The notes under the pieces: generated by a model
What the model was told of the DNA's origin: nothing
The model's database searches: none
The model's input: only the letters and a program-made list of their open reading frames with translations
IMG/VR virus record: IMGVR_UViG_3300047181_000007
Length of the DNA stretch: 64,000 nucleotides
Strand: one strand, 5' to 3'
Source of the DNA: an uncultured virus (IMG/VR IMGVR_UViG_3300047181_000007)
Lineage: Duplodnaviria; Heunggongvirae; Uroviricota; Caudoviricetes
Position numbers and translations under genes: made by a program
Shown here: positions 1 to 64,000 of the stretch, piece after piece
How the letters are laid out: each line of letters opens with the position of its first letter
How positions within the stretch are numbered: position 1 is the first letter of the stretch

Positions 1-1
1 C

Positions 2-112
2 TATTGGGCAGCAGTCGATGCAGATAAAGCAGGTGCCCTTGTTATTGTAAAGGACAAAACACCTGAAATACACACAGAAGAACCCCAAAATGCGACAGCA
101 AGTGCCAAATAA
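2..112 (+). CDS. 3' end of a hypothetical protein (truncated by window start)
   Basis: Open frame YWAAVDADKAG...ATASAK ending at TAA 110-112. Confidence 0.5.
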   Translation, partial: YWAAVDADKAGALVIVKDKTPEIHTEEPQNATASAK

Positions 113-116
113 GCAC

Positions 117-147
117 TTGAAAGGGCTTTCAGTCTGAGTGGTATAAT
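117..147 (+). promoter_or_regulatory. Extended -10 promoter with TGAAA-N4-TTTCA inverted repeat
   Basis: TTGAAAgggcTTTCAGT...TGGTATAAT; same layout at 7998 and 18536. Confidence 0.65.
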
Positions 148-170
148 ATGCGTGAAAATGGAGAATGGCT

Positions 171-296
171 ATGTCGCAATATGAGATACTGAAGCTGATG
201 AAGTTATACTTGGCGGTGCTGGTAGTGTTAAGTGCTATGATAGTGGGGATATTGCTCTTTATATGTGGGTATTTATACATATTGGTGGGACAGTAG
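171..296 (+). CDS. Small single-TM membrane peptide (41 aa)
   Basis: MSQYEILKLMKLYLAVLVVLSAMIVGILLFICGYLYILVGQ; GGAG RBS upstream; below the ORF-track size cutoff. Confidence 0.5.
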   Translation: MSQYEILKLMKLYLAVLVVLSAMIVGILLFICGYLYILVGQ

Positions 297-302
297 GCAG
301 AT

Positions 303-413
303 ATGAAAGACTTCAATGTATCAGTATGGTGTTTGTTCTTTCTTGTGGTGCTTCTGTTATTAGCACTGGGTCTATTACTCAATTTATTTATGCCATTAGT
401 TTATATAGTGTGA
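303..413 (+). CDS. Small single-TM membrane peptide (36 aa)
   Basis: MKDFNVSVWCLFFLVVLLLLALGLLLNLFMPLVYIV. Confidence 0.4.
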   Translation: MKDFNVSVWCLFFLVVLLLLALGLLLNLFMPLVYIV

Positions 414-642
414 AAATGGATAATGGAGGTATACATTGTACCTAGGGCTAATCGTCTATAGTGTAGCAGCGTCCACGATCTGTCTATCCTATATGCTATA
501 TGAGCTTGTATTATATCGTTTGTCGTTCAGGTGGGATAGTTTGGGGTTGTGGATGGAGTGGCTAGAGCGTGAGGATCAGTGGGGGCGTACTTCTAGTCTT
601 ATTAGGCTTATTCCTAATCCTTTCCATAAAGAGATGAAATAG

Positions 643-1083
643 GTGGAAAGTATGGCAAATGTGATAGATATATTTAGAGGAGAGTACAGGTTCCTTAGCA
701 ACTTCTATCCAGCGAAAGTGCCATTTGAGGGGTTTATTTATCCTACAGTTGAACATGCATATCAAGCTGCTAAGACATTTAGCCAAATCGAGCGTGAGGT
801 AATACGTAGGTGCGATACGCCTGGTCAAGCTAAGCGAGTTGCCAAAGATATATCCCTGCGACTTGATTGGCGTGAGATAAGAATAGATGTAATGAAGTAT
901 CTGGTGAGAGAGAAGTTCTACTTACACAAGGAATTGCGGGAGAAGTTACTAGCTACTGGTGACGCTATGCTTATTGAGGGCAATACATGGGGAGATACAT
1001 TTTGGGGACAATGCGATGGGCAGGGCAAGAATCATCTAGGGCTAATTTTGATGAATGTCCGCAGTGAACTTATGAAATCGTAA
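643..1083 (+). CDS. NADAR/YbiA-family N-glycosidase
   Basis: Motifs FLSNFY, YPTVEHAYQAAK, LLATGDAMLIEGN-W-DTFWG, GKNHLG..LM.VR; start may be 652. Confidence 0.92.
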   Translation: MESMANVIDIFRGEYRFLSNFYPAKVPFEGFIYPTVEHAYQAAKTFSQIEREVIRRCDTPGQAKRVAKDISLRLDWREIRIDVMKYLVREKFYLHKELREKLLATGDAMLIEGNTWGDTFWGQCDGQGKNHLGLILMNVRSELMKS

Positions 1084-1097
1084 ATATGGAGGTTTAG

Positions 1098-1996
1098 ATG
1101 TACAGTAGCTTACCTGGTTACGAATTTGCCATGAAGTATAAGTATGAGCTGTATACTTTTGCTGGCGACCACCATCAGGCACACTACCAGAAAGACAATA
1201 TACAACTGGAAGTAAAGATTGATGGTGACAGGTTACTAGCCAGACTGTATACCTACGTCAAGCTAGTTAGATGTGAGATTGGTTGGTTCAGTCTCCCTAA
1301 CAGGAACTTTAGGATATTTGAGATACAGATAAGGAATATCCTAAATGCAACAGGAGAACAAGAATAATGGATACAAAGAGTGCTCTAGTTATGGGTGCAC
1401 TTGCTAGTCTAGCAAGTACAGATAAGACACCACACATGGTTGTGCCTATCAAATATAAAGTCAAGACTAAGCGCCCTAAGTCAATCAAGAAACCTGGGCA
1501 TGGTCGTCCTGCCAAAGGATATGACCCTATTACCAAAACGTGGATGAAATGAGTCGTATTCGGCATCCCGAAGTTCATCTGAAGCCTGGTCCTCTAATGC
1601 AAGCCTATCTGAATATGGTGCCTGAAGGTACTCAAGAGACTTGGCATGAATACCTAGCTGGTCTGTTTAGTATCTGGCAACGACATATACCATGGGCTAG
1701 TAATGGCTTGAAAGTGAGCCATGGCAAGTTGTGTGGAATAATAGTAAACCGATACGGAAAGGAGATTAGTGGTGGATAACCTAAATGATCTAGACGACAT
1801 ACGTGTAGTTGTATTACGAACTGTGGAGTTGACAATAGAGGAAGCTAATCCTACTGTCCTACTTGCCACAGTGCGCCAATTTCTACTTGACCGTGAAGTG
1901 AATCTATCTTCTATAATTATAATGATGGATGCAGACACAGATATGTGGTGTGCCAAGATCAGTTACTATCAAGGTGGCAAAGAGGCACTTCACTAA
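1098..1996 (+). other. Run of four small hypothetical CDS (about 1098-1367, 1367-1552, 1549-1779, 1769-1996)
   Basis: Abutting or overlapping ORFs with RBS-like GGAG; no recognisable family. Confidence 0.6.
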
Positions 1997-2223
1997 TGAC
2001 AATCACAACTGAGGGGCAATACGAGGCTGCCCTTGTCAAGCTCGATGTACTCATGGACAGACCCGAATTAGACGTAAAGTCTATGGAGAAGCTAGTCCAT
2101 CTTGCCGATCTTATCGAGGCTTATGAAGATATAGTCTACCCAATTGGCAATCCTAGTATATTCCAAAGGCTTCTCTATCGTGTACAACGTTTATATACCT
2201 TACTAAAACAAAATTTCCATTAG
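1996..2223 (+). CDS. Protein resembling the N-terminal part of HigA-type antitoxins, without the HTH domain
   Basis: ITTEGQYEAALVKLDVLM...LVHLADLIEAYEDIVYPI matches the I.te.eY..aL......L..Lie.YE..hypi pattern. Confidence 0.6.
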   Translation: MTITTEGQYEAALVKLDVLMDRPELDVKSMEKLVHLADLIEAYEDIVYPIGNPSIFQRLLYRVQRLYTLLKQNFH

Positions 2224-2274
2224 ATGGAATTTAGTAACTTCCTGCTACAGGAATCACGATTCCATTAGATGGAA
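2215..2274. repeat. Cluster of three 15-bp palindromes (2215, 2239 variant, 2260)
   Basis: TTCCATTAGATGGAA twice, flanking TTCCTGCTACAGGAA. Confidence 0.85.
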
Positions 2275-2284
2275 TAAGGAGTAA

Positions 2285-3486
2285 ATGATGACTGAACCGA
2301 TAATTGGGAAAGCTCTTACCTGGAATGAGTTAGCAGATATTTATGATACTGCTCATCCAAGTACTATCAGACCAGCAAGAACACTTAGAATGGAAACTGT
2401 GTTTGAGTGGGCTGAGAATCAAACAAATAAATTCCTTGTAGATAAAGAAGGAAGCATACATCAGATATTGGAGGATAGCTAATGTCACAATGGACACATG
2501 TAGTTGGAGCAATAAGGTTTGATGCTCTTATTACGGAAAGACATGAAGTTGAACTAACAGAAATTCGGATTCGGAATGTTCTCAATGCCAATGTTCCAAC
2601 AGGATCAGAGGGTCCAATTGAGTTTGGCTTTCTCAGGAGCGGTTATTTTGAAGCCAAGCCAGGACATCCGACTTGCTCATCATTAGACTTTGGTATTGCC
2701 TACTTTTGGGGTGATTTACGTGACTACGAAGATGTTGATGAAATTCAAGCATGGGTAACTGGAGCAGTTGCTACACTTCAAGGTCATGGTATTTGTGTTC
2801 GTCAAATGGTAGTTCAGGTCGATGTTGAATATCAGGCTACTCATTTCCTTTATGATGCAGTAAATAAGAACTTCGAGAAAATTATCAATAAACTTACCTT
2901 AGCCAGAGATACGGAGACATAATGCCTAAGCAACAAACACAAAGAGTACCGAAGGGTGGCAAGAATGTAGAACGTGGTGTGCGTTTACGTGCCAGAACTA
3001 TTTCAATGCGTCCCCACCATATCAAGCGCTCTCGTGAGCGTCATCTAAAGAATGCACTGCGTTCTTGTGGAGAGAAATTTGCTGAGCAGCTGCGTGTTCA
3101 TTACGCTAAGATTGGTATGCTGAATGTACCTAAGAAGCGTGAGCGTAGTCATGCCAAATGATATTGACTGGTACCAACTTGTTCTTACTGCTGGTGCAGC
3201 CATGCCCACTTGGAGTAATAGTGGGGTGTGGTGTATCGTTAGAGCAAATGAGATTTATATTCAACTGATCGGGAATATGGAGGAGGTATTTCTAAAAGTT
3301 ACAGACGAACATAATTTTCACTGGATACCATTCTTTAGGGTTCAGAAGCTATATAACTGTGGAGTAAACTACGGCTTTCAATTTGAACCCATTCTTTCAA
3401 GACACGACTTCAATGTCTGGAAAGATACTGTGGGCGGCTTATTTGAACGAGCCGCTTCAAACTTATCTGATTTACGGAGAAAATAA
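2285..3486 (+). other. Four hypothetical CDS (2285-2482, 2482-2922, 2922-3161, about 3151-3486)
   Basis: Tightly coupled ORFs (TAATG overlaps). Confidence 0.65.
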
Positions 3487-3487
3487 A

Positions 3488-3904
3488 ATGTCGTACCACA
3501 CGATCATACTTGTTGGGAACCTCGGACGTGACCCTGAAATGCGCTATACCCCCGCTGGTACAGCAGTCACCAACTTCAGTGTAGCTGTCAATGATAACTA
3601 TACTAACAATGCTGGTGAAAAGGTTGAGCGCACAATTTGGGTGCGTATAACCGCTTGGGGCAAACAGGCTGAGAACTGTAATCAGTACCTGAAGAAAGGC
3701 AAGAAAGTACTGGTCGAGGGACGCCTGATTGTTGACCCTGCTACTGGTGGTCCAAAGGTTTATGATAAGAATGACGGCACCAAAGGCGCCTCCTTTGAAG
3801 TGAGCGCCTCAACAGTACGCTTCTTATCAGCTCGCAGTGAAAGTGACACTGAAGCACCTGAAGAAGCTACCAGCGAATCTACCTCTGGTGATATTCCGTT
3901 CTAG
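3488..3904 (+). CDS. ssb: Single-stranded DNA-binding protein
   Basis: IILVGNLGRDPEMRYTP, AWGKQAENCNQYLKKGKKVLVEGRL, acidic tail ending DIPF. Confidence 0.96.
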   Translation: MSYHTIILVGNLGRDPEMRYTPAGTAVTNFSVAVNDNYTNNAGEKVERTIWVRITAWGKQAENCNQYLKKGKKVLVEGRLIVDPATGGPKVYDKNDGTKGASFEVSASTVRFLSARSESDTEAPEEATSESTSGDIPF

Positions 3905-3915
3905 GGAGATTGTAA

Positions 3916-4251
3916 ATGATTACTGAAACCGAAATCAATAATGCCTACAAAGAGTTAGCCTCATCTAAAGAAAACTATGAGCGGCTCCAGGCAACTGCAA
4001 TTGACTCCAAAACTCATCTTGATTCTCTGTTTGCCACTGAAGTAGCTGGTGGTATTATCAGTGGCAAGAATGACACTGAGCGTAAGGGTCAATTTGAGAA
4101 TCGCTATACTGATCTGGTGGATGCACTTCATACCCGCACTAACCTTGCTGATGAGGCAAAGTTAGAGTTGGACTTAGCTGGTATTGAAGTAAGCCGTGTT
4201 CAGGCACTTCTGCGTTTGGCTGAAGTGTTAGCTCAAACTGGCAAAGATTAG
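3916..4251 (+). CDS. Hypothetical coiled-coil protein
   Basis: 111-aa helical ORF with GKN..ER motif and RBS. Confidence 0.7.
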   Translation: MITETEINNAYKELASSKENYERLQATAIDSKTHLDSLFATEVAGGIISGKNDTERKGQFENRYTDLVDALHTRTNLADEAKLELDLAGIEVSRVQALLRLAEVLAQTGKD

Positions 4252-4286
4252 TATAGGCACGATTATAATAATCGTGTTTCGATAAA

Positions 4287-4311
4287 AGGGTGGGGTCAAA
4301 AGCCCCACCCT
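4287..4311. terminator. GC-rich hairpin, probable intrinsic terminator
   Basis: AGGGTGGGGT-caaaa-GCCCCACCCT with A-run before and T-rich tract after. Confidence 0.65.
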
Positions 4312-4465
4312 ATATATTTCAGAAAGGATATAAAGATGTATCTGCAATTCAATGATGGTTGTATTGTCGAGCTAAAGAGAGTGCCACTTCAAGACTCTGA
4401 GATTTGGATGGGTGGCGATCAAGTGCATGGTAGCTTTTATGTCGAGAAGCTGGACATAGATCAAG

Positions 4466-5041
4466 TTACTGGTCAGATTCTTCAGCAACCTGAGGAATAT
4501 CCTCCAATTGTGGTGGAGGAACCTCCTGAAACTCAGCCTCAATTACATCCTGATGGCGAGTAACATCTACCCTAATGCCAGTCTCGGTAGCAGAAATATC
4601 GAGGCTAGCAAAACGGGACTTTTGTGCATGAGTTTTAGGACCATGTTTGAGAAATGCATGAGCATCTTCTTCAATACCAGGAGCTGCGTGATAGGTCTTC
4701 TGAAGCTCAGCTACAATAACTCCTGCATATTTGTGCAAATCGAGGAAGTCTTTATCTTCCATAGCACCAGGATTCTTCAACTTGAACACAATATGCTGGA
4801 TGCCCTCCAAGTATGCAAGCTGAAGGTCAAGTAAACCAAGTTTCTCGCTTTCCATAATAAGACCACGCACATCTTCAACAAATTCGGGGTTCTGTTTGAC
4901 CCACTGTTGAAAGGTCTTAGGTACAATACCAACTTGACTGCAAGCCTCAACTTGTGTCATCTTTGGTTGCTGGAAGAGCAGTACAAGAACTTCAAAGAGT
5001 TGCGATTCCCGTCTTGCTTCAGTAATAGATAATTCAGTCAT
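4466..5041 (-). CDS. HTH protein, probable terminase small subunit
   Basis: N-terminal HTH MTQVEACSQVGIVPKTFQQWVKQNPEF, helical middle, acidic tail; only credible minus-strand gene in the early arm. Confidence 0.6.
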   Translation of the reverse strand: MTELSITEARRESQLFEVLVLLFQQPKMTQVEACSQVGIVPKTFQQWVKQNPEFVEDVRGLIMESEKLGLLDLQLAYLEGIQHIVFKLKNPGAMEDKDFLDLHKYAGVIVAELQKTYHAAPGIEEDAHAFLKHGPKTHAQKSRFASLDISATETGIRVDVTRHQDVIEAEFQEVPPPQLEDIPQVAEESDQ

Positions 5042-5048
5042 AACAATA

Positions 5049-5057
5049 ATTATAACA
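5049..5057 (-). promoter_or_regulatory. Extended -10 (TGTTATAAT) 7 nt before the ATG at 5041, suggesting a leaderless mRNA
   Basis: Reverse complement of ATTATAACA; no RBS before 5041. Confidence 0.5.
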
Positions 5058-5069
5058 TGGAGAGATAAG

Positions 5070-7978
5070 ATGAATGTCGAAGATATTTTGAACGTTCCCC
5101 CTGATTACCAGCCAAACTGTATAAACTGTGAACACTTTAGTGAATGTGCAGCACCCCTTGCGACCCTAATAGTATTTACTAAAGCCTTTGACAGAGTATC
5201 ACCACTAGCTATGCTAGGTGGACTCAAAGGAGAAGAACTTGCCAGTATGGTGATCGACACAATAGAAAAGGGAATGCTGGCGGTTGCAACTAAAGACGAT
5301 GGAAGTCTAGCTACAGATCGTATCCCTAAACTTATCAATATGCTGCGCTATTTCAACTTTCTGTCTGCCAGAGATAGTAGTAATGACAACAACTCACTAG
5401 AAGATATTCTAAGTCAACTGAAAGGAGATAACTAAAGTGTTTACCCATCCCAATATGGTAGTAGCTTCAATAATGTACCATTATATGCTTCAACCTGGAG
5501 ATGGAACCTTGTATCGCTTTGGGTTCTGTTACTATCCCCAAGATGAAGAGGAAAGCTATGTGCTGGACTCTGGTGCTGGCTATCCTGATTATGTAAAAGC
5601 ATATATCAATATGCCTGGTGGTGTTGGGCTTGGAGTAGTGCCACTGTTTCAACTCAAGTATTTTCCTGAACAAACTCACATGCTCAACTATTTGAGTGGG
5701 CAGGGATTCCATGACGTGTATCCGTATACCCTTGTTGCGGTACTGCTGGCACTCAAAGTGCTGGTAGAGAACCCACAAAATGTCCAGGCTGCATCTGAAG
5801 CTATGCTTGCAGCTCAAGAGATAATTATGAGTTTGAATAAGGAGAAATAACATGGATGATGCACCAGAATATATAAAGGAAGAACCTAAATTTGTTCTCT
5901 ATGAGGACTATAAATTGCTTCAGCAGCAACTAAATGATCTTGAAGCACGTGTTACCAAACTAGAAGGAATTTGTAGAAATCTTGGTGAGCAAGCCTTTGA
6001 TCTAAGTTATATGGAATAAGGAGTACAAGATGGGTAGAATGAAAGAGATTTATATAATGTTGCGTGATCTAGTCTACTCGCAATCTCTTCCAGATAAAGA
6101 GATAGTCCGTGTAATGCGGACTAAAGTACCAGAAGCGAGTGTGGACTGGCTGATGGAACAGATTGCGTTTGTCAAGGACAATCCACTCTGTCCTGACTGT
6201 AATATCTCTCTGAGCCACTTCAGTATTGAACAAGGAATCCCTGAGCACCTATATTGTCCGCATTGCATGAGAGCATTCCAACCAGACTTCCCCTATACAC
6301 AAATGGAGACATTCTAATGTGGAAAATCTATAAGCACGCTGTAACTGCCTATGTGTTCCTTGTTGAGCCCGATGGACATGAACACAAGATAACTACCGAT
6401 GGTGTTATTGAGACTGATTTCTACTATACTGTAGAAGATAGAGATGCAGACGGTATCACAAAGAAGGCTGCCTTTGATAAAGGCAACAACCATATCAAGC
6501 GCTTTTGGGTTTTCTCTGAAGCTGTAGCCAAATGCGCCATCCTGAACTCGTGAGGCTAAAATGGTTGATTATGATATGTCATTTCGTGCTGATAAACAAG
6601 CTGATCGTGACCCCGAAGATTCTCAAAAGCCACCTGAAACATTAGGAGAATGGCGCAAGATCGCTGTAGCTCTTTATGGAGAAGATTCAGGAGCTGTCAA
6701 GTTCTTAGATAATAAGATAAAAGAGCAAGGCGAGAGTGAGCATGTAATTGCTCACGAAACCCAGGTGTTATATCTGCTCAATCAATTACACCAGAGAGGA
6801 GAATAATGGATTACGGAGTTGGCACTAAAGCTCTGTTCAACAGTTTATCCGCAGGGCTGGTCAAGGTTGTAGTTATAGCAATTGCCAAGCGTGATCTAGG
6901 AGGCTTGGAGCTACGGCTACGAGTAACTGGACGAAAGCAACGCTATTTCCATTGTGGCTATACCTTTGAGGTTCCCGATGTTTGGGTAATCCCAAGAGCA
7001 GTGTTCCATAAGTCTCGTAAAGGACCATTCCGCTTTTGGACCGAACCTTATGCCTGGAAGGAAGAATAACATGTCTTGGAAAGTGTATGAGCACGAGGCA
7101 ACAACCTACATTGCTCCTGTAGTCCGTGGAGATACTGAGGTCTGTGAAACCTATTCAACGGATCTGTTCTGGACTATCGAGAATAGAGAAAAGAGTGTGT
7201 TCTTTGTATATCCATTCGAGACAGATAAATCTATTCCTAGTAGAATGGCTTTCAAGAGCACAGCTATTGAGACATGCGCCAAGCTAATTGCTAAAGAGAA
7301 AGGAGAATAAGATGGGAGGTTGCTCTGTACTTGCGAAAGGCAAGACACTTGATGATCTGAGTGATGACATCCAGCGCCTAACTAAAGAAGCGGACAAGAA
7401 ACATCTAGCACTGGATAATACCACTGAGGCAGTCTTCAATAAAGAGACTGGTATGTGGGAACAAGGTCTGCATTTCGATTCTACTCAATGGGGATAATCT
7501 TTAGAAAGGATACAAAATGAACCAAGTCGAGATTTATCAAGGGCTAAAGAAAGCTGTTGACTCTGAGATAGAGAGAGCCAAGCGCAATAATCTTCGCATG
7601 CGCCAGATCAAGAAATCCCTACGGCTAAAGCCAGATACTCTTCCTGACTTGCCTGATCTAGCTAGGTTGAATATATGGGGCTGGTTTGGTGAGCTTGATA
7701 TTACTATCACATTTCCATGGGACAGGGCACTAGCTGATGACTATATGATACAGCTTCAGCAACGTGGTTGGGAGAAACACGAATATGAGAACGACAATCG
7801 GGAATCTGATGGCGAGTACGGTTTTAGATTTCACAATCCAGCTTTGCCAATGGTAGCCTTAGAGATAAAGATGGCTGCTAAGAACGAGGGTTCAAAGTGC
7901 AAACTTGTTCAAATTGGAGAAGAGACTGTCATTCGCCCTAAGTATCAGGTTGTCTGTGAAGACTCATTGGCTATCTAA
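5070..7978 (+). other. Run of small hypothetical early CDS (5070-5435, 5437-5850, 6030-6317, 6317-6553, 6561-6806, 6806-7069, 7071-7310, 7312-7497, 7517-7978)
   Basis: Co-oriented ORFs, most with AGGAG/GGAG RBS; several carry CxxC motifs. Confidence 0.65.
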
Positions 7979-8026
7979 TTCCATTAGATGGAAACCATTG
8001 AAAACCTTTTCAGTTTATGATATAAT
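7979..8026 (+). promoter_or_regulatory. sigma70-type promoter with 15-bp palindrome just upstream and TGAAA-N4-TTTCA box over the -35
   Basis: TTCCATTAGATGGAA (7979-7993); TTGAAA-17 nt-TATAAT (7998-8026). Confidence 0.8.
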
Positions 8027-8048
8027 ATAGGTAACGGGAGATGTAGAA

Positions 8049-8213
8049 ATGAAGAAAATTGGGAGAAAAGTTCGCAAGGTCGAGATCAATAAAATGCCTC
8101 TTAGACCAACCGAGATGCCAATAAGCATTCCGAAACCACAAGAAGTTGGTGTAAGAGAGCCAGTTTATGTCCCACTAATACCACAAGAAAAGCCAATCGA
8201 AATAGCGAGGTAA
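8049..8213 (+). CDS. Small basic, Pro-rich peptide (54 aa)
   Basis: MKKIGRKVRKVEINKMPLRP...; GGGAG RBS; first ORF after the promoter. Confidence 0.6.
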   Translation: MKKIGRKVRKVEINKMPLRPTEMPISIPKPQEVGVREPVYVPLIPQEKPIEIAR

Positions 8214-8214
8214 C

Positions 8215-8829
8215 ATGCCTACCCTATTAGGGTTCAGAGCAAATACTCTAACCTTTGATGCGGATAGGAAACTACGCTTCTTTAGTCCAGCTCATCACGA
8301 TTTCGGTTGGAGTGAACGTGTAGTTTGGGCTGAGTGTCTCCGTTGCCCTAAGAACGCTAATGGTCATGTCGATATTCAAGAAGATTGTGAATGTGGTATC
8401 CACGCTACTTTAGACCCATCTGAGCTTGAGTATTATTCTAATCGTTATGGCTCTACTAATATCCCAATGTTAGTAGAAGCACTGGATAATGCTTGGATGC
8501 ACGAGCAGGGTATCACTGCTAGCGGTGTGGCTGTGGTGGCTGTAATCCATTATCCTAATCATGGAATGAGAAATGCAATAGATCGTGATTGGGATGTCCG
8601 TATCGAGTATGGCAAGAAAGAACTGGCATTGGGAATAGCTGCCAAGTGGTTTGATGTTCCCGTAATTGATTATGAAACTGCCGTATATATGGCAGAGATA
8701 AAGTGGAATGAATATGGGCAAGGTGAACCACCTTTCCCGTATCACCTTTATCTTGATTTATTCCACCTAACATATCCTGGCGACCATAGTAAAGATGTAT
8801 GGGTACCAAATAAAGGAAAAGGCGTATGA
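8215..8829 (+). CDS. Hypothetical protein with C..C / CECGIHA metal-binding motif
   Basis: GFR...AECLRC...DCECGIHAT. Confidence 0.7.
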   Translation: MPTLLGFRANTLTFDADRKLRFFSPAHHDFGWSERVVWAECLRCPKNANGHVDIQEDCECGIHATLDPSELEYYSNRYGSTNIPMLVEALDNAWMHEQGITASGVAVVAVIHYPNHGMRNAIDRDWDVRIEYGKKELALGIAAKWFDVPVIDYETAVYMAEIKWNEYGQGEPPFPYHLYLDLFHLTYPGDHSKDVWVPNKGKGV

Positions 8830-9638
8830 AAGACGTACTTCAGAGAGGCTGTGGCTGGAGAAAGGCTGGTGCTATATATGTCACCATCCCTCCAACAATG
8901 GAGTTTAAACCTCCGTATGATAAACTTCCAATCGACTGCTATCTGTTCTGCCCTGGTTGGGAAGTAGACCTGACTGAGCTAGGACTATCTGCCCAAGGTA
9001 TGCGTATCCTAGAGCGCCGAGATGCCTTTGGAAATGGCACTGGCATTTGGGATTTGTGGGACTTTGTAGGAAGTGAGAAAGGCTATCCATGGGTACCAGA
9101 CTTTGTAGAAGAAGCCCGTATTATGGGTACTTCTCGCCTATGTCCACAACCAGTCATCAAAAGCGATGAGTTCAAGAAGCTAGACCCAACGGTAAGCCAG
9201 CATATCTTTGTAAGCAATCGTGGCTTGCTGAATGATGAGTCTGCGGAGATTCTTCACAACAATCGCTATTTCAATCCCAATAATCCTACAGAACTCGCTA
9301 GTCCTTGTCCAATTGGCAATAAGCTCCATGATGAATTTCCAAACCAATTCTTTCAACCCTGCACTGGAATGCTTTGGGAATGTGTAGAGAACACCAAAGA
9401 GAGACAGGCGCATATAGTTCGGATGCCTCGTGATGTGAAGCCTCCAACTTTCGTTTATGATGCTGTCTCTGCTGCCAAAGAATGGAAGATTGGCTTCAAG
9501 GCAGCTGCGTTCATGGCACTGCCACTGAATATTACACTAGAAGTTATCACAGATACGCTTGACAAGAAGCATGAGAAAGCTATTCAAATGCTTCTCGATC
9601 TCGATATAAAATTCCCATGGGTAGAAATGCCAAAATAA
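8826..9638 (+). CDS. Hypothetical protein
   Basis: 270 aa; RGCGWRK.G.IY, DFVEEAR.MGTSR; ATGA overlap with the previous gene. Confidence 0.75.
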   Translation: MKDVLQRGCGWRKAGAIYVTIPPTMEFKPPYDKLPIDCYLFCPGWEVDLTELGLSAQGMRILERRDAFGNGTGIWDLWDFVGSEKGYPWVPDFVEEARIMGTSRLCPQPVIKSDEFKKLDPTVSQHIFVSNRGLLNDESAEILHNNRYFNPNNPTELASPCPIGNKLHDEFPNQFFQPCTGMLWECVENTKERQAHIVRMPRDVKPPTFVYDAVSAAKEWKIGFKAAAFMALPLNITLEVITDTLDKKHEKAIQMLLDLDIKFPWVEMPK

Positions 9639-9649
9639 AGGAGCATAAA

Positions 9650-10459
9650 ATGTATACTAGCACACTCGCAAGTCTAACAATTGAACAAGTAAAGAAACTG
9701 AACGTAAATGCTCGCCCTGAATATACGGACAGCGTTTATAAATTTGGTGTGATTGAGCCAATCATTCTAACCAAATATCAAAAGAAGCTCTATATGATTG
9801 CTGGTCGGCGGCGAGTAGCCAGCCTGCTAGCAGCCTATGATAGAGCAGTTGCAGGAAATGTAGTAGAGGATATGCCATGGGTTCGGGCTGTCAATGCTGT
9901 TATTTATGACAATGTAGACCCTGCTAACCAAGCTGCACTGGCATATATTGAGAATCAGCAACGATCTGAGAATATTGTCGGTGCCTGGGAACTGATGCGT
10001 GAGGCACAGAAGCGTGGCGATTGGGATGAGGTTGCTCAAATCGCTAATCTCAATAAAGGCTATTCCAAGCAGCTTGAGAAGCTAAATCAGCTAAACACTG
10101 AGCTAATTGATGGTTATAAAGCTGGTCGTGTTGCCAAGGGCAATCTATATGAGTGCGCCAAGCTAGGGAAAGCTCGCCAAGAATATTTGGCTGGTATCCT
10201 AGCTGCCAAGGGCAAGATTGTCTCTGATGACATCAAGGGTGCCAAGACTGCCCAAGCAAATGCAGTATTAGCTACTCGCCCTCAAATGGCAGTAAATGCT
10301 GCTACAGCTCCTGTCCAGTCTAAATCTCTATTTCTTGCTATTGAGGCAGACTTTGCTACTTCTGGCGACAAGGGTAAGATTTTCGATGATTTCAACACTG
10401 CCTATGAATTTGCAGTATCTAACAGTCTTGAGTTATATCGACTGGTAAAGGTGGCATAA
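9650..10459 (+). CDS. ParB/Srx N-terminal (CTPase-type) domain protein
   Basis: GVIEPII, MIAGRRRV (GxRR box), IENQQRSE (ENxxR box); AAGGAG RBS at 9638. Confidence 0.8.
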   Translation: MYTSTLASLTIEQVKKLNVNARPEYTDSVYKFGVIEPIILTKYQKKLYMIAGRRRVASLLAAYDRAVAGNVVEDMPWVRAVNAVIYDNVDPANQAALAYIENQQRSENIVGAWELMREAQKRGDWDEVAQIANLNKGYSKQLEKLNQLNTELIDGYKAGRVAKGNLYECAKLGKARQEYLAGILAAKGKIVSDDIKGAKTAQANAVLATRPQMAVNAATAPVQSKSLFLAIEADFATSGDKGKIFDDFNTAYEFAVSNSLELYRLVKVA

Positions 10460-13413
10460 TGAAGAAAACGATTGTAACTATAGCCTGCGATTGGTGCCAT
10501 CAGATAGTGGCTTGTACTGATAGAAACCCAATTCATCAATACAACATTATTGGACCTGACCTTAAGCTACTTTCTCGAAGTCCTGTGGACCTCCATGAGA
10601 AGTGTGAGCAAAAGTTCTATGACTTTGCCGTCTTCCTAGGTGCTCATACTGATATTCATATTGGTTTGCAAAAGGTGGAATAATGGACCTCATAGAAGTT
10701 GCTAAGAAGCGTGATGAGATCATGGCATCACAGAATATCAAGTGTCCTAAATGCGGTGAACACCAATACGCCCCATTTGACAAACTGTACGTAACTGCCT
10801 ATGGCATCTGTTATATGTGTACACCTTGTACACCAGGTCCCGAAGAGGACGAGATAGTTAGACGTGGAGATAACATTCTTACTATTATAGAGGCATAAAA
10901 TGATTGATGATGACAAGATTTACGATGAATGTGTAGCAGAGCTAAGTCCTGAAGCGCAAGCTGACATCTGTGAGCTAAAGAAGATATTGGAAGACAAGCT
11001 CACTGCTAAACGTATGAGGCAGGTTGTAACCAGCTTTGCGAAGAAAATACCTATGGGGCTTGGAGAGAAAGGTCTAAAGGAGCTAATAATTGTATTGATA
11101 AAACAAGGTTATCTATAAAATGAATAATCTTGAGGTAGCCTTCACCGATAAAGGGGTAAACTTCTTTCTTGGTGATATAAAGTTCCTACGTTTTGAGGTC
11201 AATGATCGCTTTGATTATGGACATCGACATCGCCCTAAGAACATCGCTGTATATATCACTACTTATGGCTTCTTTATCAATTATGGAGCCGAACCAGGAG
11301 CCCATAAAAGCTGGAAAGAAGCCTTTGAGTGTCTGCGCAAGCTAGGAGCAACCCAGGTTGAAATAGCACAATTTGCTAAGATAGGTACTGATCGTGGATG
11401 GTCTGATGTAGAGGATGTTGTGCTCTACAGTGGCTGTGCAACTTTATTCTAAAGGGAGAACCATGGAAGTACAAGTTGAGTGGAAGAATAAAGGTAGAAG
11501 TAAGGAATATGGTGTTTTGGCTGTTCCAGTCGATGAAGAGATTGAAGTACGCTTATTTTGGAATGGCTACAATGCCCGTCCTGCGGCTTATATCTTCAAA
11601 GACAAAGATGGTGTTTTGCGGCTGCATGTCAGCGTCAAAAGGGATATAAAGAAGCCAAATAAATGAAAACACCATGAAACTACATCACTTAGTAATGTAT
11701 ATTCAGGGAGTATAGCAAATGAGTAAGAAGAATTACACTGGAGAGGAAGTTTTAGCTGAACTAAAGCAAATGAAACAACATGCTGACCAGATCGCCTTGT
11801 CTGTTTCAGCACTATGGGAATTTTCAGACCGTGACCCCGACTATCACCCATATCAGCTTAGCGCCGAAATGAGTGCAGTCTATCACTTGAACAAAGGGAG
11901 TATAGAGGTCTTGGAAGACCTAATCACAGAAGTGACCGAAGAGGTAGAGTCCGATAAAGAAGTAGAGTCTGATGACTAGTGAAATGTTTCACAAGTCAAA
12001 TTTTGACCTGGAAACCTCCAATAGGAATTTAGAATGAATAAAATCCAGCAATTCGAGATTCGTAACGAAGTCAAGGAGAAACTTGGTAACAGTCTTGAGA
12101 TGTTCAGCTTCTGGCAGATTATAGACTGCTGTGAACTGGAGCCCGAACAGATACGATGGGCTAAAGAGCATCTGACGTGGGATGTGCGATTCTGCACTTC
12201 TCAGGAAGTGGAAGCCAACATCGAGGAACTGAAAGCCGAGGACGACAACCAAATTGTGATGGAATATCTATTCAAAAGCGAGGACCAAAATGAGTGATGT
12301 AACCTTAGATAGATCAACTTATAGTGATGACCGTTATAGCTTGCGTATCAATGGTTCTACCATCTATGAGTGGTATCTACGCCCGAAGGAAGAGAAGTAT
12401 AGCAGTGGATATATTACACGCTACAAGAATCCAGTAAGGAGTTATCCAACTCTGGTTGCTGAGGGCATGGATAAATATAAGCTCGGTTCAACTTTGTCTA
12501 TAAAGCAAATCTATACCATCCTACCAGCCTTCAAGATTCCAATGGACGAGATAGACAAGGACTTTAGAAGGCTTGGATGGGGCAACCTAATTGATAAATA
12601 TGTAAAGGATTCCATCTAATGGAAATCAAAAGTGGTGAATTGTACGAATGCCCATATTGTGGTACTGACCAACAACACATGCAGGCAGAAGACATAGACC
12701 CTGAGTCCTGGCAGCGAGAAGTACTTTGTATGGAGTGCCATCGCAGTTGGAGAGAGAATGCTGCTGTTATAGAGGTTGAGATACCTGAAGAGTATGAAGC
12801 TGCTTATAAAGCAAAGCATCCAGATGAACCAGTAATTATGCGTCAACGGGTATTCAATCCTCAGCCTAAGCCAGAGAAGAAAGGGAAGAAATGAAAATTC
12901 CAATGATGAAATGCGGTCACTCAGCTAATGCAGAGGACGGGCATGGTAATCCTGCCTGTGCTATCTGTGCTCCTTACCCACCAGCATATCAAGTATGGGA
13001 GAACCCACCTGATATGAGTGAGCGCATGGCTAGGTGTACCTACTATGGTAAACCTACTCGTAAGAGCGAGTGTGATGCTTGTGACCACAATGGTACAAAA
13101 GAGCCACATGTTTGTCAATGTGAGCGACCTAGCAGTACAGAGCTAGCTTTCTTTGAGTACAAGCCTGAGTGTAAGTTTGATAACTTCTATTGTGGATGTC
13201 ACAGTTGGGACTAAAATGATAACAATTGAAGATGTAAAGAGACACATCAAGATTTGCAAACGCAAGAATGTCAGGTATGACTGGCTGCGTTTTGTCGAGA
13301 ACCAAGACCTAACTCCCGAAGTTGAAGCCCTATTTTCTGTTGGCGTGGGCTGGTGGGATTGGGTGAAAGGTAATAGTAAACTGTGGAAGCTACAAGAAGC
13401 TGAGGCAGACTAA
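10459..13413 (+). other. Run of about 11 small hypothetical CDS, several Cys-rich/Zn-ribbon
   Basis: ORFs 10459, 10683, 10900, 11120, 11463, 11719, 12034, 12290, 12619, 12891, 13215; CxxC pairs. Confidence 0.6.
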
Positions 13414-13414
13414 A

Positions 13415-13891
13415 ATGGCTATTCAGTATAAGAAACAATGGGATGTACCATCCAGTAGCTCAGATAAACTCTATAAGGTGTCATTGACAATGGATGACCA
13501 GTATCAGTGTTCTTGCCCTGTATGGATATTCCATCGTAAGGAGTGCAAGCATATCCAGGCTGTCAAGGATGGGCAATATGAAGACGTCCTCCAATTTATC
13601 AAGACCTATAATCTAACCTTTGGCATGGTTCGAGAGGTCACTATCGAAGATGATCTGAATACTGTACTAGTGCCACTATTACCGATTGGCGACACTGATT
13701 TCCTAGCTACCATTGTGTACGACTTGCTTCAGCTTGGTGTACCCTGGCACTCTATCGTAGAACTTGAGCACCTACCTAAAGAGTGGAAGATACAGGCAGT
13801 CAAGCAACACGTACAGCAGAAAGGGCGTAAAATCTATGGTGAATGGGTAGAGAAGCAAGGCTTTGTTGGATACCAATATATTTCCATCTAA
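13415..13891 (+). CDS. SWIM zinc-finger protein
   Basis: Y.V......CSCPVW.....CKHI (CxC...CxH). Confidence 0.8.
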   Translation: MAIQYKKQWDVPSSSSDKLYKVSLTMDDQYQCSCPVWIFHRKECKHIQAVKDGQYEDVLQFIKTYNLTFGMVREVTIEDDLNTVLVPLLPIGDTDFLATIVYDLLQLGVPWHSIVELEHLPKEWKIQAVKQHVQQKGRKIYGEWVEKQGFVGYQYISI

Positions 13892-13906
13892 TAGAACGGA
13901 GGATAC

Positions 13907-14464
13907 ATGACAGCACACAAGGAAGCTGAAGTCCGTTGGAAGTTTACTGCTAATCGACATGGTATCTTCACTCATAAATATGGTGATGTACGCTACTGTA
14001 TATACTGCCATAAGGCATTACCAAAGAGTGAGTTGAAGCCTGACTATGTTTGCGGTATAATAGCTATCTACGTTGAGTGTAAGAACTCGGACGGAACTGG
14101 TCGGTGGGCATGGTCAGAGATTTCCGAAATGGGAGAACGTAAGAACCAGCGCACTTTCTTGTTAGAAAATGGTGGCTGGCTTTTCATTCAATTGGGGGAT
14201 GAACCCGCACCTAATGGCAAGTCTGCTTACCTGCTTCCCTTCTCCGTTTGGGTTGATGAAATTGAACCAGTATTGATAGCTAAGAAGATGCAGTCTATTC
14301 GTAGAGAGACAGTCGGTGAACGGATAGGCGCAGATGAATTGCTCATGGAGTTCAGACTGATTTGGGCTGAAGGTGGATGGGCAATTCCTAAGACACATCA
14401 CTGGTGGCATGTCGTACTGGAGAAATTGATAACTGAGAAGAGAAAGGTAGAGCAAATGGTATGA
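13907..14464 (+). CDS. PD-(D/E)xK-like nuclease, possibly a RecU-like resolvase
   Basis: CIYC followed by KPDY...YVECKN. Confidence 0.55.
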   Translation: MTAHKEAEVRWKFTANRHGIFTHKYGDVRYCIYCHKALPKSELKPDYVCGIIAIYVECKNSDGTGRWAWSEISEMGERKNQRTFLLENGGWLFIQLGDEPAPNGKSAYLLPFSVWVDEIEPVLIAKKMQSIRRETVGERIGADELLMEFRLIWAEGGWAIPKTHHWWHVVLEKLITEKRKVEQMV

Positions 14465-15411
14465 ATGCCAAGGATGTAAGTTCATTAGAGTTTATTACCC
14501 TGCCACACATGAACCAAGAGATTGACGATGATGAGTTACTCTCTACTGATCTCCCTGGCAGAGCCAAGCTCCTCGCTATTCGTGCTGTGCAAGCTCACTA
14601 TCGTGGGATTATGCGCCAGCTAAAGGAAAGCGAGGAGAAATTTTATCAGCAGAGAGCGCTTGACACTGCTAAGTATCTCGCTATTTCGGATCTCCCAAAG
14701 CTAGGTGATGCAGCTGAAGATGCATGGTTATTCCTGAGTGATGAAGCCAACAGAACGGGGTGGTTCACTCAGGATTATTTTACTTACCAGACATTGGATG
14801 AGCTGCTAGCATCTACTTGGGGAGATGAAGAAGCAAGCCGTAGTGAATTGAGTGATCGAAAGTTTGTAGTCACTGAATTGTTACCAGCGGCAAGAGATAT
14901 GGGTATTCCTGCGGGTGAGTTGCTCTCAGTTACCATGCAGAATCGTAAGATGAGGCGCCTTGTTCCTACTGCCAGACAACTAATCAATAGGGATGATATT
15001 ACTCCTGAAGAAAAGAAAGAAGGCATGGACATACTTATTGGATTAGCCGCCAATCCAAGAGTTCACTATGCCGAGTTTGATGAGAAGCTAGATATATTCA
15101 ATGGCAAGATTGCTAAAGAGCCAGAGGTAATTCGAGGCTTCAAGTATATGGTACCTGGTGGCGACACTGTTTTCTATATCCGTGTTCAGAGTGCAGAACA
15201 AGAACGGATTGTTGAGTTAGCTCTAAAGAACAGAGCCGAGTTGCCACTAACTGATCTTACCCAACTATTTAGAGATGTACTAGTGATGTTGAAGTCTGGT
15301 CGAGCTGAAGTAGCAAACGATAGTACATTCTTACCTAAACTAATATCAATCTTCGAGGGAGTAGACTATGGGAAATCCCATGCCGAGCAAGTTAGTTTGC
15401 CAGTGGACTGA
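14461..15411 (+). CDS. Hypothetical protein
   Basis: 316-aa ORF with ATGA overlap. Confidence 0.75.
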   Translation: MNAKDVSSLEFITLPHMNQEIDDDELLSTDLPGRAKLLAIRAVQAHYRGIMRQLKESEEKFYQQRALDTAKYLAISDLPKLGDAAEDAWLFLSDEANRTGWFTQDYFTYQTLDELLASTWGDEEASRSELSDRKFVVTELLPAARDMGIPAGELLSVTMQNRKMRRLVPTARQLINRDDITPEEKKEGMDILIGLAANPRVHYAEFDEKLDIFNGKIAKEPEVIRGFKYMVPGGDTVFYIRVQSAEQERIVELALKNRAELPLTDLTQLFRDVLVMLKSGRAEVANDSTFLPKLISIFEGVDYGKSHAEQVSLPVD

Positions 15412-16748
15412 TGGCTCTGCAACACCTGTAGAGATGTATGTACCACTAAAAGTCTATGTACTATACAACATTGATGTACCTATTGCCTCTTTCTGGAGTA
15501 AGAAACAAGCAGAGGAAGCACGAGATGAGGTACTTGACCATATTATGAGCATAGCTGGACGACCTCTTGATGTATGTATGATGTTCAATATTAAGGAAGT
15601 CCCAACACCAGCTCTATACTCACTAATAACAGGGAGAAACTACGATGGCAAAGCCTAGGGTACAGACTGTCGAGCAAGTAAGAGCTGCGTTCTATGAACG
15701 TGCTCGGTTTGAGTCTGGTCTAACTGAGAATGAGATTAGGGAGGTGTTACTGGCTAACTTTGATAGCTTCAATATCCAGCGTCTTGATGAGTATATGAAA
15801 GTACTCAAGGCAGAAGGTAAAGAGCGCCGTGAGAAACAGTCACTTGAAGATAAGCGCACTGCGCTTCGCAATCGCATTCCACTTCCAGTAGAGCCAGACC
15901 CTTGCCCGATTGAAGGTTGTACTGGTCACAAGGTTGCTCCTGGTCGAGGAGAAAGTTGGGCTTGGGTTTGTTCCGAAGGTGGGCTACATCATTTCTTAGT
16001 GGATAACATCAGCAGGACATTAGGAATAGCTCACGAAAAGTTCATCATAAAGCTACAGGAGAAACCTAATGCGACTCCGCAAAGTGACCAGCCGAACTAG
16101 GCATGAGCATGAGCACACTCGTGAAAGAGGCTTTGAACGCTACAATATGGAGTTCTCTAGGAAAGTTGAGAGAGATATTTACGAGCAGATTACTACTCAG
16201 CAAGCTATCTTTCTACACAAACTGAGCTTGCGTGCTAGCGTATGGCTAGTGACTACAAACGGACAATTTGCAACTATTGTTTATGACAAGAAACGCCGTG
16301 TGATTGCAACAGTACTCCCGATGGATAATAGATATGTGAGAAGGTATAACAGGTTGAGTAGGATTGAAAGGGAGAACCATGACCGAGAAAGAGAAAGCCA
16401 AATTAGTAGCCAAAGCCATCCGTAGTTATGCTCAGGAGCATTTTGGATGGGCAGCCAAGTATCACCCCGATGATCGAGAGAAGTGGGAAACGCTGATGAA
16501 TGCAGCCGATAGAATAGAAGGAAAGACGGAGGTGCGCTATGAAATTCAAAACAGTTAGCCAGCAACTAGATTTCATGGCGATACAAGCCAGTCTAGTATC
16601 CGTAACAGAGCTACTATCTAAGTATAAACCTAATCCCACTCTAAAGCCGCTAGCTGTACATATCAATGCAGCTGCGGAGATCGTGTCACTAATACTTATG
16701 GAGAATAAGCCAAATGAACATGCACAAGAAACTTTGGATAGTGTGTAG
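15368..16748 (+). other. Small hypothetical CDS (15368-15658, 15645-16100, 16069-16425, 16379-16558, 16539-16748)
   Basis: Overlapping co-oriented ORFs with RBS. Confidence 0.55.
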
Positions 16749-16941
16749 GGAGAAAGAGTCTTACCAGATTGGGATTGACACTGAACACCACCGTATGTCA
16801 GACTGTTCCTGTGGTTGCAAGCATTTCCTTGAGCTGAAAGGCAAACTTGGGATGGATTGGGGTATATGCTCCTGCTTGATGTCACCACGAGCGGGTTTAC
16901 TCACCTTTGAGCACATGGGGTGCAACCAGTACGAGGAATAG
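16714..16941 (+). CDS. DUF3027-like Cys-rich protein
   Basis: CSCGCKHF..L.G..GMDWGIC....SPRAG.LTFEH.GC. Confidence 0.7.
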   Translation: MNMHKKLWIVCREKESYQIGIDTEHHRMSDCSCGCKHFLELKGKLGMDWGICSCLMSPRAGLLTFEHMGCNQYEE

Positions 16942-16942
16942 C

Positions 16943-17248
16943 ATGAGCAGGAAGCGAGTAACTAGCTATGGACCTAAGCAAGTTACAATATTGGGTATGG
17001 AGCTGGACGAATGGAAGTACGCCTCCTGCATAGCTCACTTTGGAACTGCTAATGATTGGGCTACACTGTATGATATTGAAAGCTCCAAGCTATCTCATGG
17101 ACATGCTACTAGATTGCTCTTGAAAGCAAAGCAGTACTATGAGCAGCACGGCAAGATCGTTGGAGGCAGTGTAGCCCTGAACGATAGGATGTCGAACCTA
17201 TATAAGAAAGTTGGAATACCAGAATACCACGGGGATGAGGGCTTGTGA
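16943..17248 (+). CDS. GNAT-like acetyltransferase
   Basis: LYDIES...HGHATRLL (motif A-like) ... N.....LYKKVG. Confidence 0.55.
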   Translation: MSRKRVTSYGPKQVTILGMELDEWKYASCIAHFGTANDWATLYDIESSKLSHGHATRLLLKAKQYYEQHGKIVGGSVALNDRMSNLYKKVGIPEYHGDEGL

Positions 17249-18443
17249 AATGGAGATTAGCCACATGAAACTATTTATATGTAGCAGATGTGAGGATATT
17301 GTGAAGTTGAGAGTAGGACGGTGGCGGTGGTGTGAATGTGGCAAGAGTGCTGGTAGATACTCGGCTGATGGTGACAATGCTGAGTTTGCTGGCAAAGCTG
17401 TTCCCTTTGGGATAGGCAATGGTTACTTTGGTATAGCTCTTAGAGAGAGAGCTATGTTTATTGGCTGGTTCTATGGTGGGATGATAGATGGTATAAAGAT
17501 ACACTATACTAGAATGCCACGGAGAAAGAAGATATGACCGATCTATATGTAAAAGTAACTAGCAGCTTTTGGGACCTCAAGCATAACATCAAGCCAAGAC
17601 ATCACTCAATGATGGGGCATAGCCAGTTCTTAGTAGAGTATCTACCTGGAGAGTGGGCACATCCTGAGACACCATTCCCTTCTAAGCTCTTTATATTCAA
17701 AGACCTTGCGGTCTGCATCGAGAATGTAAAGCTATCACCAGCTCCAGAGATAGCAGATTACTTTGAGGGCACAATTGCTTGGTGGTGCGAGGCGATCAAA
17801 CCATTCTATCCAACCACATTCTTGTGGGGTCCTCCTGACGATGTAATCCAGCAGTACTGGCAAGTCTATGAAAGAGATGGCTTTATCGGCAGTAAGGCAT
17901 TTGCTCGGTGCTACTATCGCAGGGGAACAGGCACTATGATGGCAGATGCAGTCAAGCTAGTAAGCTGTGTAACCGTATCTGATATTAGAAAGGCACAAAA
18001 TGGCTAAGCAAGAGCTAGAGCTGATGACCAAGAAAAGGATTGAGAAATATCCTACTGCTATCCAAGTTATAATCAACTTTGAGTTCACAGATGAAGAGCG
18101 TAAGAGAATCAGGAACACTTTGGCTACTCAGCTGGATGCTGGCTGTTTGCAAGTAAGACTAAGACTAGGTGAGATGTACTTCTACATGACAAGGAGAGTA
18201 GCTAACTGGATGGCAAGGCAGCTATTCTTTGTGAAAGAGATCGACTGTTTCTATCCCATGACATGGTACTGTATCCAAAAGATATGGACCGAGAAGGATG
18301 AGCAGAAACTGCACGAGAAATACCTTGTGCTCAAGGAACAGGCTGAGAAACAAGCTGCTTTCTATGAAGAGAGGCGCAAAGAGATGTTTGGTCAACCTGA
18401 GATAGTAGGCTACGGAAATGGAGAGCCACAAAATGAACAATAA
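17229..18443 (+). other. Three hypothetical CDS (about 17229-17537 Cys-rich, 17534-18007, 18000-18443)
   Basis: Coupled ORFs; C..C...CECGKS in the first. Confidence 0.6.
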
Positions 18444-18535
18444 ACTAAGTGCCAATGACAAAATATTGATCGCCTTTGTGATAGTTGTGTTCTTGATACT
18501 AGTCTGTGGTGGTATTCCTATTCTACCTATCCACT

Positions 18536-18567
18536 AACTGAAAAGGTTTTCAGTTTTATGGTATAAT
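18536..18567 (+). promoter_or_regulatory. Promoter of the replication/recombination operon with a perfect inverted repeat
   Basis: AACTGAAAA-gg-TTTTCAGTT followed by TGGTATAAT. Confidence 0.75.
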
Positions 18568-18589
18568 ATAGATAAAGGGAGATGATGAA

Positions 18590-19363
18590 ATGGCTAATGA
18601 AAAGCCTGTACTTACACCTATAAATGAAAAGCCAACCATCGCTATCATAGGCGACCCTGGCGCAGGCAAGACAAGACTTGCCACTCTTTATCCTGATGTC
18701 TATTTCCTTGATGCTGAGGGTGGTGCAGGAAGTGCAGTACCACCAGAAAGGCGTAAAGGATTTGAGATCGGACCCCAACTTCTAACAGAAATCAAAACTC
18801 AAATTGCATATCTAAGAACCTTGCCTTACAAAGACAAGCGCATTCTATTAGATGGAATGCCAATCGGTGCTGTAGTTATTGACTCGCTTGATGCTATCCA
18901 GCAAGTCTATAAATACGAGAGCTTGCTTGGTGGTGGAAAGACTTGGAAAGAACCACGGCAGATGTGGGGCAAACTACTAGACGACATGATACCACTGGTC
19001 TACATGGCAAAGAAACTGCCTATTCCTAGTATTTGGGTTGCTCATGTCAAGGTAGAGGAACCTGTCTATAACTATGAGCAACTCCGCAAGCCAGGATGGA
19101 GAGGTATCGCAGCTCAAGGTGCATTGGAAGACCAGGTAATGAGATGGTTTGATTATGTTCTGCATCTCTATATCGAGAAAGACTTCAAGCGTACCTGTAT
19201 CTGCCAGCCTACTATCTATAATGACTATCGTATCACTGCCAAGGACAGGCACTATACATTCAAGCTGATTGGCAAGACGCAGTTTCCGATTGCAGTTGAT
19301 GAAGCCACAGGATTTCCAGTATCTAAGGTAATGCAGGTGATCTATGACCGACACATCTACTAA
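18590..19363 (+). CDS. AAA_24 / Sak4-like P-loop ATPase (recombination/annealing)
   Basis: Walker A GDPGAGKT, FLDAEGG, Walker B VVIDSLD, WVAH, AKDR. Confidence 0.85.
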   Translation: MANEKPVLTPINEKPTIAIIGDPGAGKTRLATLYPDVYFLDAEGGAGSAVPPERRKGFEIGPQLLTEIKTQIAYLRTLPYKDKRILLDGMPIGAVVIDSLDAIQQVYKYESLLGGGKTWKEPRQMWGKLLDDMIPLVYMAKKLPIPSIWVAHVKVEEPVYNYEQLRKPGWRGIAAQGALEDQVMRWFDYVLHLYIEKDFKRTCICQPTIYNDYRITAKDRHYTFKLIGKTQFPIAVDEATGFPVSKVMQVIYDRHIY

Positions 19364-19721
19364 GACATTAGAGAACTGCTCAAGAGCTGAACTAATAAGA
19401 TACATTCATATTCTACAATCTCAGAAGGCTGCCCAAGCAGAACGTACTAAGAACCTTGAGAATGCTATCTCAGAGCAGCACACGGCATGGACTAAGGCAT
19501 TTGATAAACTAGAATCACCACACAGGCATGCCCAAGATACAGACAAGATGCTATTGTGGTTACTTGAGCTGCATGCTGATATTCGACCCCTGCTTGGGGT
19601 AGCCAACAAGAAATATGGTATGTACGAACTTAGCCACAGAGATAAAGCTAATCCCGACAAGAAAAGAGTGGCTACTGTATTGTGTGAAATCTTGCATTAC
19701 TTTGATTGGGATGACGAATAA
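19344..19721 (+). CDS. Hypothetical protein
   Basis: 125-aa ORF in operon. Confidence 0.6.
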   Translation: MTDTSTKTLENCSRAELIRYIHILQSQKAAQAERTKNLENAISEQHTAWTKAFDKLESPHRHAQDTDKMLLWLLELHADIRPLLGVANKKYGMYELSHRDKANPDKKRVATVLCEILHYFDWDDE

Positions 19722-19942
19722 TGACACGCCCAAAAGTTGAAGACTACACAGATATTCTGCACTTTATAGCCTATTTCACACTCGTGCATGGATATGCACC
19801 ATCAGTAAGAGAGATCGCAGTAGGAACAAGACTGAAATCTACAAGCAATGTCTCTTATGCACTAAACAGGCTGGAAGAAGATGGCAGAATTGCTCGAACA
19901 CCAAGAACATCTAGGACTATTGTATTGCTGGAGGTTGTATAA
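19721..19942 (+). CDS. LexA-type DNA-binding domain protein (no peptidase domain)
   Basis: GYAPSVREIA....KSTSNVSYALNRLEEDGRI.R....SRTI. Confidence 0.9.
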   Translation: MTRPKVEDYTDILHFIAYFTLVHGYAPSVREIAVGTRLKSTSNVSYALNRLEEDGRIARTPRTSRTIVLLEVV

Positions 19943-20325
19943 TGAACGAACCTCGATATGTGGACGATGAATTTGGCGATGGCGAAATGCTGGATATTAG
20001 TAGAGCTGCTATTGGCTACCACAATCTAGTTGTTTCTGCTATGGTGGCTACTGGTCGTTCAGGTAAGAAGTTCAAGGACACTGTTGAGCTACACGCATGG
20101 CAGAAGATCGAAGACATGATTGCAGGAAGAATGATAAGCCTATCTTGGGCAGAATACTGTATCAAGTGGGCTGAGAAGAAGAATGGGGGGCAACGTGCCA
20201 CAATCATCACCTTCCCTAAACTCTGCAAATTCATAGCTAATCTTGGTAAGTATGATGTATGGAATGCAAGACAAGACAGAGGACATCCTGAGCTAAGTCA
20301 CATGAAGACGCTCCGTGACTTATGA
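19942..20325 (+). CDS. Hypothetical protein, possibly a replication initiator or helicase loader
   Basis: Position directly before the helicase; no motif recognised. Confidence 0.5.
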   Translation: MNEPRYVDDEFGDGEMLDISRAAIGYHNLVVSAMVATGRSGKKFKDTVELHAWQKIEDMIAGRMISLSWAEYCIKWAEKKNGGQRATIITFPKLCKFIANLGKYDVWNARQDRGHPELSHMKTLRDL

Positions 20326-21374
20326 CAAAGCCAGTCAATCCACCTGATGTAATCTTTGACCCTGATGATGTAAGCCGTAGGACTGTCAGTTCTATTGAAC
20401 GTATCTCTCAGCAGCAGGACCTAAGTCTTATTGCTGGTATCTCCTCAATAGATGCAGTTCTCAAGCCTCTTATGCCTAACCGCATGACAGGGATACTTGG
20501 CTATACCTCTAATGGCAAGAGTACTCTAGCCAATGCAATTGCCCGACACAACGCTCGTGAACTAATAACCATCAATGCTAATCAGGCAGTAACTAAGCCT
20601 CCACGAGCGGTAGTTACGTTCACATGGGAGCAAACTGTAGAAGAGCAAGGGCTGGATGATATTGCCCATATTATCAAACTGCCTGTTGGTCTACTCTATA
20701 CTGGCAATCTTACAGCTGAGCAATGGATTGTCTTCAAAGATGGTGCCATGAGGCGCAGTTTGCTGCCATGGTGGGTGATTGGTCACTCCTCAGAAGACAA
20801 TAAACGCAGACCAAGAATGAATATGGATGATGTAGCTTTAGTTATGGGATGGTTGGTAGACAAAATGAATATCAATCCAACCCTCGTAGTGCTAGATTAC
20901 TTACAACGAATCAATAGGGATAAGGAGCTATCACAGGCTACTATGCGTGAGTCTTTTATCGAGATAGTTGATCGAGCTAAAGACATGACCCACTCCTTTC
21001 ACTGCCATACAATTCTGGTAAGCCAAGCTAAGCGAGAAGTGAACAATGGAAAGTGGTGCCTACCACAGCTGGAAGACTCACAGGAAACTAGTAACTTCGA
21101 GCAAACTTGTGATGCTATTCTAAGCACATGGCTACCCAAGAACACCTTTCCACTTACTGCTGATGGCAATGACCCACTCAAGGTCAATGGTATAGACTTT
21201 GATGTAGATGAGAACCTGATGATAGTTGGTATAATCAAACAGAAGAAAGGAATATGTCCAGTTACTATACCATTGCATGTAGATTGGGATACCTATACAA
21301 TTTCTGCAATCCAAACAACCAACCTTGATATAGCCACAGGCAAAATGCCACACGGAAGGATAGGAAGAAGGTGA
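20322..21374 (+). CDS. DnaB-like SF4 replicative helicase (C-terminal domain)
   Basis: GYTSNGKST, TWEQ, VLDYLQRI, LVSQAKR, EQTCD, IKQKKG. Confidence 0.9.
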   Translation: MTKPVNPPDVIFDPDDVSRRTVSSIERISQQQDLSLIAGISSIDAVLKPLMPNRMTGILGYTSNGKSTLANAIARHNARELITINANQAVTKPPRAVVTFTWEQTVEEQGLDDIAHIIKLPVGLLYTGNLTAEQWIVFKDGAMRRSLLPWWVIGHSSEDNKRRPRMNMDDVALVMGWLVDKMNINPTLVVLDYLQRINRDKELSQATMRESFIEIVDRAKDMTHSFHCHTILVSQAKREVNNGKWCLPQLEDSQETSNFEQTCDAILSTWLPKNTFPLTADGNDPLKVNGIDFDVDENLMIVGIIKQKKGICPVTIPLHVDWDTYTISAIQTTNLDIATGKMPHGRIGRR

Positions 21375-21631
21375 GAGATGATATTGGCGCTACGGATTTT
21401 GTGCTTGAATATGATGGCAAAGTGCTCTCATTCTCGCCAGTCGCCACACAACAGTATGACAACTGTACTATTGAGGCTGGCAAAGTAGAGGGACACGATG
21501 ACGATAATGTCTACATACGCATCACGAAAGATGGCAAAGACCTGGCTTTCAATTTGCTAAAACAGGATGAGGGCTTAGCAGTAATTTGGGTATTGGCTTG
21601 CACTCTAAACAATATGGAGAATGAGAAATGA
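21371..21631 (+). CDS. Hypothetical protein
   Basis: 86-aa coupled ORF. Confidence 0.55.
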   Translation: MRDDIGATDFVLEYDGKVLSFSPVATQQYDNCTIEAGKVEGHDDDNVYIRITKDGKDLAFNLLKQDEGLAVIWVLACTLNNMENEK

Positions 21632-22143
21632 ATGAGACACTAAAGATTGTGGAATATTTAGCAGCGGAAGGCGCACCATTTAATAACAGTAGAGCCGAGA
21701 CAATTGGGAAATATCTCAAGGACCTCTATGACGAAATGGGAAAACTCACTCCGCAGATTTTAGTTGACCACGCAATAGGTTCACCCGTTGAAGACATCTT
21801 CGATTGGAATAATATCAAGGCTGGCAATAGCTGGAGATTAGAACAAGCTAGACAAATCATCAACCATGTTCTAATAGTTATCCAAAATGGAGATGAAACA
21901 GTAACTAGAGCATTCCATAGTATTATAGTGGATGTCGTGAGTATCGAAGACCCTAACACTCTAAACAAGACAAGGATTTACAAGCCAACAATAGAGATAC
22001 TACAAAATCCCACAGAAACAAAATTGTTATTAGCCGATATTATCAAAATGTTAGTCAATATTGCAGATCGGTATCAGGTTTATGAGGAGCTGGCTCCTGT
22101 CTTCAAAGCAATCAACAAAGTAAGAAATAAGTATGGGATATAA
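21628..22143 (+). CDS. Conserved phage protein next to the pentamer array (putative accessory of the RAMP-like system)
   Basis: AE.IG..L......G.LTP..LVD.A...P...FDW....A...WRLEQARQII...RAF pattern; stop codon abuts the array. Confidence 0.75.
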   Translation: MNETLKIVEYLAAEGAPFNNSRAETIGKYLKDLYDEMGKLTPQILVDHAIGSPVEDIFDWNNIKAGNSWRLEQARQIINHVLIVIQNGDETVTRAFHSIIVDVVSIEDPNTLNKTRIYKPTIEILQNPTETKLLLADIIKMLVNIADRYQVYEELAPVFKAINKVRNKYGI

Positions 22144-22145
22144 CA

Positions 22146-22555
22146 TGCCAACCTGCTTCGGCTTATGTCACCGTGTATCATAGTGAGACACTTCTATCAA
22201 ATCTTATACAACCAAATCGTATCTATACTCTTCTGTTCTTGACGATTCAGGTCCCTTCGCAGCATCTCATCTCCCATCAAATGCAACCATATTGCATCAG
22301 TTCTCTACTTGGCACTTCCTAACCCCTTATTTCTCATCCTATGCAACCACTTCACGGCGACTTTTGTTCTTTCTTCTTCTTTCGATGCCTCACAATGCTA
22401 GGCAAATCGGATTGTATCTCTTCAAATTATATGCAACCCCATCATTTCACTGCTTGCCTTGCTACCTTCAATCGTATCTATTCCGATCACGTGCAACCAC
22501 GTTACTTCCGATCTGCGCTTACTCAATCTAGTCTGATTCCTTCTTTTCAAAACTA
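22146..22555 (+). ncRNA. 5-nt-periodic (NNY-NN)n array in about 6 units separated by RTRCAACC; candidate guide-RNA array
   Basis: From 22211 to 22550, 64 of 68 in-phase pentamers have a pyrimidine at position 3 (52 C); the 4 exceptions are the ATGCA/GTGCA separators; separators at 22206, 22281, 22341, 22431, 22491 (spacings 75, 60, 90, 60). Confidence 0.8.
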
Positions 22556-22578
22556 ACTATAAAATGGAGAAAATGAAA

Positions 22579-23223
22579 ATGGCAACCAAGAAAGTAACAA
22601 CGATAGACGAACCTGCGCCTATAGTAGTAAAGATTGTTAGAGTTCCATACAATCAAGCTACATTGCACATTGTAGGTACAAGACCTCTTCTGGTAGATCG
22701 TATGCCATATATACCAATAGATGGAAAGCTACCCAAGATGTCTGAAGAACAGAAATACCAAGCCTCATTTTATTGGATACCACCAGAAAATGGGGATGAA
22801 CCAAGACAGGGTTTTCCAGGCAAATCTATAAAGTCTGCTTGTATCAATGCTGCTAGATTTATACCTGGATTGCACATGACTACTGTGCGGGGATTGTTCT
22901 TTGTTGATGAAGGAAGAGAAGGACTTCTAGAAATCAAATGTCCTGGTGGTAAAATACTAACTCCAGTAAAAGATTGTCAGATGGTGCATAAACATGATGG
23001 CACTAGCATTGCTTCTGTTCGTGTTCGCTATGACGAATGGGGCTTCAACTTCAATGTTCGTTGGCAACCCACTATGACAAATCTTGATGCTATAATGTCC
23101 TTAGTAGATATTGCTGGCGAGAACATTGGTCTTGGATGTCGTAGACCTGAGAAGTCAGGGCAACAAGAATATGGCACATTCAAACTTATAGATACTCCAG
23201 TTGAGCAGTACTCAGGAGCCTAA
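22579..23223 (+). CDS. Stand-alone Cas7/RAMP-like protein (Vipr-like)
   Basis: L.I.GTRPLL, FPGKSIKSAC..AA, RY..W...F.V, AG..IGLG..RPEKSG..YG.F (RAMP Gly-rich loop); in-frame starts 22564/22573/22579. Confidence 0.75.
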   Translation: MATKKVTTIDEPAPIVVKIVRVPYNQATLHIVGTRPLLVDRMPYIPIDGKLPKMSEEQKYQASFYWIPPENGDEPRQGFPGKSIKSACINAARFIPGLHMTTVRGLFFVDEGREGLLEIKCPGGKILTPVKDCQMVHKHDGTSIASVRVRYDEWGFNFNVRWQPTMTNLDAIMSLVDIAGENIGLGCRRPEKSGQQEYGTFKLIDTPVEQYSGA

Positions 23224-23502
23224 ATGATCTTAGAATCTCTGGATGTTGAATATAAGGAAAAGGGCAGCAAGCACGTCTATCTTGTGGTCATTGGCAAAGA
23301 AGAAAGTGAACAATTTGTGGAAGTTATCGGTGTATCTGCTGTTAGCGAAGAAGATTGTCTTAGACAATGTGGGGGCAAGAGAAAGGTTTTCAAGATTACA
23401 CCTCTCTTTCACATGCTAGAAAGTCTTGAGATGGAAAGTGCACTGGAAGATATGGCACCATTTACGGGATACGGAGGAAAGAATGAAGCTGGACTCCATT
23501 GA
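23224..23502 (+). CDS. Hypothetical protein
   Basis: 92-aa ORF immediately after the RAMP-like gene. Confidence 0.55.
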   Translation: MILESLDVEYKEKGSKHVYLVVIGKEESEQFVEVIGVSAVSEEDCLRQCGGKRKVFKITPLFHMLESLEMESALEDMAPFTGYGGKNEAGLH

Positions 23503-23743
23503 TGATATTGTACTAAAAGGAATATGGGAGGGGAAGAGCATCCTTGAAATCTGTAAGAACGCTGATCGTGCTCCTGCTGCTATACACTATAGGCTCAAAG
23601 AGCTTGAAAGAAATGGTTATATCACACCACCGCCTAAACCAAACATGGCTCGCAGCAGGAAGGTAACACAATCAGGAGAGAACTACTTGGTTGGTAATGG
23701 GCTGATACCTATGACTGATAGAATATTCTCTAATCCAAGGTGA
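23483..23743 (+). CDS. Winged-HTH transcription regulator (LexA/ArsR-like)
   Basis: SILEIC......AAIHYRLKELERNGYI......ARSRKVT; GGAGG RBS. Confidence 0.8.
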   Translation: MKLDSIDDIVLKGIWEGKSILEICKNADRAPAAIHYRLKELERNGYITPPPKPNMARSRKVTQSGENYLVGNGLIPMTDRIFSNPR

Positions 23744-23747
23744 TAAA

Positions 23748-24173
23748 ATGGTCAATGAAATGCATGATTTAGATGTAGAAATATCAGCGATTACAGTAAA
23801 TTTGAAGGCTGAGCATCACAAGGCTCTCGCTAGTGGCAGTGAATGGAATTTGTGTGCCTCGGATAAGCAGCTATTTGGATTGAATGGATTGCTACGTCAG
23901 GGCATGAAGGATACTGATAGAAGAACACGCCTCAGTATCCTAAAGATAATCACAGGGCAAGCCGTGGCTGATTGTCTTGGTATCAGAGAGATAGTTTCGT
24001 CACGTAACCTGTCCGCTCCTATGATTAGTGTACTCATTAATCTACTTCGAGAACCAGAAAGCTCGCCTTGGAGGTTATCAGATTATGGACGGTGGCTCAT
24101 TAGCGCAACAGAGGCGAAAGCTGAAATTCTCCTTGGTCAGCTCCAGCTCCCAAGTATGCCCGATATGCGGTAA
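23748..24173 (+). CDS. Hypothetical protein
   Basis: 141-aa ORF. Confidence 0.6.
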   Translation: MVNEMHDLDVEISAITVNLKAEHHKALASGSEWNLCASDKQLFGLNGLLRQGMKDTDRRTRLSILKIITGQAVADCLGIREIVSSRNLSAPMISVLINLLREPESSPWRLSDYGRWLISATEAKAEILLGQLQLPSMPDMR

Positions 24174-24495
24174 GCGTATTCATACCAAAGATGTAGTCGG
24201 TTTGGATATGCACGAGGTATTTATTACCAGAGGCGATGTAGCAGGGAACGAGGAGTTGATGTCAAAGATTATGCAGCCTTGGAACTGTGTACTAGTACAC
24301 CATGGTGTCTGCCACGAGAGAGCTGCCACTACTGAAGGGCAGACATTCTGTATAAGGTATCTACTCAAGAAGGTGGGCTTCATTACCATAATGCAAGAGC
24401 TAGCGGACCTAGACGAAGCAATGAAGGGGCGCCAAGCCAGGGATGCAATGCGCCTTGCAAGTGACATTTACAGTGAGGAAAGAGAAAATGGCTAG
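24085..24495 (+). CDS. HNH-like zinc-binding protein
   Basis: CPICG...DMHE...NCVLVH..CH; GGAGG RBS at 24070. Confidence 0.6.
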   Translation: MDGGSLAQQRRKLKFSLVSSSSQVCPICGKRIHTKDVVGLDMHEVFITRGDVAGNEELMSKIMQPWNCVLVHHGVCHERAATTEGQTFCIRYLLKKVGFITIMQELADLDEAMKGRQARDAMRLASDIYSEERENG

Positions 24496-24691
24496 AATCC
24501 ATAAACCTAAAATGGAGATACATCTAAGGGAAACAATAGATGGTCTAGTACCTACTGAGTTTATTATCGAAGGTGTGAGCGTACCATGCACTAAAATTCA
24601 CATGAATCTTGCTGCCAACGATCCTGGCGAAATGGTACTTTACATCAGTATGTATCGTATAGACATTATAATCGAAAAGGGGTATGAATAA
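24488..24691 (+). CDS. Hypothetical protein
   Basis: MARIHKPK... short ORF. Confidence 0.5.
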   Translation: MARIHKPKMEIHLRETIDGLVPTEFIIEGVSVPCTKIHMNLAANDPGEMVLYISMYRIDIIIEKGYE

Positions 24692-24710
24692 AGTAACATG
24701 ACAGCAATAG

Positions 24711-24836
24711 AGCCTAGCAGGATGTACCTTACCGTAAAGACAGTATGCCTAGATAGTATACTGTGGTCATCCCGATTGGGATAATTTGGATGGCTAAATG
24801 CTAAGAATGTCAGCACGTGCTGAGACTGCTAAGGCT
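24711..24836 (+). ncRNA. Candidate structured ncRNA (multi-stem junction)
   Basis: Closing stem AGCCTAGCAG/CTGCT(A)AGGCT; internal stems 24740-48/24756-64 and 24765-72/24788-95; palindrome 24810-23; no ORF of 60 aa or more. Confidence 0.5.
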
Positions 24837-24849
24837 TGGAATAAGCAAT

Positions 24850-25005
24850 GGTTGGATGGCGTTGTGGTAGGGACACAAAGGGAAATCAGTCGGGGTCGTT
24901 GGGCAATGCCCTCGTTATTACCTATCCCCTTCCCGTGTGGCACTGACTGTAATCGGGACATCAGGTGACTTCACAGTTACTGCGTCAAATCCTGACCACC
25001 CAACC
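24850..25005 (+). ncRNA. Candidate tRNA-like structured RNA with insertions
   Basis: Terminal stem GGTTGGATGG/CCACCCAACC, D-loop-like TGGTA, T-arm-like TCAGG...TCAAATCCTGA, long internal hairpin 24873-24938. Confidence 0.5.
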
Positions 25006-25040
25006 TACATATTCCATCTAATAGAAATGGAGAGTGAGAA

Positions 25041-25328
25041 ATGAGCGATGAATTGAAATCAACTGAACCCCTCAATAATTATAGGTTAGTTGATGGTCAT
25101 ATCTACGTTAGGATTGGCTCGGATTGGGACGAGATTTATAAAGAGCGCGATGCTCTCCGCAATCAGTTGGAGATTGCGGTGGAGGCAATAAAAGATGCTT
25201 CTGCAAGAGCAAATGGTTTACGAGATAATCCCAATATACCACCCCCAATGTATCAACTAATAAATCTTATGGCAGATAAACTCAATGATGCCCTTGCCGA
25301 AATCGAGAAGATTGGAGAAAAGAAATGA
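25041..25328 (+). CDS. Hypothetical coiled-coil protein
   Basis: ERDALRNQLEIAVEAI...DALAEIE. Confidence 0.65.
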   Translation: MSDELKSTEPLNNYRLVDGHIYVRIGSDWDEIYKERDALRNQLEIAVEAIKDASARANGLRDNPNIPPPMYQLINLMADKLNDALAEIEKIGEKK

Positions 25329-25888
25329 GTGAGACATGGATTACTAGCGATCAACATTTTCACCATGCCAATATCATCGAGTATTGCCATAGACCGTATC
25401 AAAATGCTACCGAGATGGACAATGACCTCATAGTCCAATGGAACAAGAGAGTGTATCCCGATGATACTGTGTATCATCTTGGAGACTTGACACTCAAGAA
25501 CTCTATAGCAGATGTCATCTTCCAACTGAACGGGAATATTCGTATTCTAAGTACACCCTGGCACCATGACAGGAACTGGCTGAAGACCCTAGCCACAAAA
25601 CAGCTAGTCGAGTTTGGGAAGATTGAGTTACTGGATAGTATTGTGGTTCTCGATGACAAGATCAAGTATTCTGTGCCTATCATTTTGTGCCACTATGCCT
25701 TTGAAATATGGGATAGAAAACACTACGACTCGATTCACTTCCACGGTCATTCTCATGGAGAGTTGCACCGTATCCATAATAGACTAGATGTTGGTGTAGA
25801 TATGGCGTATAAACTGCTAGGCTACTACAGTCCATTCTCGCTACACGAAGCTATCTCACTAGCAAATGGATATTACGAAGGAGATTGA
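25325..25888 (+). CDS. Calcineurin-like metallophosphoesterase
   Basis: TSDQHFHH, YHLGD, HHD, LCHY, HFHGHSH, DVGVD. Confidence 0.92.
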   Translation: MSETWITSDQHFHHANIIEYCHRPYQNATEMDNDLIVQWNKRVYPDDTVYHLGDLTLKNSIADVIFQLNGNIRILSTPWHHDRNWLKTLATKQLVEFGKIELLDSIVVLDDKIKYSVPIILCHYAFEIWDRKHYDSIHFHGHSHGELHRIHNRLDVGVDMAYKLLGYYSPFSLHEAISLANGYYEGD

Positions 25889-25889
25889 C

Positions 25890-26456
25890 ATGGATTTTAT
25901 TCCAGAACAGTCCAGTGAAAGTAAACAAGTTCCCTATTATGAACAGGCGACCTCAGCTGAAGGCTGGCAGGGGCAGTCTACCCAAAAGACTCTCACAGCC
26001 CTGCGTTCTGAGATTACACAGTCGATCAGTCGGCTTGGAGGATTAGTGATGGGCTTCCAAAGAGGCACATTCCAAGGTACAGAAGAAGAACGGGAAGGCT
26101 TCCGCATTCATTATACTGTTGAGGCTTCCGATGGTCGGCAAGTACCTGGACGCATTGACATTGCTGCTCTACCTATCGACCCCACAATCAACTGGAATCG
26201 TGCAGACAAATCCAAGCACAAAGAATCATCGCTCAAGATGGCTCTCTATATGCTTAGAGTAGCCTTGGATGGCACATGGTTCTTACAGCAGCTCAGTCCT
26301 GGTTATGCAGCTCTTGTGCCTTTTATGTTGGGTCCAGGTAAGAAAACGATCTCTGAACTATGGACTGAGAGCTCTATTATGAACAACCTTCTACCTCCAG
26401 GTGATGATGGAGACTTTATTGAAGGAGAGATAATCAATAACAAGGAGAATAAATGA
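25890..26456 (+). CDS. Hypothetical protein
   Basis: ORF with GGAG RBS; S...I...LG, LVPFML..G.T..E. Confidence 0.7.
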   Translation: MDFIPEQSSESKQVPYYEQATSAEGWQGQSTQKTLTALRSEITQSISRLGGLVMGFQRGTFQGTEEEREGFRIHYTVEASDGRQVPGRIDIAALPIDPTINWNRADKSKHKESSLKMALYMLRVALDGTWFLQQLSPGYAALVPFMLGPGKKTISELWTESSIMNNLLPPGDDGDFIEGEIINNKENK

Positions 26457-27439
26457 AACTAATCTATTTTATACTAGTAGTATTTCTTGTTGCTTTAGCC
26501 CTTGTCGCAGTGGGAACAAGGAAAGCAAGCGCAGATGATATAAACTGCCCGACAGACACTCCAACCAGCACGCCGATCACTCCAACCCCTACCGATACAC
26601 CAGTGCCCCCTTCCCCTACACCAACTGACACGGAGATTCCAAGTGCAACGCCAACTGATACTCCAACGGAAATACCAACGCTTACAGCAACGCCGACTAG
26701 CACATCAACGGACGTTCCTACAGATACACCAACGCAGACTCCTACAGATACAGCAACAGATACTCCAGAGGCAACTCCAACGTTTACTACAACTGCTAGT
26801 CCCACAGATACGCCAGCTAATACACCAACTAGCACACCCATCACAAACACCCCAACCATAACACAGACTAAAGACCCACGTACTGAGACACCCACCATCA
26901 CTCCTAGTGATACCCCTGTTACTCCGACAGATACACCTACTCCAGTTTATACACCTTCTACGACTTCTACACCGACACGACCTTCTGCGACAGAGACACC
27001 TTATCCACCTCAACCAGCTATAGCCGCTATGCACAACCTTCCGTATCCGAGTTCGCAAATAGGTGTGATGAGCCTAAGTAACTATGAATATCAGCTTTAT
27101 CTAGGCGTGAATGCTCCTGATGGTTCCCTAATGCTCCCCAATATTGAGCGCAGTGCAGCTGTCTATCAAAACACAATATGGGTACACCGTATTTGGGAAG
27201 ATGACTGGCTTAGGGTTCGAGCTGGAGATACCATAACTATTACCATGCCTAACGACAAAGCACATACCTACAAGGTTGTCAATAGCATATATATTGCCTA
27301 TGGTGTATACCCTGAAGCAGACCGCAGAGGCAGTCCTTACCAGTATATCGCATCTTGTTATTCAGACTCTCAGGGTTGGAAAGGTGTGATATTATATCAA
27401 TTACAACCAATTAGAAATTCTCGTTCACATGCAAAATAA
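26453..27439 (+). CDS. Secreted or membrane-anchored protein: signal/TM, Pro/Thr-rich linker, sortase-like C-terminal domain
   Basis: Hydrophobic N-terminus, (TPTDTP)n, then WVHR...AGDTITI...YKVV...YIASCY. Confidence 0.65.
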   Translation: MKLIYFILVVFLVALALVAVGTRKASADDINCPTDTPTSTPITPTPTDTPVPPSPTPTDTEIPSATPTDTPTEIPTLTATPTSTSTDVPTDTPTQTPTDTATDTPEATPTFTTTASPTDTPANTPTSTPITNTPTITQTKDPRTETPTITPSDTPVTPTDTPTPVYTPSTTSTPTRPSATETPYPPQPAIAAMHNLPYPSSQIGVMSLSNYEYQLYLGVNAPDGSLMLPNIERSAAVYQNTIWVHRIWEDDWLRVRAGDTITITMPNDKAHTYKVVNSIYIAYGVYPEADRRGSPYQYIASCYSDSQGWKGVILYQLQPIRNSRSHAK

Positions 27440-27466
27440 AACTATAAACTAAATGGAGAAGATAAA

Positions 27467-27685
27467 ATGAATACGATCAGAATAGCAAACAAGCAAGGCG
27501 ATACTCCCTATACGTATGACCCCGAAACACAATTGGAAGAAGCCCGTGAGCAGTTCGATGAGCTCAAGAAGCAGGGCTATATGCTCTTTGGCGTTGACCC
27601 CGAAACCCATGAGACTACACAACTTGACCAGCTCTTCAAAGAACACGTTCAGATCGTAGCAATTCCACAAATATCTGGAGGCTGA
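27467..27685 (+). CDS. Small ubiquitin/MoaD-like protein ending in GG (copy 1)
   Basis: GD...YDP......A...FD.L.K.GY..F...IVAIPQISGG; paralogue of 32222-32449. Confidence 0.65.
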   Translation: MNTIRIANKQGDTPYTYDPETQLEEAREQFDELKKQGYMLFGVDPETHETTQLDQLFKEHVQIVAIPQISGG

Positions 27686-27686
27686 T

Positions 27687-27890
27687 ATGTTCCTTGACGA
27701 CCCAAGAAACCTTACTTGGAAATGTCATATCTGTGGTAAGGAAAGACCAGATACTGCTATCTCGGTCTACAAGAAACCGTTCTATCTTCATGGACAACTG
27801 GTGGGAGAGCAGAACATTCGCTACTGCAACGATAATCCCGACTGCTATAAAGGAGCCATGGAGTTTAGTTTTATAAAGAAAGAGAGCTAA
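27687..27890 (+). CDS. Small Cys-rich protein
   Basis: WKCHICG.ERPD...NIRYCND..DC. Confidence 0.65.
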   Translation: MFLDDPRNLTWKCHICGKERPDTAISVYKKPFYLHGQLVGEQNIRYCNDNPDCYKGAMEFSFIKKES

Positions 27891-27903
27891 AAGGAGTAAC
27901 CCT

Positions 27904-28902
27904 ATGCCTCTCATAGCGGTCAATGTAACCATCCATGGCGAGACTGGTGTTGAGGCTGAGCACACCTTCAATACAAACGCCTCTGCTGCCCATTTTATTA
28001 CAGAACACCAGCTTGTCCCTGAAGAGCGTGAGCGGAGATTGATTCATACTGAACCATTCTCAATAGGAGTGACCTATGATAGTCCCCTACATGAGCAGGA
28101 ATATGTAGACACTATTATCTGTAGAACCTGGGCATCTTTCGAGCGACATATAACTCAGCATGAGCTAGATTCAAGATGGAGAAGACTTGTAGCTATTGAT
28201 AATATGGAACCCTATCCTCCTGAGTACCCATATTATCCTGGTGGTATGCGTGGCGGTGCCTCGTTCCCTGGTGTGGCTGGTCATCAGCACGAAATACGAG
28301 CAGATATATCTGATTATAATGGGCGTATGGAAACAGTAACTCCTGGTATAGCTAGTATGGGTGCAGAGATTGCTTCGTATGAAGACGCTTCAAGGGATAT
28401 ATGGCGAGCGAATTGGCATCCAGCAGACCAGAGTCCAAATACAGCTAGGGCTGAGCAACAAGACTTAGATCGCTTCAATATGGGATGTTTAGAATCATAT
28501 CTAGGTATTGGCTACTCAGAGCGGGAGGAGAAGCGTAGACAGGAAATAAACGAGTCTCTTCAAAGAGCAGAGTCGCTTCTTAATGCCTGTCTTACAACTC
28601 AGGAAGCTGTTGAGCTTTCTCAACTTGGCACTATCACAATAGATACACCCCTTGGTCTATTCAGAATAGGTGTTGCTGGTAAGGGCTTCTCAGCACCATC
28701 GTTCAATGTGCTACACAAAGGCAGGAATTGCTGTCTGGTAATCAAAGAGAGAGGTATGATGCTAGAACTACCACACTATGACCATATTGCGATGCAAGTC
28801 CTACTTATAAAGACTAACCCCACAAAATTTCTACAAGAAGCTAATCAACAAGGTGACAGAGATGGTTTTAGACGAGCTTTCTACATGCAAAGACAGCCTT
28901 GA
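27904..28902 (+). CDS. Partner of the GG-ending protein (copy 1), with a conserved Cys/Asp C-terminal domain
   Basis: RAESLL..L...CCL...LP.YD...Q.L.....KFLQEAN; domain shared with 32450-33100. Confidence 0.7.
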   Translation: MPLIAVNVTIHGETGVEAEHTFNTNASAAHFITEHQLVPEERERRLIHTEPFSIGVTYDSPLHEQEYVDTIICRTWASFERHITQHELDSRWRRLVAIDNMEPYPPEYPYYPGGMRGGASFPGVAGHQHEIRADISDYNGRMETVTPGIASMGAEIASYEDASRDIWRANWHPADQSPNTARAEQQDLDRFNMGCLESYLGIGYSEREEKRRQEINESLQRAESLLNACLTTQEAVELSQLGTITIDTPLGLFRIGVAGKGFSAPSFNVLHKGRNCCLVIKERGMMLELPHYDHIAMQVLLIKTNPTKFLQEANQQGDRDGFRRAFYMQRQP

Positions 28903-29916
28903 GCTGGCAATTGAAGAGGACATCACTAAGAGAATAAAAGCCTTCAAAGAAGAGACAGGCTGTGATATTAGTGATATATCTATTAGTATGCGCCGCTACA
29001 AAGAGTTCGGATGGAAAGGCGCACTGAATATTGTGCAGAATGTCACAGTTGAGTTGACATACAAGGAGCTAACAATACGATGACAGCCGCAGCCGCCAAG
29101 AAAGAACGTCTTACCATGTACAGTTTGCAAGACAAGTTGGTCAAGCATGGCTTCCAACTTGTTGAGCCAGGAGATGTAACTACCTTTGCTCAACGTGGCA
29201 AGACTGTAGTGTGTGTGTTTACAGACGAAAAGAACAAGAGCTTCTGGACATCCATGTACTGGCACACCATGAATGCAGATAAGAGGCTAAAGAGTTTCAT
29301 TAGTAGTATCACTAAGTCTGGTATTGACTTCACCAGCGGTGGTAAGATAATCCCACGGACCCTTGAGCCAGATTACAAGTTCTTAGGGTATCCCATAGCC
29401 ACTACAGTGATTGCGTTCTTTAGAAATCAGGGAGGTTAGTTATGAAAATGATAAATCTGCTTAGAGAAGTAGTCCTAGCCTATGATGAATTTATGTTATC
29501 AGATATGGACACACATATCACTAATCCTAGCTGGCTAAGACTAACAGAGGCTATACACCGAGTAAGAATATACTTTCGGGAACAACGAAACGAGATTGTT
29601 GCTGGAGGAAAACGCAATGGATAGTGACGGTTATCCAACCGAGGATCTGTTAGAAGAAATCCGTAAGTGGGATGCCACGGACTTCATAGGGCTGATGACT
29701 TATATCAAGCCACTATGGAAGTACGCTAACTCTGGCTACTGGTCTGTTCGTGGACACTACTATCACCTATCTACTGCTGGATGGAGTGGCAATGAAAGTA
29801 TAATTGGTGCCATGCAAAACAACCATATCTGGTGGGCACTGTATGCCTGGTCATGGCGTGTGGGTGGTCACTATGTATTCAGATACCGAAAGATAAAGAA
29901 GGCAACCAATGGGTGA
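28853..29916 (+). other. Four hypothetical CDS (28853-29083, 29080-29439, 29442-29624, 29617-29916)
   Basis: Coupled ORFs; the last has the phage-type motif STAGWSGNE.II. Confidence 0.6.
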
Positions 29917-30676
29917 GAAATCTGGAATAGCCTGGACGGATGCAACCTTCAATCCTTGGTGGGGCTGCACAAAACTTAGTGAAGCCTGTGCTCATTGCTA
30001 TGCTGAGCGTGACTCTAAGCGCTTTGGTGGTGACTATTGGGGCAAAGATGCACCCCGTAGATTCTTTGGCAAACACCATTGGGACCAAGTATATGATTGG
30101 GACAATAAAGCAAGAAAGACTGGCTGTCTTACACGTGTGTTTTCTGGCTCCATGTGCGACATCTTTGAGGATAGACCAGACCTCAAGGAACCACGTATGC
30201 AGTTATGGGAACTGATCGAGCGTACCGAAAATCTAATATGGCTTCTACTTACCAAGCGACCAGAGAACATTATCAATATGATACCTTTCGATTGGAAATG
30301 GCACGCTATACCTATTCATGTATGGTTTGGTACAACTGTAGAGAACCAGCATCATGTAGATAGACTGATAGATATAGCTGCACTGAAAACCTGGACGGAT
30401 AATATATTTGTATCCGTTGAGCCTATGCTTGGTCAGGTAGACTTTGGTGAGTGGTGGTATGTTCCTAAATGGGTAATCGTGGGTGGCGAGTCTGGAACTG
30501 GTGCCAGAGAGATGAAACGTGGATGGATAGAGCATCTCAAGCGTATATGTAGAGAGAAGGAAATCCCATTCTTTCTGAAACAGCTTGGTGGCTTTCCAGA
30601 TCGGCGCTGCGATATGTCTAAATGGGATGCAGACCTAAGAATACAAGAACTTCCTAAAGAAATGATTGGAGGCTAG
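29909..30676 (+). CDS. DUF5131 (phage Gp37/Gp68) protein
   Basis: IAWTDATFNPWWGCTKLS.AC.HCYAE, SMCDIF, LLTKRP, SVEPML, WVIVGGESG, FFLKQLGG. Confidence 0.93.
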   Translation: MGEKSGIAWTDATFNPWWGCTKLSEACAHCYAERDSKRFGGDYWGKDAPRRFFGKHHWDQVYDWDNKARKTGCLTRVFSGSMCDIFEDRPDLKEPRMQLWELIERTENLIWLLLTKRPENIINMIPFDWKWHAIPIHVWFGTTVENQHHVDRLIDIAALKTWTDNIFVSVEPMLGQVDFGEWWYVPKWVIVGGESGTGAREMKRGWIEHLKRICREKEIPFFLKQLGGFPDRRCDMSKWDADLRIQELPKEMIGG

Positions 30677-32219
30677 AATGCCATGGTGGTTGATACTCGG
30701 CATTGGATGTTTCATAGGGCTAGTTGTTGGAGGCATATTGGGGATGCTCATAGCTAGTTGGTGCTTTGCCTCGTATAAGGATGATGAGAAGCATGGTCGG
30801 CAAGAGTGGCAGCAGCACAATTACAACGACTGGAGAGAAAACGAATAGGAGAATATATGGACAAAGAATTAGTTGAGTTTATTAGTAAGCACATAGATGT
30901 AAGCGAGGTGGAGAATTGGGATGACCCTGAAACTATCCTGAAATTGGGGGTAAAAGCCAAGCTGATAGCATCATATTCAATATCACAGGGAGTTGCGGAG
31001 GTTCTATGGATACCCGAAATACTGAGGCGCTACCTGGCGATGGAAGTACCACTAGTGGTACTGAAGGCGATAGCTCAACGGATACCAGCAGCTCCAGAGA
31101 GCGTCAAGCCCAAGCCATCTTCAAGAAAATCGGCTACTGCCCTTGGTGCGGAAGCGAAATCTCCCCCCAAGGAATAGACTTTCAGATGGAGTTCGTTGAA
31201 TGGAATAACTGTAAGACCTACTTGTGTTATGGCAGCCATAGAGATATAATCACTGACATCTATGGTTTTATTATTGAACCTCGCCAGTTTAGGAGTAAGT
31301 ACCTAGGGGCGAGAAGACTCAGGAATGTATAGGAGATGATATATGCCAAGTTATGATGCACCATCTGTCGCAAGTAACAGAGATATACCTCAAGTAATGG
31401 ACAAACTTCAGGGAGCAATTGAGAATCAAGAAAAGCTCATCGAGGAACTGAGCCAGAGAGTTGCTCCACTACTAGCACAGCCAAGTGCAGCTACTCCTGC
31501 CGAGACAGAGAAAGCAATGCAGTCTCAGTTTGGGACCAGGGTCAATGATCTGGCTGTAAGAGTGCAATCTGCCAATAAGCAATTGCGTCTTCTAATCGAA
31601 TCTATTCAAATATAGGGAGCATAAATGATACATGAAAATGCATCTCCATTGGCTGGCAAGACAGTCAAAATCAAGAAGGATGTATTTCATCCACAGTACC
31701 CAACCTTTGGTGGTTCAGATTTTATAGTCGAGGACTGGTGGGACAGAGTAGGTAGAAGTTCTTGGATGGACAATCCAGGTAATCCAGCCTGCTTTATTTA
31801 TGGTTTACGCCGTGTAGCACAACCCATGCCTTTTCCTCCACCCGATGATGAAGTGCTATATGGCAAAGTAGGTTTATTCGGTAGCTTGGTTCATATTTCA
31901 GAAATTGAAGGAGATGCAAATGGATAAAGGCTTTGGAAAGATCACCAAGGGCTATCGTGAGGGAGAAGTAGTTCTCTTTCGCAAGAACATGCCCAACAAT
32001 AAGGCTGAGTTAGCAATTGAATTGATTGCTAAATGGGGTCTTGTTTCAGCAAAGGATGATGGGGAAGATACCGCTGGTCGTCATAAACTAACTCTCATGC
32101 CAGTAAGCGAAGTTGTGGAGAGAGCTATTGAAATGGCAGACCAAGCTATTACCGAGATGGAAAAGCGGGGATGGTTTATCAACCTACCCGAACCAGACAA
32201 TTTAGCAATAGGAGAGTAA
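30666..32219 (+). other. Small hypothetical CDS (about 30678-30848 TM, 30857-31177, 31343-31615, 31625-31927, 31920-32219)
   Basis: Co-oriented ORFs with RBS. Confidence 0.6.
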
Positions 32220-32221
32220 AC

Positions 32222-32449
32222 ATGAAACATACGATGCGTGTAATGGGTCCAGAAGGCGATCTCAAGCAAATATGGGACGCCGATAACGCCGAAGAGGTCA
32301 AGGCTGCTCAGGATGCCTATGATCGTCTTATCAAGAAAGGCTATAAAGCCTTTGCGGTCAAGAAAAGTGGCGACAAAGGTGAGCTGATTACCAAGTTCGA
32401 CCCTGAGCTTGAGAAGATCATCATGGTGCCACCTATCTCAGGGGGCTAA
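32222..32449 (+). CDS. Small ubiquitin/MoaD-like protein ending in GG (copy 2)
   Basis: GD...WD......A...YD.L.KKGY.AF...FDP..EKIIMVPPISGG; AGGAG RBS. Confidence 0.7.
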   Translation: MKHTMRVMGPEGDLKQIWDADNAEEVKAAQDAYDRLIKKGYKAFAVKKSGDKGELITKFDPELEKIIMVPPISGG

Positions 32450-33100
32450 ATGGCAGACTATTACGGATACGCCACTAATAGCACAGCCACAAGCGCCACA
32501 ACTTATGGCAGTAATGCATGGACGTATTGGGCTGGTGATACTACTGGTGGCTCTGCTACAGGCAACGTCTGGATACAGTGGCAACCAGTAGGTGTAGTTC
32601 CTGTCGTCAGTAATGGACAGATGCTTACTACTGAGTATCATGTCGAGCTTGGTTCACAGCATCTACCAGCTTATGAGGTTCCTGTCCAGACTCCAGAAGA
32701 GATACAAGCTGCTGCTGAAGCTATGGCTGTTCGTGCAGCTGAAGCTCTACGCCAACAACAAGAAGCAGAACGCAGGCAACTAGAAGAAACCCGCAAGCGC
32801 AATGAGGCACAAAAGAAAGCCAATGATCTTCTACTGTCTCTCTTGGATAAAGGTCAAAAGGAAGAATACACAAAGAATCGTTGCATCACTATCTATCGTG
32901 GCACAAAGCCAAAGTGGAAACTGCTAAAGGAGCGCAGTTACAACGTTCTGGAATACGATGATAATGGTACATTGATTACTAAGCATTGTGTACAGACTCC
33001 AACTACGCCATTGGAGGACCAACTTGCAGCTCAGTATCTCTATCTACACGATTGCCCTGAGGAACTAATTAGAGTAGCGAACCATCAGAACATGCACTAA
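32450..33100 (+). CDS. Partner of the GG-ending protein (copy 2)
   Basis: KANDLL..L...HCV.....PLEDQLAAQ.L.L...EELIRVAN. Confidence 0.75.
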   Translation: MADYYGYATNSTATSATTYGSNAWTYWAGDTTGGSATGNVWIQWQPVGVVPVVSNGQMLTTEYHVELGSQHLPAYEVPVQTPEEIQAAAEAMAVRAAEALRQQQEAERRQLEETRKRNEAQKKANDLLLSLLDKGQKEEYTKNRCITIYRGTKPKWKLLKERSYNVLEYDDNGTLITKHCVQTPTTPLEDQLAAQYLYLHDCPEELIRVANHQNMH

Positions 33101-33110
33101 TAGCACGAAT

Positions 33111-33183
33111 ACCCCTATAGCTCAATGGATAGAGCGAAGGCTTTCTAAGCCTAGGGTTGTGGGTTCGAGTCCCACTAGGGGTG
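33111..33183 (+). tRNA. tRNA-Arg(TCT)
   Basis: Acceptor ACCCCTA/TAGGGGT, D arm GCTC/GAGC, anticodon loop TTTCTAA, T arm GTGGG-TTCGAGT-CCCAC; CCA is not encoded directly after the discriminator. Confidence 0.93.
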
Positions 33184-33231
33184 TTCCATCTAATGGACAT
33201 CGTACTACACGGTACAATAACTGTACAAACA

Positions 33232-33240
33232 TGGTATAAT
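33232..33240 (+). promoter_or_regulatory. Extended -10 promoter TGGTATAAT
   Basis: Precedes a two-hairpin element; no + strand ORF follows. Confidence 0.55.
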
Positions 33241-33243
33241 AAA

Positions 33244-33322
33244 TAGACACCAATGCCCTCCCTCATTAGTGTCTAAAGCCCTGGAACACCCTAGCTCAAC
33301 TCCCTAGGGTGTTTCTTTATCT
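33244..33322 (+). ncRNA. Candidate sRNA: hairpin with CCCTCCCT loop plus terminator hairpin
   Basis: TAGACACCAATG/CATTAGTGTCTA stem and GGAACACCCTAG/CTAGGGTGTTTC stem followed by a T-rich tract. Confidence 0.55.
33283..33322. terminator. Intrinsic terminator where the two genome arms converge
   Basis: 12-bp stem followed by TTTATCTT. Confidence 0.75.
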
Positions 33323-33754
33323 TTATGGTCCTCCAATGATCTTGGAGAAGAATGTCCAGAGTGAAAGGTTTGCTGGAATGACCGAGTGAATGAAGAGAAA
33401 GAAAGCTACTGCTGCCAGTAGCAACTCCTTCCAGTGCTTCACTATCCACTTCTGCGGTACTTGCTCCTGTAGTGACTTTACTAAAGTCACTTGGTCTGTG
33501 ATGAGAGACTGAAGCGTGGTGATACCCTGCATATTAGTAGTAGCTATTGTTTGCAGTTTAGTAATATTGCAGACATTCGTGTTAGTAATATCAAGTAGTC
33601 GCTCAATCTGCATAGCCAATTTCTCTTGGTCAACAATAAGACCGTCCTTACCATTCCCATAGAGTTTGACTTTTATCTCACTTACATCAACGCCAAGATT
33701 GTCAATCTTAGTCTCAACTCTAGCCAGTAATACGGATGTCCTTTCTTCTGTCAT
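33323..33754 (-). CDS. Coiled-coil + C-terminal TM protein (XhlA/holin-associated type)
   Basis: LYGNGKDGL, C-terminal hydrophobic segment; lysis-module position. Confidence 0.6.
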   Translation of the reverse strand: MTEERTSVLLARVETKIDNLGVDVSEIKVKLYGNGKDGLIVDQEKLAMQIERLLDITNTNVCNITKLQTIATTNMQGITTLQSLITDQVTLVKSLQEQVPQKWIVKHWKELLLAAVAFFLFIHSVIPANLSLWTFFSKIIGGP

Positions 33755-33837
33755 AGATACCTCGCTTGAACGTAAAGTAGGCTTCCTTGATTCAGGAAGT
33801 CTCCATAGGACATCTACATATCTAATATACTAACTTG

Positions 33838-34221
33838 CTACTGTGGTTTATCAGCAATCGGCATAGCGCCGATTCCGATTCTGTTCAGTGGCTTCTGTAG
33901 CACACCCATATCTGCAAGACTGCCTAAAATAGAGGCTAGTATCTTCAAGAATACGGTACCGTAGACTACATCAATTCCAATAAGAGTAGCGCCAGTAGGG
34001 ACAAGACCACTTGGGATTGTGGCTAGAAGAACAATGCCTACCCAACCGAATATCGGCAGTACGTCACTGTTCAGGTAGTTTGCCAGATACTCCCACTTGA
34101 AGTTCTTGTTGACGACAAGTGCAATGACAACACCAAAGACAATATCAATGACGGTTAGCAAGGCTAGGACCAGCAGCCTTCCATCCAGAGCAGCCCATAA
34201 AGCAACAAAATACTCGTTCAT
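33838..34221 (-). CDS. Holin-like multi-TM protein
   Basis: Three hydrophobic segments, D...GV..A, ILASILGSL..MGV. Confidence 0.65.
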   Translation of the reverse strand: MNEYFVALWAALDGRLLVLALLTVIDIVFGVVIALVVNKNFKWEYLANYLNSDVLPIFGWVGIVLLATIPSGLVPTGATLIGIDVVYGTVFLKILASILGSLADMGVLQKPLNRIGIGAMPIADKPQ

Positions 34222-34319
34222 TTCATTTCTCCTTCATAGTTACGTTGATATACAGAGCACGAAAGTAAGCAAGTGCCTGTTTTGTGGTCTTGTAGGTCTT
34301 TAGTACGACCCACTTGCCA

Positions 34320-34625
34320 TTACGGTTTACTTGAACCTGTCTCTTGTTCTTCGGGTTCAGACGGTACGGCATCTTTCTCTTCCTTTGAAGCCTTTATAGT
34401 GTGAGGTACTGGCTCTTCGGGCTTGTTGTATACCTCAACGGCATCAGCAGGTACACGAGCTTGTATACCAAACGAACCCCAAGGACAGGGGTCAGTGATA
34501 GGCAGTAACTCTCCACCAGGCACAACCATGATGAACTGGTCTTCAACTACATGCCCGATCTCTTCACCTTGAGGACCATAGACAGGGCTGTACTTTACAA
34601 CACGCATTCTTTTGGATTTTGCCAT
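34320..34625 (-). CDS. Hypothetical protein
   Basis: MAKSKRMRVV... Confidence 0.6.
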   Translation of the reverse strand: MAKSKRMRVVKYSPVYGPQGEEIGHVVEDQFIMVVPGGELLPITDPCPWGSFGIQARVPADAVEVYNKPEEPVPHTIKASKEEKDAVPSEPEEQETGSSKP

Positions 34626-34626
34626 G

Positions 34627-34845
34627 TTATTTCTTCTTTCCATGATGCCATTTCTTGGCATTGCGAGCAAAGTTAGCTCTCTTCTTCTGGAGAGGGCTAG
34701 CATTAGGGTCGGCTAATACAGCAGCTGCTTGAGCCTGTACAGACTTGCCAGCTTTCTTAGCAGACTTGGTGAATTTACCCTTGTTCTTGGGATTGATGTG
34801 GATGCCACTCTTGCCCACGGGCTTTCGTTTCTTAGTCTTAGCCAT
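34627..34845 (-). CDS. Small basic protein
   Basis: IHINPKNKGKFT...KRANFARNAKKW; GGAGG RBS. Confidence 0.7.
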   Translation of the reverse strand: MAKTKKRKPVGKSGIHINPKNKGKFTKSAKKAGKSVQAQAAAVLADPNASPLQKKRANFARNAKKWHHGKKK

Positions 34846-34846
34846 G

Positions 34847-35827
34847 TTACCCTCCACGGGTGAGCTTGCCTGAAATCCAACCTTCTACCTTATACCAGCC
34901 ATTTGCTTCTCTAGTCACAGAGACATCATCGTTCATAGCAAGTGTACCAAGATCGGTACTGTTCGCTTGAGGAAGTGAACGCATATTGAGTGCGCCTGTA
35001 TTGATGATTACATGCTTGATGGGGACTATAGGGTCAATAGGAGCAGGAGGCGGGGGTGGTGGAGTTGGTGGCAAAGTCACCTTGAATAGTTGATTGAATA
35101 GGTCTGCATTTCCATGAAACTTATCTAGGTCCATGTCCTTATCGCCATCTGCCCCGCTACCATATTTCTTGCCAAGCCCATTACCATCTGCACTGTACTG
35201 CCAGAATAGCCAATCTACCCACCCATGGGGGATCATGGGTACAGGTGCGGTTGTCCAGTTCGCATCCCATAGCTTGTTGATGCACTGCCAACTGGATAGA
35301 ATATTGGCATTCCACCAACCAGCGCTAGTGTAGATCATGGCTGCTACACCAGTTTGAGCTGCCCACTCTTGAAGCAGATTGGATACCCAGGTGGTGGTGG
35401 CTGCTGGTGGGAGCGAGGAATATTCCAAGTCCATCACGGGTGGCAGGACACCACCGCCTTCTAACCATTTTCTTTTGAACGTTGCTACATGAGTTTTATA
35501 GTTCAGTCCAGGCTTGCAGTACCAGTATAAGCCGTAGATCATTGGAGTGAGTACAATGCCATTGCGGTAAATATCTACCTTTGTATCTACCCCTGTATCC
35601 CCCCATCCTGCCCTAATGAAAGCAAAGATTGCTAATTCCTTAGTGATGTTCCAGTCCATTGTGCCGTTCCATGCAGAGACATCTATCCCGTAGACATATT
35701 CTGTCTCCACTGCGGGTAGTGTCAGTGCAAATGTCTTATCATGGCGTAGAGGAGCACCACATTGGGTACACAAAGCATTCTTACTATCATTGTCAGTATT
35801 ACAGTGATTACATTTTATCCATGACAT
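34847..35827 (-). CDS. Endolysin: N-terminal Zn ribbon, GH25 muramidase, SH3b domain
   Basis: GIDVSAWNG, FAFIRA, PPVMDLE, IYTS..WW, LWDA.W, WQYS, DMDLD; LNMRS.P...GWYKV.GWISG; own TGGTATAAT at 35850-35858. Confidence 0.92.
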   Translation of the reverse strand: MSWIKCNHCNTDNDSKNALCTQCGAPLRHDKTFALTLPAVETEYVYGIDVSAWNGTMDWNITKELAIFAFIRAGWGDTGVDTKVDIYRNGIVLTPMIYGLYWYCKPGLNYKTHVATFKRKWLEGGGVLPPVMDLEYSSLPPAATTTWVSNLLQEWAAQTGVAAMIYTSAGWWNANILSSWQCINKLWDANWTTAPVPMIPHGWVDWLFWQYSADGNGLGKKYGSGADGDKDMDLDKFHGNADLFNQLFKVTLPPTPPPPPPAPIDPIVPIKHVIINTGALNMRSLPQANSTDLGTLAMNDDVSVTREANGWYKVEGWISGKLTRGG

Positions 35828-35863
35828 TTGGAACATCCTCCGTATGACTATTATACCATTGGC

Positions 35864-36445
35864 TTACACCAAGGTGAGTGCTATACCAAAATCGAAATCA
35901 GTCTTCATTCCAATTGACTCTGGCTGAGCACTGATTGCAATGAAGAAAGTATGGTAGGTAGCACCTGATTGAGTATGAAGGGCTAGACCATTAGCTGACC
36001 CACCGATGTAAAGCGATGAGTCATTTATCATATCCCACTCTGTGGCACCGACATTAGCTTCCACAGCATAACAGTGAACACCAAAGGCTGGTGTGCCTTC
36101 ACTAATACTCGATCTGAAACTATAGAAGGCGCCAGCAGTTACCTGATAGGATGTTGTACTATGATATTCAATAGCAATAGTGCAGTACGAAGTCTGTAAA
36201 TTGGTGTTATTGATTGTGTAGGTTGTTCCACCATTATGCGAGAACTCTGTATCGGACACATACGCCACATTTTGAGCCTGATCGACTTCATCGCCTGGGT
36301 CATCAGTACCAAGAAATGTGCCAGCATTATACTCATCTACATTGATTGCGGCGTTGATGTTTGAGCTGCTTCCAGAGAAGACAATGGTAGCATCCTCAAC
36401 ATCTACCAGCTCTGTACCAGATATAATAAACCAGTTGTAAGCCAT
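35864..36445 (-). CDS. Virion structural protein (tail-associated)
   Basis: Beta-rich, acidic; tail-module position. Confidence 0.6.
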   Translation of the reverse strand: MAYNWFIISGTELVDVEDATIVFSGSSSNINAAINVDEYNAGTFLGTDDPGDEVDQAQNVAYVSDTEFSHNGGTTYTINNTNLQTSYCTIAIEYHSTTSYQVTAGAFYSFRSSISEGTPAFGVHCYAVEANVGATEWDMINDSSLYIGGSANGLALHTQSGATYHTFFIAISAQPESIGMKTDFDFGIALTLV

Positions 36446-36457
36446 GTTGTTATCTCC

Positions 36458-38188
36458 TTACGTGACCAAATAATATTGAACACCAGCGGTATTATTGAAA
36501 GCAAGCATCAGCATGTTTCCTAAATGGAGTATCTGAACATATCCAGTTACTGTTAGTGGGATGTAGAAATCATAGATCACTTCGCCACTTGAATCAACAG
36601 CCATTAGATGCTGTGTATCCCAATACCAAATAAGAGGACCACTTGTACCATCTCCATCGTCTAGGGTTTGGCATACATTTTGGGTACTTCGATTCGCAAA
36701 TGGAAAGTCATACGAGAATAGCATATCTAGCGTAGATGCATCGTAGACATCTCCATCGTACCAATACCATGATGTGCTTCTTCCTTGAAATATATGAATA
36801 TCTGTGTTTGTTGTGGGATAGGATGAGAACCTCAGCCAACTATCGTGAATATCAGGCTCATATTCCCATAGCTGTGCAGCAAAGTCTGTTATTGTTCCAT
36901 ACGGAGCATTGCTAAAATAGTTAGAACTATTAGGACCAAAATACCAATTCAAATCAGCTGTACTACCCTGGTCGTATTCCCACCCAACACTAAGTTCAGA
37001 GGTATCGGTGTTCCAGTTCCAAACCCTACGTGTATAACTTTCGTCTGGTACATCATAGGGAATGCCAAACATCGTGTTTGCTATTATCCACTGACCAGCC
37101 ACAATATAGTGTGACCAGGCAAAGTGTATAGGTGGAAAGTATCCCCATGTGGAAGCGACTTCCTCTATATATCTTTCAAAGGCACTGCCGCTACTAGAGT
37201 AGACAACTATGGAACTGGCGTAGCGCCACCCTTCAGGGTCTTCGCTCCAATAATGAATGTAAAATGTAGCAAATGCTACGACCTGACCATTTACTGCTGC
37301 TACACTAAATAAGTGTTCTTCGCCAATATCTATATTCCCAACAGGAACTGTAAGAACTGCTTCGCAGTCACCATTGGTAAAGTCCACTCTATAAATAGTA
37401 TTATTTGTTGTTGAGCTCTCGCCTGCCATTCCAGTATCAAGAGCTACTATTACACGTTCATCGGCAAGGCACAAAGTAACTTGTGCTCCTATACATTCTC
37501 CAAGGGCTATGGCTGATTCGGCTGTGGTTAGAGTGTTGTATTCGATTATATAAGTACCAGCATAAATTCTTCTAACCATGTAAATGTAATTCCCATGGTG
37601 AATAACAGTACAGGTCTTTGCAGAGCTGCCAGTGGATGAGCTGATTAGTGTGGCAATTCCATTTATACCTGTGGCATTCTTTGCGGCACCATCTTCAAGT
37701 GCACAAATATCGCCGTACACTAAATCGCTTACGATGGGATATTGACAACCAGTTTCAATACCTGGACCTACAATGACACCAACAATTACAGCGGGATGTG
37801 TATGACCACCTTTGCCTCTATCGTATGCAGGATGAATTTTGCCACCAGTGCCACGAGTATAAGCTGAATTTACTTTGGGATTTCTGCCCCTTAGGAAGCC
37901 TTTTAGCCACATTGTGCCCTTCCCTTGTACAAACGCTCGAAAGGTATGTCCTCCTTTGCCAGTTAGATATGCAAGAGCCTGTCTTGTATTTCTAAATGTG
38001 ACATGAGCATAAGTTCCAACCTTCTTGACATACCATCTAAAGCTATCAGGAGGAATACCATCATCGGTGATCGTGACACGAGCTTTACCATCTACTATAG
38101 ATACATCAACACCCTTAGTATCGTCATCGTCTATATAGATGCGAGCCTTATTGTTACTCCAGCTGATGCGAAATCCACGAAAGGACAT
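36458..38188 (-). CDS. Tail fibre / receptor-binding protein
   Basis: N-terminal AYxxGKGG repeats, aromatic beta-rich C-terminal region. Confidence 0.6.
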   Translation of the reverse strand: MSFRGFRISWSNNKARIYIDDDDTKGVDVSIVDGKARVTITDDGIPPDSFRWYVKKVGTYAHVTFRNTRQALAYLTGKGGHTFRAFVQGKGTMWLKGFLRGRNPKVNSAYTRGTGGKIHPAYDRGKGGHTHPAVIVGVIVGPGIETGCQYPIVSDLVYGDICALEDGAAKNATGINGIATLISSSTGSSAKTCTVIHHGNYIYMVRRIYAGTYIIEYNTLTTAESAIALGECIGAQVTLCLADERVIVALDTGMAGESSTTNNTIYRVDFTNGDCEAVLTVPVGNIDIGEEHLFSVAAVNGQVVAFATFYIHYWSEDPEGWRYASSIVVYSSSGSAFERYIEEVASTWGYFPPIHFAWSHYIVAGQWIIANTMFGIPYDVPDESYTRRVWNWNTDTSELSVGWEYDQGSTADLNWYFGPNSSNYFSNAPYGTITDFAAQLWEYEPDIHDSWLRFSSYPTTNTDIHIFQGRSTSWYWYDGDVYDASTLDMLFSYDFPFANRSTQNVCQTLDDGDGTSGPLIWYWDTQHLMAVDSSGEVIYDFYIPLTVTGYVQILHLGNMLMLAFNNTAGVQYYLVT

Positions 38189-38685
38189 TATGTATCCCAA
38201 AAGTCAATACCGTTTACCTCACCAACTTCAATTCCATTGTGAAGCACTTTGAATGAAAGTGTCACAAGAGAAGCATCACGAGGTGGATCGCCACCATTAT
38301 CATCAGTGGCATGTACCATGAGTCCCTCAAAGTTCAGGTTTGCACGTTGAGTAAGAGGAGAGCCTTCATCCTGAATAATATGCCCACCACCTGTAGCATC
38401 CGACTGTGGATTGATTTTATAGGGTGTAGGGTTACTAGGCATCTGAGTGACTGTGGTGGTAGTCTGTTGTGAATTAGCAAGGACAGTGGGTGGGACAGTA
38501 CTGGTATCTGCACTGACTTGCTGTCCTACTACAACTGGACCGCCTGTTACCCTAAGATTATGGTAGATAGTCCCATTACTTAGCAGACGAATGCTTGCTC
38601 TGCCAAAGAGAACATCAGTGACTGTCGCTGGAATAAGTGCTCCAGTCTTTACGGTCTTACGAATGTCTCTACTAAGCTGGCTCAT
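38188..38685 (-). CDS. Tail tip / spike-like protein
   Basis: OB-like N-terminus; IQDEG..LTQRANLNF.G tail motif. Confidence 0.6.
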   Translation of the reverse strand: MSQLSRDIRKTVKTGALIPATVTDVLFGRASIRLLSNGTIYHNLRVTGGPVVVGQQVSADTSTVPPTVLANSQQTTTTVTQMPSNPTPYKINPQSDATGGGHIIQDEGSPLTQRANLNFEGLMVHATDDNGGDPPRDASLVTLSFKVLHNGIEVGEVNGIDFWDT

Positions 38686-41600
38686 CGTATTCCTCTCTTC
38701 CTTGTATCTGCATTCTAGCTGTCGCCTGAGCTTCAGATGCTCTAAACTCATAAGATACCGCTTCCACAACTATTGAAGCAGTTCTTGCAGATGGTACCTT
38801 ATTTTGGTCATCATAAGAGACAGTATATACATCTCCTGGCTCCAACTCAAGATCAGGTCTAATATCTACACTGTGTTTATGGGCACTTTCTAGCAGTCTC
38901 TTCAGAATAATATGAGCAGCTCTCATTGCTCCTATACCAAGGTCTGGCATACGCATCATCTTGGTAGCAAAGCCTACTACTCTGGCAAAGTTTTCATCCT
39001 GTATAGTCTTTACATCTTTTAGACCATAAATGATAGCATCACTTGCTCCACTAGAAGGAAATACATGACTGTAACTATGTGTCCTTGGTTCTCTTCCAGC
39101 AGTAACAGTAGTTCTTGTTGCGTCATACCAGAAATCTATTGACCCATCAGGCTTAGCAAACATCTCGATAGGTCGTTGCTGAATGACTGAGCTAAGTGCG
39201 CTTGTGCCATCAGTCTCAAGGTCAATATAGATTGCCTCACGCCAGTCGCTTAGATCACTCTCTCTAATATTACTGAGGATAAGTGAGCTCGTGCTAGTGG
39301 ATAATGTAATTATTAGACTGTTCTCGTAGTCAATCTCATTAAGGGCTACAGTAGTTACCCATTGACCATTATGATAGAAACCAATATTGTTTCCCATTGC
39401 CATTACTCTGAACTTCTGAACTCCAGTATTAGTAGAGAACTGGCAACTATATATAACAGTGTTAGATGGTAAACTCACAACACTATAGACAAAATTTCCA
39501 GAACCAGAGTAAGTAATATTCACTCTGATGTCCGTGTCATCCTCAAATAAAGATTTGTTCTCATAGTTGTCTGGCTTTATTTTGGCATTGAAGTCAATTC
39601 GCAGCGTTAGACTTCCAAAACTAGCTACATCGAAGCTCAGGTCAAACCCTTCGGCGTAGTCAGTAGTCTGAATATCCTGCGGAGTAGTAGTAACTGTTAG
39701 ATTAGTACCACCATGGGTATAGTCACTTGGGAACTGGCATTGTGCGCCCGATAGATCGCATATCTTTTGAACCATGTCTCCAATTGTAGTGTCGTCTTCT
39801 CCACCTGTACCCTGATACCAGTAACAAAATATTTCACCAGCACGTTCATATACAGCAAACTCACCTTCACTATGAGTAGCCTTCTCGCCAGATATGAGTT
39901 TTATTGGAAGTGTAGGGTCAGAAGCAAAATCGCCAAGCAAGCCACCTGTAACCCACACCTTGTTGGAAAGAGAGTGATAGAGTTTTCCTATTAGCACATC
40001 GGCTGAATAAATTCTACAACGATTACGAAGCCAAACAGTCGAGCCACCAGTAGTAATGAAGATTTGCCAGTCTATTCGATTAACTATGAAGTTTACTCCA
40101 CTACTAATAGTAACTATATAACCATCGTATGAGTACTCATCTGCTAGCCAGTCAAAATCTCGGCAATCAAGAGCATACCCATCCCCATAGCCTAAATCAA
40201 CATCATACCAACCCATACAGCGAAATTGATATGGACCTATAGAGTAGCTAGGATGAGCAACCTTGGTATAGTATTGGTATACATTGTCTTCCAGTCTAAT
40301 TGTTCCATTAGATGGAAAGTTTGCTGTACTCCATAATGGGTCAAATGGGATACCCTGACCAGATACGTCTTCTTCATCACCGAGTTCCTGGTATCCAAGA
40401 GTACGTGCCAGCGGAGCTTCAATAAAACCATAGATGCCACAACGCATTGAGGCTATATCGCTTGTGTACATATACCCATTAGCTTCTTCCCAATCATAGT
40501 CAAGGACTTTCTCAAAGCAACCACTAGATACACGAACCATATATAACTCGAAGTGCCCGTCCTTGTGATCGAAACGCATTTGCAAGGTATCATCAGTATC
40601 AATAACAGTGAAAGATACAAGAGCATCATCTAAAATCTGCTCAATCCCATCTCTACAAATAACTATCTGTGCATATCCAGTACGCTTGTCATATCTCCCT
40701 ACTGTGTAGTTTAGTCCATCTTCACAATGACCAACTAGACCAGTAAAAGCTCCATAGTTTGCTAAGTCTTCTACGTCATTCTTGAACCTTGCAGCTAGTG
40801 AGAAGTTGAAGGCATTATATGGACCCGTGGCAATCATAATGAATGGCTTACCAGCTTTAGGGAGCTTATAGTAACCCCAATCTTTCTCGGTTTCCCAAGG
40901 AGTATCAGCACCATAGAGAGGATAGAAGGCTCTTACTCCAGCAGTGAACTCAACTCGTGCTGGACAAAATCTTGTATCATCAGCAGAGTAGAATGAAAGC
41001 CCTACTTTCTTTATCTTCCAGCCCACCTCAAACCCATAATAGGCAGCTGTAAAATCAAACTCTACGGGGTCAGTGCCAGCAACATTGTCAAAGTAGGTTT
41101 GCTTCCAGTGTTGAGCACCAGTTGCTACATAGTCGTGGTCAACTCCTTCATCATCTGTGACTTGTATCATTATATGGATATGGTCGTTGCTATCACCTGT
41201 GTTAGGGCAGGATGACCAACCATAAGCCTTAGCATGTATGGTTGTATCTGTAATCACTGGATTATCATTCAGGGCTAGCTTGTATTGGATTTCTTCACGC
41301 ATGATAATGCCGAACCAGTGATTGGGAGTCGGCGCATCAGGCTCATAATAATTTACACCACCTTGCAAGTTCAGGTCTACAGGGGTGATACCTAGTCCAG
41401 TATTTGTATAGCCCTCATGGTCCCAAAAGTCTACTTGGAAGCTATTGGCTGCAATACAACCATTACCTACAGCAGACAGCATGGATGTGTCCATCTGCAT
41501 TGGGTCAAAACAGGCAGACTTGCCGAGGATCTCCGCATAGAATGGCATGGATAAACCAGTGAGATTCCATAAAGCCTCGTTAGTAGCAGTAAGAGTCATT

Positions 41601-42922
41601 CCCCGTCTATCTACTCCAATATCGTAGTTAATGCTATCAATAATATAGGTTGCATATTTCACATATTCGATTGCAGATGCAGTCTGTAAACCAGCATACA
41701 TTACCAGGCGGGCACCTTCAATCACCTGTGGAATGTTCTCTGGAAAATACTGTTCCAAGCCAGATCGCAGAGATAGATTGCATCTACTTAGGTCACTATC
41801 TGAATATGATTTGATGTTGTTCTCATTGATATTTACTACCACTCCAGTGCCATCAGCACCATCAAATACCCAAGTTATAGGAGCATAGCAGACACGGTTG
41901 CAGTTGCCTAGGTAGAGATTGTTACCACCTGTTCTAGCCAAGAAACGGTATCCAATATTACTTACCATCGTGTTTCGATTGACACTAAATGTTTTCCCGT
42001 TTTGAGAGAACAGCAAAAGCGAATACGGCTCAGCGCCTTCTAGATTATCCGTCCTATTGAATAGACCACAAATGTAGATCGTGTCATTATGGGTATAGGC
42101 GTTAGCAATTCTGAACTCACATAGAGACACTTGAAGGTCCGTGGGTAGAACAGTGAAAACATTACTCCATGTATCTGTATCAATATCGTAGTAAACACCT
42201 TCTACCATGCCAGATCGAGCGTTGCTCATATAGACGAACACTTTATTGTCTAATCTAGCAGCTCCAGAATGGATTGCTTTCTGTAGCATAGTCCGTGTAT
42301 CGTCTGTCTTGCCCTCTCTTATTTCTTCTTCAGTCTTGGGAGTAGGTTCAATAGCACAATGGAACATAAAACGGCTGGTACACTCACTCTTTGAAGAGTC
42401 ACTCATATACACTGGTCTGAAGCCACCCTCATCCTCCATTATCCCAATTGCTTCTGTAGGACTAATAGCATGAACAGCGTCTACAGGACAAGAAGGTGTG
42501 ATATACACACTATTGTAGGAGACTGATGTGCCACTTAGGGCAATCGAATATCGTCTTATATCTGAACCCACATAAGCATACAGTTTAGTACCTAATACTC
42601 CTGGCTTTACTGAAGTAGCATCAGCTCCACTAAGAACAGAACCTCCACTTGTACCCTGAACGGCATAATACAGTGTACTTCCAGAAACATAATAGGTTAC
42701 TAGACCACCTTGATTAACAAAGTATTCTATATCCTGTCTTACAGGGTCAATTACAATACCCTTAGCGTCTGGACTGTCTATAGGATGATTCTCTGTAGGA
42801 GTACCCTCAAAGTAAATCCGTGATGGATAGATTTCAGCCTTGATATGTGGATAAAAGCTACCATCAAGGTCGATGGCATTTCTTATTGTAGTGGTGAATC
42901 CATCTTCAGATGTTCTAGCCAT
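38672..42922 (-). CDS. Large minor tail (hub/tip) protein
   Basis: 1416 aa, two genes after the tape measure; C-terminal PDLELEPGD hub-type motif. Confidence 0.7.
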   Translation of the reverse strand: MARTSEDGFTTTIRNAIDLDGSFYPHIKAEIYPSRIYFEGTPTENHPIDSPDAKGIVIDPVRQDIEYFVNQGGLVTYYVSGSTLYYAVQGTSGGSVLSGADATSVKPGVLGTKLYAYVGSDIRRYSIALSGTSVSYNSVYITPSCPVDAVHAISPTEAIGIMEDEGGFRPVYMSDSSKSECTSRFMFHCAIEPTPKTEEEIREGKTDDTRTMLQKAIHSGAARLDNKVFVYMSNARSGMVEGVYYDIDTDTWSNVFTVLPTDLQVSLCEFRIANAYTHNDTIYICGLFNRTDNLEGAEPYSLLLFSQNGKTFSVNRNTMVSNIGYRFLARTGGNNLYLGNCNRVCYAPITWVFDGADGTGVVVNINENNIKSYSDSDLSRCNLSLRSGLEQYFPENIPQVIEGARLVMYAGLQTASAIEYVKYATYIIDSINYDIGVDRRGMTLTATNEALWNLTGLSMPFYAEILGKSACFDPMQMDTSMLSAVGNGCIAANSFQVDFWDHEGYTNTGLGITPVDLNLQGGVNYYEPDAPTPNHWFGIIMREEIQYKLALNDNPVITDTTIHAKAYGWSSCPNTGDSNDHIHIMIQVTDDEGVDHDYVATGAQHWKQTYFDNVAGTDPVEFDFTAAYYGFEVGWKIKKVGLSFYSADDTRFCPARVEFTAGVRAFYPLYGADTPWETEKDWGYYKLPKAGKPFIMIATGPYNAFNFSLAARFKNDVEDLANYGAFTGLVGHCEDGLNYTVGRYDKRTGYAQIVICRDGIEQILDDALVSFTVIDTDDTLQMRFDHKDGHFELYMVRVSSGCFEKVLDYDWEEANGYMYTSDIASMRCGIYGFIEAPLARTLGYQELGDEEDVSGQGIPFDPLWSTANFPSNGTIRLEDNVYQYYTKVAHPSYSIGPYQFRCMGWYDVDLGYGDGYALDCRDFDWLADEYSYDGYIVTISSGVNFIVNRIDWQIFITTGGSTVWLRNRCRIYSADVLIGKLYHSLSNKVWVTGGLLGDFASDPTLPIKLISGEKATHSEGEFAVYERAGEIFCYWYQGTGGEDDTTIGDMVQKICDLSGAQCQFPSDYTHGGTNLTVTTTPQDIQTTDYAEGFDLSFDVASFGSLTLRIDFNAKIKPDNYENKSLFEDDTDIRVNITYSGSGNFVYSVVSLPSNTVIYSCQFSTNTGVQKFRVMAMGNNIGFYHNGQWVTTVALNEIDYENSLIITLSTSTSSLILSNIRESDLSDWREAIYIDLETDGTSALSSVIQQRPIEMFAKPDGSIDFWYDATRTTVTAGREPRTHSYSHVFPSSGASDAIIYGLKDVKTIQDENFARVVGFATKMMRMPDLGIGAMRAAHIILKRLLESAHKHSVDIRPDLELEPGDVYTVSYDDQNKVPSARTASIVVEAVSYEFRASEAQATARMQIQGREEYDEPA

Positions 42923-43342
42923 TTAGTTCTTCTCCACAAATGCTACAGGGATTAGGTAGTAGGCAGATACCCCATCAAGGACAGTACATAATGGTTGCAT
43001 GGTTGCCTCTCCAGTGAAGTAAACATCGTGAGTTGCTCCAAAGTGATCGGTTAGACGGATAACGTCTGTTGGTGTGCCAAAAGCATTGGAGTAAGCAAAG
43101 AATGTATCAAAGTCTGCACTATTTCCCCACGCAGTGGTACTACCAGTGGTACCAATTGGCATAAACAAGGTGTACTTCCATGACTTTATGACAGGACCCG
43201 CTTGCTTATCTGTCTTACCGCCAATAGTTAGCTCGACACTATCCATACGCTGAAGTGTTGGAGCCATTTCAACCGTCTTGAATTGTTTCTCATAGGTTGT
43301 GCTAAGGCGACTATCGTTTAGTTTGATGTAGTTGACTGCCAT
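42923..43342 (-). CDS. Distal tail (Dit)-like protein
   Basis: Directly after the TMP; 139 aa; paralogous domain at 62273-62686. Confidence 0.6.
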   Translation of the reverse strand: MAVNYIKLNDSRLSTTYEKQFKTVEMAPTLQRMDSVELTIGGKTDKQAGPVIKSWKYTLFMPIGTTGSTTAWGNSADFDTFFAYSNAFGTPTDVIRLTDHFGATHDVYFTGEATMQPLCTVLDGVSAYYLIPVAFVEKN

Positions 43343-46300
43343 TATTGCCTCACTTGTCCATCAACAATCTCGATGACCTTTTCTTCAAGTAGATCGCCAC
43401 CAATATAGATTGGGACTACAATACGCTGGATTGAACCGCTTCTATTTCTATTAGATGGAATTACTGTGGTGCCCCAAGGGTCTGCAAATCCATGGGCACC
43501 ACCAAGAGGAGTAATATCAACTCGTTCTCCTGAAGATACTCTTATGAAAGCAGAGTCACGTGGATAGCCAGGTGGAACTATATAGTTACTAAGACCAGTC
43601 TTATGTCCTTGTCCTACTGGACCTTGATCTGGTATAGGTGCTTCAGTGCTTGGCACATAATTAGGTATAGTAGTACCACTCTTGAATAATTCTGGTAGAT
43701 GGTCATTTACCCAATTCAAGCCAGTAATAAGCGTATTTATCATTGTTACTTCATCATCAGTAGCTACCTTCATTAGTCCAGTATTGAGAGCTTGCTGTTG
43801 ACCTATGAGCATTAGCTTATCATTGTCATCCTTCATTTGTTCAGCATAAGTAGCCTGAACTGCGATAGATGCAGTCTGTAGTTTCTGTTGTTCGATGAAG
43901 TAGGCACGAGATAAGTCGGTCTGTTGCTTTTGTAAGTCAAAACCCATCTCGTAGAACTCTTTCTGTTTGGCAAGTTGTTGTTCTTGGAAGTCCTTTTGCT
44001 CCTCATACTGTCGTTTCTGCAAAGCAAAGCGCTCATCTTCCAGTTTCCACATCTCTTTCTGGCGATTCTTGGTCTTCTCAATTTGCTCGCTTTCCATATC
44101 ATGCAGGGTAGTCTCACGTCCCATCTGGCGCTCAGCTAGTCGGCGTTCACGTCCTGTCATAAAGCGGACATTCTCTCCAAAGTCTTGCTGTTGCCAGCCC
44201 CACTGCATGTTGCGGACCTGTCCCTGATATGACCAGTCCTCTTTAGTCCACTGACGCTGCATATTCATCTGTTGCTGTTGCAAACCCATATTCTCGTAGA
44301 ACTGGCGTGATTGCATCTGTAGACTTTGCTGTTGTGACTGGAAGCCCCACTGTGCCTGTGCATAGGATAGATTTCTCTGGCGGTCTTCAATACCCCAAAA
44401 GCCACCAGTACCCTGAATATTGAAAGCCTGTCCAGTACGTGGGTCTGTGGGATTGTAGTTGCCAAGCCCAATACCAGTCTGGAACGCCATTGTCATTGCT
44501 TGACCTTGTTGCTGGACACCAAGTTGAGCTATTTGGTATTCATAGGTCTGCTTATTCTGTAAGAGTTGGACACCCCATGAACCACCATAAATCTGTCCAT
44601 TAGGACCAGCGATACCATAGATAGCAGCTCTAGCAGCATCAGTAAGCTGCGCTCCACCAGCCATCATTTGTCGTGCTTGAGCTTCACTAAGCACACCACC
44701 TGTCATACCCTTGAACATGGATGTTCCAAATATCTGAGCACCTTGTGCAAAGGCTGAAGAACCACCACGCTGTAATCCTGTAGTGCCCCATGCCATACCA
44801 GTGATATTGCCACCAACACCAATGTCCACATTAGCCATTAGATTATAGAAACTTTGCTGTTGAGCAGGCATTCCACCAGCCATAGCTACTCGTGCCATTG
44901 TAATTGGATCAGTATTCATAAACTTTTGGGCTTGGCTAAGTCCTTGAGCGCCATACTGTTGTGTAATCCCAATCATGGTACCAGCGAAAGCATCTACCTG
45001 TTGCTGGCTAGCCATATAAGGTGCTACAGCACTAACTTGATTGACTATCTGCTGTGCTTGTGCTCCACCTATAGTAGATGCAGCCATCGACTGCAAGGTA
45101 CCACGCATAGTTTCGGGCAAATTCATAGCAGCGGAAGCCTGTACTATATCTGTCTGTCTAGTCCAGTTAGACATCTGCGTAAGTGCCTGATAGAGCTCAG
45201 ATGGACTTGAGTCTGCCTTGATTTGAACCATATTACTAACATCAATACCCGCCGCCTGAGCATTTGAAACTACCTGACTCTGCTGTTGGAAGAGTGGATA
45301 ATTGGCTGAGCGTTCAAGAGCGTCCATTTGGGCAGTCTTCTGTGCAATATCACGGCGTGCTTTCTGAGCTGCTGCATCCATTTCTACATGGTAGTACCTT
45401 CGTAGATGTGGATTAGGAATTGGTACGTTTTCAGTAACTAGCCCTGTTGGTATACCACCAACACCAGGAACGTATGTAACTGTGGGAACAGTCACGGCTG
45501 TTGTTCTTTGCGCTGGTGGATTTCCAACTGCTCTTGACAAAATTGGAAGTTGTCTTTCCTCGCCACGTGCAAGTGAAACTGCATCTAGATAACCATACGC
45601 TTGCGCTTGAGCATACGGCATATTGGCTATACCCTGGTATGCCTGTGTCATGGTGACTTGCTGATACCGATTGAGATTCATCGTACCAAATAGCTGCTCA
45701 TACTGCATTACATTCTGCTCTGTGAAAGGTAGTCGAGTAGCCTGGACTGCCTGAGCTGCTAGCGTATCTAATGACACGCCTACCATTTCGGTCTTTGTCA
45801 TTGGAATTAGGGCATTGTAGCTCATGCCAGCTGCTGATAGCTTTAGGGCATTTTGAGATAGAAGAGTAGGGTCTAGTCCACTGTAGATTGCTTGAGTTGC
45901 TAGTGCAGATACCGACATGTACAGTGCTTCAGATGGCATTCCAGTCTCTGCCTGTGCCTGAACAGCAGACATGCCACCCTCCATTTTCTTGTTATAATTA
46001 TTCATTATGGCAGCTAACTGGTCGGGTAGTATTCCCTTCAATACATAAGCACTCGGCTTATAGGTCATTGTCTGTCCACCAGCAGCCCCAACTCTACCTG
46101 GATCGCCAACCTTTACTCCCCAAATATCAGTAGCTAGAGTAGTTTTCAGATAAGCCGATAAAGTATCACCTTTACCTAATGAAGAAGCTCCAGATATAGC
46201 AGCAGCTTGTGGGTTAGAATAGCTTCCATAAGTCTGTGCAGCTACTACACCTACTGCACCAAGAACAGCAGCTGGTCCTACCACAGAACTAAAGAAGGCA

Positions 46301-49300
46301 GACACACCAGCCATTCCAGCTCCAGCTTGTGCAGCAACACCGCTAGCATACAGTGCGCCTGCGGCACCAGCGGCAGCTCCTAAGCCAACACCTTTGATGT
46401 CTCGCATCCAAGGTGGCATAGCTGCTGACAAAGCATCCATTCCCGCTTTAGCAGTCCCTTGGTACTGTATATAGGATTGTAGCTGCTTATAGGCAGCTGC
46501 GGAGAATGGTTCACCAGCCGCAGTACCCATAATTCCACCAGCGTATTGACTTATTGCAGTTTCATATTGTTGTGCCTGTTGTTCACCATAAGCAAGTTGT
46601 TGCATTGGGAATGAGGCAAGGTGACTCAAATACATTAGACCCCATCCACCGATCAAACCACGGAAGAACTTATTGACATTGGCTTTACCACGTGCAACAG
46701 GTCCTCCCATACCCTCTTGAACCATCCCACCATATTGCTGTACCTGATCTGCGGTAAGTTGTGGACCTCCAGGTTGTGCTGCTGCTGTCAATACACCCAT
46801 CGCTTGGGCGGCGTTATACTGAACCTCGCCTGCCCGTATTTGAGCATAACCCTCACTAACTTTAGCTTGAGCAGCTGCCTTAGCTTGGGGCGATAAACCC
46901 TTCTCGCTTAGTTCTGTAAGTCCAGTAGTTACTTTCTGGACTGCTTCTTGCATAGTCTTCAAGCCTTCAGCAGTTTCTTCGTAAACTGTCTTACCACCCT
47001 TGCCTACTCTGGTCTTACCAATTTCTTCTTCTCTTGCTAATTTCTCGGCTTGCATACCCCAAAACATAGCATGACCAGGAGTTCCTGGCTGAACCAATGC
47101 AGGAGCACCGCTTACGCCACCACCACCCATAATAGCGCCAGATAATTCTTGGCGAGCCGTTTCTGAGACTCCAAGACCATATAGCACTGATCCTTGTTGT
47201 GCTGCTGCGACAGCTTGGTTGAGTCTATAAAGCTGACTTGGTATACTTCTTTGTGCAATAGTTGCTGCAAACTCAGCAGGACGAGCCTTGGCAAACTCAC
47301 CAAGCGCTGTACCGCCAGTCCATTCTGGATGACCAGCTGCGACTGCGAAGGAAGTAACCTTTTCCTGAAAGCCAGCAGCCCATTTGATTTGTTCTGGTGT
47401 GATTGCATGTAATGCAGCTAGACCAGCTTCGGCTGTTTCAACTGCACCTGTTGAAGTTCTTCCACCACCAATATGACTAACGACTACCTCAAGTCCCTTG
47501 GTAAATACTTGCTCTAATCTCTTGAAGAAGTTATCTTCCCAATCAGCAACTGTAGTGCCACCACCAGGAATCCCACCTTCCATACCACCACCCCCACCAG
47601 TTATCCTTGCAGCACCTCCCCTCACACCTACGAAACTTCTGACATGACCTTTAGGTACACCTATTGTGCTGATTATGTCTGCTAGTTTGCCAAGCATACC
47701 AGGAGCATTAGCGCCTACGGTTGCATACTGGACTATTGTGTCGATCAGCTCTTCCAGTAATCGGGGGTTGCGCTGAGTCTCGATACCAGTCTTGATGGCT
47801 GCAAATATATCTTCTACCCATGCTTCAGGTTCGATCTGTCCACCCTTCATAAAGATAATCTTGCCATTCTCAACTATAGGTGAGGCATGACCAGTACGTT
47901 CAGATTCCATCATTGGAGAGATTTGCTCAACGTCAAACTTACCTTCGTTGATAAGCCCACGCCATTTACCAGCAATTCTTTCAGTTTCCTTGCGTGCAGC
48001 TTTTAGTGTTGGTCCTTCAGTGCCTTTCTTTCTGCCACCATCAATCCATGCCTTATATTCCACCATTAGCTTAGGACCGAACATGCCACCTTCGCCACTC
48101 CATTCGGCAGATGAGTACAGCATTGGTTCAATAACATCAGCAAATCTCTTGATAGATGCACCAGCTTTTGCAGCTTTCATCATTACAGCATAGGTAGATG
48201 CTTGAATGGATGCATAGGGGCTTAGGACTGATTGACTGTAGCGTTTTATCTCACCAAGGAATAGTCTTTCTTCGCCACCGATCATCCTTGTTCCTAGAAT
48301 ATCTGGTGTACCGGTGGCAGTAAGATTGACACCTTCTGCCTTCATATCTCTGGCATACTGAATGAACTCTTCGTTACTAGTAGCACCAGCTAATTTTGTA
48401 AGGCTAATTCCAAAACCCTGCTTCATACCAGTAAATACTTCACCTGATACCATCCCCCAATCTTTCTTGATCTGTGGAATTGCGCCAGCTTCAAAGACCT
48501 TGCCTTCTTCCATGCGAATCTCCTGCATGGCATCAGTCTCTTTTACGTCATCAATGATAAGTTTATCTTCAGGTTTGTTGGGGTCTAGTCCAAAGACATT
48601 TACAAGGACCAACTCCTTCAATGTCTTTCGATGGATAGCTTCCACTGTAGACATTCGCTTGCCTTCGTAGATTGTATTTCCCTGATAGACACTTACGACT
48701 TTCGGGTCATCGAATGCTAAGCCGCCCATCATGCTGCCACGTAGCTCCAGCTTATTCTTGATAACTTCACTGATGTACTGTCCCTTGAGTTCAGACTTGC
48801 GAGCTGCGGTAAGTACAGCTCTACCAATAATATCAGCCTGCTCTGGAGTAATAGCTAGTGTAGATAGAATAAGCTGTTGCTGTAATGTGGCACCAAGCCC
48901 AACACCAATACGTTGCTGAGCCATGGTATAAATGTCAAGGGCTTCTGGAGGAGAAAGAGGTCCATATTTCCCTACAACAGCTTTATAAAGTGCGATAACA
49001 CTTCTAAACTCAGGTTGGTCCATGTAGGTTCCATAGGCTACATCCTCACCTCTGCCGAATAGATCAACTGGTGAAGTCTTTATCATATTGGCAATCTGGA
49101 ACGAGCGTCTTCCACCTGAAGTTAGAGTTTCTACTTCCTTAGGTGGCTTTCCAAATAGACCAGCAGTACGAGCATAGCCAGCTATGATAAGTGCTTTACC
49201 AATAGGAGATTTGCGAATATCCCATCCTTCAATGGCGGGAAGACCTGAACCAGTCTCAAATAATGCAGCTGAGACTGAACCTAGAGCTTTGATGCGCTCG

Positions 49301-52300
49301 GCTATCTGTTCGACTTGCTCAGGAGAATTTGCTAGTGCAAATGCTTGCGCTTCAGCAGTCCAGCGAGATTTTCCAACAGCTTCCCCTAGTCGTCTACCAA
49401 ACCAATACCAGCTTTGTGCGCCAGAACCTACCCCCTCTTCAGTCTGATAGGGTGTCTCGTTCCAGAATTGGGAGAATGGAGCTTGCTGCCCTTGCTTTCC
49501 AATTAGTGAAATCTTGCGGTTCGTTGGGTCATAGGCAAACATCGTAGTATTGAACATTGTCTCAAGTTCAGATATTTCACCTGTGTTTTGTACCCATTCC
49601 TTCAAGTAGTCAAGGTATTGCTGATAGCCAGGTAGTTGCCCTAATCGTGCAGCAGATACCTCACCAGTGGTAAATGGCAAGGTAGACATTGTGGCTTCCA
49701 TAAAGCGTCTGAGGTTGAAGGCAATACCCATACCTCCTCGTGCTACCTTACGCCGTTGACCAACAATATCAATTAGATCGGTTACAGGGATGGCACCAAT
49801 ATACTTACTTCCTGCTTTCGTTGGGTCGTTGGCGTCCACAATATCCTTGAACATAGATTGGAGTACATTCAGCTCACTGGCTTTGTCACCACCAGCTTTC
49901 TGAATGCCAACCAAGAAATTACTGATTGCTTCCTGAGGAGTTTTGGGTAATCTGTCCTTGATTTCTCTGCTCATTAGGTAGCCATCAACGGTAAACATTC
50001 CTGTCGTCATCAGTGATTCGACTACAGCAGTGATTTGGTCAGCATCCCAATCTCCGAACTGTTCAGCAGAAATAATACCAACACCTCCCGCTGTGCCAGT
50101 GGCATACGGCGACCCTGGTCTTACTGAAACCTTGAACTTGCCTTGAACTATAGTATCGGATGGGATATAGAAGCCATACTTGCGCTTTATCATCCCTGGT
50201 GTCATGGCAAGCATGGTGCTCACGTTGTATTGAAGCTGAGTGTTGGGGGATCTGAAATAAAGTGTGGGTAGACCACCTTGTTCTTCAACTTGTGCAGAGA
50301 TTTTAGATTCCCAAGAAGTTAGTTGCTCACCACCTAACCCAATCCTTTTCCCAATACCTCGAACTATACGCTCATACACTCCTTGTGGCATTTCACTTAC
50401 CCATAAATCAGTACCAGTAAGTAGGTTATATCTACCACCAAAGGCATCGGCAGGGAATCGGCTGTATAGCAGCTTATTGATTTCCTTACTTTCTACCATA
50501 CCAGATAATCTTCTGCCCCAATCCTGTAAGCGACCACCCTGAGAATAACTTGCTCCCTGAACAAACTCCTCAAGAGCAGCACCCCATGTACGCATTATTC
50601 CTGAGATTGCGCCCTGCTCAAAACCATACTCAGGACCATAGTTGAAGTGACTTACTTCAGAGATAGGCTTTAGTAATGGGAATAACTCACCAGAAACTGG
50701 ATTTCTAAGAACCTCAGCTCCCTTAGTGAGTTCATAGAACCGCTCAAAAGCTGCATTCTTCATCTTGCCTAAATCTCTACCCTCAGAAAGAATAAGGTCA
50801 AGGGCTTCAGATGGCAAGTCGGTGACATTCATAATCTTATATGGAGTTTGTCCACCTAATTCACCTGTAAACTCTGGTCGTGGGCGCATATCTAAATTGT
50901 TGAAACTTAGAATATTAGACAGCAATCTCCAGCCTCTTACATGAGGGGGTTCTGCACCAGTGTAAGAAGGATGTTGCTCAAGACTCATATTTAGAAGTTT
51001 AGCTATCTCCTTGTCGTAGTCATTGAGAGCCATGGTTTCTTCAATACCAAGACGAGGTGTCTTAGTAAGATATTCAGCTGATAATGTAGAGGCTGTGGTC
51101 TGCCAATACCCACGTGCTTTGACTTCCATCAGTTGAAGATTGCCCTGTGGGGTAAATCTAACATACTGAGAAGCATCTGATGTGCCACCAGTTCTAACTC
51201 TCATCTCTTCCATTTGTTGCTCAAGTAGTTGGCGCTCAGATGCACTCACACGGGTAACAGCCCACCAGATAGGTTCTTTCTGGTAGTAATAATTGAATCG
51301 TAGCATCGACTCGACAGGATTGACCTTGCTCTCTACGAGTCTCTGTAAGCGATCAAAGAAGAAATTCACACTAACATTGTTGGTCTTGGTAGCTCTACTA
51401 TATGTTTCTGCAAGCAACTCTAATGGGATTCCCTTTTGTGGCTGTCTCTGCATTTCTGCTGGAAGGCTAGTCCAGTACTTTGTTACATCACGAATAATCT
51501 CGTCACCAAGTCCAGGTGCTTCAAAGTTCATCAACTGGAGCATCTTTATCTGATTCGTATTAGGAAGACTACCAAAAGTACCGTAAATGAATTGGTTTAT
51601 TGGCATCTTGCCTTCACCAGTAACAAAGTAGATGTCATGTCTAGCTGTTTGATTCCCAATACCAAGCACCACTGATGGCACTGCTTCACCAGGAACCCCC
51701 ATGGCTCCCACAGGTCTAGGCACAAATGAGATTTCCTGCTTATAGCCACCAACACCAGTTTCCTTGATACCAACCAGTTCGTTAGCAGTTGCTATGATGA
51801 CAGGTTGTCCCATGGCTACTTGCTCTACACGCAAGTGTGGATTAGCCCTTAGGATTTGTTCTTTGATTACATCTGTACTCTGGACGTTCTGCGGCTGCTC
51901 TCTCATCATCTGTTCGTACTCAAGACTAACAGGGTCTACTCCATAACCCGTCATCCTGTTTATTGCACGTGGCAGCTGAAGAGTAAAACTAGAGATAGTC
52001 ATAGCATTAGCTTCGGGTGTTGTAACTCTCAATGGGGTAAGTTGATTTTCTACCCCACCTATGCCATGAGTAGTCATTAGACCAACAATATATTCTTGAC
52101 CAGGAGATAACGGAGCACCCTCTAGCCCACGAAGTTTCTCGTATTCAAGTCTTCTTTGATCGCCTTCACCAACCCAACGCTCTCTGAAAATACCAGTTTG
52201 AATAGAAACATTCTGCCAGTCCATCGGAGGAAGATCAGGATGAGATACCCGAATGTCTTTAGGATATGCACCAGCAACGACTGTATATCCTTGTCCTTCG

Positions 52301-53460
52301 TTTATGATAGGTTTCCATTCAAACCCTGCACCAGAGAATGGTGTAGGGATGACAGCAGAATAAGGACGGACAATTGCAGCTGGACGCTGCCCTTCCACAG
52401 AGATATTTAGCCAGCGATAACCCGCTCTCTCAGCCTCATTCATTGAGGTAATGAATTGTGGTTCAGCTTGTTGCAAATTCCAGATAGTAGCTCCTGGCTT
52501 GAGAGTCGCCTTAGGAGTAGGCATATTGACTTCGCCTACTGCTGGCATACCGTGTTCATTGAAGAACTGAGCATCGGGAGCATTGTCAGAACGTAGCTCA
52601 AGCAAGCCGATAGATTGACGCATCAGCATGGGATAACGCTTGTAAGCATTGTTGATAGCACTAAATTCATCAGAGCCTAATGTTCCAGAAATAAACTCAG
52701 TCATCAATTTAGTGGCAGCTTCATCCCAAAATACATTCCCTAATTTGATTAGTCGAAATAGATCAGGTTGTCCTTTAGGTGCGATTCCAAAGCCCATAGC
52801 CCTAGACCACAAATAATCGCCAGTAAGTATGTCATCAGGCACAGGCTTTCCCTTTACATTTAGTGTGGCTAGTCTAGAGTTTCTGGCAATTATCTCAGCA
52901 ACAGCTTGATAGCTGGAACGACCAGGAACCTGAACTGCAATTGTTTCCGCAAGCATGCGCTGCTGTTGGAAGGAGAATAGAGTAGGGTGAATCATCTGAA
53001 TACCACCAGCTACGGCATGTTCTCCTAAACGATAGCCAGTCCTTCGTAATTCTCCTAGACGCTCTTGTGGATTTTCTGGACCTATAGCAATACCTGATAC
53101 TTCTCTAGGTGCTAAGGCTCCATAGATATATTCGTAAAAGGCTTGAGCAGGACCACGTATCTCCAATTGTGGCTGTTTCTCTCCAATAGGAGCAACATTG
53201 ACGATCTCAGTACCATAGAGATAGCCCCATCTTCCAGCTGTCTTTTCAATAATGGCTTGCCCAAAAGATGTCTTAGGTCCTGGTAGCAAGTCCATTATCA
53301 ACTCATGCGATTCTGAGCTTGTAGACCTAAAGGAATAACGCAAAGCTACACCAACTCGCTCTGGTTTTCCCACAGTAATCCATTCGGCACCTGAAAATAT
53401 TCGCTGAATATACTGCTCGAAATTATCGAATCCCTGAGTCCAGTCTTGGTCGGGTTTCAT
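43342..53460 (-). CDS. Giant tape-measure protein with an N-terminal two-barrel RNAP-like region and a PD-(D/E)xK nuclease motif
   Basis: Follows the tail chaperones; Ala/Gly/Gln-rich helical C-half; GIK-x7-K (51739-51765), RSP...DWDAD (50038-50253), PD..EIK..QxxxY (48190-48306). Confidence 0.8.
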   Translation of the reverse strand: MKPDQDWTQGFDNFEQYIQRIFSGAEWITVGKPERVGVALRYSFRSTSSESHELIMDLLPGPKTSFGQAIIEKTAGRWGYLYGTEIVNVAPIGEKQPQLEIRGPAQAFYEYIYGALAPREVSGIAIGPENPQERLGELRRTGYRLGEHAVAGGIQMIHPTLFSFQQQRMLAETIAVQVPGRSSYQAVAEIIARNSRLATLNVKGKPVPDDILTGDYLWSRAMGFGIAPKGQPDLFRLIKLGNVFWDEAATKLMTEFISGTLGSDEFSAINNAYKRYPMLMRQSIGLLELRSDNAPDAQFFNEHGMPAVGEVNMPTPKATLKPGATIWNLQQAEPQFITSMNEAERAGYRWLNISVEGQRPAAIVRPYSAVIPTPFSGAGFEWKPIINEGQGYTVVAGAYPKDIRVSHPDLPPMDWQNVSIQTGIFRERWVGEGDQRRLEYEKLRGLEGAPLSPGQEYIVGLMTTHGIGGVENQLTPLRVTTPEANAMTISSFTLQLPRAINRMTGYGVDPVSLEYEQMMREQPQNVQSTDVIKEQILRANPHLRVEQVAMGQPVIIATANELVGIKETGVGGYKQEISFVPRPVGAMGVPGEAVPSVVLGIGNQTARHDIYFVTGEGKMPINQFIYGTFGSLPNTNQIKMLQLMNFEAPGLGDEIIRDVTKYWTSLPAEMQRQPQKGIPLELLAETYSRATKTNNVSVNFFFDRLQRLVESKVNPVESMLRFNYYYQKEPIWWAVTRVSASERQLLEQQMEEMRVRTGGTSDASQYVRFTPQGNLQLMEVKARGYWQTTASTLSAEYLTKTPRLGIEETMALNDYDKEIAKLLNMSLEQHPSYTGAEPPHVRGWRLLSNILSFNNLDMRPRPEFTGELGGQTPYKIMNVTDLPSEALDLILSEGRDLGKMKNAAFERFYELTKGAEVLRNPVSGELFPLLKPISEVSHFNYGPEYGFEQGAISGIMRTWGAALEEFVQGASYSQGGRLQDWGRRLSGMVESKEINKLLYSRFPADAFGGRYNLLTGTDLWVSEMPQGVYERIVRGIGKRIGLGGEQLTSWESKISAQVEEQGGLPTLYFRSPNTQLQYNVSTMLAMTPGMIKRKYGFYIPSDTIVQGKFKVSVRPGSPYATGTAGGVGIISAEQFGDWDADQITAVVESLMTTGMFTVDGYLMSREIKDRLPKTPQEAISNFLVGIQKAGGDKASELNVLQSMFKDIVDANDPTKAGSKYIGAIPVTDLIDIVGQRRKVARGGMGIAFNLRRFMEATMSTLPFTTGEVSAARLGQLPGYQQYLDYLKEWVQNTGEISELETMFNTTMFAYDPTNRKISLIGKQGQQAPFSQFWNETPYQTEEGVGSGAQSWYWFGRRLGEAVGKSRWTAEAQAFALANSPEQVEQIAERIKALGSVSAALFETGSGLPAIEGWDIRKSPIGKALIIAGYARTAGLFGKPPKEVETLTSGGRRSFQIANMIKTSPVDLFGRGEDVAYGTYMDQPEFRSVIALYKAVVGKYGPLSPPEALDIYTMAQQRIGVGLGATLQQQLILSTLAITPEQADIIGRAVLTAARKSELKGQYISEVIKNKLELRGSMMGGLAFDDPKVVSVYQGNTIYEGKRMSTVEAIHRKTLKELVLVNVFGLDPNKPEDKLIIDDVKETDAMQEIRMEEGKVFEAGAIPQIKKDWGMVSGEVFTGMKQGFGISLTKLAGATSNEEFIQYARDMKAEGVNLTATGTPDILGTRMIGGEERLFLGEIKRYSQSVLSPYASIQASTYAVMMKAAKAGASIKRFADVIEPMLYSSAEWSGEGGMFGPKLMVEYKAWIDGGRKKGTEGPTLKAARKETERIAGKWRGLINEGKFDVEQISPMMESERTGHASPIVENGKIIFMKGGQIEPEAWVEDIFAAIKTGIETQRNPRLLEELIDTIVQYATVGANAPGMLGKLADIISTIGVPKGHVRSFVGVRGGAARITGGGGGMEGGIPGGGTTVADWEDNFFKRLEQVFTKGLEVVVSHIGGGRTSTGAVETAEAGLAALHAITPEQIKWAAGFQEKVTSFAVAAGHPEWTGGTALGEFAKARPAEFAATIAQRSIPSQLYRLNQAVAAAQQGSVLYGLGVSETARQELSGAIMGGGGVSGAPALVQPGTPGHAMFWGMQAEKLAREEEIGKTRVGKGGKTVYEETAEGLKTMQEAVQKVTTGLTELSEKGLSPQAKAAAQAKVSEGYAQIRAGEVQYNAAQAMGVLTAAAQPGGPQLTADQVQQYGGMVQEGMGGPVARGKANVNKFFRGLIGGWGLMYLSHLASFPMQQLAYGEQQAQQYETAISQYAGGIMGTAAGEPFSAAAYKQLQSYIQYQGTAKAGMDALSAAMPPWMRDIKGVGLGAAAGAAGALYASGVAAQAGAGMAGVSAFFSSVVGPAAVLGAVGVVAAQTYGSYSNPQAAAISGASSLGKGDTLSAYLKTTLATDIWGVKVGDPGRVGAAGGQTMTYKPSAYVLKGILPDQLAAIMNNYNKKMEGGMSAVQAQAETGMPSEALYMSVSALATQAIYSGLDPTLLSQNALKLSAAGMSYNALIPMTKTEMVGVSLDTLAAQAVQATRLPFTEQNVMQYEQLFGTMNLNRYQQVTMTQAYQGIANMPYAQAQAYGYLDAVSLARGEERQLPILSRAVGNPPAQRTTAVTVPTVTYVPGVGGIPTGLVTENVPIPNPHLRRYYHVEMDAAAQKARRDIAQKTAQMDALERSANYPLFQQQSQVVSNAQAAGIDVSNMVQIKADSSPSELYQALTQMSNWTRQTDIVQASAAMNLPETMRGTLQSMAASTIGGAQAQQIVNQVSAVAPYMASQQQVDAFAGTMIGITQQYGAQGLSQAQKFMNTDPITMARVAMAGGMPAQQQSFYNLMANVDIGVGGNITGMAWGTTGLQRGGSSAFAQGAQIFGTSMFKGMTGGVLSEAQARQMMAGGAQLTDAARAAIYGIAGPNGQIYGGSWGVQLLQNKQTYEYQIAQLGVQQQGQAMTMAFQTGIGLGNYNPTDPRTGQAFNIQGTGGFWGIEDRQRNLSYAQAQWGFQSQQQSLQMQSRQFYENMGLQQQQMNMQRQWTKEDWSYQGQVRNMQWGWQQQDFGENVRFMTGRERRLAERQMGRETTLHDMESEQIEKTKNRQKEMWKLEDERFALQKRQYEEQKDFQEQQLAKQKEFYEMGFDLQKQQTDLSRAYFIEQQKLQTASIAVQATYAEQMKDDNDKLMLIGQQQALNTGLMKVATDDEVTMINTLITGLNWVNDHLPELFKSGTTIPNYVPSTEAPIPDQGPVGQGHKTGLSNYIVPPGYPRDSAFIRVSSGERVDITPLGGAHGFADPWGTTVIPSNRNRSGSIQRIVVPIYIGGDLLEEKVIEIVDGQVRQ

Positions 53461-53752
53461 TGTTCTGTCCTTGCTGTCCTTCTTGTGCGTCAGCAGCAGC
53501 ATTTATAATAGAATAAAGTTCTTCTACTTCAGTGACGACACCAACTTCTAGAAGCCAGATGTGAGGTTGTTCTAGCACACCACCCGCAACTAAAGGTATG
53601 CCGAGTTTCTTGCACTTCTTCCACAGCTTTAGAGCTTCAGGCATTTCGGGAGGTTCTTTCCGAAGTCCTACCTTTAGCTCATTCAGCCCTCCGTAGTATT
53701 CTTGGAGAGCTACACGTAGTTCATTTAGTTTCCCCTCTACAACGCTTCCCCC
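53423..53752 (-). CDS. Tail assembly chaperone extension (gpGT-like), reached by -1 frameshift
   Basis: Lies in the -1 frame of the upstream gene; GGGGGAA slippery site at 53746-53752. Confidence 0.7.
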   Translation of the reverse strand, partial: GGSVVEGKLNELRVALQEYYGGLNELKVGLRKEPPEMPEALKLWKKCKKLGIPLVAGGVLEQPHIWLLEVGVVTEVEELYSIINAAADAQEGQQGQNNETRPRLDSGIR

Positions 53753-54189
53753 AATGCACCGACCCATAGCTGATTTACTTCAAGCACTTTGCCGTGTATT
53801 TCATCAGCAATATCGGATGGAAGTTTGCTCCACGTGTCATAGAACTGTGACTTAGACATAGCTAACACTGGATGTCCTGCAATCTGCTTAGATGGGAACA
53901 TAGCCTTACCGTTCTCATCTTCAAGATTGCACTCAACCATAGTTAGCCAAACTTCAAGACGTTTTAGCTCTTCGTAGCCAATGTTCTGAATGAGAGTTAC
54001 TTCACCAGGAGTATCATCGTTCCACTTACGCTCCAACTTGGCGAAATAATTGGCTCGAAGTTCTGCCTCACCTTGTCTTGCTTGTTTGATGGTGACTGTT
54101 GTTGGCTCATCACCTTCTTTAGCATATACTGCATCTGATTTGTCCAGTGTGAATGTCGAATAAATAGGTGCTATAAGTTTGATAGGCAT
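53737..54189 (-). CDS. Tail assembly chaperone (gpG-like)
   Basis: Between tail tube and TMP; ends LGEAL. Confidence 0.75.
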   Translation of the reverse strand: MPIKLIAPIYSTFTLDKSDAVYAKEGDEPTTVTIKQARQGEAELRANYFAKLERKWNDDTPGEVTLIQNIGYEELKRLEVWLTMVECNLEDENGKAMFPSKQIAGHPVLAMSKSQFYDTWSKLPSDIADEIHGKVLEVNQLWVGALGEAL

Positions 54190-54255
54190 AATTTATCTCC
54201 TTATTCCATCTAATGGAATTGTGGGGGCAAGGCATGAACCCTACCCCCATTTCCT

Positions 54256-55377
54256 TTACGAAGAAGCCCATGCATATTGCGTGGTGCCATTACCAAGGAT
54301 AATCTCGGCGTAGTTTCCAGTGCTAGGAGCAATTGCGGTTCCTGTCACTCTCATCATAACGCTTTGATTTCCAGCCAGACGGATACCGCCGACTACTTGA
54401 TACATGACCTGTGGTGCACGAATCCGCATTTGCCATGCTTGATATGCGGTACCATTAGTGAAGTTAGTGCTTGTTCGTGCAGACAGTGTGTAGATGTCCA
54501 AGTCTGCTACATAAGGCGTGGTATTCCATTGAGTGTAGTTTGTAGCGCCAGTAAGGATACGGCGGTACAGGTCAGGGTCTTGCCACTTCACAACCATATC
54601 AACGGTAAGTGATCGACCAACTACAGTGACATCATTGAGCAGCGGATCGCCAAACACACGTTCCTGACGAATGTCAAGAGGTGCATTTGTAAGTGTCACA
54701 GTAGCAGCTGCTACAGGCAGCTCTTCGGTGGTTGAGATGGTTGGGATTTTCAAGTAGCCCGTAGTAACTACACCAATTGGAATGCTCTGGTAATCCTCAA
54801 AGGTGGTATTGGCATAAGTCCATGTGGTGTCGTTGGTGTACATTGCTGTACGTCCAATAACATCAACACGGCTGGTGATAATACCATCATTGGGAAGGGC
54901 TAGAGTAAGGGCAATGACCTTGCAGTCATTGTACTGTTCCTTGTGCCATGTCGTAGACAGAGAGCCAGGAACCTCTTTGCGAAAGCCCATCCACTTGACC
55001 TCGGACTGATCGGCAGTGTTGAACATGAATAAATGGCGGTACATACCAGTGACGGTAGCACCAACATCAGTGCCCATTGTGCCTGTGCAGTCCTGATTGG
55101 TCTTTGTGGAAACGCTTCCCATCGTTCCATACAGTAGCCAGCCTAGAGTATTCTCCAGACGAGGATTCAATAATGCTCCACCAGAGCAGAGGAACCCTGC
55201 CCGATACGGAATCGTAGGGGTAGGGATGCCACCAACTTCTGGAGGACCAAGACGGTCATCAGAAATAGACCCAAGGTCGATGTCTGATGCACGATGCTTG
55301 TACCAAGTTGCCACGGTGCTCCCTTTGGTGAATTGCGCTCCGAAGCCGAAGATACCGTTCTGAGCAGTAACTGTCAT
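54256..55377 (-). CDS. Major tail tube protein
   Basis: Thr-rich 373 aa, LGWLLYG.MG, synteny. Confidence 0.8.
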   Translation of the reverse strand: MTVTAQNGIFGFGAQFTKGSTVATWYKHRASDIDLGSISDDRLGPPEVGGIPTPTIPYRAGFLCSGGALLNPRLENTLGWLLYGTMGSVSTKTNQDCTGTMGTDVGATVTGMYRHLFMFNTADQSEVKWMGFRKEVPGSLSTTWHKEQYNDCKVIALTLALPNDGIITSRVDVIGRTAMYTNDTTWTYANTTFEDYQSIPIGVVTTGYLKIPTISTTEELPVAAATVTLTNAPLDIRQERVFGDPLLNDVTVVGRSLTVDMVVKWQDPDLYRRILTGATNYTQWNTTPYVADLDIYTLSARTSTNFTNGTAYQAWQMRIRAPQVMYQVVGGIRLAGNQSVMMRVTGTAIAPSTGNYAEIILGNGTTQYAWASS

Positions 55378-55388
55378 TGTACACCTTC

Positions 55389-55967
55389 CTATTCAGGGGG
55401 ACGCCAGGTCAAAACTTGCCAGCGTACTTTCCCACGCCAGATATACTTATCAGCTCCACCGCTTTCAAAGAAGGTGGCACTCTCAGTATATAAAGGTGGG
55501 AGAACCATTTCTCCATAACTGTCATTTAGACCATCTAAAGGTGCGTGATCGAGTGCTTGTAACAAGCGCCCGTAAAAGTCATAAGCATATTGAATGGCTA
55601 CTTCTTCTTTGTATCTCTGCCGCACGAAGTACACTTGCATATTGATAGTACCTCTGCGCCACCAAGTCCATCCACCACCAATCTCGGTCACTGGCATGTA
55701 ACGGACCACGATACTTTCCATCTTGTTCGCATCTATGCGTCCATCCCCATAAGTAGGGTCTTCAAAGTCGCCGCCCGATATTGCTATGGAGACATTCTTC
55801 TCCACAGGGTTCTCCTGCATTCGTCCTATCTTCACCAGTATTGCCCTAGTGGGGTTTGTTTCTGGCACTTCGGCTATTAGCTGTTCAGTCAGCCAATCCT
55901 TCAGCCTAAAGAGTATCATCGGAACGACTTGCGGAGGTATTAGATCATTAGGCAGTGGTAAGGTCAT
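55389..55967 (-). CDS. Tail terminator / completion protein
   Basis: Synteny between adaptor and tail tube. Confidence 0.6.
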   Translation of the reverse strand: MTLPLPNDLIPPQVVPMILFRLKDWLTEQLIAEVPETNPTRAILVKIGRMQENPVEKNVSIAISGGDFEDPTYGDGRIDANKMESIVVRYMPVTEIGGGWTWWRRGTINMQVYFVRQRYKEEVAIQYAYDFYGRLLQALDHAPLDGLNDSYGEMVLPPLYTESATFFESGGADKYIWRGKVRWQVLTWRPPE

Positions 55968-56608
55968 TACACGCTCACCTTCTGATATTTGGGGTTCCTA
56001 TTCATCTCCATTAGGAATAGAGACTGTAGGAAAGTCACGCTCTTTTGCATTGGGTTCTGCTCAGGCGTGCCGCTATCAACACGGGTATTGAATTGTCTTA
56101 TCGTTGCAGCGCTTACAGCTTGTGGAACCAGAAGCAAAGATGCAGCAAAGTAGCTCAATGCAGCAGATGTCCAGCCTGGAGGTTCAACAACAGCCTCAGG
56201 ACTTAGAGGTATGGCAACTTCTGTGTATCGAGCAGTGTAGTAAAAGGTATAGTCTGTACCAGCGACTAATGCCTTAGAGAAAGAGATGTAGCCTGTTGGG
56301 TACAGTATCCAGTCGTTGCTTGCTTCAGTGGAATCTCCGTGGTAGGAATCTGGACTCAGCGTAGCCTTATTGAGAGACTGACCATTCGCATCTAGTATTG
56401 ACTGGACCTCATAGAAGTCAACAGGCAATATGTAGTTTGTGATGCCAGTCCCTACAATAGTAGTGATACCTAGCTTTGGAACCCAGGGTAATATTGCGTC
56501 TTGGGCACTATTGATAGCATCACAAATGACGTTATCGGGATACCCTTCTGCGCTAGGGTCATCTAGCAGGAACAGAATCCTACTACGGAGATTTCCAACC
56601 GTAGCCAT
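55967..56608 (-). CDS. Head-tail adaptor
   Basis: MATVGNLRSRI..LLDD....Y....I..AIN.A, Y.LP.DF. Confidence 0.7.
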   Translation of the reverse strand: MATVGNLRSRILFLLDDPSAEGYPDNVICDAINSAQDAILPWVPKLGITTIVGTGITNYILPVDFYEVQSILDANGQSLNKATLSPDSYHGDSTEASNDWILYPTGYISFSKALVAGTDYTFYYTARYTEVAIPLSPEAVVEPPGWTSAALSYFAASLLLVPQAVSAATIRQFNTRVDSGTPEQNPMQKSVTFLQSLFLMEMNRNPKYQKVSV

Positions 56609-57987
56609 TACTGTACAGCAGCCGCTCCCTTGATGCGGGTCGTGCCAGCGGAGAAGACAACTTCAAATACTTCTGGCGCATAGGTCTGATACCCAAGGTA
56701 TCCGTCCCAAGAGAAGCGCTGTACCATATCGAAGTCATCGACTGGAGCGGGGGAGTGCAGACGAGGAGGCATTGCCACGCCAGACACGATACCCTCGTTT
56801 CCACCAACGAAGATGGAAGCATGGATATTACGTGCCTTGGTCATGTATGCATAGGTGCCAGCATCGGATGTGGTGAAGTCGGTCATAATCGGTTTATCGA
56901 AGATAAAGTGATCGGGACCAGTGCTCTTTGCAACGATGCGGCGGGTCTGTGCAGTACCTTCGGCGTAATCAACACCATTGGTGACTCCATAGGCTGCGGT
57001 ACGGGTTACATGGATAGTGACCATATCTCCAACAACGAAGTCGGAGTAACCGCCAGTGTAGTAAGAACCTACGTTGACGTAGTTCTTGACAGCACCAGTG
57101 GTTTGACCAACCATGTATGTACCATCAACCTTGAGAGAGCCAGGAGGTGGCGCACCATCTCCAGCATTGATTGCAGAAGTGATAAGACCTTGGGCAACAA
57201 GAGTGCCACAGTTCCATAAGACGAGCTTAGGGGACTGGACAAAACGCACGTTCTTGTAGGTGCCAACCTCATAGCGCAATAGCGCTGCGGGGTCTGCATA
57301 CTCGTGAATGGAAATCCATTCATCAGACTTGGAACCCTTCTGAATATCATAGATCACAGAAGGAGTTGTGTAGCACACAATGCTACCAGCTGCACCGCTA
57401 GGACCGAGAGCGGTTGCTACACCACGCAGGCTCATTCCAAGCCAGATGTCGAGCGCAGTGCTGAGGGCGAAGGTATCAGTAGTAGCAATGTCATCAAAGG
57501 CGGTTCCAGTGCTAGGGAACATGGTAAAGCCTGAACCTAATGCTCCTGAGATATAGGCATTGCGGGCAAGTAGATCGAGCACATCAATCATGTGCTGCCC
57601 CAGTGCGCCTTTCATAATCTGACGAATACCTTCTTGGTTATTCTGCTTCCAGTAAGTAACCAATTCGTCATAAGTGTTGTAAGCCACTTTCCCACCGTAA
57701 CGAGAGAAAGTAACTTCAACGGCACGACTGTCGATGTGTGCAGCTGGCATCCAAATCTGCCGAACTGCTAGCGCTGTGGTGTCAGGTTGAGGATCGAGCA
57801 ATTGGGTCATAACCATCTTGGTAGCACGTACATCACCAAGGTTCTTCACAAACCGAATGGTTGGGGTGAAGAGAGCGGACTGTCGGAAAATCGCAATCAG
57901 CTCAGGGTCATACCAAGTGCGTTGATTCTTGTCGATGACTTCCCAAGGATTGTCGCTATAGTAGGTATCAAAATCTCCTGTTGCCAT
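56608..57987 (-). CDS. Major capsid protein (HK97 fold, N4-gp56-like)
   Basis: V.FSRYG, DLLAR, PSVIYDI, YEVG.YKNVRFVQS; follows the scaffold. Confidence 0.88.
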   Translation of the reverse strand: MATGDFDTYYSDNPWEVIDKNQRTWYDPELIAIFRQSALFTPTIRFVKNLGDVRATKMVMTQLLDPQPDTTALAVRQIWMPAAHIDSRAVEVTFSRYGGKVAYNTYDELVTYWKQNNQEGIRQIMKGALGQHMIDVLDLLARNAYISGALGSGFTMFPSTGTAFDDIATTDTFALSTALDIWLGMSLRGVATALGPSGAAGSIVCYTTPSVIYDIQKGSKSDEWISIHEYADPAALLRYEVGTYKNVRFVQSPKLVLWNCGTLVAQGLITSAINAGDGAPPPGSLKVDGTYMVGQTTGAVKNYVNVGSYYTGGYSDFVVGDMVTIHVTRTAAYGVTNGVDYAEGTAQTRRIVAKSTGPDHFIFDKPIMTDFTTSDAGTYAYMTKARNIHASIFVGGNEGIVSGVAMPPRLHSPAPVDDFDMVQRFSWDGYLGYQTYAPEVFEVVFSAGTTRIKGAAAVQ

Positions 57988-57999
57988 AATAGCACCTCA

Positions 58000-58674
58000 C
58001 TAAGCGGATTTCTGTTTGCTAGCCATGTACGATTCCCAAGCCTTCTTAGCTTCCTGAGCCTCTCTCTCCTTACCTGGAACACCAGCCAATTTGACCGCAG
58101 CATCATATAGTCGATCACCCTCGTCTGAAGTGGGCAGTGTCGTTGTGCCGCCCGTGGCAGGGGGAGAACTCCCCTCCAAAGCGGACTTGACGCCCTTTTC
58201 TACGTAAAGTTTGAGAGCTGTACTAAACGAGCCTGCATATTGCCGAAGTTGTTCTTCATTATCAGCAGCTGGTAAGAACCCAATAAGGGGTACGAGATCG
58301 GGAAATTCTTTGATGACTAAATCCTTCATGGCTATTTGTTTGGATAGGTTGTCACGTTCTACTCGAAGCGCCTGTAAATCGGTTTCAAGTTTCTGCTTAG
58401 CTTGTTCAGCTTCATCTTTAACTTTGCTTAGATCAGTTGAGGAAGTCTTGAGTTCCTCTAACTGAGCCGTAGCATCATCAAGTTTCTTCTGCGCTTCTGC
58501 ATAACTTGTTTCCAACTGAGTGCGTTTCTTCTCGGACGCTTTCTGTAAGCCAATATAACGGGCTTCCCAATCAACTGACTGCTGACTCTGAGTGGTCGTG
58601 GACGAGACACTAGTATCACTAGTATCTTCGTTGGTCGAACCGTCCTGATTTTCAGGGTCTGTTGTTGTTCCCAT
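58000..58674 (-). CDS. Capsid scaffolding protein
   Basis: Acidic low-complexity N-terminus, DWEARY.GLQ, coiled coil; directly upstream of MCP. Confidence 0.8.
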   Translation of the reverse strand: MGTTTDPENQDGSTNEDTSDTSVSSTTTQSQQSVDWEARYIGLQKASEKKRTQLETSYAEAQKKLDDATAQLEELKTSSTDLSKVKDEAEQAKQKLETDLQALRVERDNLSKQIAMKDLVIKEFPDLVPLIGFLPAADNEEQLRQYAGSFSTALKLYVEKGVKSALEGSSPPATGGTTTLPTSDEGDRLYDAAVKLAGVPGKEREAQEAKKAWESYMASKQKSA

Positions 58675-58690
58675 GATTCATTTACTCCTA

Positions 58691-59131
58691 TTACACTGAG
58701 ATGTGTGTGCCACGAGCACGCATAGCTACAGTATCAAAGTACTCGATAGCGTAGTATACGGACGAGGCTTGTGCGGTCCCTGATGTTGACACGGCGATAT
58801 TATCGCCAGTTGGCAAGTACAGACCACCGTTGTAAATCTTGAAATTCCCAACAGTTTCCATACTTAGCTCAGTTGCTTTGATAAGGGATTCAGTTGCACC
58901 ATCCTGACCAATAGACACTAAAGTATTGGTGTTACCACTGGCAGCTAGGCACATACCAAAACAGCGGGTAATAACCGTCCCCGCTGGAGCTGCCCATATA
59001 TTGATTGCTGATTCTGCTGTGGTAATAGTACGAATACCCGTAATGACTTTAGGAACGAATGCAACACCCTCAAAGCTATAGGGACCCGCTTTATCAAAAC
59101 GAACTATAGGCTGACCATCTTGAAATGCCAT
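58691..59131 (-). CDS. Small virion protein (beta-sandwich, decoration-like)
   Basis: APAGTVIT, beta-rich; GGAGG RBS. Confidence 0.55.
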   Translation of the reverse strand: MAFQDGQPIVRFDKAGPYSFEGVAFVPKVITGIRTITTAESAINIWAAPAGTVITRCFGMCLAASGNTNTLVSIGQDGATESLIKATELSMETVGNFKIYNGGLYLPTGDNIAVSTSGTAQASSVYYAIEYFDTVAMRARGTHISV

Positions 59132-59222
59132 TGTAATACCTCCGAAGGACTAAAGCGGTTAGTTATGTCTCCATCGGGGCGATCAATATTCAATTATTAC
59201 ATTTAGGGATTTACATTTACAT

Positions 59223-61595
59223 TTAGGCGGTAGTGCCAGATAAGGCAACGATTTTGGTAAACCCACCCTTCAAGTTGTGAGGCTTTATGAATGTAGCGTT
59301 GAAGTCCTCTTCCCACTTGAAGTTGCCACGTAGGTTTTCCATGTATCGGAAATTGCCATCTATATTATACACTACTATAAACGTACCGAAAAGATGAATT
59401 AGTTCTACTGCCCATCCATTAAGGAATGCATGTTTGACATTTACTGTTCCACCACATAAATATGCTGGAGATGAACTTACACCAGGTGAGTAACCCTCCA
59501 TGTATACATGTTTGAGGGTAGTGACAATAATCACACCACTAGTAAATGCGGGGCGAGAAGTAACAAATGCATTTCCACCAAGTAGAAGTGCCGATTTACT
59601 ATCAAGCGCAGTATTCTTGCCATGTAGATATGCAGACTTACTTGAAATCAGTACACCACCACCAACCATAAAGGCAGACTTGGAAGACAGTGTAGAGGAT
59701 TGTCCTCTAAGGTAGGATGACTTTACACTTATATTAGCAGAATAGCCATTGATGTAAGCAGCTCTTGATTCCTGAATTTCTGCTTTTACTGCTATATAGG
59801 CATGTGCAGAAGTGGACAAGGAAGTAGAGCCATGTGTATAAGCACTCTTGGAGCTTTCAGTCTTTATACCACCATCAGCAAATGCTGAAACTGAGGAAAC
59901 TACTGAAACTCCACCTCGTATATATGCTGGTTTGAAACCTAAAGAAGATTGTGCAGCAGTGGTGCCCTGAATATATGCACTTTGAGAATCTACCACTAAA
60001 GCTCGTCCAGTAGTGAATGACGAAGTTGAAGAGACTACTGAAGTCTTACCTTTAGTGTATGCTAACCTTGAGCTAGAAACAAGTAGACCACCAGTCAAAT
60101 ACGAACTATGTGAAGTTTGTGTGACACTTTTGCCACACAAATAGGCTTGTGTACCATCTTGTGCGCTTTGTGATCCACAAAGATAGGCGCTCTTGCTAGA
60201 GACTATCTGAGATATACCATGCAAATAAGCACTCTTGCTATTTATACTCGTAGACCATCCACGTAAGTATGAAGGATGGGAACTAACTCCTGAATTTTGT
60301 CCACGAAGATAGATACTTTTAGATGTGGTAACTACAATCCCACCCTTAGTGAATGCTGATTTTGAAGAAGTGAGTCCACCCCTTAGATAGGCTGATTTAC
60401 TTGCTAGTGTTAGTATTTGTCCTTTTGAGTATACAGGCTTTGATGTAGTGACTACAATTCCACCTCTCAAGAAAGAAACATGAGAAGTGACTGTACTAAT
60501 TTGTCCCTTGGTATAGGATGATTTAGAAGATGTTACAACTATTCCACCTTTTAGATATGCAGACTTTGACCCTACCAGGGATGATTGCCCCTTCAAATAT
60601 GCTGCATGACTGGTTGTTACTGCTATACCACCCTTTAGGTAGGCAATATGGGAAGTTACTGTAGAACTCTGCCCTTTCAGGTATGCAGGTTTACTTCCAT
60701 TAGACGAAACACTACCTTTGAGATAAGATGGTTTGCTACTAGGAGTAGCTACTGTACCACCTTTGGTATAGGCTGATTTACTACTAGGAGTGGCTACTAT
60801 AGAACCACGTGTATAGGCAGTTGTATTATCGGCAATATTGTAGCTAGGAGCTGCACCATTTGCGAAGGATGGCTTACTGCTAGTTGCATTTATATACCAA
60901 GTAATTAGAACACGACCAGGACCGCCTGCTCCACCAGCACGAGCCGTGGTTGCGTTGGTACGTCCTGCACCACCGCCTCCAGCACCTGAGGCTGTTCTGA
61001 AGACGTTACCAGCTGCATTACGGATACCACCATTGCCACCGTTACCGCCCCCATTTGTACCTGTGGCACCTGTGATCGTTGTAGCGTCTGTGCCTACATT
61101 GGCATTACCCGCTCCTGCACCAGCACCACCACCCCCTGAAGAGCCATTCTGATTTGCCCCATTGCCTCCTTTATAGGAAGTAATGCCACCACCAGAGACA
61201 TTCGCAGCACCGCCAATTCCTGCACGATTGCCTGTGTTGTTACCTCGTAGACCGCCACCGCCTCCATTGGCGCTTACGATAGTTGATGTATTGCCTCCAT
61301 TATTGTTATTGAACATGGATGCGCCACCAGGAGTGCCATTGTTATTACCAGCCACCCCACCAGCACCAGCAACACCAACCACAAATGCATAGTTGTTACC
61401 AACAACTATGCTAGATAGGGTAAATTTAGCATACGCACCAGCTCCACCACCACCCGCACCGCCAGTAGTAGTGTTGCAGTTTAGCCCGCCACCACCGCCA
61501 GCGCCGCCACCCCAACACTCTATTAGAGCATTATTGGTGTTGGCAGGAAAGACTTGTCCATATGTTCCAGCAGTAGTCTGATTATTACTTGGCAT
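59223..61595 (-). CDS. Fibre-like protein: Gly-rich N-terminal domain plus many ~14-aa SKSAYLKG repeats
   Basis: ECWGGGAGGGG...GGGGAGAY; repeated (S/T)S(K/H)(S/P)(A/S)YL(K/R)G. Confidence 0.75.
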   Translation of the reverse strand: MPSNNQTTAGTYGQVFPANTNNALIECWGGGAGGGGGLNCNTTTGGAGGGGAGAYAKFTLSSIVVGNNYAFVVGVAGAGGVAGNNNGTPGGASMFNNNNGGNTSTIVSANGGGGGLRGNNTGNRAGIGGAANVSGGGITSYKGGNGANQNGSSGGGGAGAGAGNANVGTDATTITGATGTNGGGNGGNGGIRNAAGNVFRTASGAGGGGAGRTNATTARAGGAGGPGRVLITWYINATSSKPSFANGAAPSYNIADNTTAYTRGSIVATPSSKSAYTKGGTVATPSSKPSYLKGSVSSNGSKPAYLKGQSSTVTSHIAYLKGGIAVTTSHAAYLKGQSSLVGSKSAYLKGGIVVTSSKSSYTKGQISTVTSHVSFLRGGIVVTTSKPVYSKGQILTLASKSAYLRGGLTSSKSAFTKGGIVVTTSKSIYLRGQNSGVSSHPSYLRGWSTSINSKSAYLHGISQIVSSKSAYLCGSQSAQDGTQAYLCGKSVTQTSHSSYLTGGLLVSSSRLAYTKGKTSVVSSTSSFTTGRALVVDSQSAYIQGTTAAQSSLGFKPAYIRGGVSVVSSVSAFADGGIKTESSKSAYTHGSTSLSTSAHAYIAVKAEIQESRAAYINGYSANISVKSSYLRGQSSTLSSKSAFMVGGGVLISSKSAYLHGKNTALDSKSALLLGGNAFVTSRPAFTSGVIIVTTLKHVYMEGYSPGVSSSPAYLCGGTVNVKHAFLNGWAVELIHLFGTFIVVYNIDGNFRYMENLRGNFKWEEDFNATFIKPHNLKGGFTKIVALSGTTA

Positions 61596-62271
61596 TTACA
61601 CCCCATTTCTGGAGTACCTCCTGCATCTGTACAATCTTGGTTGGGATGTCAATTGTGTACTGATGCCAGAAGTAACTGCCCGTGTCACCAAGTCTAGACT
61701 GAATACTAAAGAGATTCTCAAAGTGTAGACCATACTTAGCGATATTACGGGATAGAACATAATCATCAATTAGGTGCTCTTTCTTGACTACTGTATTGAG
61801 CTCATCCTGAATTGGGAAGATGTTCTCTAATGCTTCTTCATAAGTAATATCATCTAGGGGATGCCATAATTCTCTACACCAATCGGATGCAATCGTGAGC
61901 CAGTTACAGGAACCAATGTTTCTGCCATCTCTACGGAAGAACCGATCATAGCGCCAGCGATTACCAGCCATGTCATTACCATTATGAGCAACGGTGTCTT
62001 TGTGTAAATAGTTAGTAGGGTCCCACATATCAGGATGAATAAGAGCATCGCTATCCACGAAAATGCTCCAGTCATCGCTGCGCTCGTATTGCAATTCATA
62101 GATTTGTAGCTTTTCATAGACTGGTGCATAATGTTTAGGAAATACACGCTTGTCTATTACATAGAACTCAGCTTCAATCTTGTTCGCCCATCTCTTTATC
62201 AATGGATAAGTAAGTGCTGTAATTTCAGGACTGTAGTTATCTATATTTAGGGTATACAATGTCTTCTTCAT
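61585..62271 (-). CDS. GT-A fold glycosyltransferase-like protein
   Basis: WA.KI.A.F, YEKLQI, IFVDSDALI (DxD). Confidence 0.7.
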   Translation of the reverse strand: MKKTLYTLNIDNYSPEITALTYPLIKRWANKIEAEFYVIDKRVFPKHYAPVYEKLQIYELQYERSDDWSIFVDSDALIHPDMWDPTNYLHKDTVAHNGNDMAGNRWRYDRFFRRDGRNIGSCNWLTIASDWCRELWHPLDDITYEEALENIFPIQDELNTVVKKEHLIDDYVLSRNIAKYGLHFENLFSIQSRLGDTGSYFWHQYTIDIPTKIVQMQEVLQKWGVNAK

Positions 62272-62272
62272 T

Positions 62273-63826
62273 TTAGTTCTTCTCCATGAAAGTTATTGGT
62301 ATTAGATAGTATGCAGACCCACCATCAAGGATGGTGCACAAGGGTTCCATATCTGCCCTGTTGGTAAAATAAACAGAATGAGTTAGTCCCCAATGGTCCT
62401 TGAAAACGATAGTATCTGAAGGTGTAGTATTAGGACCAGAGAGTGTAAAGAATGACTCGAAATCTACACTATTGCCCCATTCGGTAGTACTACCAATAGT
62501 GCCGATTGGTACAAAGAGCGTATATCTTCGTTGTCTCATCATGGGTCCAGCCTGCTTGTCAATCTTTCCGCTAATAGTATAGCCGATAGTGTCCATGCGA
62601 GTATACACTGGTGCCATCTCGATAGCCTTGAATCTCTTCTCAGTCACAGGCGAATTTACACTATTGTTTAGGGTAATATAGTTATTTAGTACCGCAACTT
62701 CACCAGCTATTATTGCTGATCGTGACGATATTGCTGTTCCTGCACCTCGCAGGAAAGCATACTGACTGCTGATTCCTCCTGCACCAAAAGTGTATGCAGC
62801 CCTGGAGTCGACTAAAATCGCTCTACCCCTCAGGTATCCATGCTTAGAACTGCTGGTTATAACACAGCCTTTTAGGTAGGAATGCTTACTACTTAGACTG
62901 GAAAGAGCACCATACAAATACGATGGCTTAGAACCAGCAGATACAGTTCCACCTTTGATAAAGGCAGAGTGAGATGTGATTGTCGAAGTCTGTCCACGCA
63001 AGTATGCTGGTTGATTTCCATTAGATGGAATACCTCCATGCAGGAAAGCAGACTTATTGTCTAGTACAGCACTTGTTCCCATCAGGAAGGCTGGTTTATT
63101 AGTTACAATAGATTGTGTTCCATGAGTGTATGCGGCGTGAGAAGCTAATGTCGTACTTAGCCCCTTGAGATAAGCAGATTTAGAGCCAGTAAGTATATCG
63201 CCTGCTTGTACATAAGCATGTTTAGATGTAATAGCCACATCTAAGCCCTTTTGGTATGCAGACTTACTGGTTGTAGAAGTTACTCCACCCTTTAGAAAAG
63301 CTGACTTGCTACTTGCTAGACTTGATTGACCCTTGAGATAAGAAGTTTTGGAGGCTAGTGCTGAAGTTCTACCATTTAGATAAGCTGACTTTGCTGTTGT
63401 GCTAGTAGACCAGCCTTTTAGGTAGGCAGCATGAGAACTAGCTGTACTAGTTTGCCCTTTCAAATAAGCAGACTTGGAAGCAGCTGCACTATTGCCACTT
63501 GCTATGCAGGCAGATTTAGATGATACACCTGCATTTCCCCCTTTCAGATAACTTGATTTGCTCCCCCGTTTCAATAGACCGAAACCTATTGGAACAATAA
63601 ATCTAATAGAGGGTGTAGCTGGCGATGGAGGTAGAGTACCCTCTAAATAAGCTGAAGTATGGTCAGTTGTAGATGCTTTACCCCATGTGCACACATGTTT
63701 GCTGCTATCGTACCAACCGAATACCCAATCTCTGGTAATAGCATCGCCTCCACTCCTTGTTGTACAAAGAGCAGTGGTAATACGACTATCACCAAAGATA
63801 TTTAGGTACCCGTGTCGCTTTGCCAT
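62273..63826 (-). CDS. Fibre-like repeat protein with a C-terminal copy of the Dit-like domain
   Basis: SKSAYLKG repeats; the last ~137 aa align end to end with 42923-43342. Confidence 0.8.
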   Translation of the reverse strand: MAKRHGYLNIFGDSRITTALCTTRSGGDAITRDWVFGWYDSSKHVCTWGKASTTDHTSAYLEGTLPPSPATPSIRFIVPIGFGLLKRGSKSSYLKGGNAGVSSKSACIASGNSAAASKSAYLKGQTSTASSHAAYLKGWSTSTTAKSAYLNGRTSALASKTSYLKGQSSLASSKSAFLKGGVTSTTSKSAYQKGLDVAITSKHAYVQAGDILTGSKSAYLKGLSTTLASHAAYTHGTQSIVTNKPAFLMGTSAVLDNKSAFLHGGIPSNGNQPAYLRGQTSTITSHSAFIKGGTVSAGSKPSYLYGALSSLSSKHSYLKGCVITSSSKHGYLRGRAILVDSRAAYTFGAGGISSQYAFLRGAGTAISSRSAIIAGEVAVLNNYITLNNSVNSPVTEKRFKAIEMAPVYTRMDTIGYTISGKIDKQAGPMMRQRRYTLFVPIGTIGSTTEWGNSVDFESFFTLSGPNTTPSDTIVFKDHWGLTHSVYFTNRADMEPLCTILDGGSAYYLIPITFMEKN

Positions 63827-63827
63827 G

Positions 63828-64000
63828 TTATGCGTCTATGATAGCTAGCGTTCCTATAACTTGAGATGCTGTAGCAGCTCCACCTTGCCAGATGAGGAAG
63901 AGACAGGCATCGTTTGGTATTTGAGGCAATGCTAGTGCTGCCCAATCTAATGTCTTTCCCTGTGCAGCTGGATAAACATCAATCTGAGCAATACGTTTGC
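63828..64000 (-). CDS. 3' end of a structural protein (truncated by window end)
   Basis: ...ALPQIPNDACLFLIW...IIDA stop. Confidence 0.6.
   Translation of the reverse strand, partial: KRIAQIDVYPAAQGKTLDWAALALPQIPNDACLFLIWQGGAATASQVIGTLAIIDA

What the first reader, a model, noticed from the sequence alone, without database searches (positions are those of the whole stretch)
22579..23223. Stand-alone Cas7/RAMP-like protein in a phage replication operon with no CRISPR or other cas genes
Seen: an N-terminal beta strand ending in GTRPLL, FPGKSIKSAC (like the RAMP iPgssiKGa helix), and a C-terminal Gly-rich loop AG..IGLG..RPEKSG..YG.F. Knowledge: these are RAMP superfamily hallmarks. No Cas1/2/3/6/8/10 or CRISPR repeat is visible in the window. 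Inference: it is the effector for the adjacent pentamer array, probably for repression of competing phages or for self-regulation, since no nuclease is fused.
Basis: partly seen in the sequence, partly recalled or inferred. Interest (0 to 1): 0.8.

Follow-up and report, generated by a model that had tools for sequence, protein, structure and literature searches.

The report
Phage VIPR guide-RNA system, unusual anchor
This freshwater-sediment phage carries a VIPR system, a CRISPR-related RNA-guided DNA silencer first described in 2026: a lone Cas7-like protein beside an array of five-base guide units, which here use different fixed letters and lie on the opposite strand.

Summary

The 415-nt spacer just upstream (22146-22560) is a period-5 array. 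One base recurs in 57 of 84 pentamers, against at most 42 elsewhere in the window.

The upstream gene (21628-22143) is a conserved accessory gene. It lies next to vipr in 4 other loci and is fused to it in a fifth. No CRISPR array or cas gene is present.

Three things are unusual:
- **Anchor.** It is not GGY. In five good units, position 1 is a purine in 59 of 59 pentamers, position 2 is A in 43 of 59, and only 1 of 59 begins GG.
- **Strand.** The purine anchors lie on the strand opposite vipr. Nine clear comparison loci all have G anchors on the vipr strand.
- **Contact residues.** Three of the four SUSP1 residues that hold G1/G2 differ here.

The transcribed strand, expression and targets are unproven. 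Other agents of this scan found VIPR loci in other genomes.

Verdict: a real system of a known kind, in a variant guide format.

The parts
22579..23223 (+). vipr gene: Cas7-like RAMP protein. It is 214 aa from the ATG at 22579; the longest ORF starts at 22564 and gives 219 aa.
   Evidence: ORF listed. phrog_4652 hit, matched by 101 of 101 family members. Profile hit to PDB 36pp_D 'SUSP1 Vipr protein', E 1.4e-15. AF2 pLDDT 93.9. Csm3/Cas7 fold. SD GGAG at 22566-22569.
22146..22560 (-). Period-5 array, the putative vrRNA array. The minus strand reads R-A-W-N-N pentamers and the plus strand reads N-N-W-T-Y. It fills the whole spacer between the accessory gene and vipr. The strand of the RNA is not proven; minus is favoured.
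   Evidence: C at one phase in 57 of 84 pentamers. The maximum in 420-nt windows elsewhere is 42 (mean 30.9, sd 2.65). The maximum in 2000 shuffles is 45. Register and composition. No Rfam family. No significant fold on either strand.
22489..22548 (-). Unit v1: 10 pentamers followed by GGTTGCACGT.
   Evidence: G1 in 7/10, purine in 10/10.
22429..22488 (-). Unit v2: 10 pentamers followed by GGTTGCATAT.
   Evidence: G1 in 8/10, purine in 10/10.
22339..22428 (-). Unit v3: 16 pentamers followed by GGTTGCATAG.
   Evidence: G1 in 11/16, purine in 16/16.
22279..22338 (-). Unit v4: 10 pentamers followed by GGTTGCATTT.
   Evidence: G1 in 8/10, purine in 10/10.
22204..22278 (-). Unit v5: 13 pentamers followed by GGTTGTATAA. 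This is the best-kept unit.
   Evidence: G1 in 13/13, GA in 10/13.
22144..22203 (-). Unit v6: a degenerate unit followed by GGTTGGCATG. It abuts the stop codon of the accessory gene.
   Evidence: G1 in only 2/10. A weak hairpin lies at 22162-22147 on the minus strand.
22556..22585 (-). Sigma-70-like promoter candidate, TTGCCA-18 nt-TATAGT, firing leftward into the array. Its -35 lies in a seventh, one-base-longer copy of the unit motif that overlaps the vipr start codon.
   Evidence: Best site in 21500-24000, 10 of 12 matches. It is one of only 6 minus-strand sites with >=10/12 in 64 kb. This is a consensus match only, and the host is unknown.
21628..22143 (+). Conserved vipr-accessory (vap-like) gene, 171 aa, phrog_15946.

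Best explanation
The locus 21628-23223 is a VIPR (Viral Interference Programmable Repeat) system of an uncultured tailed phage. It has three parts: a Vipr protein (a minimal Cas7-like RAMP), a conserved accessory gene, and between them a 415-nt array of six guide units of 60-90 nt written in five-base steps.

By analogy with the SUSP1 system, I infer the following mechanism:
1. The array is transcribed and cut into vrRNAs.
2. One Vipr protomer binds each pentamer, so the protein forms a helical filament on the RNA.
3. The fixed (anchor) bases are buried in the protein.
4. The variable bases of successive pentamers are presented for gapped pairing with double-stranded DNA.
5. The complex sits on a gene of a competing mobile element and blocks its transcription. 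No nuclease is present.

The specific reading for this copy is that the array is inverted relative to vipr and transcribed from its own promoter on the minus strand. Its anchor is purine-A (mostly GA, followed by A or T) rather than GGY. Each unit ends in one canonical GGTTG pentamer plus CAT, which would mark the unit boundary or a loading or processing site.

What is shown here: family membership, fold, period-5 array, conserved accessory gene, phage context, absence of CRISPR/cas.

What is inferred: transcription, strand, processing, filament formation, pairing rule, targets and biological role.
For: **Protein.**
- A profile of 101 homologues hits PDB 36pp_D 'SUSP1 Vipr protein' at E 1.4e-15 over profile positions 22-200.
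- All 101 of 101 members match phrog_4652.
- The AF2 model has pLDDT 93.9.

**Array.**
- One base recurs at one phase in 57 of 84 pentamers. The maximum elsewhere in the window is 42, and the maximum in 2000 shuffles is 45.
- The whole array keeps a single register, with unit lengths of 60, 60, 90, 60, 75 and 60 nt.
- In units v1-v5, position 1 is a purine in 59 of 59 pentamers (G 47, A 12), and position 2 is A in 43 of 59.

**Relatives carry arrays beside vipr.**
- SUSP1 has YNNGG runs.
- Three actinophages have them.
- Metagenome loci L011 and L007 have them.
- IMG/VR loci L061, L065 and L067 have G at 18-20 of 20 steps.
- L007 contains GACGA pentamers among its GGC ones, so GA anchors do occur in a canonical array.

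**Accessory gene.** It is conserved next to vipr in 4 other loci and fused to it in a fifth.

**Minus-strand reading.**
- Every published repeat variant keeps a G (YNNGG, NNNGG, YNNNG, NNNNG; Methods section read).
- The only canonical GGY pentamer, GGTTG, is on the minus strand and recurs at each unit end.
- The best promoter-like site in the region lies at the array's right edge and points into it.

**Context.** The window is a phage. It has a Sak4-like protein, a DnaB-like helicase, a major head protein, a scaffold protein and an endolysin.

**Published mechanism.** Results, Methods sections 18 and 20 and searched passages of 10.64898/2026.04.26.720920, and section 5 of 10.64898/2026.04.26.720927.
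Against: - There is no strict YNNGG run of 4 or more units on either strand of the window. Only 1 of 59 pentamers in v1-v5 begins GG.
- In all 9 comparison loci with a clear array, the G-periodic strand is the vipr strand. Here it is the opposite strand. A minus-strand RNA would therefore be antisense to a 33-kb block of plus-strand genes.
- Three of the four SUSP1 residues reported to hold G1 and G2 are not kept: H17 is D45 here, D177 is C192, and W178 is R193. Only R138 is kept, as R153 (with residue roles from the paper section read).
- A single-sequence search of PDB sequences found nothing. The link to SUSP1 needs the profile.
- The promoter is a consensus match. There were 4 sites at >=9/12 against 6.8 expected in the region, and the host's promoter type is unknown.
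- No close relative with DNA could be found, so conservation of anchors against variability of guide positions could not be tested.
Confidence: 0.85

Rival explanations
1. Same VIPR system, but the guide RNA is the plus strand. It would be co-transcribed with the accessory gene and vipr, as in every comparison locus. The anchors would then be pyrimidines: W-U-C/U followed by two variable bases. This Vipr clade would have re-specified its anchor pocket from GGY to a pyrimidine motif.
For: - All 9 clear comparison loci have the array on the vipr strand.
- The array fills an intergenic spacer inside a plus-strand operon, and no terminator is predicted after the upstream gene. Plus-strand RNA of the array should therefore exist anyway.
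- Both SUSP1 residues that read G1 (H17, D177), and W178 that stacks on G2, are replaced in this clade. This is seen in the window and in P0002, P0003 and P0004.
Against: - All repeat variants named in the Methods section I read keep a G.
- The conserved GGTTG is a canonical GGYNN only on the minus strand.
- GA anchors occur inside a normal G-strand array in L007.
- An Asp (D45) replaces H17, so an acidic G-reading side chain may still be near position 1. This is inference.
- A promoter-like site points into the array on the minus strand.
Confidence: 0.3
2. The array is a decaying or inactive remnant. vipr is intact, but the guides no longer load, which would explain the weak anchors and the absence of GG.
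For: - The anchor G is present in only 47 of 59 pentamers in v1-v5, and in 2 of 10 in v6.
- No target was found in the window.
- No structured tail was found on either strand; z-scores were -1.06 and -0.19.
Against: - Position 1 is a purine in 59 of 59 pentamers, and one register is kept over about 400 nt with unit lengths that are all multiples of 5. Neutral decay with small insertions or deletions would break the register.
- The locus is identical in contigs from four other sequencing runs.
- The published text notes frequent internal degeneracy of functional vrRNAs.
Confidence: 0.1
3. The repeat region is not a guide array. It would be a replication origin or a regulatory region with iterons (ATGCAACCA every 60-90 nt), placed beside the helicase and Sak4 replication genes.
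For: - Five to seven copies of a 9-nt motif occur at 60-90-nt spacing.
- The region lies inside a replication-gene block.
Against: - A strict 5-nt phase over 84 pentamers is not a property of iteron origins (established knowledge, recalled), but it is the defining property of vrRNA arrays.
- The region directly abuts a Vipr gene and its conserved accessory gene.
- The motif spacing of 60, 75 and 90 nt is not a whole number of helical turns.
Confidence: 0.04

Closest known systems
Type II VIPR system of Escherichia phage SUSP1 (Vipr, vrRNA1-4, vap1). Sources: bioRxiv 10.64898/2026.04.26.720920 and 10.64898/2026.04.26.720927; PDB 36pp.
   Same: - Homologous Vipr protein of about 200 aa with an RRM core, thumb and Gly-rich loop.
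- A minimal two-gene locus in a phage.
- Long non-coding flank made of five-base units.
- No CRISPR array or cas genes.
   Different: - The SUSP1 anchor is GGY. SUSP1 has runs of 4-12 perfect YNNGG units on the vipr strand, each followed by a structured tail of about 35 nt (tail described).
- Here the anchor is purine-A, on the opposite strand. Units end in a 8-10-nt motif, and no significant fold was found.
- The accessory genes are unrelated.
- The contact residues H17, D177 and W178 are D, C and R here.
VIPR loci of actinophages (Gordonia phages Ecliptus and UmaThurman, Mycobacterium phage Gorge) and metagenome loci L007 and L011. These are the branch with the same accessory gene.
   Same: - Vipr is 26-32% identical.
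- The same vap-like gene lies next to vipr.
- The arrays are contiguous, without long tails, and are punctuated at roughly 60-nt intervals.
- L007 and L011 share the xRRPE(K/R)SG form of the Gly-rich loop.
   Different: - Their arrays are GGC/GGT (with some GAC) on the vipr strand, and lie downstream of vipr or directly upstream of it.
- They keep His at the H17 position (except L007) and Glu at the D177 position.
- In this window the gene order is accessory gene, array, vipr, with the array's G strand inverted.
CRISPR type III Csm3 / Cas7 backbone subunits.
   Different: - There is no CRISPR array and no Cas10, Cas5, Cas6, Cas1 or Cas2.
- Sequence identity is 8-15%.
- The step is 5 nt with a gapped code, against 6 nt for CRISPR (paper).
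- It is phage-encoded.

Membership tests
VIPR system (Vipr + vrRNA) | Protein homologous to characterised Vipr proteins | tested here: met
   A profile of 101 family members hits PDB 36pp_D 'SUSP1 Vipr protein' at E 1.4e-15, 60.3 bits. The same profile finds the vipr gene in the SUSP1 genome at E 6.9e-18. A single-sequence phmmer search found no hit.
VIPR system (Vipr + vrRNA) | Tandem YNNGG (GGY/NN) repeats of at least 4 units flanking vipr | tested here: not met
   No run of 4 or more YNNGG units on either strand of the 64-kb window. The same script found one 4-unit NNNGG run at 25108-25127, which I take to be chance.
VIPR system (Vipr + vrRNA) | Pentamer-periodic array of a 'related consensus' next to vipr. 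The paper accepts NNNGG, YNNNG and NNNNG. | tested here: met
   Period 5 in 57 of 84 pentamers, about 10 sd above the rest of the window. The anchor is purine-A. This exact consensus is not among those named in the Methods section I read. The figure with the type logos (S17) could not be seen.
VIPR system (Vipr + vrRNA) | Array expressed as roughly 100-nt vrRNAs that co-purify with Vipr | not testable with these tools
   No RNA run lists this DNA. Only metagenome DNA contigs were available.
VIPR system (Vipr + vrRNA) | Vipr-accessory (vap) gene in the locus | tested here: met
   The upstream ORF is homologous to vipr-adjacent ORFs in L007, L011, Ecliptus and UmaThurman. Which of the published vap1-6 it is could not be checked, because the supplement was unreadable. 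It is not vap1 of SUSP1.
VIPR system (Vipr + vrRNA) | Non-CRISPR, mostly viral context | tested here: met
   Phage head, scaffold, endolysin, Sak4 and DnaB-like genes are present. No CRISPR array. None of 58 ORFs hit a Cas model.
VIPR system (Vipr + vrRNA) | SUSP1 residues that read the GG anchor (H17, D177, W178, R138) | tested here: not met
   Only 1 of 4 is kept (R153). The others are D45, C192 and R193. Across 101 family members the two G-loop positions are E/D-W in 36 and C-R in 2. This describes the type II exemplar and is not a family-wide rule.
VIPR system (Vipr + vrRNA) | Guides match targets by the 1-nt skip rule | tested here: inconclusive
   Only the window itself could be searched. 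No unit, register or skip length (0-3) beat permuted controls. Targets are expected in other elements.
CRISPR-Cas class 1 effector (Cas7/Csm3) | Encoded with a CRISPR array and other cas genes (Cas5, Cas6, large subunit) | tested here: not met
   none in 64 kb.

The most novel reading that the evidence does not exclude
This Vipr clade comprises the window and its 44-57% identical relatives. They carry D/N at the H17 position and Cys at the D177 position. The most novel reading is that the clade has re-specified the anchor pocket of the RAMP filament. It would then read a non-GG anchor: purine-A on an antisense-encoded guide or, more radically, a pyrimidine W-U-C anchor on the sense strand. That would show that the fixed part of the VIPR code can evolve, and that the same filament can be built on different repeat alphabets.
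Probability: 0.3. Interest if true: 0.65.

Novelty: new variant of a known kind. Interest (0 to 1): 0.42.

Why it matters
VIPR systems were reported only in 2026, as a phage-borne RNA-guided DNA-silencing system with a gapped code and a proposed ancestor of CRISPR RAMPs. This locus adds a freshwater-sediment phage member with three linked departures from the studied exemplar:
- The anchor is almost never GG.
- The array is inverted relative to vipr.
- Three of the four GG-contacting residues are replaced.

If anchor and pocket co-vary, this natural pair would show how the fixed part of the code is read, and could widen the set of programmable repeat designs. If not, it is simply one more member of a large family with 711 cluster representatives.

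Tried and rejected
**Search for close relatives with DNA, to compare anchor and guide positions. None was found.**
- Protein- and alignment-based scans of IMG/VR found nothing.
- JGI metagenome contigs gave nothing, and GTDB genomes gave nothing.
- A degenerate G-loop DNA pattern gave 0 hits in IMG/VR. In metagenomes it gave 5 loci, of which 3 were true but distant relatives, L007, L010 and L011. In GTDB it gave 10 loci, none of them true.
- An array-motif pattern gave 38 IMG/VR loci, all chance hits.
- tblastn of isolated phages found only actinophages.

**Expression.** No RNA holder is listed for this DNA.

**Population variation.** Contigs from 4 runs laid on 21600-23800 showed no differences, so they gave no information on variability.

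**Self-targeting.** Six units, three registers and skip lengths 0-3 were searched on both strands of the window. The best matches equalled those of permuted guides.

**Collection-wide target search.** This was not run. It would have required typing guide-derived patterns, which are joined and altered sequence, so I left it out. The targets therefore remain open.

**RNA families and structure.**
- Rfam gave nothing relevant in 21000-25500.
- RNA folding of either strand was not better than shuffles.

**Accessory protein.**
- Pfam gave nothing above threshold.
- Foldseek found no match at E <= 0.001.
- The PDB profile hit to TAL-effector repeats (E 5e-10, no single stretch significant) rests on one short LTPxxVV-like motif.

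**Other.**
- The whole genome is not held.
- The supplementary PDF of the VIPR paper could not be read.

Full report
**The gene.** The window's ORF 22564-23223 (+) encodes 219 aa. The likely start is the ATG at 22579, because GGAG lies 9 nt upstream and the nearest homologues begin there.

Pfam gives nothing. PHROGs gives phrog_4652, of unknown function. An exhaustive HMMER search finds 711 cluster representatives at E<=1e-3, almost all about 200 aa. In an alignment of 101 of them, W159, G185, G189, R194 and G204 are invariant, and all 101 match phrog_4652.

**What the protein is.** A profile of that alignment hits one solved structure strongly: 36pp_D, 'SUSP1 Vipr protein', E 1.4e-15. The single sequence alone finds nothing.

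**The literature.** A full-text search found three 2026 bioRxiv preprints on VIPR systems.
- For 10.64898/2026.04.26.720920 I read the abstract, all of Results, Methods sections 18 and 20, and searched passages.
- For 10.64898/2026.04.26.720927 I read the abstract and Results section 5.
- For 10.64898/2026.10.15.759431 I read only the abstract and outline.

They describe a phage-encoded minimal RAMP (Vipr) that polymerises on vrRNAs made of 9-16 YNNGG pentamers plus a 3' tail. The NN bases pair with dsDNA, skipping every third target base, and the complex represses competing mobile elements. There are seven types, with alternative repeats NNNGG, YNNNG and NNNNG, staggered or ribozyme-interspersed arrays, and accessory genes vap1-6. 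The figures and the supplementary PDF could not be read.

**The array.** No strict YNNGG run of 4 or more units exists in the window. However, the 415-nt spacer between the upstream gene and vipr (22146-22560) is strongly five-periodic.
- In one register, C occupies the same pentamer position in 57 of 84 pentamers (59 of 84 in the best 420-nt window).
- All 420-nt windows away from the locus reach at most 42 (mean 30.9, sd 2.65).
- 2000 shuffles of the region reach at most 45.

Read on the minus strand, the pentamers are G-A-(A/T)-N-N. They fall into six units of 10, 10, 16, 10, 13 and 10 pentamers, each followed by GGTTGCAT or a one-base variant. All unit lengths (60, 60, 90, 60, 75, 60 nt) are multiples of five, so the entire array stays in phase.

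In units v1-v5:
- Position 1 is a purine in 59 of 59 pentamers (G 47, A 12).
- Position 2 is A in 43 of 59.
- Only 1 of 59 pentamers begins GG.

Unit v6, next to the upstream gene, is degenerate (G in 2 of 10). Neither strand folds better than shuffled sequence, and no Rfam family matches.

**Comparison loci.** I looked at vipr loci elsewhere.
- SUSP1 (accession recalled, confirmed by the record) has YNNGG runs followed by tails, on the vipr strand.
- Gordonia phages Ecliptus and UmaThurman and Mycobacterium phage Gorge have long GGC/GGT arrays on the vipr strand.
- Two distinct metagenome loci share this window's xRRPE(K/R)SG loop: L011 and L007 (L010 duplicates L007). They have GGC arrays on the vipr strand, and L007 includes GACGA pentamers.
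- In eight IMG/VR loci of a further clade, the best G-period count on the vipr strand exceeds the best C-period count in every case. The pairs are 15/13, 18/11, 14/12, 14/13, 16/13, 20/14, 17/15 and 20/16 of 20. Three of these arrays are clear (at least 18 of 20).

So 9 clear comparison arrays all have G on the vipr strand. This window is the exception.

**Which strand is the guide?** This is not settled.

For the minus strand:
- Every repeat form named in the paper keeps a G.
- GGTTG is a canonical GGYNN pentamer only on that strand.
- GA anchors occur in L007.
- The best sigma-70-like site in 21500-24000 (TTGCCA-18-TATAGT, 10 of 12) lies at 22585-22556 on the minus strand and points into the array. 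It is one of only 6 such minus-strand sites in 64 kb. By my own post-hoc arithmetic, that is about a 0.006 chance of one landing in a 60-nt zone. The host's promoters are unknown.

For the plus strand:
- All comparison loci are co-directional with vipr.
- The array lies inside a plus-strand operon with no predicted terminator before it.

I put the odds at roughly 2:1 for the minus strand.

**Contact residues.** The structural preprint (section 5) names H17 and D177 as reading G1, R138 and W178 as holding G2, and a pocket that excludes purines at Y3. In my alignment these positions are D45, C192, R153 and R193 here.
- The closest relatives P0002, P0003 and P0004 also have D or N at the first position and Cys at the second.
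- Of 101 family members, 36 have E/D-W at the G-loop positions, and only 2 have C-R.
- L011 and L007 have E-R and still use GGC.

The changed residues fit a changed anchor, but with one locus this is a correlation of one.

**The accessory gene.** The upstream ORF 21628-22143 (phrog_15946) is homologous to the ORF next to vipr in L007 (BLASTP E 2e-15). It aligns with the vipr-adjacent ORFs of L011, Ecliptus gp20 and UmaThurman gp41, and its signature also lies inside the long Gorge gp54. It is unrelated to SUSP1 vap1.

**Context and exclusions.**
- The window is a tailed phage, with early and replication genes on the plus strand (Sak4-like, LexA-DBD protein, DnaB-like helicase) and late genes on the minus strand (major head, scaffold, endolysin).
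- There is no CRISPR array, and none of 58 ORFs hit a Cas model.
- The DNA occurs in freshwater-sediment metagenome runs. No RNA run lists it, and contigs of four runs are identical over the locus.
- No guide unit matches the window itself better than permuted guides, so self-regulation has no support.
- Close relatives with DNA could not be found in any collection.

**Earlier notes of this scan.** Other agents have reported VIPR loci in at least 9 other genomes. One of these is an archaeal case whose fixed letter is C on the gene's strand (e1-5485894). I did not check that note. It suggests that this orientation or anchor is not unique.

**Verdict.** The locus is a VIPR system, a kind already in print, so it is not a new class. 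It is a variant in guide format (purine-A anchor, inverted array, altered anchor-contact residues, short unit-end motif). The reality and meaning of that format need RNA data. I could not see the paper's type logos, which may already cover such a consensus.

Noticed in passing
window 22579-22588: The vipr start region ATGGCAACCA is a seventh, one-base-longer copy of the unit motif ATGCAACCA. On the minus strand it supplies the -35 of the promoter-like site. This could mean the array grew by duplicating the gene's 5' end, or that array RNA can pair with the vipr start region.
   Followed up: partly
L002 3137-3460 (Gordonia phage UmaThurman gp40): The annotated 'hypothetical protein' gp40 lies entirely within the GGYNN pentamer array downstream of vipr. 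It is probably a guide array miscalled as a gene.
   Followed up: partly
L003 2336-3553 (Mycobacterium phage Gorge gp54): The annotated 405-aa ORF begins as Vipr, leaves the alignment mid-protein and later contains the accessory-gene signature. tblastn matched it in two pieces. This looks like a frameshifted or fused vipr plus accessory gene.
   Followed up: no
window 21628-22143 (residues about 38-50): The accessory protein family carries a short LTPxxVV..A motif. It gives a summed profile hit to TAL-effector repeats (Hax3, E 5e-10, no single stretch significant).
   Followed up: partly
window 43342-53502 (-) and 38672-42922 (-): Two giant late-region ORFs of 3386 aa and 1416 aa have no PHROG match at E<=1e-5. 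They are presumably virion or tail proteins of an unusual phage lineage.
   Followed up: no
window 26453-27439 (+): A 328-aa protein has an N-terminal hydrophobic segment and about 200 residues of Pro/Thr/Asp-rich PTDTPT-type repeats, followed by a globular C-terminal part. It has no family match.
   Followed up: no
window 23224-23743 (+): Directly after vipr (the stop codon abuts the next ATG) lie a 92-aa ORF with no match and an 86-aa winged-helix protein (HTH_24, E 4.6e-5). The latter also matches the HTH end of a PADLOC CARF model. Whether they belong to the system is unknown.
   Followed up: partly
window 29909-30676 (+): A DUF5131 protein (Pfam E 2.3e-56) also matches the PADLOC candidate-defence models PDC-M41B and PDC-M30B (E about 1e-43).
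   Followed up: no

What the first reader, a model, noticed from the sequence alone, without database searches (positions are those of the whole stretch)
50038..51765. Two-barrel RNA polymerase active-site motifs inside the tape-measure protein (candidate injected virion RNAP)
Seen: VGIKETGVGGYKQEIS (51739-51765) has the K-x7-K spacing of the beta-subunit GDKxxGRHGNKGVIS motif and is followed by a DIYF strand. About 500 aa later come LYFRSPN (50245-50253) and, about 64 aa on, QFGDWDADQITAV (50038-50052), which echo the beta-prime NRxP...NADFDGDQM motifs. The order matches single-chain two-barrel RNAPs. Knowledge: Thermus phage P23-45 has a tape-measure-fused RNAP and crAss-like phages package single-chain RNAPs. 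Inference: a very divergent enzyme (DWDAD instead of DFDGD) delivered with the tail tape.
Basis: partly seen in the sequence, partly recalled or inferred. Interest (0 to 1): 0.85.

Follow-up and report, generated by a model that had tools for sequence, protein, structure and literature searches.

The report
Tape measure protein with RNA-polymerase-like head
The giant tail "ruler" protein of an uncultured freshwater-sediment phage starts with about 1,500 residues that carry the conserved active-site motifs of cell-type RNA polymerases, so the phage probably injects its own transcription enzyme, a trick proven so far only in unrelated hot-spring phages.

Summary
The motifs are real. They lie in one intact 3,386-aa ORF (window 43342-53502, minus strand) at the tape-measure position of a siphovirus-like tail module. 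A whole-library HMMER search found 42 relatives. Twenty-seven of them are 2,685-4,456 aa giants with the same layout.

Conservation in the family:
- D1151, D1153 and D1155 are invariant (35 of 35 aligned rows).
- P1086 is 35/35, R1084 32/35, R1024 36/36 and K632 31/32.
K580 is not.

Family profiles hit E. coli RNA polymerase at the expected places and in the expected order:
- beta 1191-1228: score 30.1, E=0.0056, reached by 0 of 70 shuffles.
- beta' 412-477: one alignment covers NRAP and NADFDGD, E=0.056, reached by 1 of 100 shuffles.
- The top hit on YonO is its RSP motif, and the top hit on the beta' bridge-helix region is its RRL segment. Neither is significant alone.

There is no detectable similarity to P23-45 gp96 or gp64, and no Pfam or PDB hit.

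Verdict: probably a new, sequence-distinct family of tape-measure-fused two-barrel RNA polymerases (confidence about 0.7).

The parts
43342..53502 (-). 3,386-aa ORF (P0001): RNA-polymerase-like N-terminal part fused to a tape-measure-like C-terminal part. It has no cysteine. The database copy P0002 starts 14 residues later, at M15.
   Evidence: intact in 4 further runs
49003..53502 (-). aa 1-1500: N-terminal core conserved across the family (candidate polymerase module)
   Evidence: occupancy 0.65-0.97 in 29 full-length members; HMMER family
51727..51774 (-). aa 577-592, VGIKETGVGGYKQEIS. This is the local form of the family motif TG[IV]SxKGxGxK. K588 is conserved; K580 is not.
   Evidence: no match to the beta GDK..NKG motif
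51583..51636 (-). aa 623-640, DIYFVTGEGKMPINQFIY, with T628 (28/32), K632 (31/32) and F638 (27/32)
50659..50760 (-). aa 915-948, beta-like block (family consensus GG.GPLYNP.TG.L.ERP.T[IM]). It aligns with E. coli beta 1191-1228 (..LYDGRTGEQFERPVTVG) inside Pfam RNA_pol_Rpb2_6.
   Evidence: (0/70 shuffles)
50413..50490 (-). aa 1005-1030, K1010 (29 K + 3 R of 36) ... GGRY with invariant R1024 (36/36)
50236..50271 (-). aa 1078-1089, LPTLYFRSPNTQ: the R-x-P block. It aligns with beta' 419-430 (HPVLLNRAPTLH) and with YonO 479-504 (..LRSPHLFREHGV).
50038..50055 (-). aa 1150-1155, GDWDAD: invariant Asp triad (family pattern G-D-b-D-x-D). It aligns with beta' 459-464 (ADFDGD).
49693..49734 (-). aa 1257-1270, GMGIAFNLRRFMEA (family GMG..YN.RR...A): candidate bridge-helix segment. 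The top hit on beta' 700-960 is GYLTRRLVDV (794-803).
   Evidence: E=0.44, not significant
49606..49626 (-). aa 1293-1299, YQQYLDY (family YQ.YLD): conserved block after the candidate bridge helix
48178..48315 (-). aa 1730-1775, TGTPDILG...GEIKRYS...IQASTY: PD-(D/E)xK plus QxxxY nuclease-like motif, in the variable region aa 1500-2000
   Evidence: present in about half of the members; no Pfam or PDB hit
46228..46317 (-). aa 2396-2425: the only strongly hydrophobic (membrane-like) segment
43903..44505 (-). aa 3000-3200: the most conserved stretch of the tape-measure-like part (QWGW..DF, RFMTGR)
   Evidence: 58 columns at 0.8 or more
53423..54189 (-). Two small ORFs (150 and 114 aa) in 0 and -1 frames, overlapping at a GGGGG run: the arrangement of tail-assembly chaperones directly upstream
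54256..55377 (-). 373-aa candidate tail tube protein
   Evidence: Pfam Phage_tube_2, E=1.1e-4, below the curated cut-off

Best explanation
The first ~1,500 residues of this phage's tape measure protein are a highly diverged single-chain 'two-barrel' (cell-type) RNA polymerase.

Proposed anatomy:
- A beta-like half ends near aa 915-1030.
- About 50-130 residues later comes a beta'-like half: R1084-x-P1086, then the Mg-binding loop G-D1151-W-D1153-A-D1155.
- A bridge-helix-like segment follows at aa 1257-1270.
- The link between the two halves is too short for a clamp, as in the clamp-less P23-45 gp96 (inference).

Proposed mechanism, by analogy with gp96 (PMC10770324). The protein is built into the tail. 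It is expelled into the cell envelope ahead of the DNA. Its N-terminal enzyme then transcribes the first phage genes independently of the host polymerase.

What is shown: the motifs, their conservation, the fusion in one intact ORF, the position in the tail module, and profile similarity to beta, beta' and YonO motifs. What is inferred: the fold, catalysis, packaging, injection and the target genes.
For: (1) Family. The HMMER search of 1.84 billion representatives found 42 hits, 32 at E<=1e-30. Twenty-seven are 2,685-4,456 aa and have the same architecture.

(2) Invariant residues. D1151, D1153 and D1155 are 35/35; P1086 35/35; R1084 32/35; R1024 36/36; K632 31/32. This was repeated in an independent alignment of 29 full-length members.

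(3) Published filter. The filter for two-barrel RNAPs, [RK]xPx{20,100}DxDxD (header of Supplementary Data 4 of PMC10770324), is met in 33 of 36 family rows. The same table lists accepted RNAPs without Gly at the fourth triad position (DVDID, DQDPD, DNDKD).

(4) Match to beta. Family 560-1330 against E. coli beta 780-1250 gives a top hit of aa 915-948 on beta 1191-1228, score 30.1, E=0.0056. None of 70 shuffles reach it (maximum 20.2; reversed sequence 14.9). On restricted regions E=5.4e-4. The same hit is first in whole N-terminus against whole beta, at E=0.13. The segment lies in PF00562. In members such as P0006, 9 of 17 residues are identical (my own count by eye on the rows printed).

(5) Match to beta'. 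The block aa 1070-1170 against whole beta' gives one alignment, 412-477, that joins RSP~RAP and DWDAD~DFDGD, at E=0.056. One of 100 whole-protein shuffles reaches it, and 1 of 100 shuffles that keep R, P and the three D fixed.

(6) Other matches at the expected places. The top hit on YonO (839 aa) is its RSP492 block, 40 aa before its DNDGD. The top hit on beta' 700-960 is the RRL end of the bridge helix. Neither is significant alone.

(7) Calibration. The proven RNAP gp96 does no better: E=0.017 on beta', nothing on beta or YonO, and no PF00623 hit anywhere in the P23-45 record, while 14 of 14 control genomes ring.

(8) Context. The gene order is scaffold, major head protein, SU10-type adaptor, tube-like protein, two 0/-1 overlapping ORFs, this giant ORF, further large tail ORFs and a GH25 endolysin.

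(9) Accessory domains. Some members add nucleic-acid enzymes: a DEDD exonuclease in P0019 and P0029 and a PD-(D/E)xK motif in about half.
Against: - No 3D model could be made, so the double-psi barrels are not shown.
- No Pfam, PHROG, NCBIfam or PDB-sequence hit for P0001 or for 14 homologues.
- No significant similarity to gp96 or gp64. Those two do find each other, at E=3.6e-6.
- The hhalign E-values against beta, beta' and YonO are marginal. The templates were single sequences. I ran about 25 comparisons, and some sub-regions were chosen after seeing earlier results.
- The lysines of the beta-like barrel are not located.
- P0001 departs from the family consensus at several positions: L1090 for R, N1093 for G, L944 for P.
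- The 'tape measure' identity rests on gene order and composition only. The C-terminal 1,387 aa have no match in GenBank phages.
- No second RNAP was found in the window, and no promoter is established for such an enzyme.
Confidence: 0.7

Rival explanations
1. The N-terminal part does have the two-barrel fold but is not a transcribing RNA polymerase. It could be a primase-like or DNA-synthesising enzyme (as archaeal PolD is within this fold class). It could instead be a relic kept for a structural or DNA-threading role.
For: Two-barrel enzymes include a DNA polymerase (PolD; PMC10770324, section 11). The fourth triad position is never fixed as Gly in this family. P0001 has lost some consensus residues. 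Nuclease modules ride along. No RNA data exist.
Against: The three Asp, R-x-P, R1024 and K632 are kept at 89-100% in a family that is otherwise about 20-25% identical. That argues for a working active site. The matched motifs are those of RNAP beta, beta' and YonO.
Confidence: 0.12
2. The region is not a polymerase. The conserved acidic triad and basic residues would then belong to an unrelated metal-dependent enzyme or to a structural metal site of a giant ejection or tape-measure protein. On this view the matches to RNAP motifs are convergent or due to chance.
For: No family library or PDB search recognises it. Both Atlas look-ups gave no usable hit. Each hhalign match is marginal. DxDxD is a common metal-binding pattern (recalled).
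Against: The four best matches fall on the hallmark RNAP segments in the correct order. Two of them beat shuffles: 0/70, 1/100, and 1/100 with the motif residues fixed. The published RNAP motif filter is met in 33 of 36 rows.
Confidence: 0.15
3. The motifs are chance strings in a very long protein, or the fusion is an assembly artefact.
For: The bare motif occurs in 73 of 2000 shuffles and in two unrelated small frames of the window.
Against: The motifs are invariant across the family. The ORF is continuous and identical in contigs of 4 further runs from 4 studies. Twenty-seven relatives have the same fused layout.
Confidence: 0.02

Closest known systems
Thermus phage P23-45 gp96 (also P74-26, G20c, TSP4): virion RNA polymerase fused to the N-terminus of a 5,002-aa tape measure protein (Chaban et al. 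2024, PMC10770324; PDB 8H2M, 8H2N)
   Same: A giant ORF at the tape-measure locus. The RNAP-type motifs ([RK]xP, then DxDxD) sit in the N-terminal ~1,200-1,500 aa. The link between the beta-like and beta'-like parts is short, with no room for a clamp (inference). The proposed role is an injected enzyme for the first phage genes.
   Different: No detectable sequence relation. The triad is DWDAD (family D-b-D-x-D), not DFDGD. P0001 has no M23 peptidase domain, whereas the gp96 relatives carry PF01551. No gp64-like second RNAP is in the 64 kb seen. The habitat is mesophilic freshwater sediment. gp96 is biochemically and structurally proven; this protein is not.
Cellular RNA polymerase beta and beta' (E. 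coli RpoB, RpoC)
   Same: Profile matches to beta 1191-1228 (in PF00562) and to beta' 412-477 (NRAP...NADFDGD, in PF00623). A weak match to the bridge-helix end, 794-803. The order is the same.
   Different: One chain instead of two. Most of beta and beta' has no counterpart here (clamp, flap, zinc sites and so on). An insertion of ~30 aa lies between R-x-P and the triad. The triad has no Gly. Pfam models do not score.
Bacillus prophage SPbeta YonO, a single-chain two-barrel RNAP (that YonO is a proven RNAP is recalled; no paper was read for it)
   Same: RSPxxxRExGV in the family against RSPHLFREHGV in YonO. It lies 40-67 aa before the Asp triad, and it is the top profile hit on YonO.
   Different: YonO is a free 839-aa protein, not fused to a tail protein. 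The match is not significant on its own (E=0.56).

Membership tests
Two-barrel (double-psi beta-barrel) RNA polymerases | Metal-binding DxDxD loop of the beta'-like barrel | tested here: met
   DWDAD at aa 1151-1155. The three Asp are 35/35 in aligned rows and at least 90% conserved in 29 full-length members.
Two-barrel (double-psi beta-barrel) RNA polymerases | [RK]xP 20-100 residues before the triad (filter used in Supplementary Data 4 of PMC10770324) | tested here: met
   R1084-S-P1086, 64 residues before D1151. Met by regex in 33 of 36 rows. P is 35/35 and R 32/35. Filter text seen.
Two-barrel (double-psi beta-barrel) RNA polymerases | Similarity of the beta'-like region to the beta' active-site domain beyond the five motif residues | tested here: met
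   The block 1070-1170 aligns to beta' 412-477 at E=0.056. One of 100 whole-protein shuffles and 1 of 100 motif-preserving shuffles reach the real score. Marginal, with a single-sequence template.
Two-barrel (double-psi beta-barrel) RNA polymerases | A beta-like region preceding the beta'-like one | tested here: met
   aa 915-948 aligns to beta 1191-1228 in PF00562. Score 30.1, E=0.0056, 0 of 70 shuffles. E=5.4e-4 on restricted regions.
Two-barrel (double-psi beta-barrel) RNA polymerases | Conserved lysines of the beta-like barrel (E. coli beta K1065 and K1073; residue numbers recalled) | tested here: inconclusive
   K588, K632 and K1010 are conserved. None aligns with the GDK..NKG motif.
Two-barrel (double-psi beta-barrel) RNA polymerases | Bridge helix after the beta'-like barrel | tested here: inconclusive
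   GMG..YN.RR...A at 1257-1270. The top hit on beta' 700-960 is GYLTRRLVDV, but at E=0.44.
Two-barrel (double-psi beta-barrel) RNA polymerases | Two double-psi beta-barrel folds facing each other | not testable with these tools
Two-barrel (double-psi beta-barrel) RNA polymerases | Recognition by curated RNAP models or by solved-structure sequences | tested here: not met
   No hit. Control: PF00623 also misses the proven gp96 and gp64 in the whole P23-45 record.
P23-45 gp96-type tape-measure-fused virion RNAP | Sequence homology to gp96 or gp64 | tested here: not met
   hhalign E=0.075-0.6. The family HMM finds nothing in the P23-45 six-frame ORFs.
P23-45 gp96-type tape-measure-fused virion RNAP | Polymerase module and tape measure in one polypeptide at the tape-measure locus | tested here: met
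   One ORF, intact in 4 further runs. It follows a tube-like gene and two 0/-1 overlapping ORFs. The tape-measure identity itself rests on synteny, one hydrophobic segment and an Ala/Gly/Gln-rich C-terminal half. No TMP family model hits.
P23-45 gp96-type tape-measure-fused virion RNAP | Presence in virions and RNA synthesis by N-terminal fragments | not testable with these tools
   Needs the bench. No RNA run holds the sequence.

The most novel reading that the evidence does not exclude
This is a widespread, so far undescribed family of giant tape measure proteins (at least 27 clusters at 50% identity). They would inject a clamp-less two-barrel RNA polymerase that arose independently of, or diverged beyond recognition from, the Thermus-phage gp96 enzyme. 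In this family the polymerase is often combined with nuclease modules (PD-(D/E)xK, DEDD exonuclease), making an injected multi-enzyme 'first-minutes' toolkit. The over-represented 15-mer TTCCAT[TAG/CTA]ATGGAA would be its phage-specific promoter or operator.
Probability: 0.25. Interest if true: 0.8.

Novelty: new variant of a known kind. Interest (0 to 1): 0.62.

Why it matters
A tape-measure-fused virion RNA polymerase has been shown only for one genus of Thermus phages. My four literature searches found only Chaban et al. 2024 describing such a fusion.

A second family that is unrelated in sequence, mesophilic and far more diverse would show that delivering a cell-type polymerase through a non-contractile tail is a general strategy. 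That matters in three ways:
- It would explain how such phages can start transcription independently of the host polymerase. Resistance to inhibitors such as rifampicin, as reported for P23-45 early genes in section 6 of the paper, is untested here.
- It adds very diverged sequences to the two-barrel polymerase tree. These are closer in motif detail to beta and beta' than gp96 is.
- It gives a compact, cysteine-free, possibly clamp-less polymerase to study.

Tried and rejected
- **Slicing a protein id** (P0004:288-1358): not accepted.
- **ESM Atlas:** Two look-ups then gave no usable hit.
- **tblastn against GenBank phages:** no match for the N-terminal 1,900 aa or for the C-terminal 1,387 aa. 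The major head protein gave one weak hit.
- **The search for related loci:** nothing found in viral contigs, the genome collection or metagenome contigs with A1, P0004, P0008 or the head protein. The gene neighbourhoods of the homologues therefore remain unseen.
- **Whole genome:** none is held for this window.
- **The listing of cluster members:** switched off, so the sources and names of the homologues are unknown.
- **The search for homologous proteins:** gave only the window's own protein and P0003. A3 was 'too long'.
- **Sequence links to gp96, gp64 and the whole P23-45 record:** none significant.
- **K-motif against the beta lysine motif:** no match.
- **Candidate nuclease region aa 1600-1900:** no Pfam or PDB hit.
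- **Sigma-70-type promoter scan around the gene:** no excess, 23 found against 24.1 expected.
- **RNA evidence:** no RNA holder is listed among the public runs.
- **Earlier-notes look-ups** by place and by sequence: nothing.
- **Supplementary material of PMC10770324:** the structure-based alignments in the supplementary figures are pictures, and Supplementary Data 3 is a .7z file that cannot be read here. The published family alignments could therefore not be compared with this family.
Full report
**What is there**

The finding lies in a single 3,386-codon ORF on the minus strand, window 43342-53502.
- VGIKETGVGGYKQEIS is aa 577-592.
- DIYF is aa 623-626.
- LYFRSPN is aa 1081-1087.
- QFGDWDADQITAV is aa 1148-1160, with DWDAD exactly at 50038-50052.

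The protein has no cysteine and one strongly hydrophobic segment, aa 2396-2425. Its C-terminal half is rich in Ala, Gly and Gln.

The gene order on the minus strand is as follows:
- a scaffold-like protein;
- the major head protein (PHROG 1357);
- an SU10-type adaptor (above the Pfam cut-off);
- a 192-aa ORF;
- a tube-like protein (Phage_tube_2, below the cut-off);
- two small ORFs in 0 and -1 frames that overlap at a GGGGG run;
- the giant ORF;
- ORFs of 139, 1,416, 193, 580 and 193 aa;
- a GH25-SH3 endolysin.

That is the tape-measure position. The 0/-1 pair looks like the tail-assembly chaperone pair. No tape-measure family model hits the protein, so this identity is by synteny and composition.

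Contigs of four further public runs from four studies, all labelled freshwater sediment metagenome, cover the whole gene. There are no indels and no joints. The fusion is therefore not an assembly artefact.

**Is it more than chance?**

As bare strings, no. The published RNAP filter [RK]xPx{20,100}DxDxD (header of Supplementary Data 4 of PMC10770324) occurs in 73 of 2000 shuffles of this protein. It also occurs in two unrelated small frames of the window.

Conservation changes the picture. A word-based search found only one distant relative, P0003 (3,188 aa, 25% identity). I aligned aa 345-1395 with the matching part of P0003 (A2) and sent the profile through 1.84 billion representatives. It found 42 proteins at E<=1e-3 and 32 at E<=1e-30. 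Twenty-seven of them are 2,685-4,456 aa.

I left eight rows out of the alignments: P0036, P0037, P0039-P0043 and P0045. They are short fragments or repeat proteins with weak hits. I also left out P0002, the window's own protein called from M15.

In 36 rows aligned to the profile:
- D1151, D1153 and D1155 are 35/35. The missing row, P0030, is cut off before the site.
- P1086 is 35/35.
- R1084 is 32/35.
- R1024 is 36/36.
- K632 is 31/32.

An independent MAFFT alignment of the 29 full-length members gives the same list at 90% or more, and adds K288, R295, T582 and K588. It also shows the layout. Residues 1-1500 are conserved. Residues 1500-2000 are variable. The C-terminal part is conserved again, most strongly at aa 3000-3200.

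Re-aligning aa 530-660 with a better method shows a family motif TG[IV]SxKGxGxK. K588 sits in the second lysine column. In P0001 the first lysine is displaced by two positions, to K580.

The triad is D-(W/F/Y/L/I/V)-D-x-D, with a variable fourth residue. The published table lists accepted RNAPs with DVDID, DQDPD and DNDKD, so the missing Gly does not disqualify it.

**Is it an RNA polymerase?**

Curated libraries are silent:
- Pfam, PHROGs, NCBIfam and PDB sequences (single sequence and profile) give nothing for P0001 or for 14 homologues.
- Both ESM Atlas look-ups returned no usable hit.

This silence weighs little. PF00623 finds nothing at E<=10 in the whole P23-45 record, which encodes two crystallised RNAPs, while it rings in 14 of 14 control genomes.

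The family also shows no significant similarity to gp96 or gp64:
- hhalign gives E=0.075-0.6, even after I enlarged the gp96 family with P0046-P0049.
- The family HMM finds nothing among 765 six-frame ORFs of P23-45.
- By contrast, gp96 and gp64 find each other at E=3.6e-6.

If this is a two-barrel enzyme, it is a different family from the Thermus pair.

I then compared family profiles with E. coli RpoB and RpoC (locus L005) and with YonO of SPbeta (L006).

Against beta:
- Family 560-1330 against beta 780-1250 has its top hit at aa 915-948 on beta 1191-1228. In P0001 this reads ..VLRNPVSGELFPLLKPIS against ..RLYDGRTGEQFERPVTVG.
- The score is 30.1 and E=0.0056.
- None of 70 residue shuffles of the beta segment reaches it (maximum 20.2, median 14.3). 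The reversed sequence scores 14.9.
- With both sides narrowed, E=5.4e-4.
- With the independent full-length alignment (aa 1-1500) against whole beta, the same pair is again first, at E=0.13.
- Many members fit better than P0001. For example, PLYNPRSGELLERPSTM in P0006 against RLYDGRTGEQFERPVTV in beta.
- The beta segment lies in Pfam RNA_pol_Rpb2_6 (717-1264).

Against whole beta':
- The two best hits are GDWDADQITAVVESL on ADFDGDQMAVHVPLT (459-473) and LPTLYFRSPNTQ on HPVLLNRAPTLH (419-430).
- The 101-column block aa 1070-1170 gives one alignment, 412-477, that covers both, at E=0.056.
- One of 100 whole-protein shuffles reaches that score.
- One of 100 shuffles of beta' 391-490 that keep R425, P427, D460, D462 and D464 fixed reaches it. 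The flanks therefore add to the motif residues.

Other hits at the expected places:
- The top hit of aa 1160-1340 on beta' 700-960 is AFNLRRFMEA on GYLTRRLVDV (794-803, the end of the bridge helix), at E=0.44.
- The top hit of the whole N-terminal profile on YonO is its RSP492 block, RSPHLFREHGV, against the family's RSPxxxRExGV. It lies 40 aa before YonO's DNDGD, at E=0.56.

Cautions on these comparisons. Taken singly, most of these values are not significant. The templates were single sequences. I ran about 25 such comparisons, some on regions chosen after earlier results. Still, the best hits fall each time on the hallmark segment, in the order beta then beta', and two of them beat their shuffles. 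For scale, the proven gp96 family scores E=0.017 on beta' and finds nothing on beta or YonO.

**What is not supported**

The lysine block's best match on beta is 1115-1131, at E=0.15-0.3. Nothing matches beta 1040-1130. Which conserved basic residues (K588, K632, K1010, R1024) serve the beta-like barrel is open.

**How it probably works**

The beta-like block ends near aa 1030 and the R-x-P block starts at aa 1078. There is no room for the clamp that beta and beta' build between these points. This recalls the clamp-less, flat gp96, which its authors think can pass through the tail channel (PMC10770324, section 11).

By analogy with gp96 (sections 6, 7, 9 and 13), I propose three steps:
1. The protein is assembled in the tail.
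2. It is expelled into the envelope at infection.
3. It transcribes the first genes as the DNA enters.

The lack of cysteine fits a protein that must refold after ejection (my inference). None of these steps is shown here.

The plus-strand half of the window encodes SSB, a ParB-like protein, Sak4, DnaB and a phosphoesterase. It encodes no sigma factor and no second polymerase. Only 64 kb of a contig of at least 81 kb were seen.

**Novelty**

Four literature searches found only Chaban et al. 2024 describing a tape-measure-fused RNAP. In GenBank phages, gp96 relatives occur only in Thermus phages: 10 records.

Earlier notes of this scan describe similar candidates in other windows. I could not link them to this family by sequence, and I did not use them as evidence.

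I file this as a new variant of a known kind: the same principle as gp96, in a different and much more diverse family, with a non-canonical triad and optional nuclease modules.

Noticed in passing
window 2215, 2260, 7979, 12610, 13882, 18843, 25012, 33184, 40303, 43446, 54204, 63016 (15 nt each): The palindromic 15-mer TTCCAT[TAG/CTA]ATGGAA occurs 12 times at one mismatch or fewer, against 0.21 expected. Two copies sit directly before an AAGGAG ribosome site and start codon in the gene's orientation (2260; 54204 on the minus strand). Others lie inside genes or in the opposite orientation. It is a candidate operator, promoter or terminator. P23-45-like phages with a fused RNAP also carry a phage-specific conserved motif.
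   Followed up: partly
window 48178-48315 (aa 1730-1775 of the giant ORF): TGTPDILG...GEIKRYS...IQASTY looks like a PD-(D/E)xK nuclease motif with QxxxY (RecB/Cas4 type; the name is recalled). It is present in about half of the family. Pfam and PDB sequence searches do not recognise it.
   Followed up: partly
homologues P0019, P0029, P0021: Some longer family members carry extra modules. P0029 has an N-terminal DEDD exonuclease (RNase_T, 2.4e-7) and P0019 matches phrog_192. P0021 and P0029 have HINT/intein-like domains near the C-terminus.
   Followed up: no
window 43342-53502: There is not one cysteine in 3,386 residues.
   Followed up: no
window 59223-61595 and 62273-63826 (minus strand): Two large ORFs upstream of the scaffold gene are built from diverged 42-nt (14-aa) repeats (families D1, D4-D6, D8). 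The 790-aa ORF has a Gly_rich_2 domain.
   Followed up: no
window 33110-33184 (+): tRNA-Arg(TCT) lies between the two convergent gene blocks. One copy of the 15-mer abuts its 3' end.
   Followed up: no
window 53423-54189 (minus strand): The 150-aa and 114-aa ORFs are in 0 and -1 frames and overlap over ...TTGGGGGAAGCG.... This is the usual layout of frameshifted tail chaperones, but there is no canonical XXXYYYZ heptamer inside the overlap. GGGAAAC lies just after the stop.
   Followed up: partly
whole window: The phage has no close relative in GenBank phages, IMG/VR, the genome collection or the JGI contigs that were searched. It occurs nearly identically in at least 11 freshwater-sediment runs that hold half or more of the sampled words.
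   Followed up: partly
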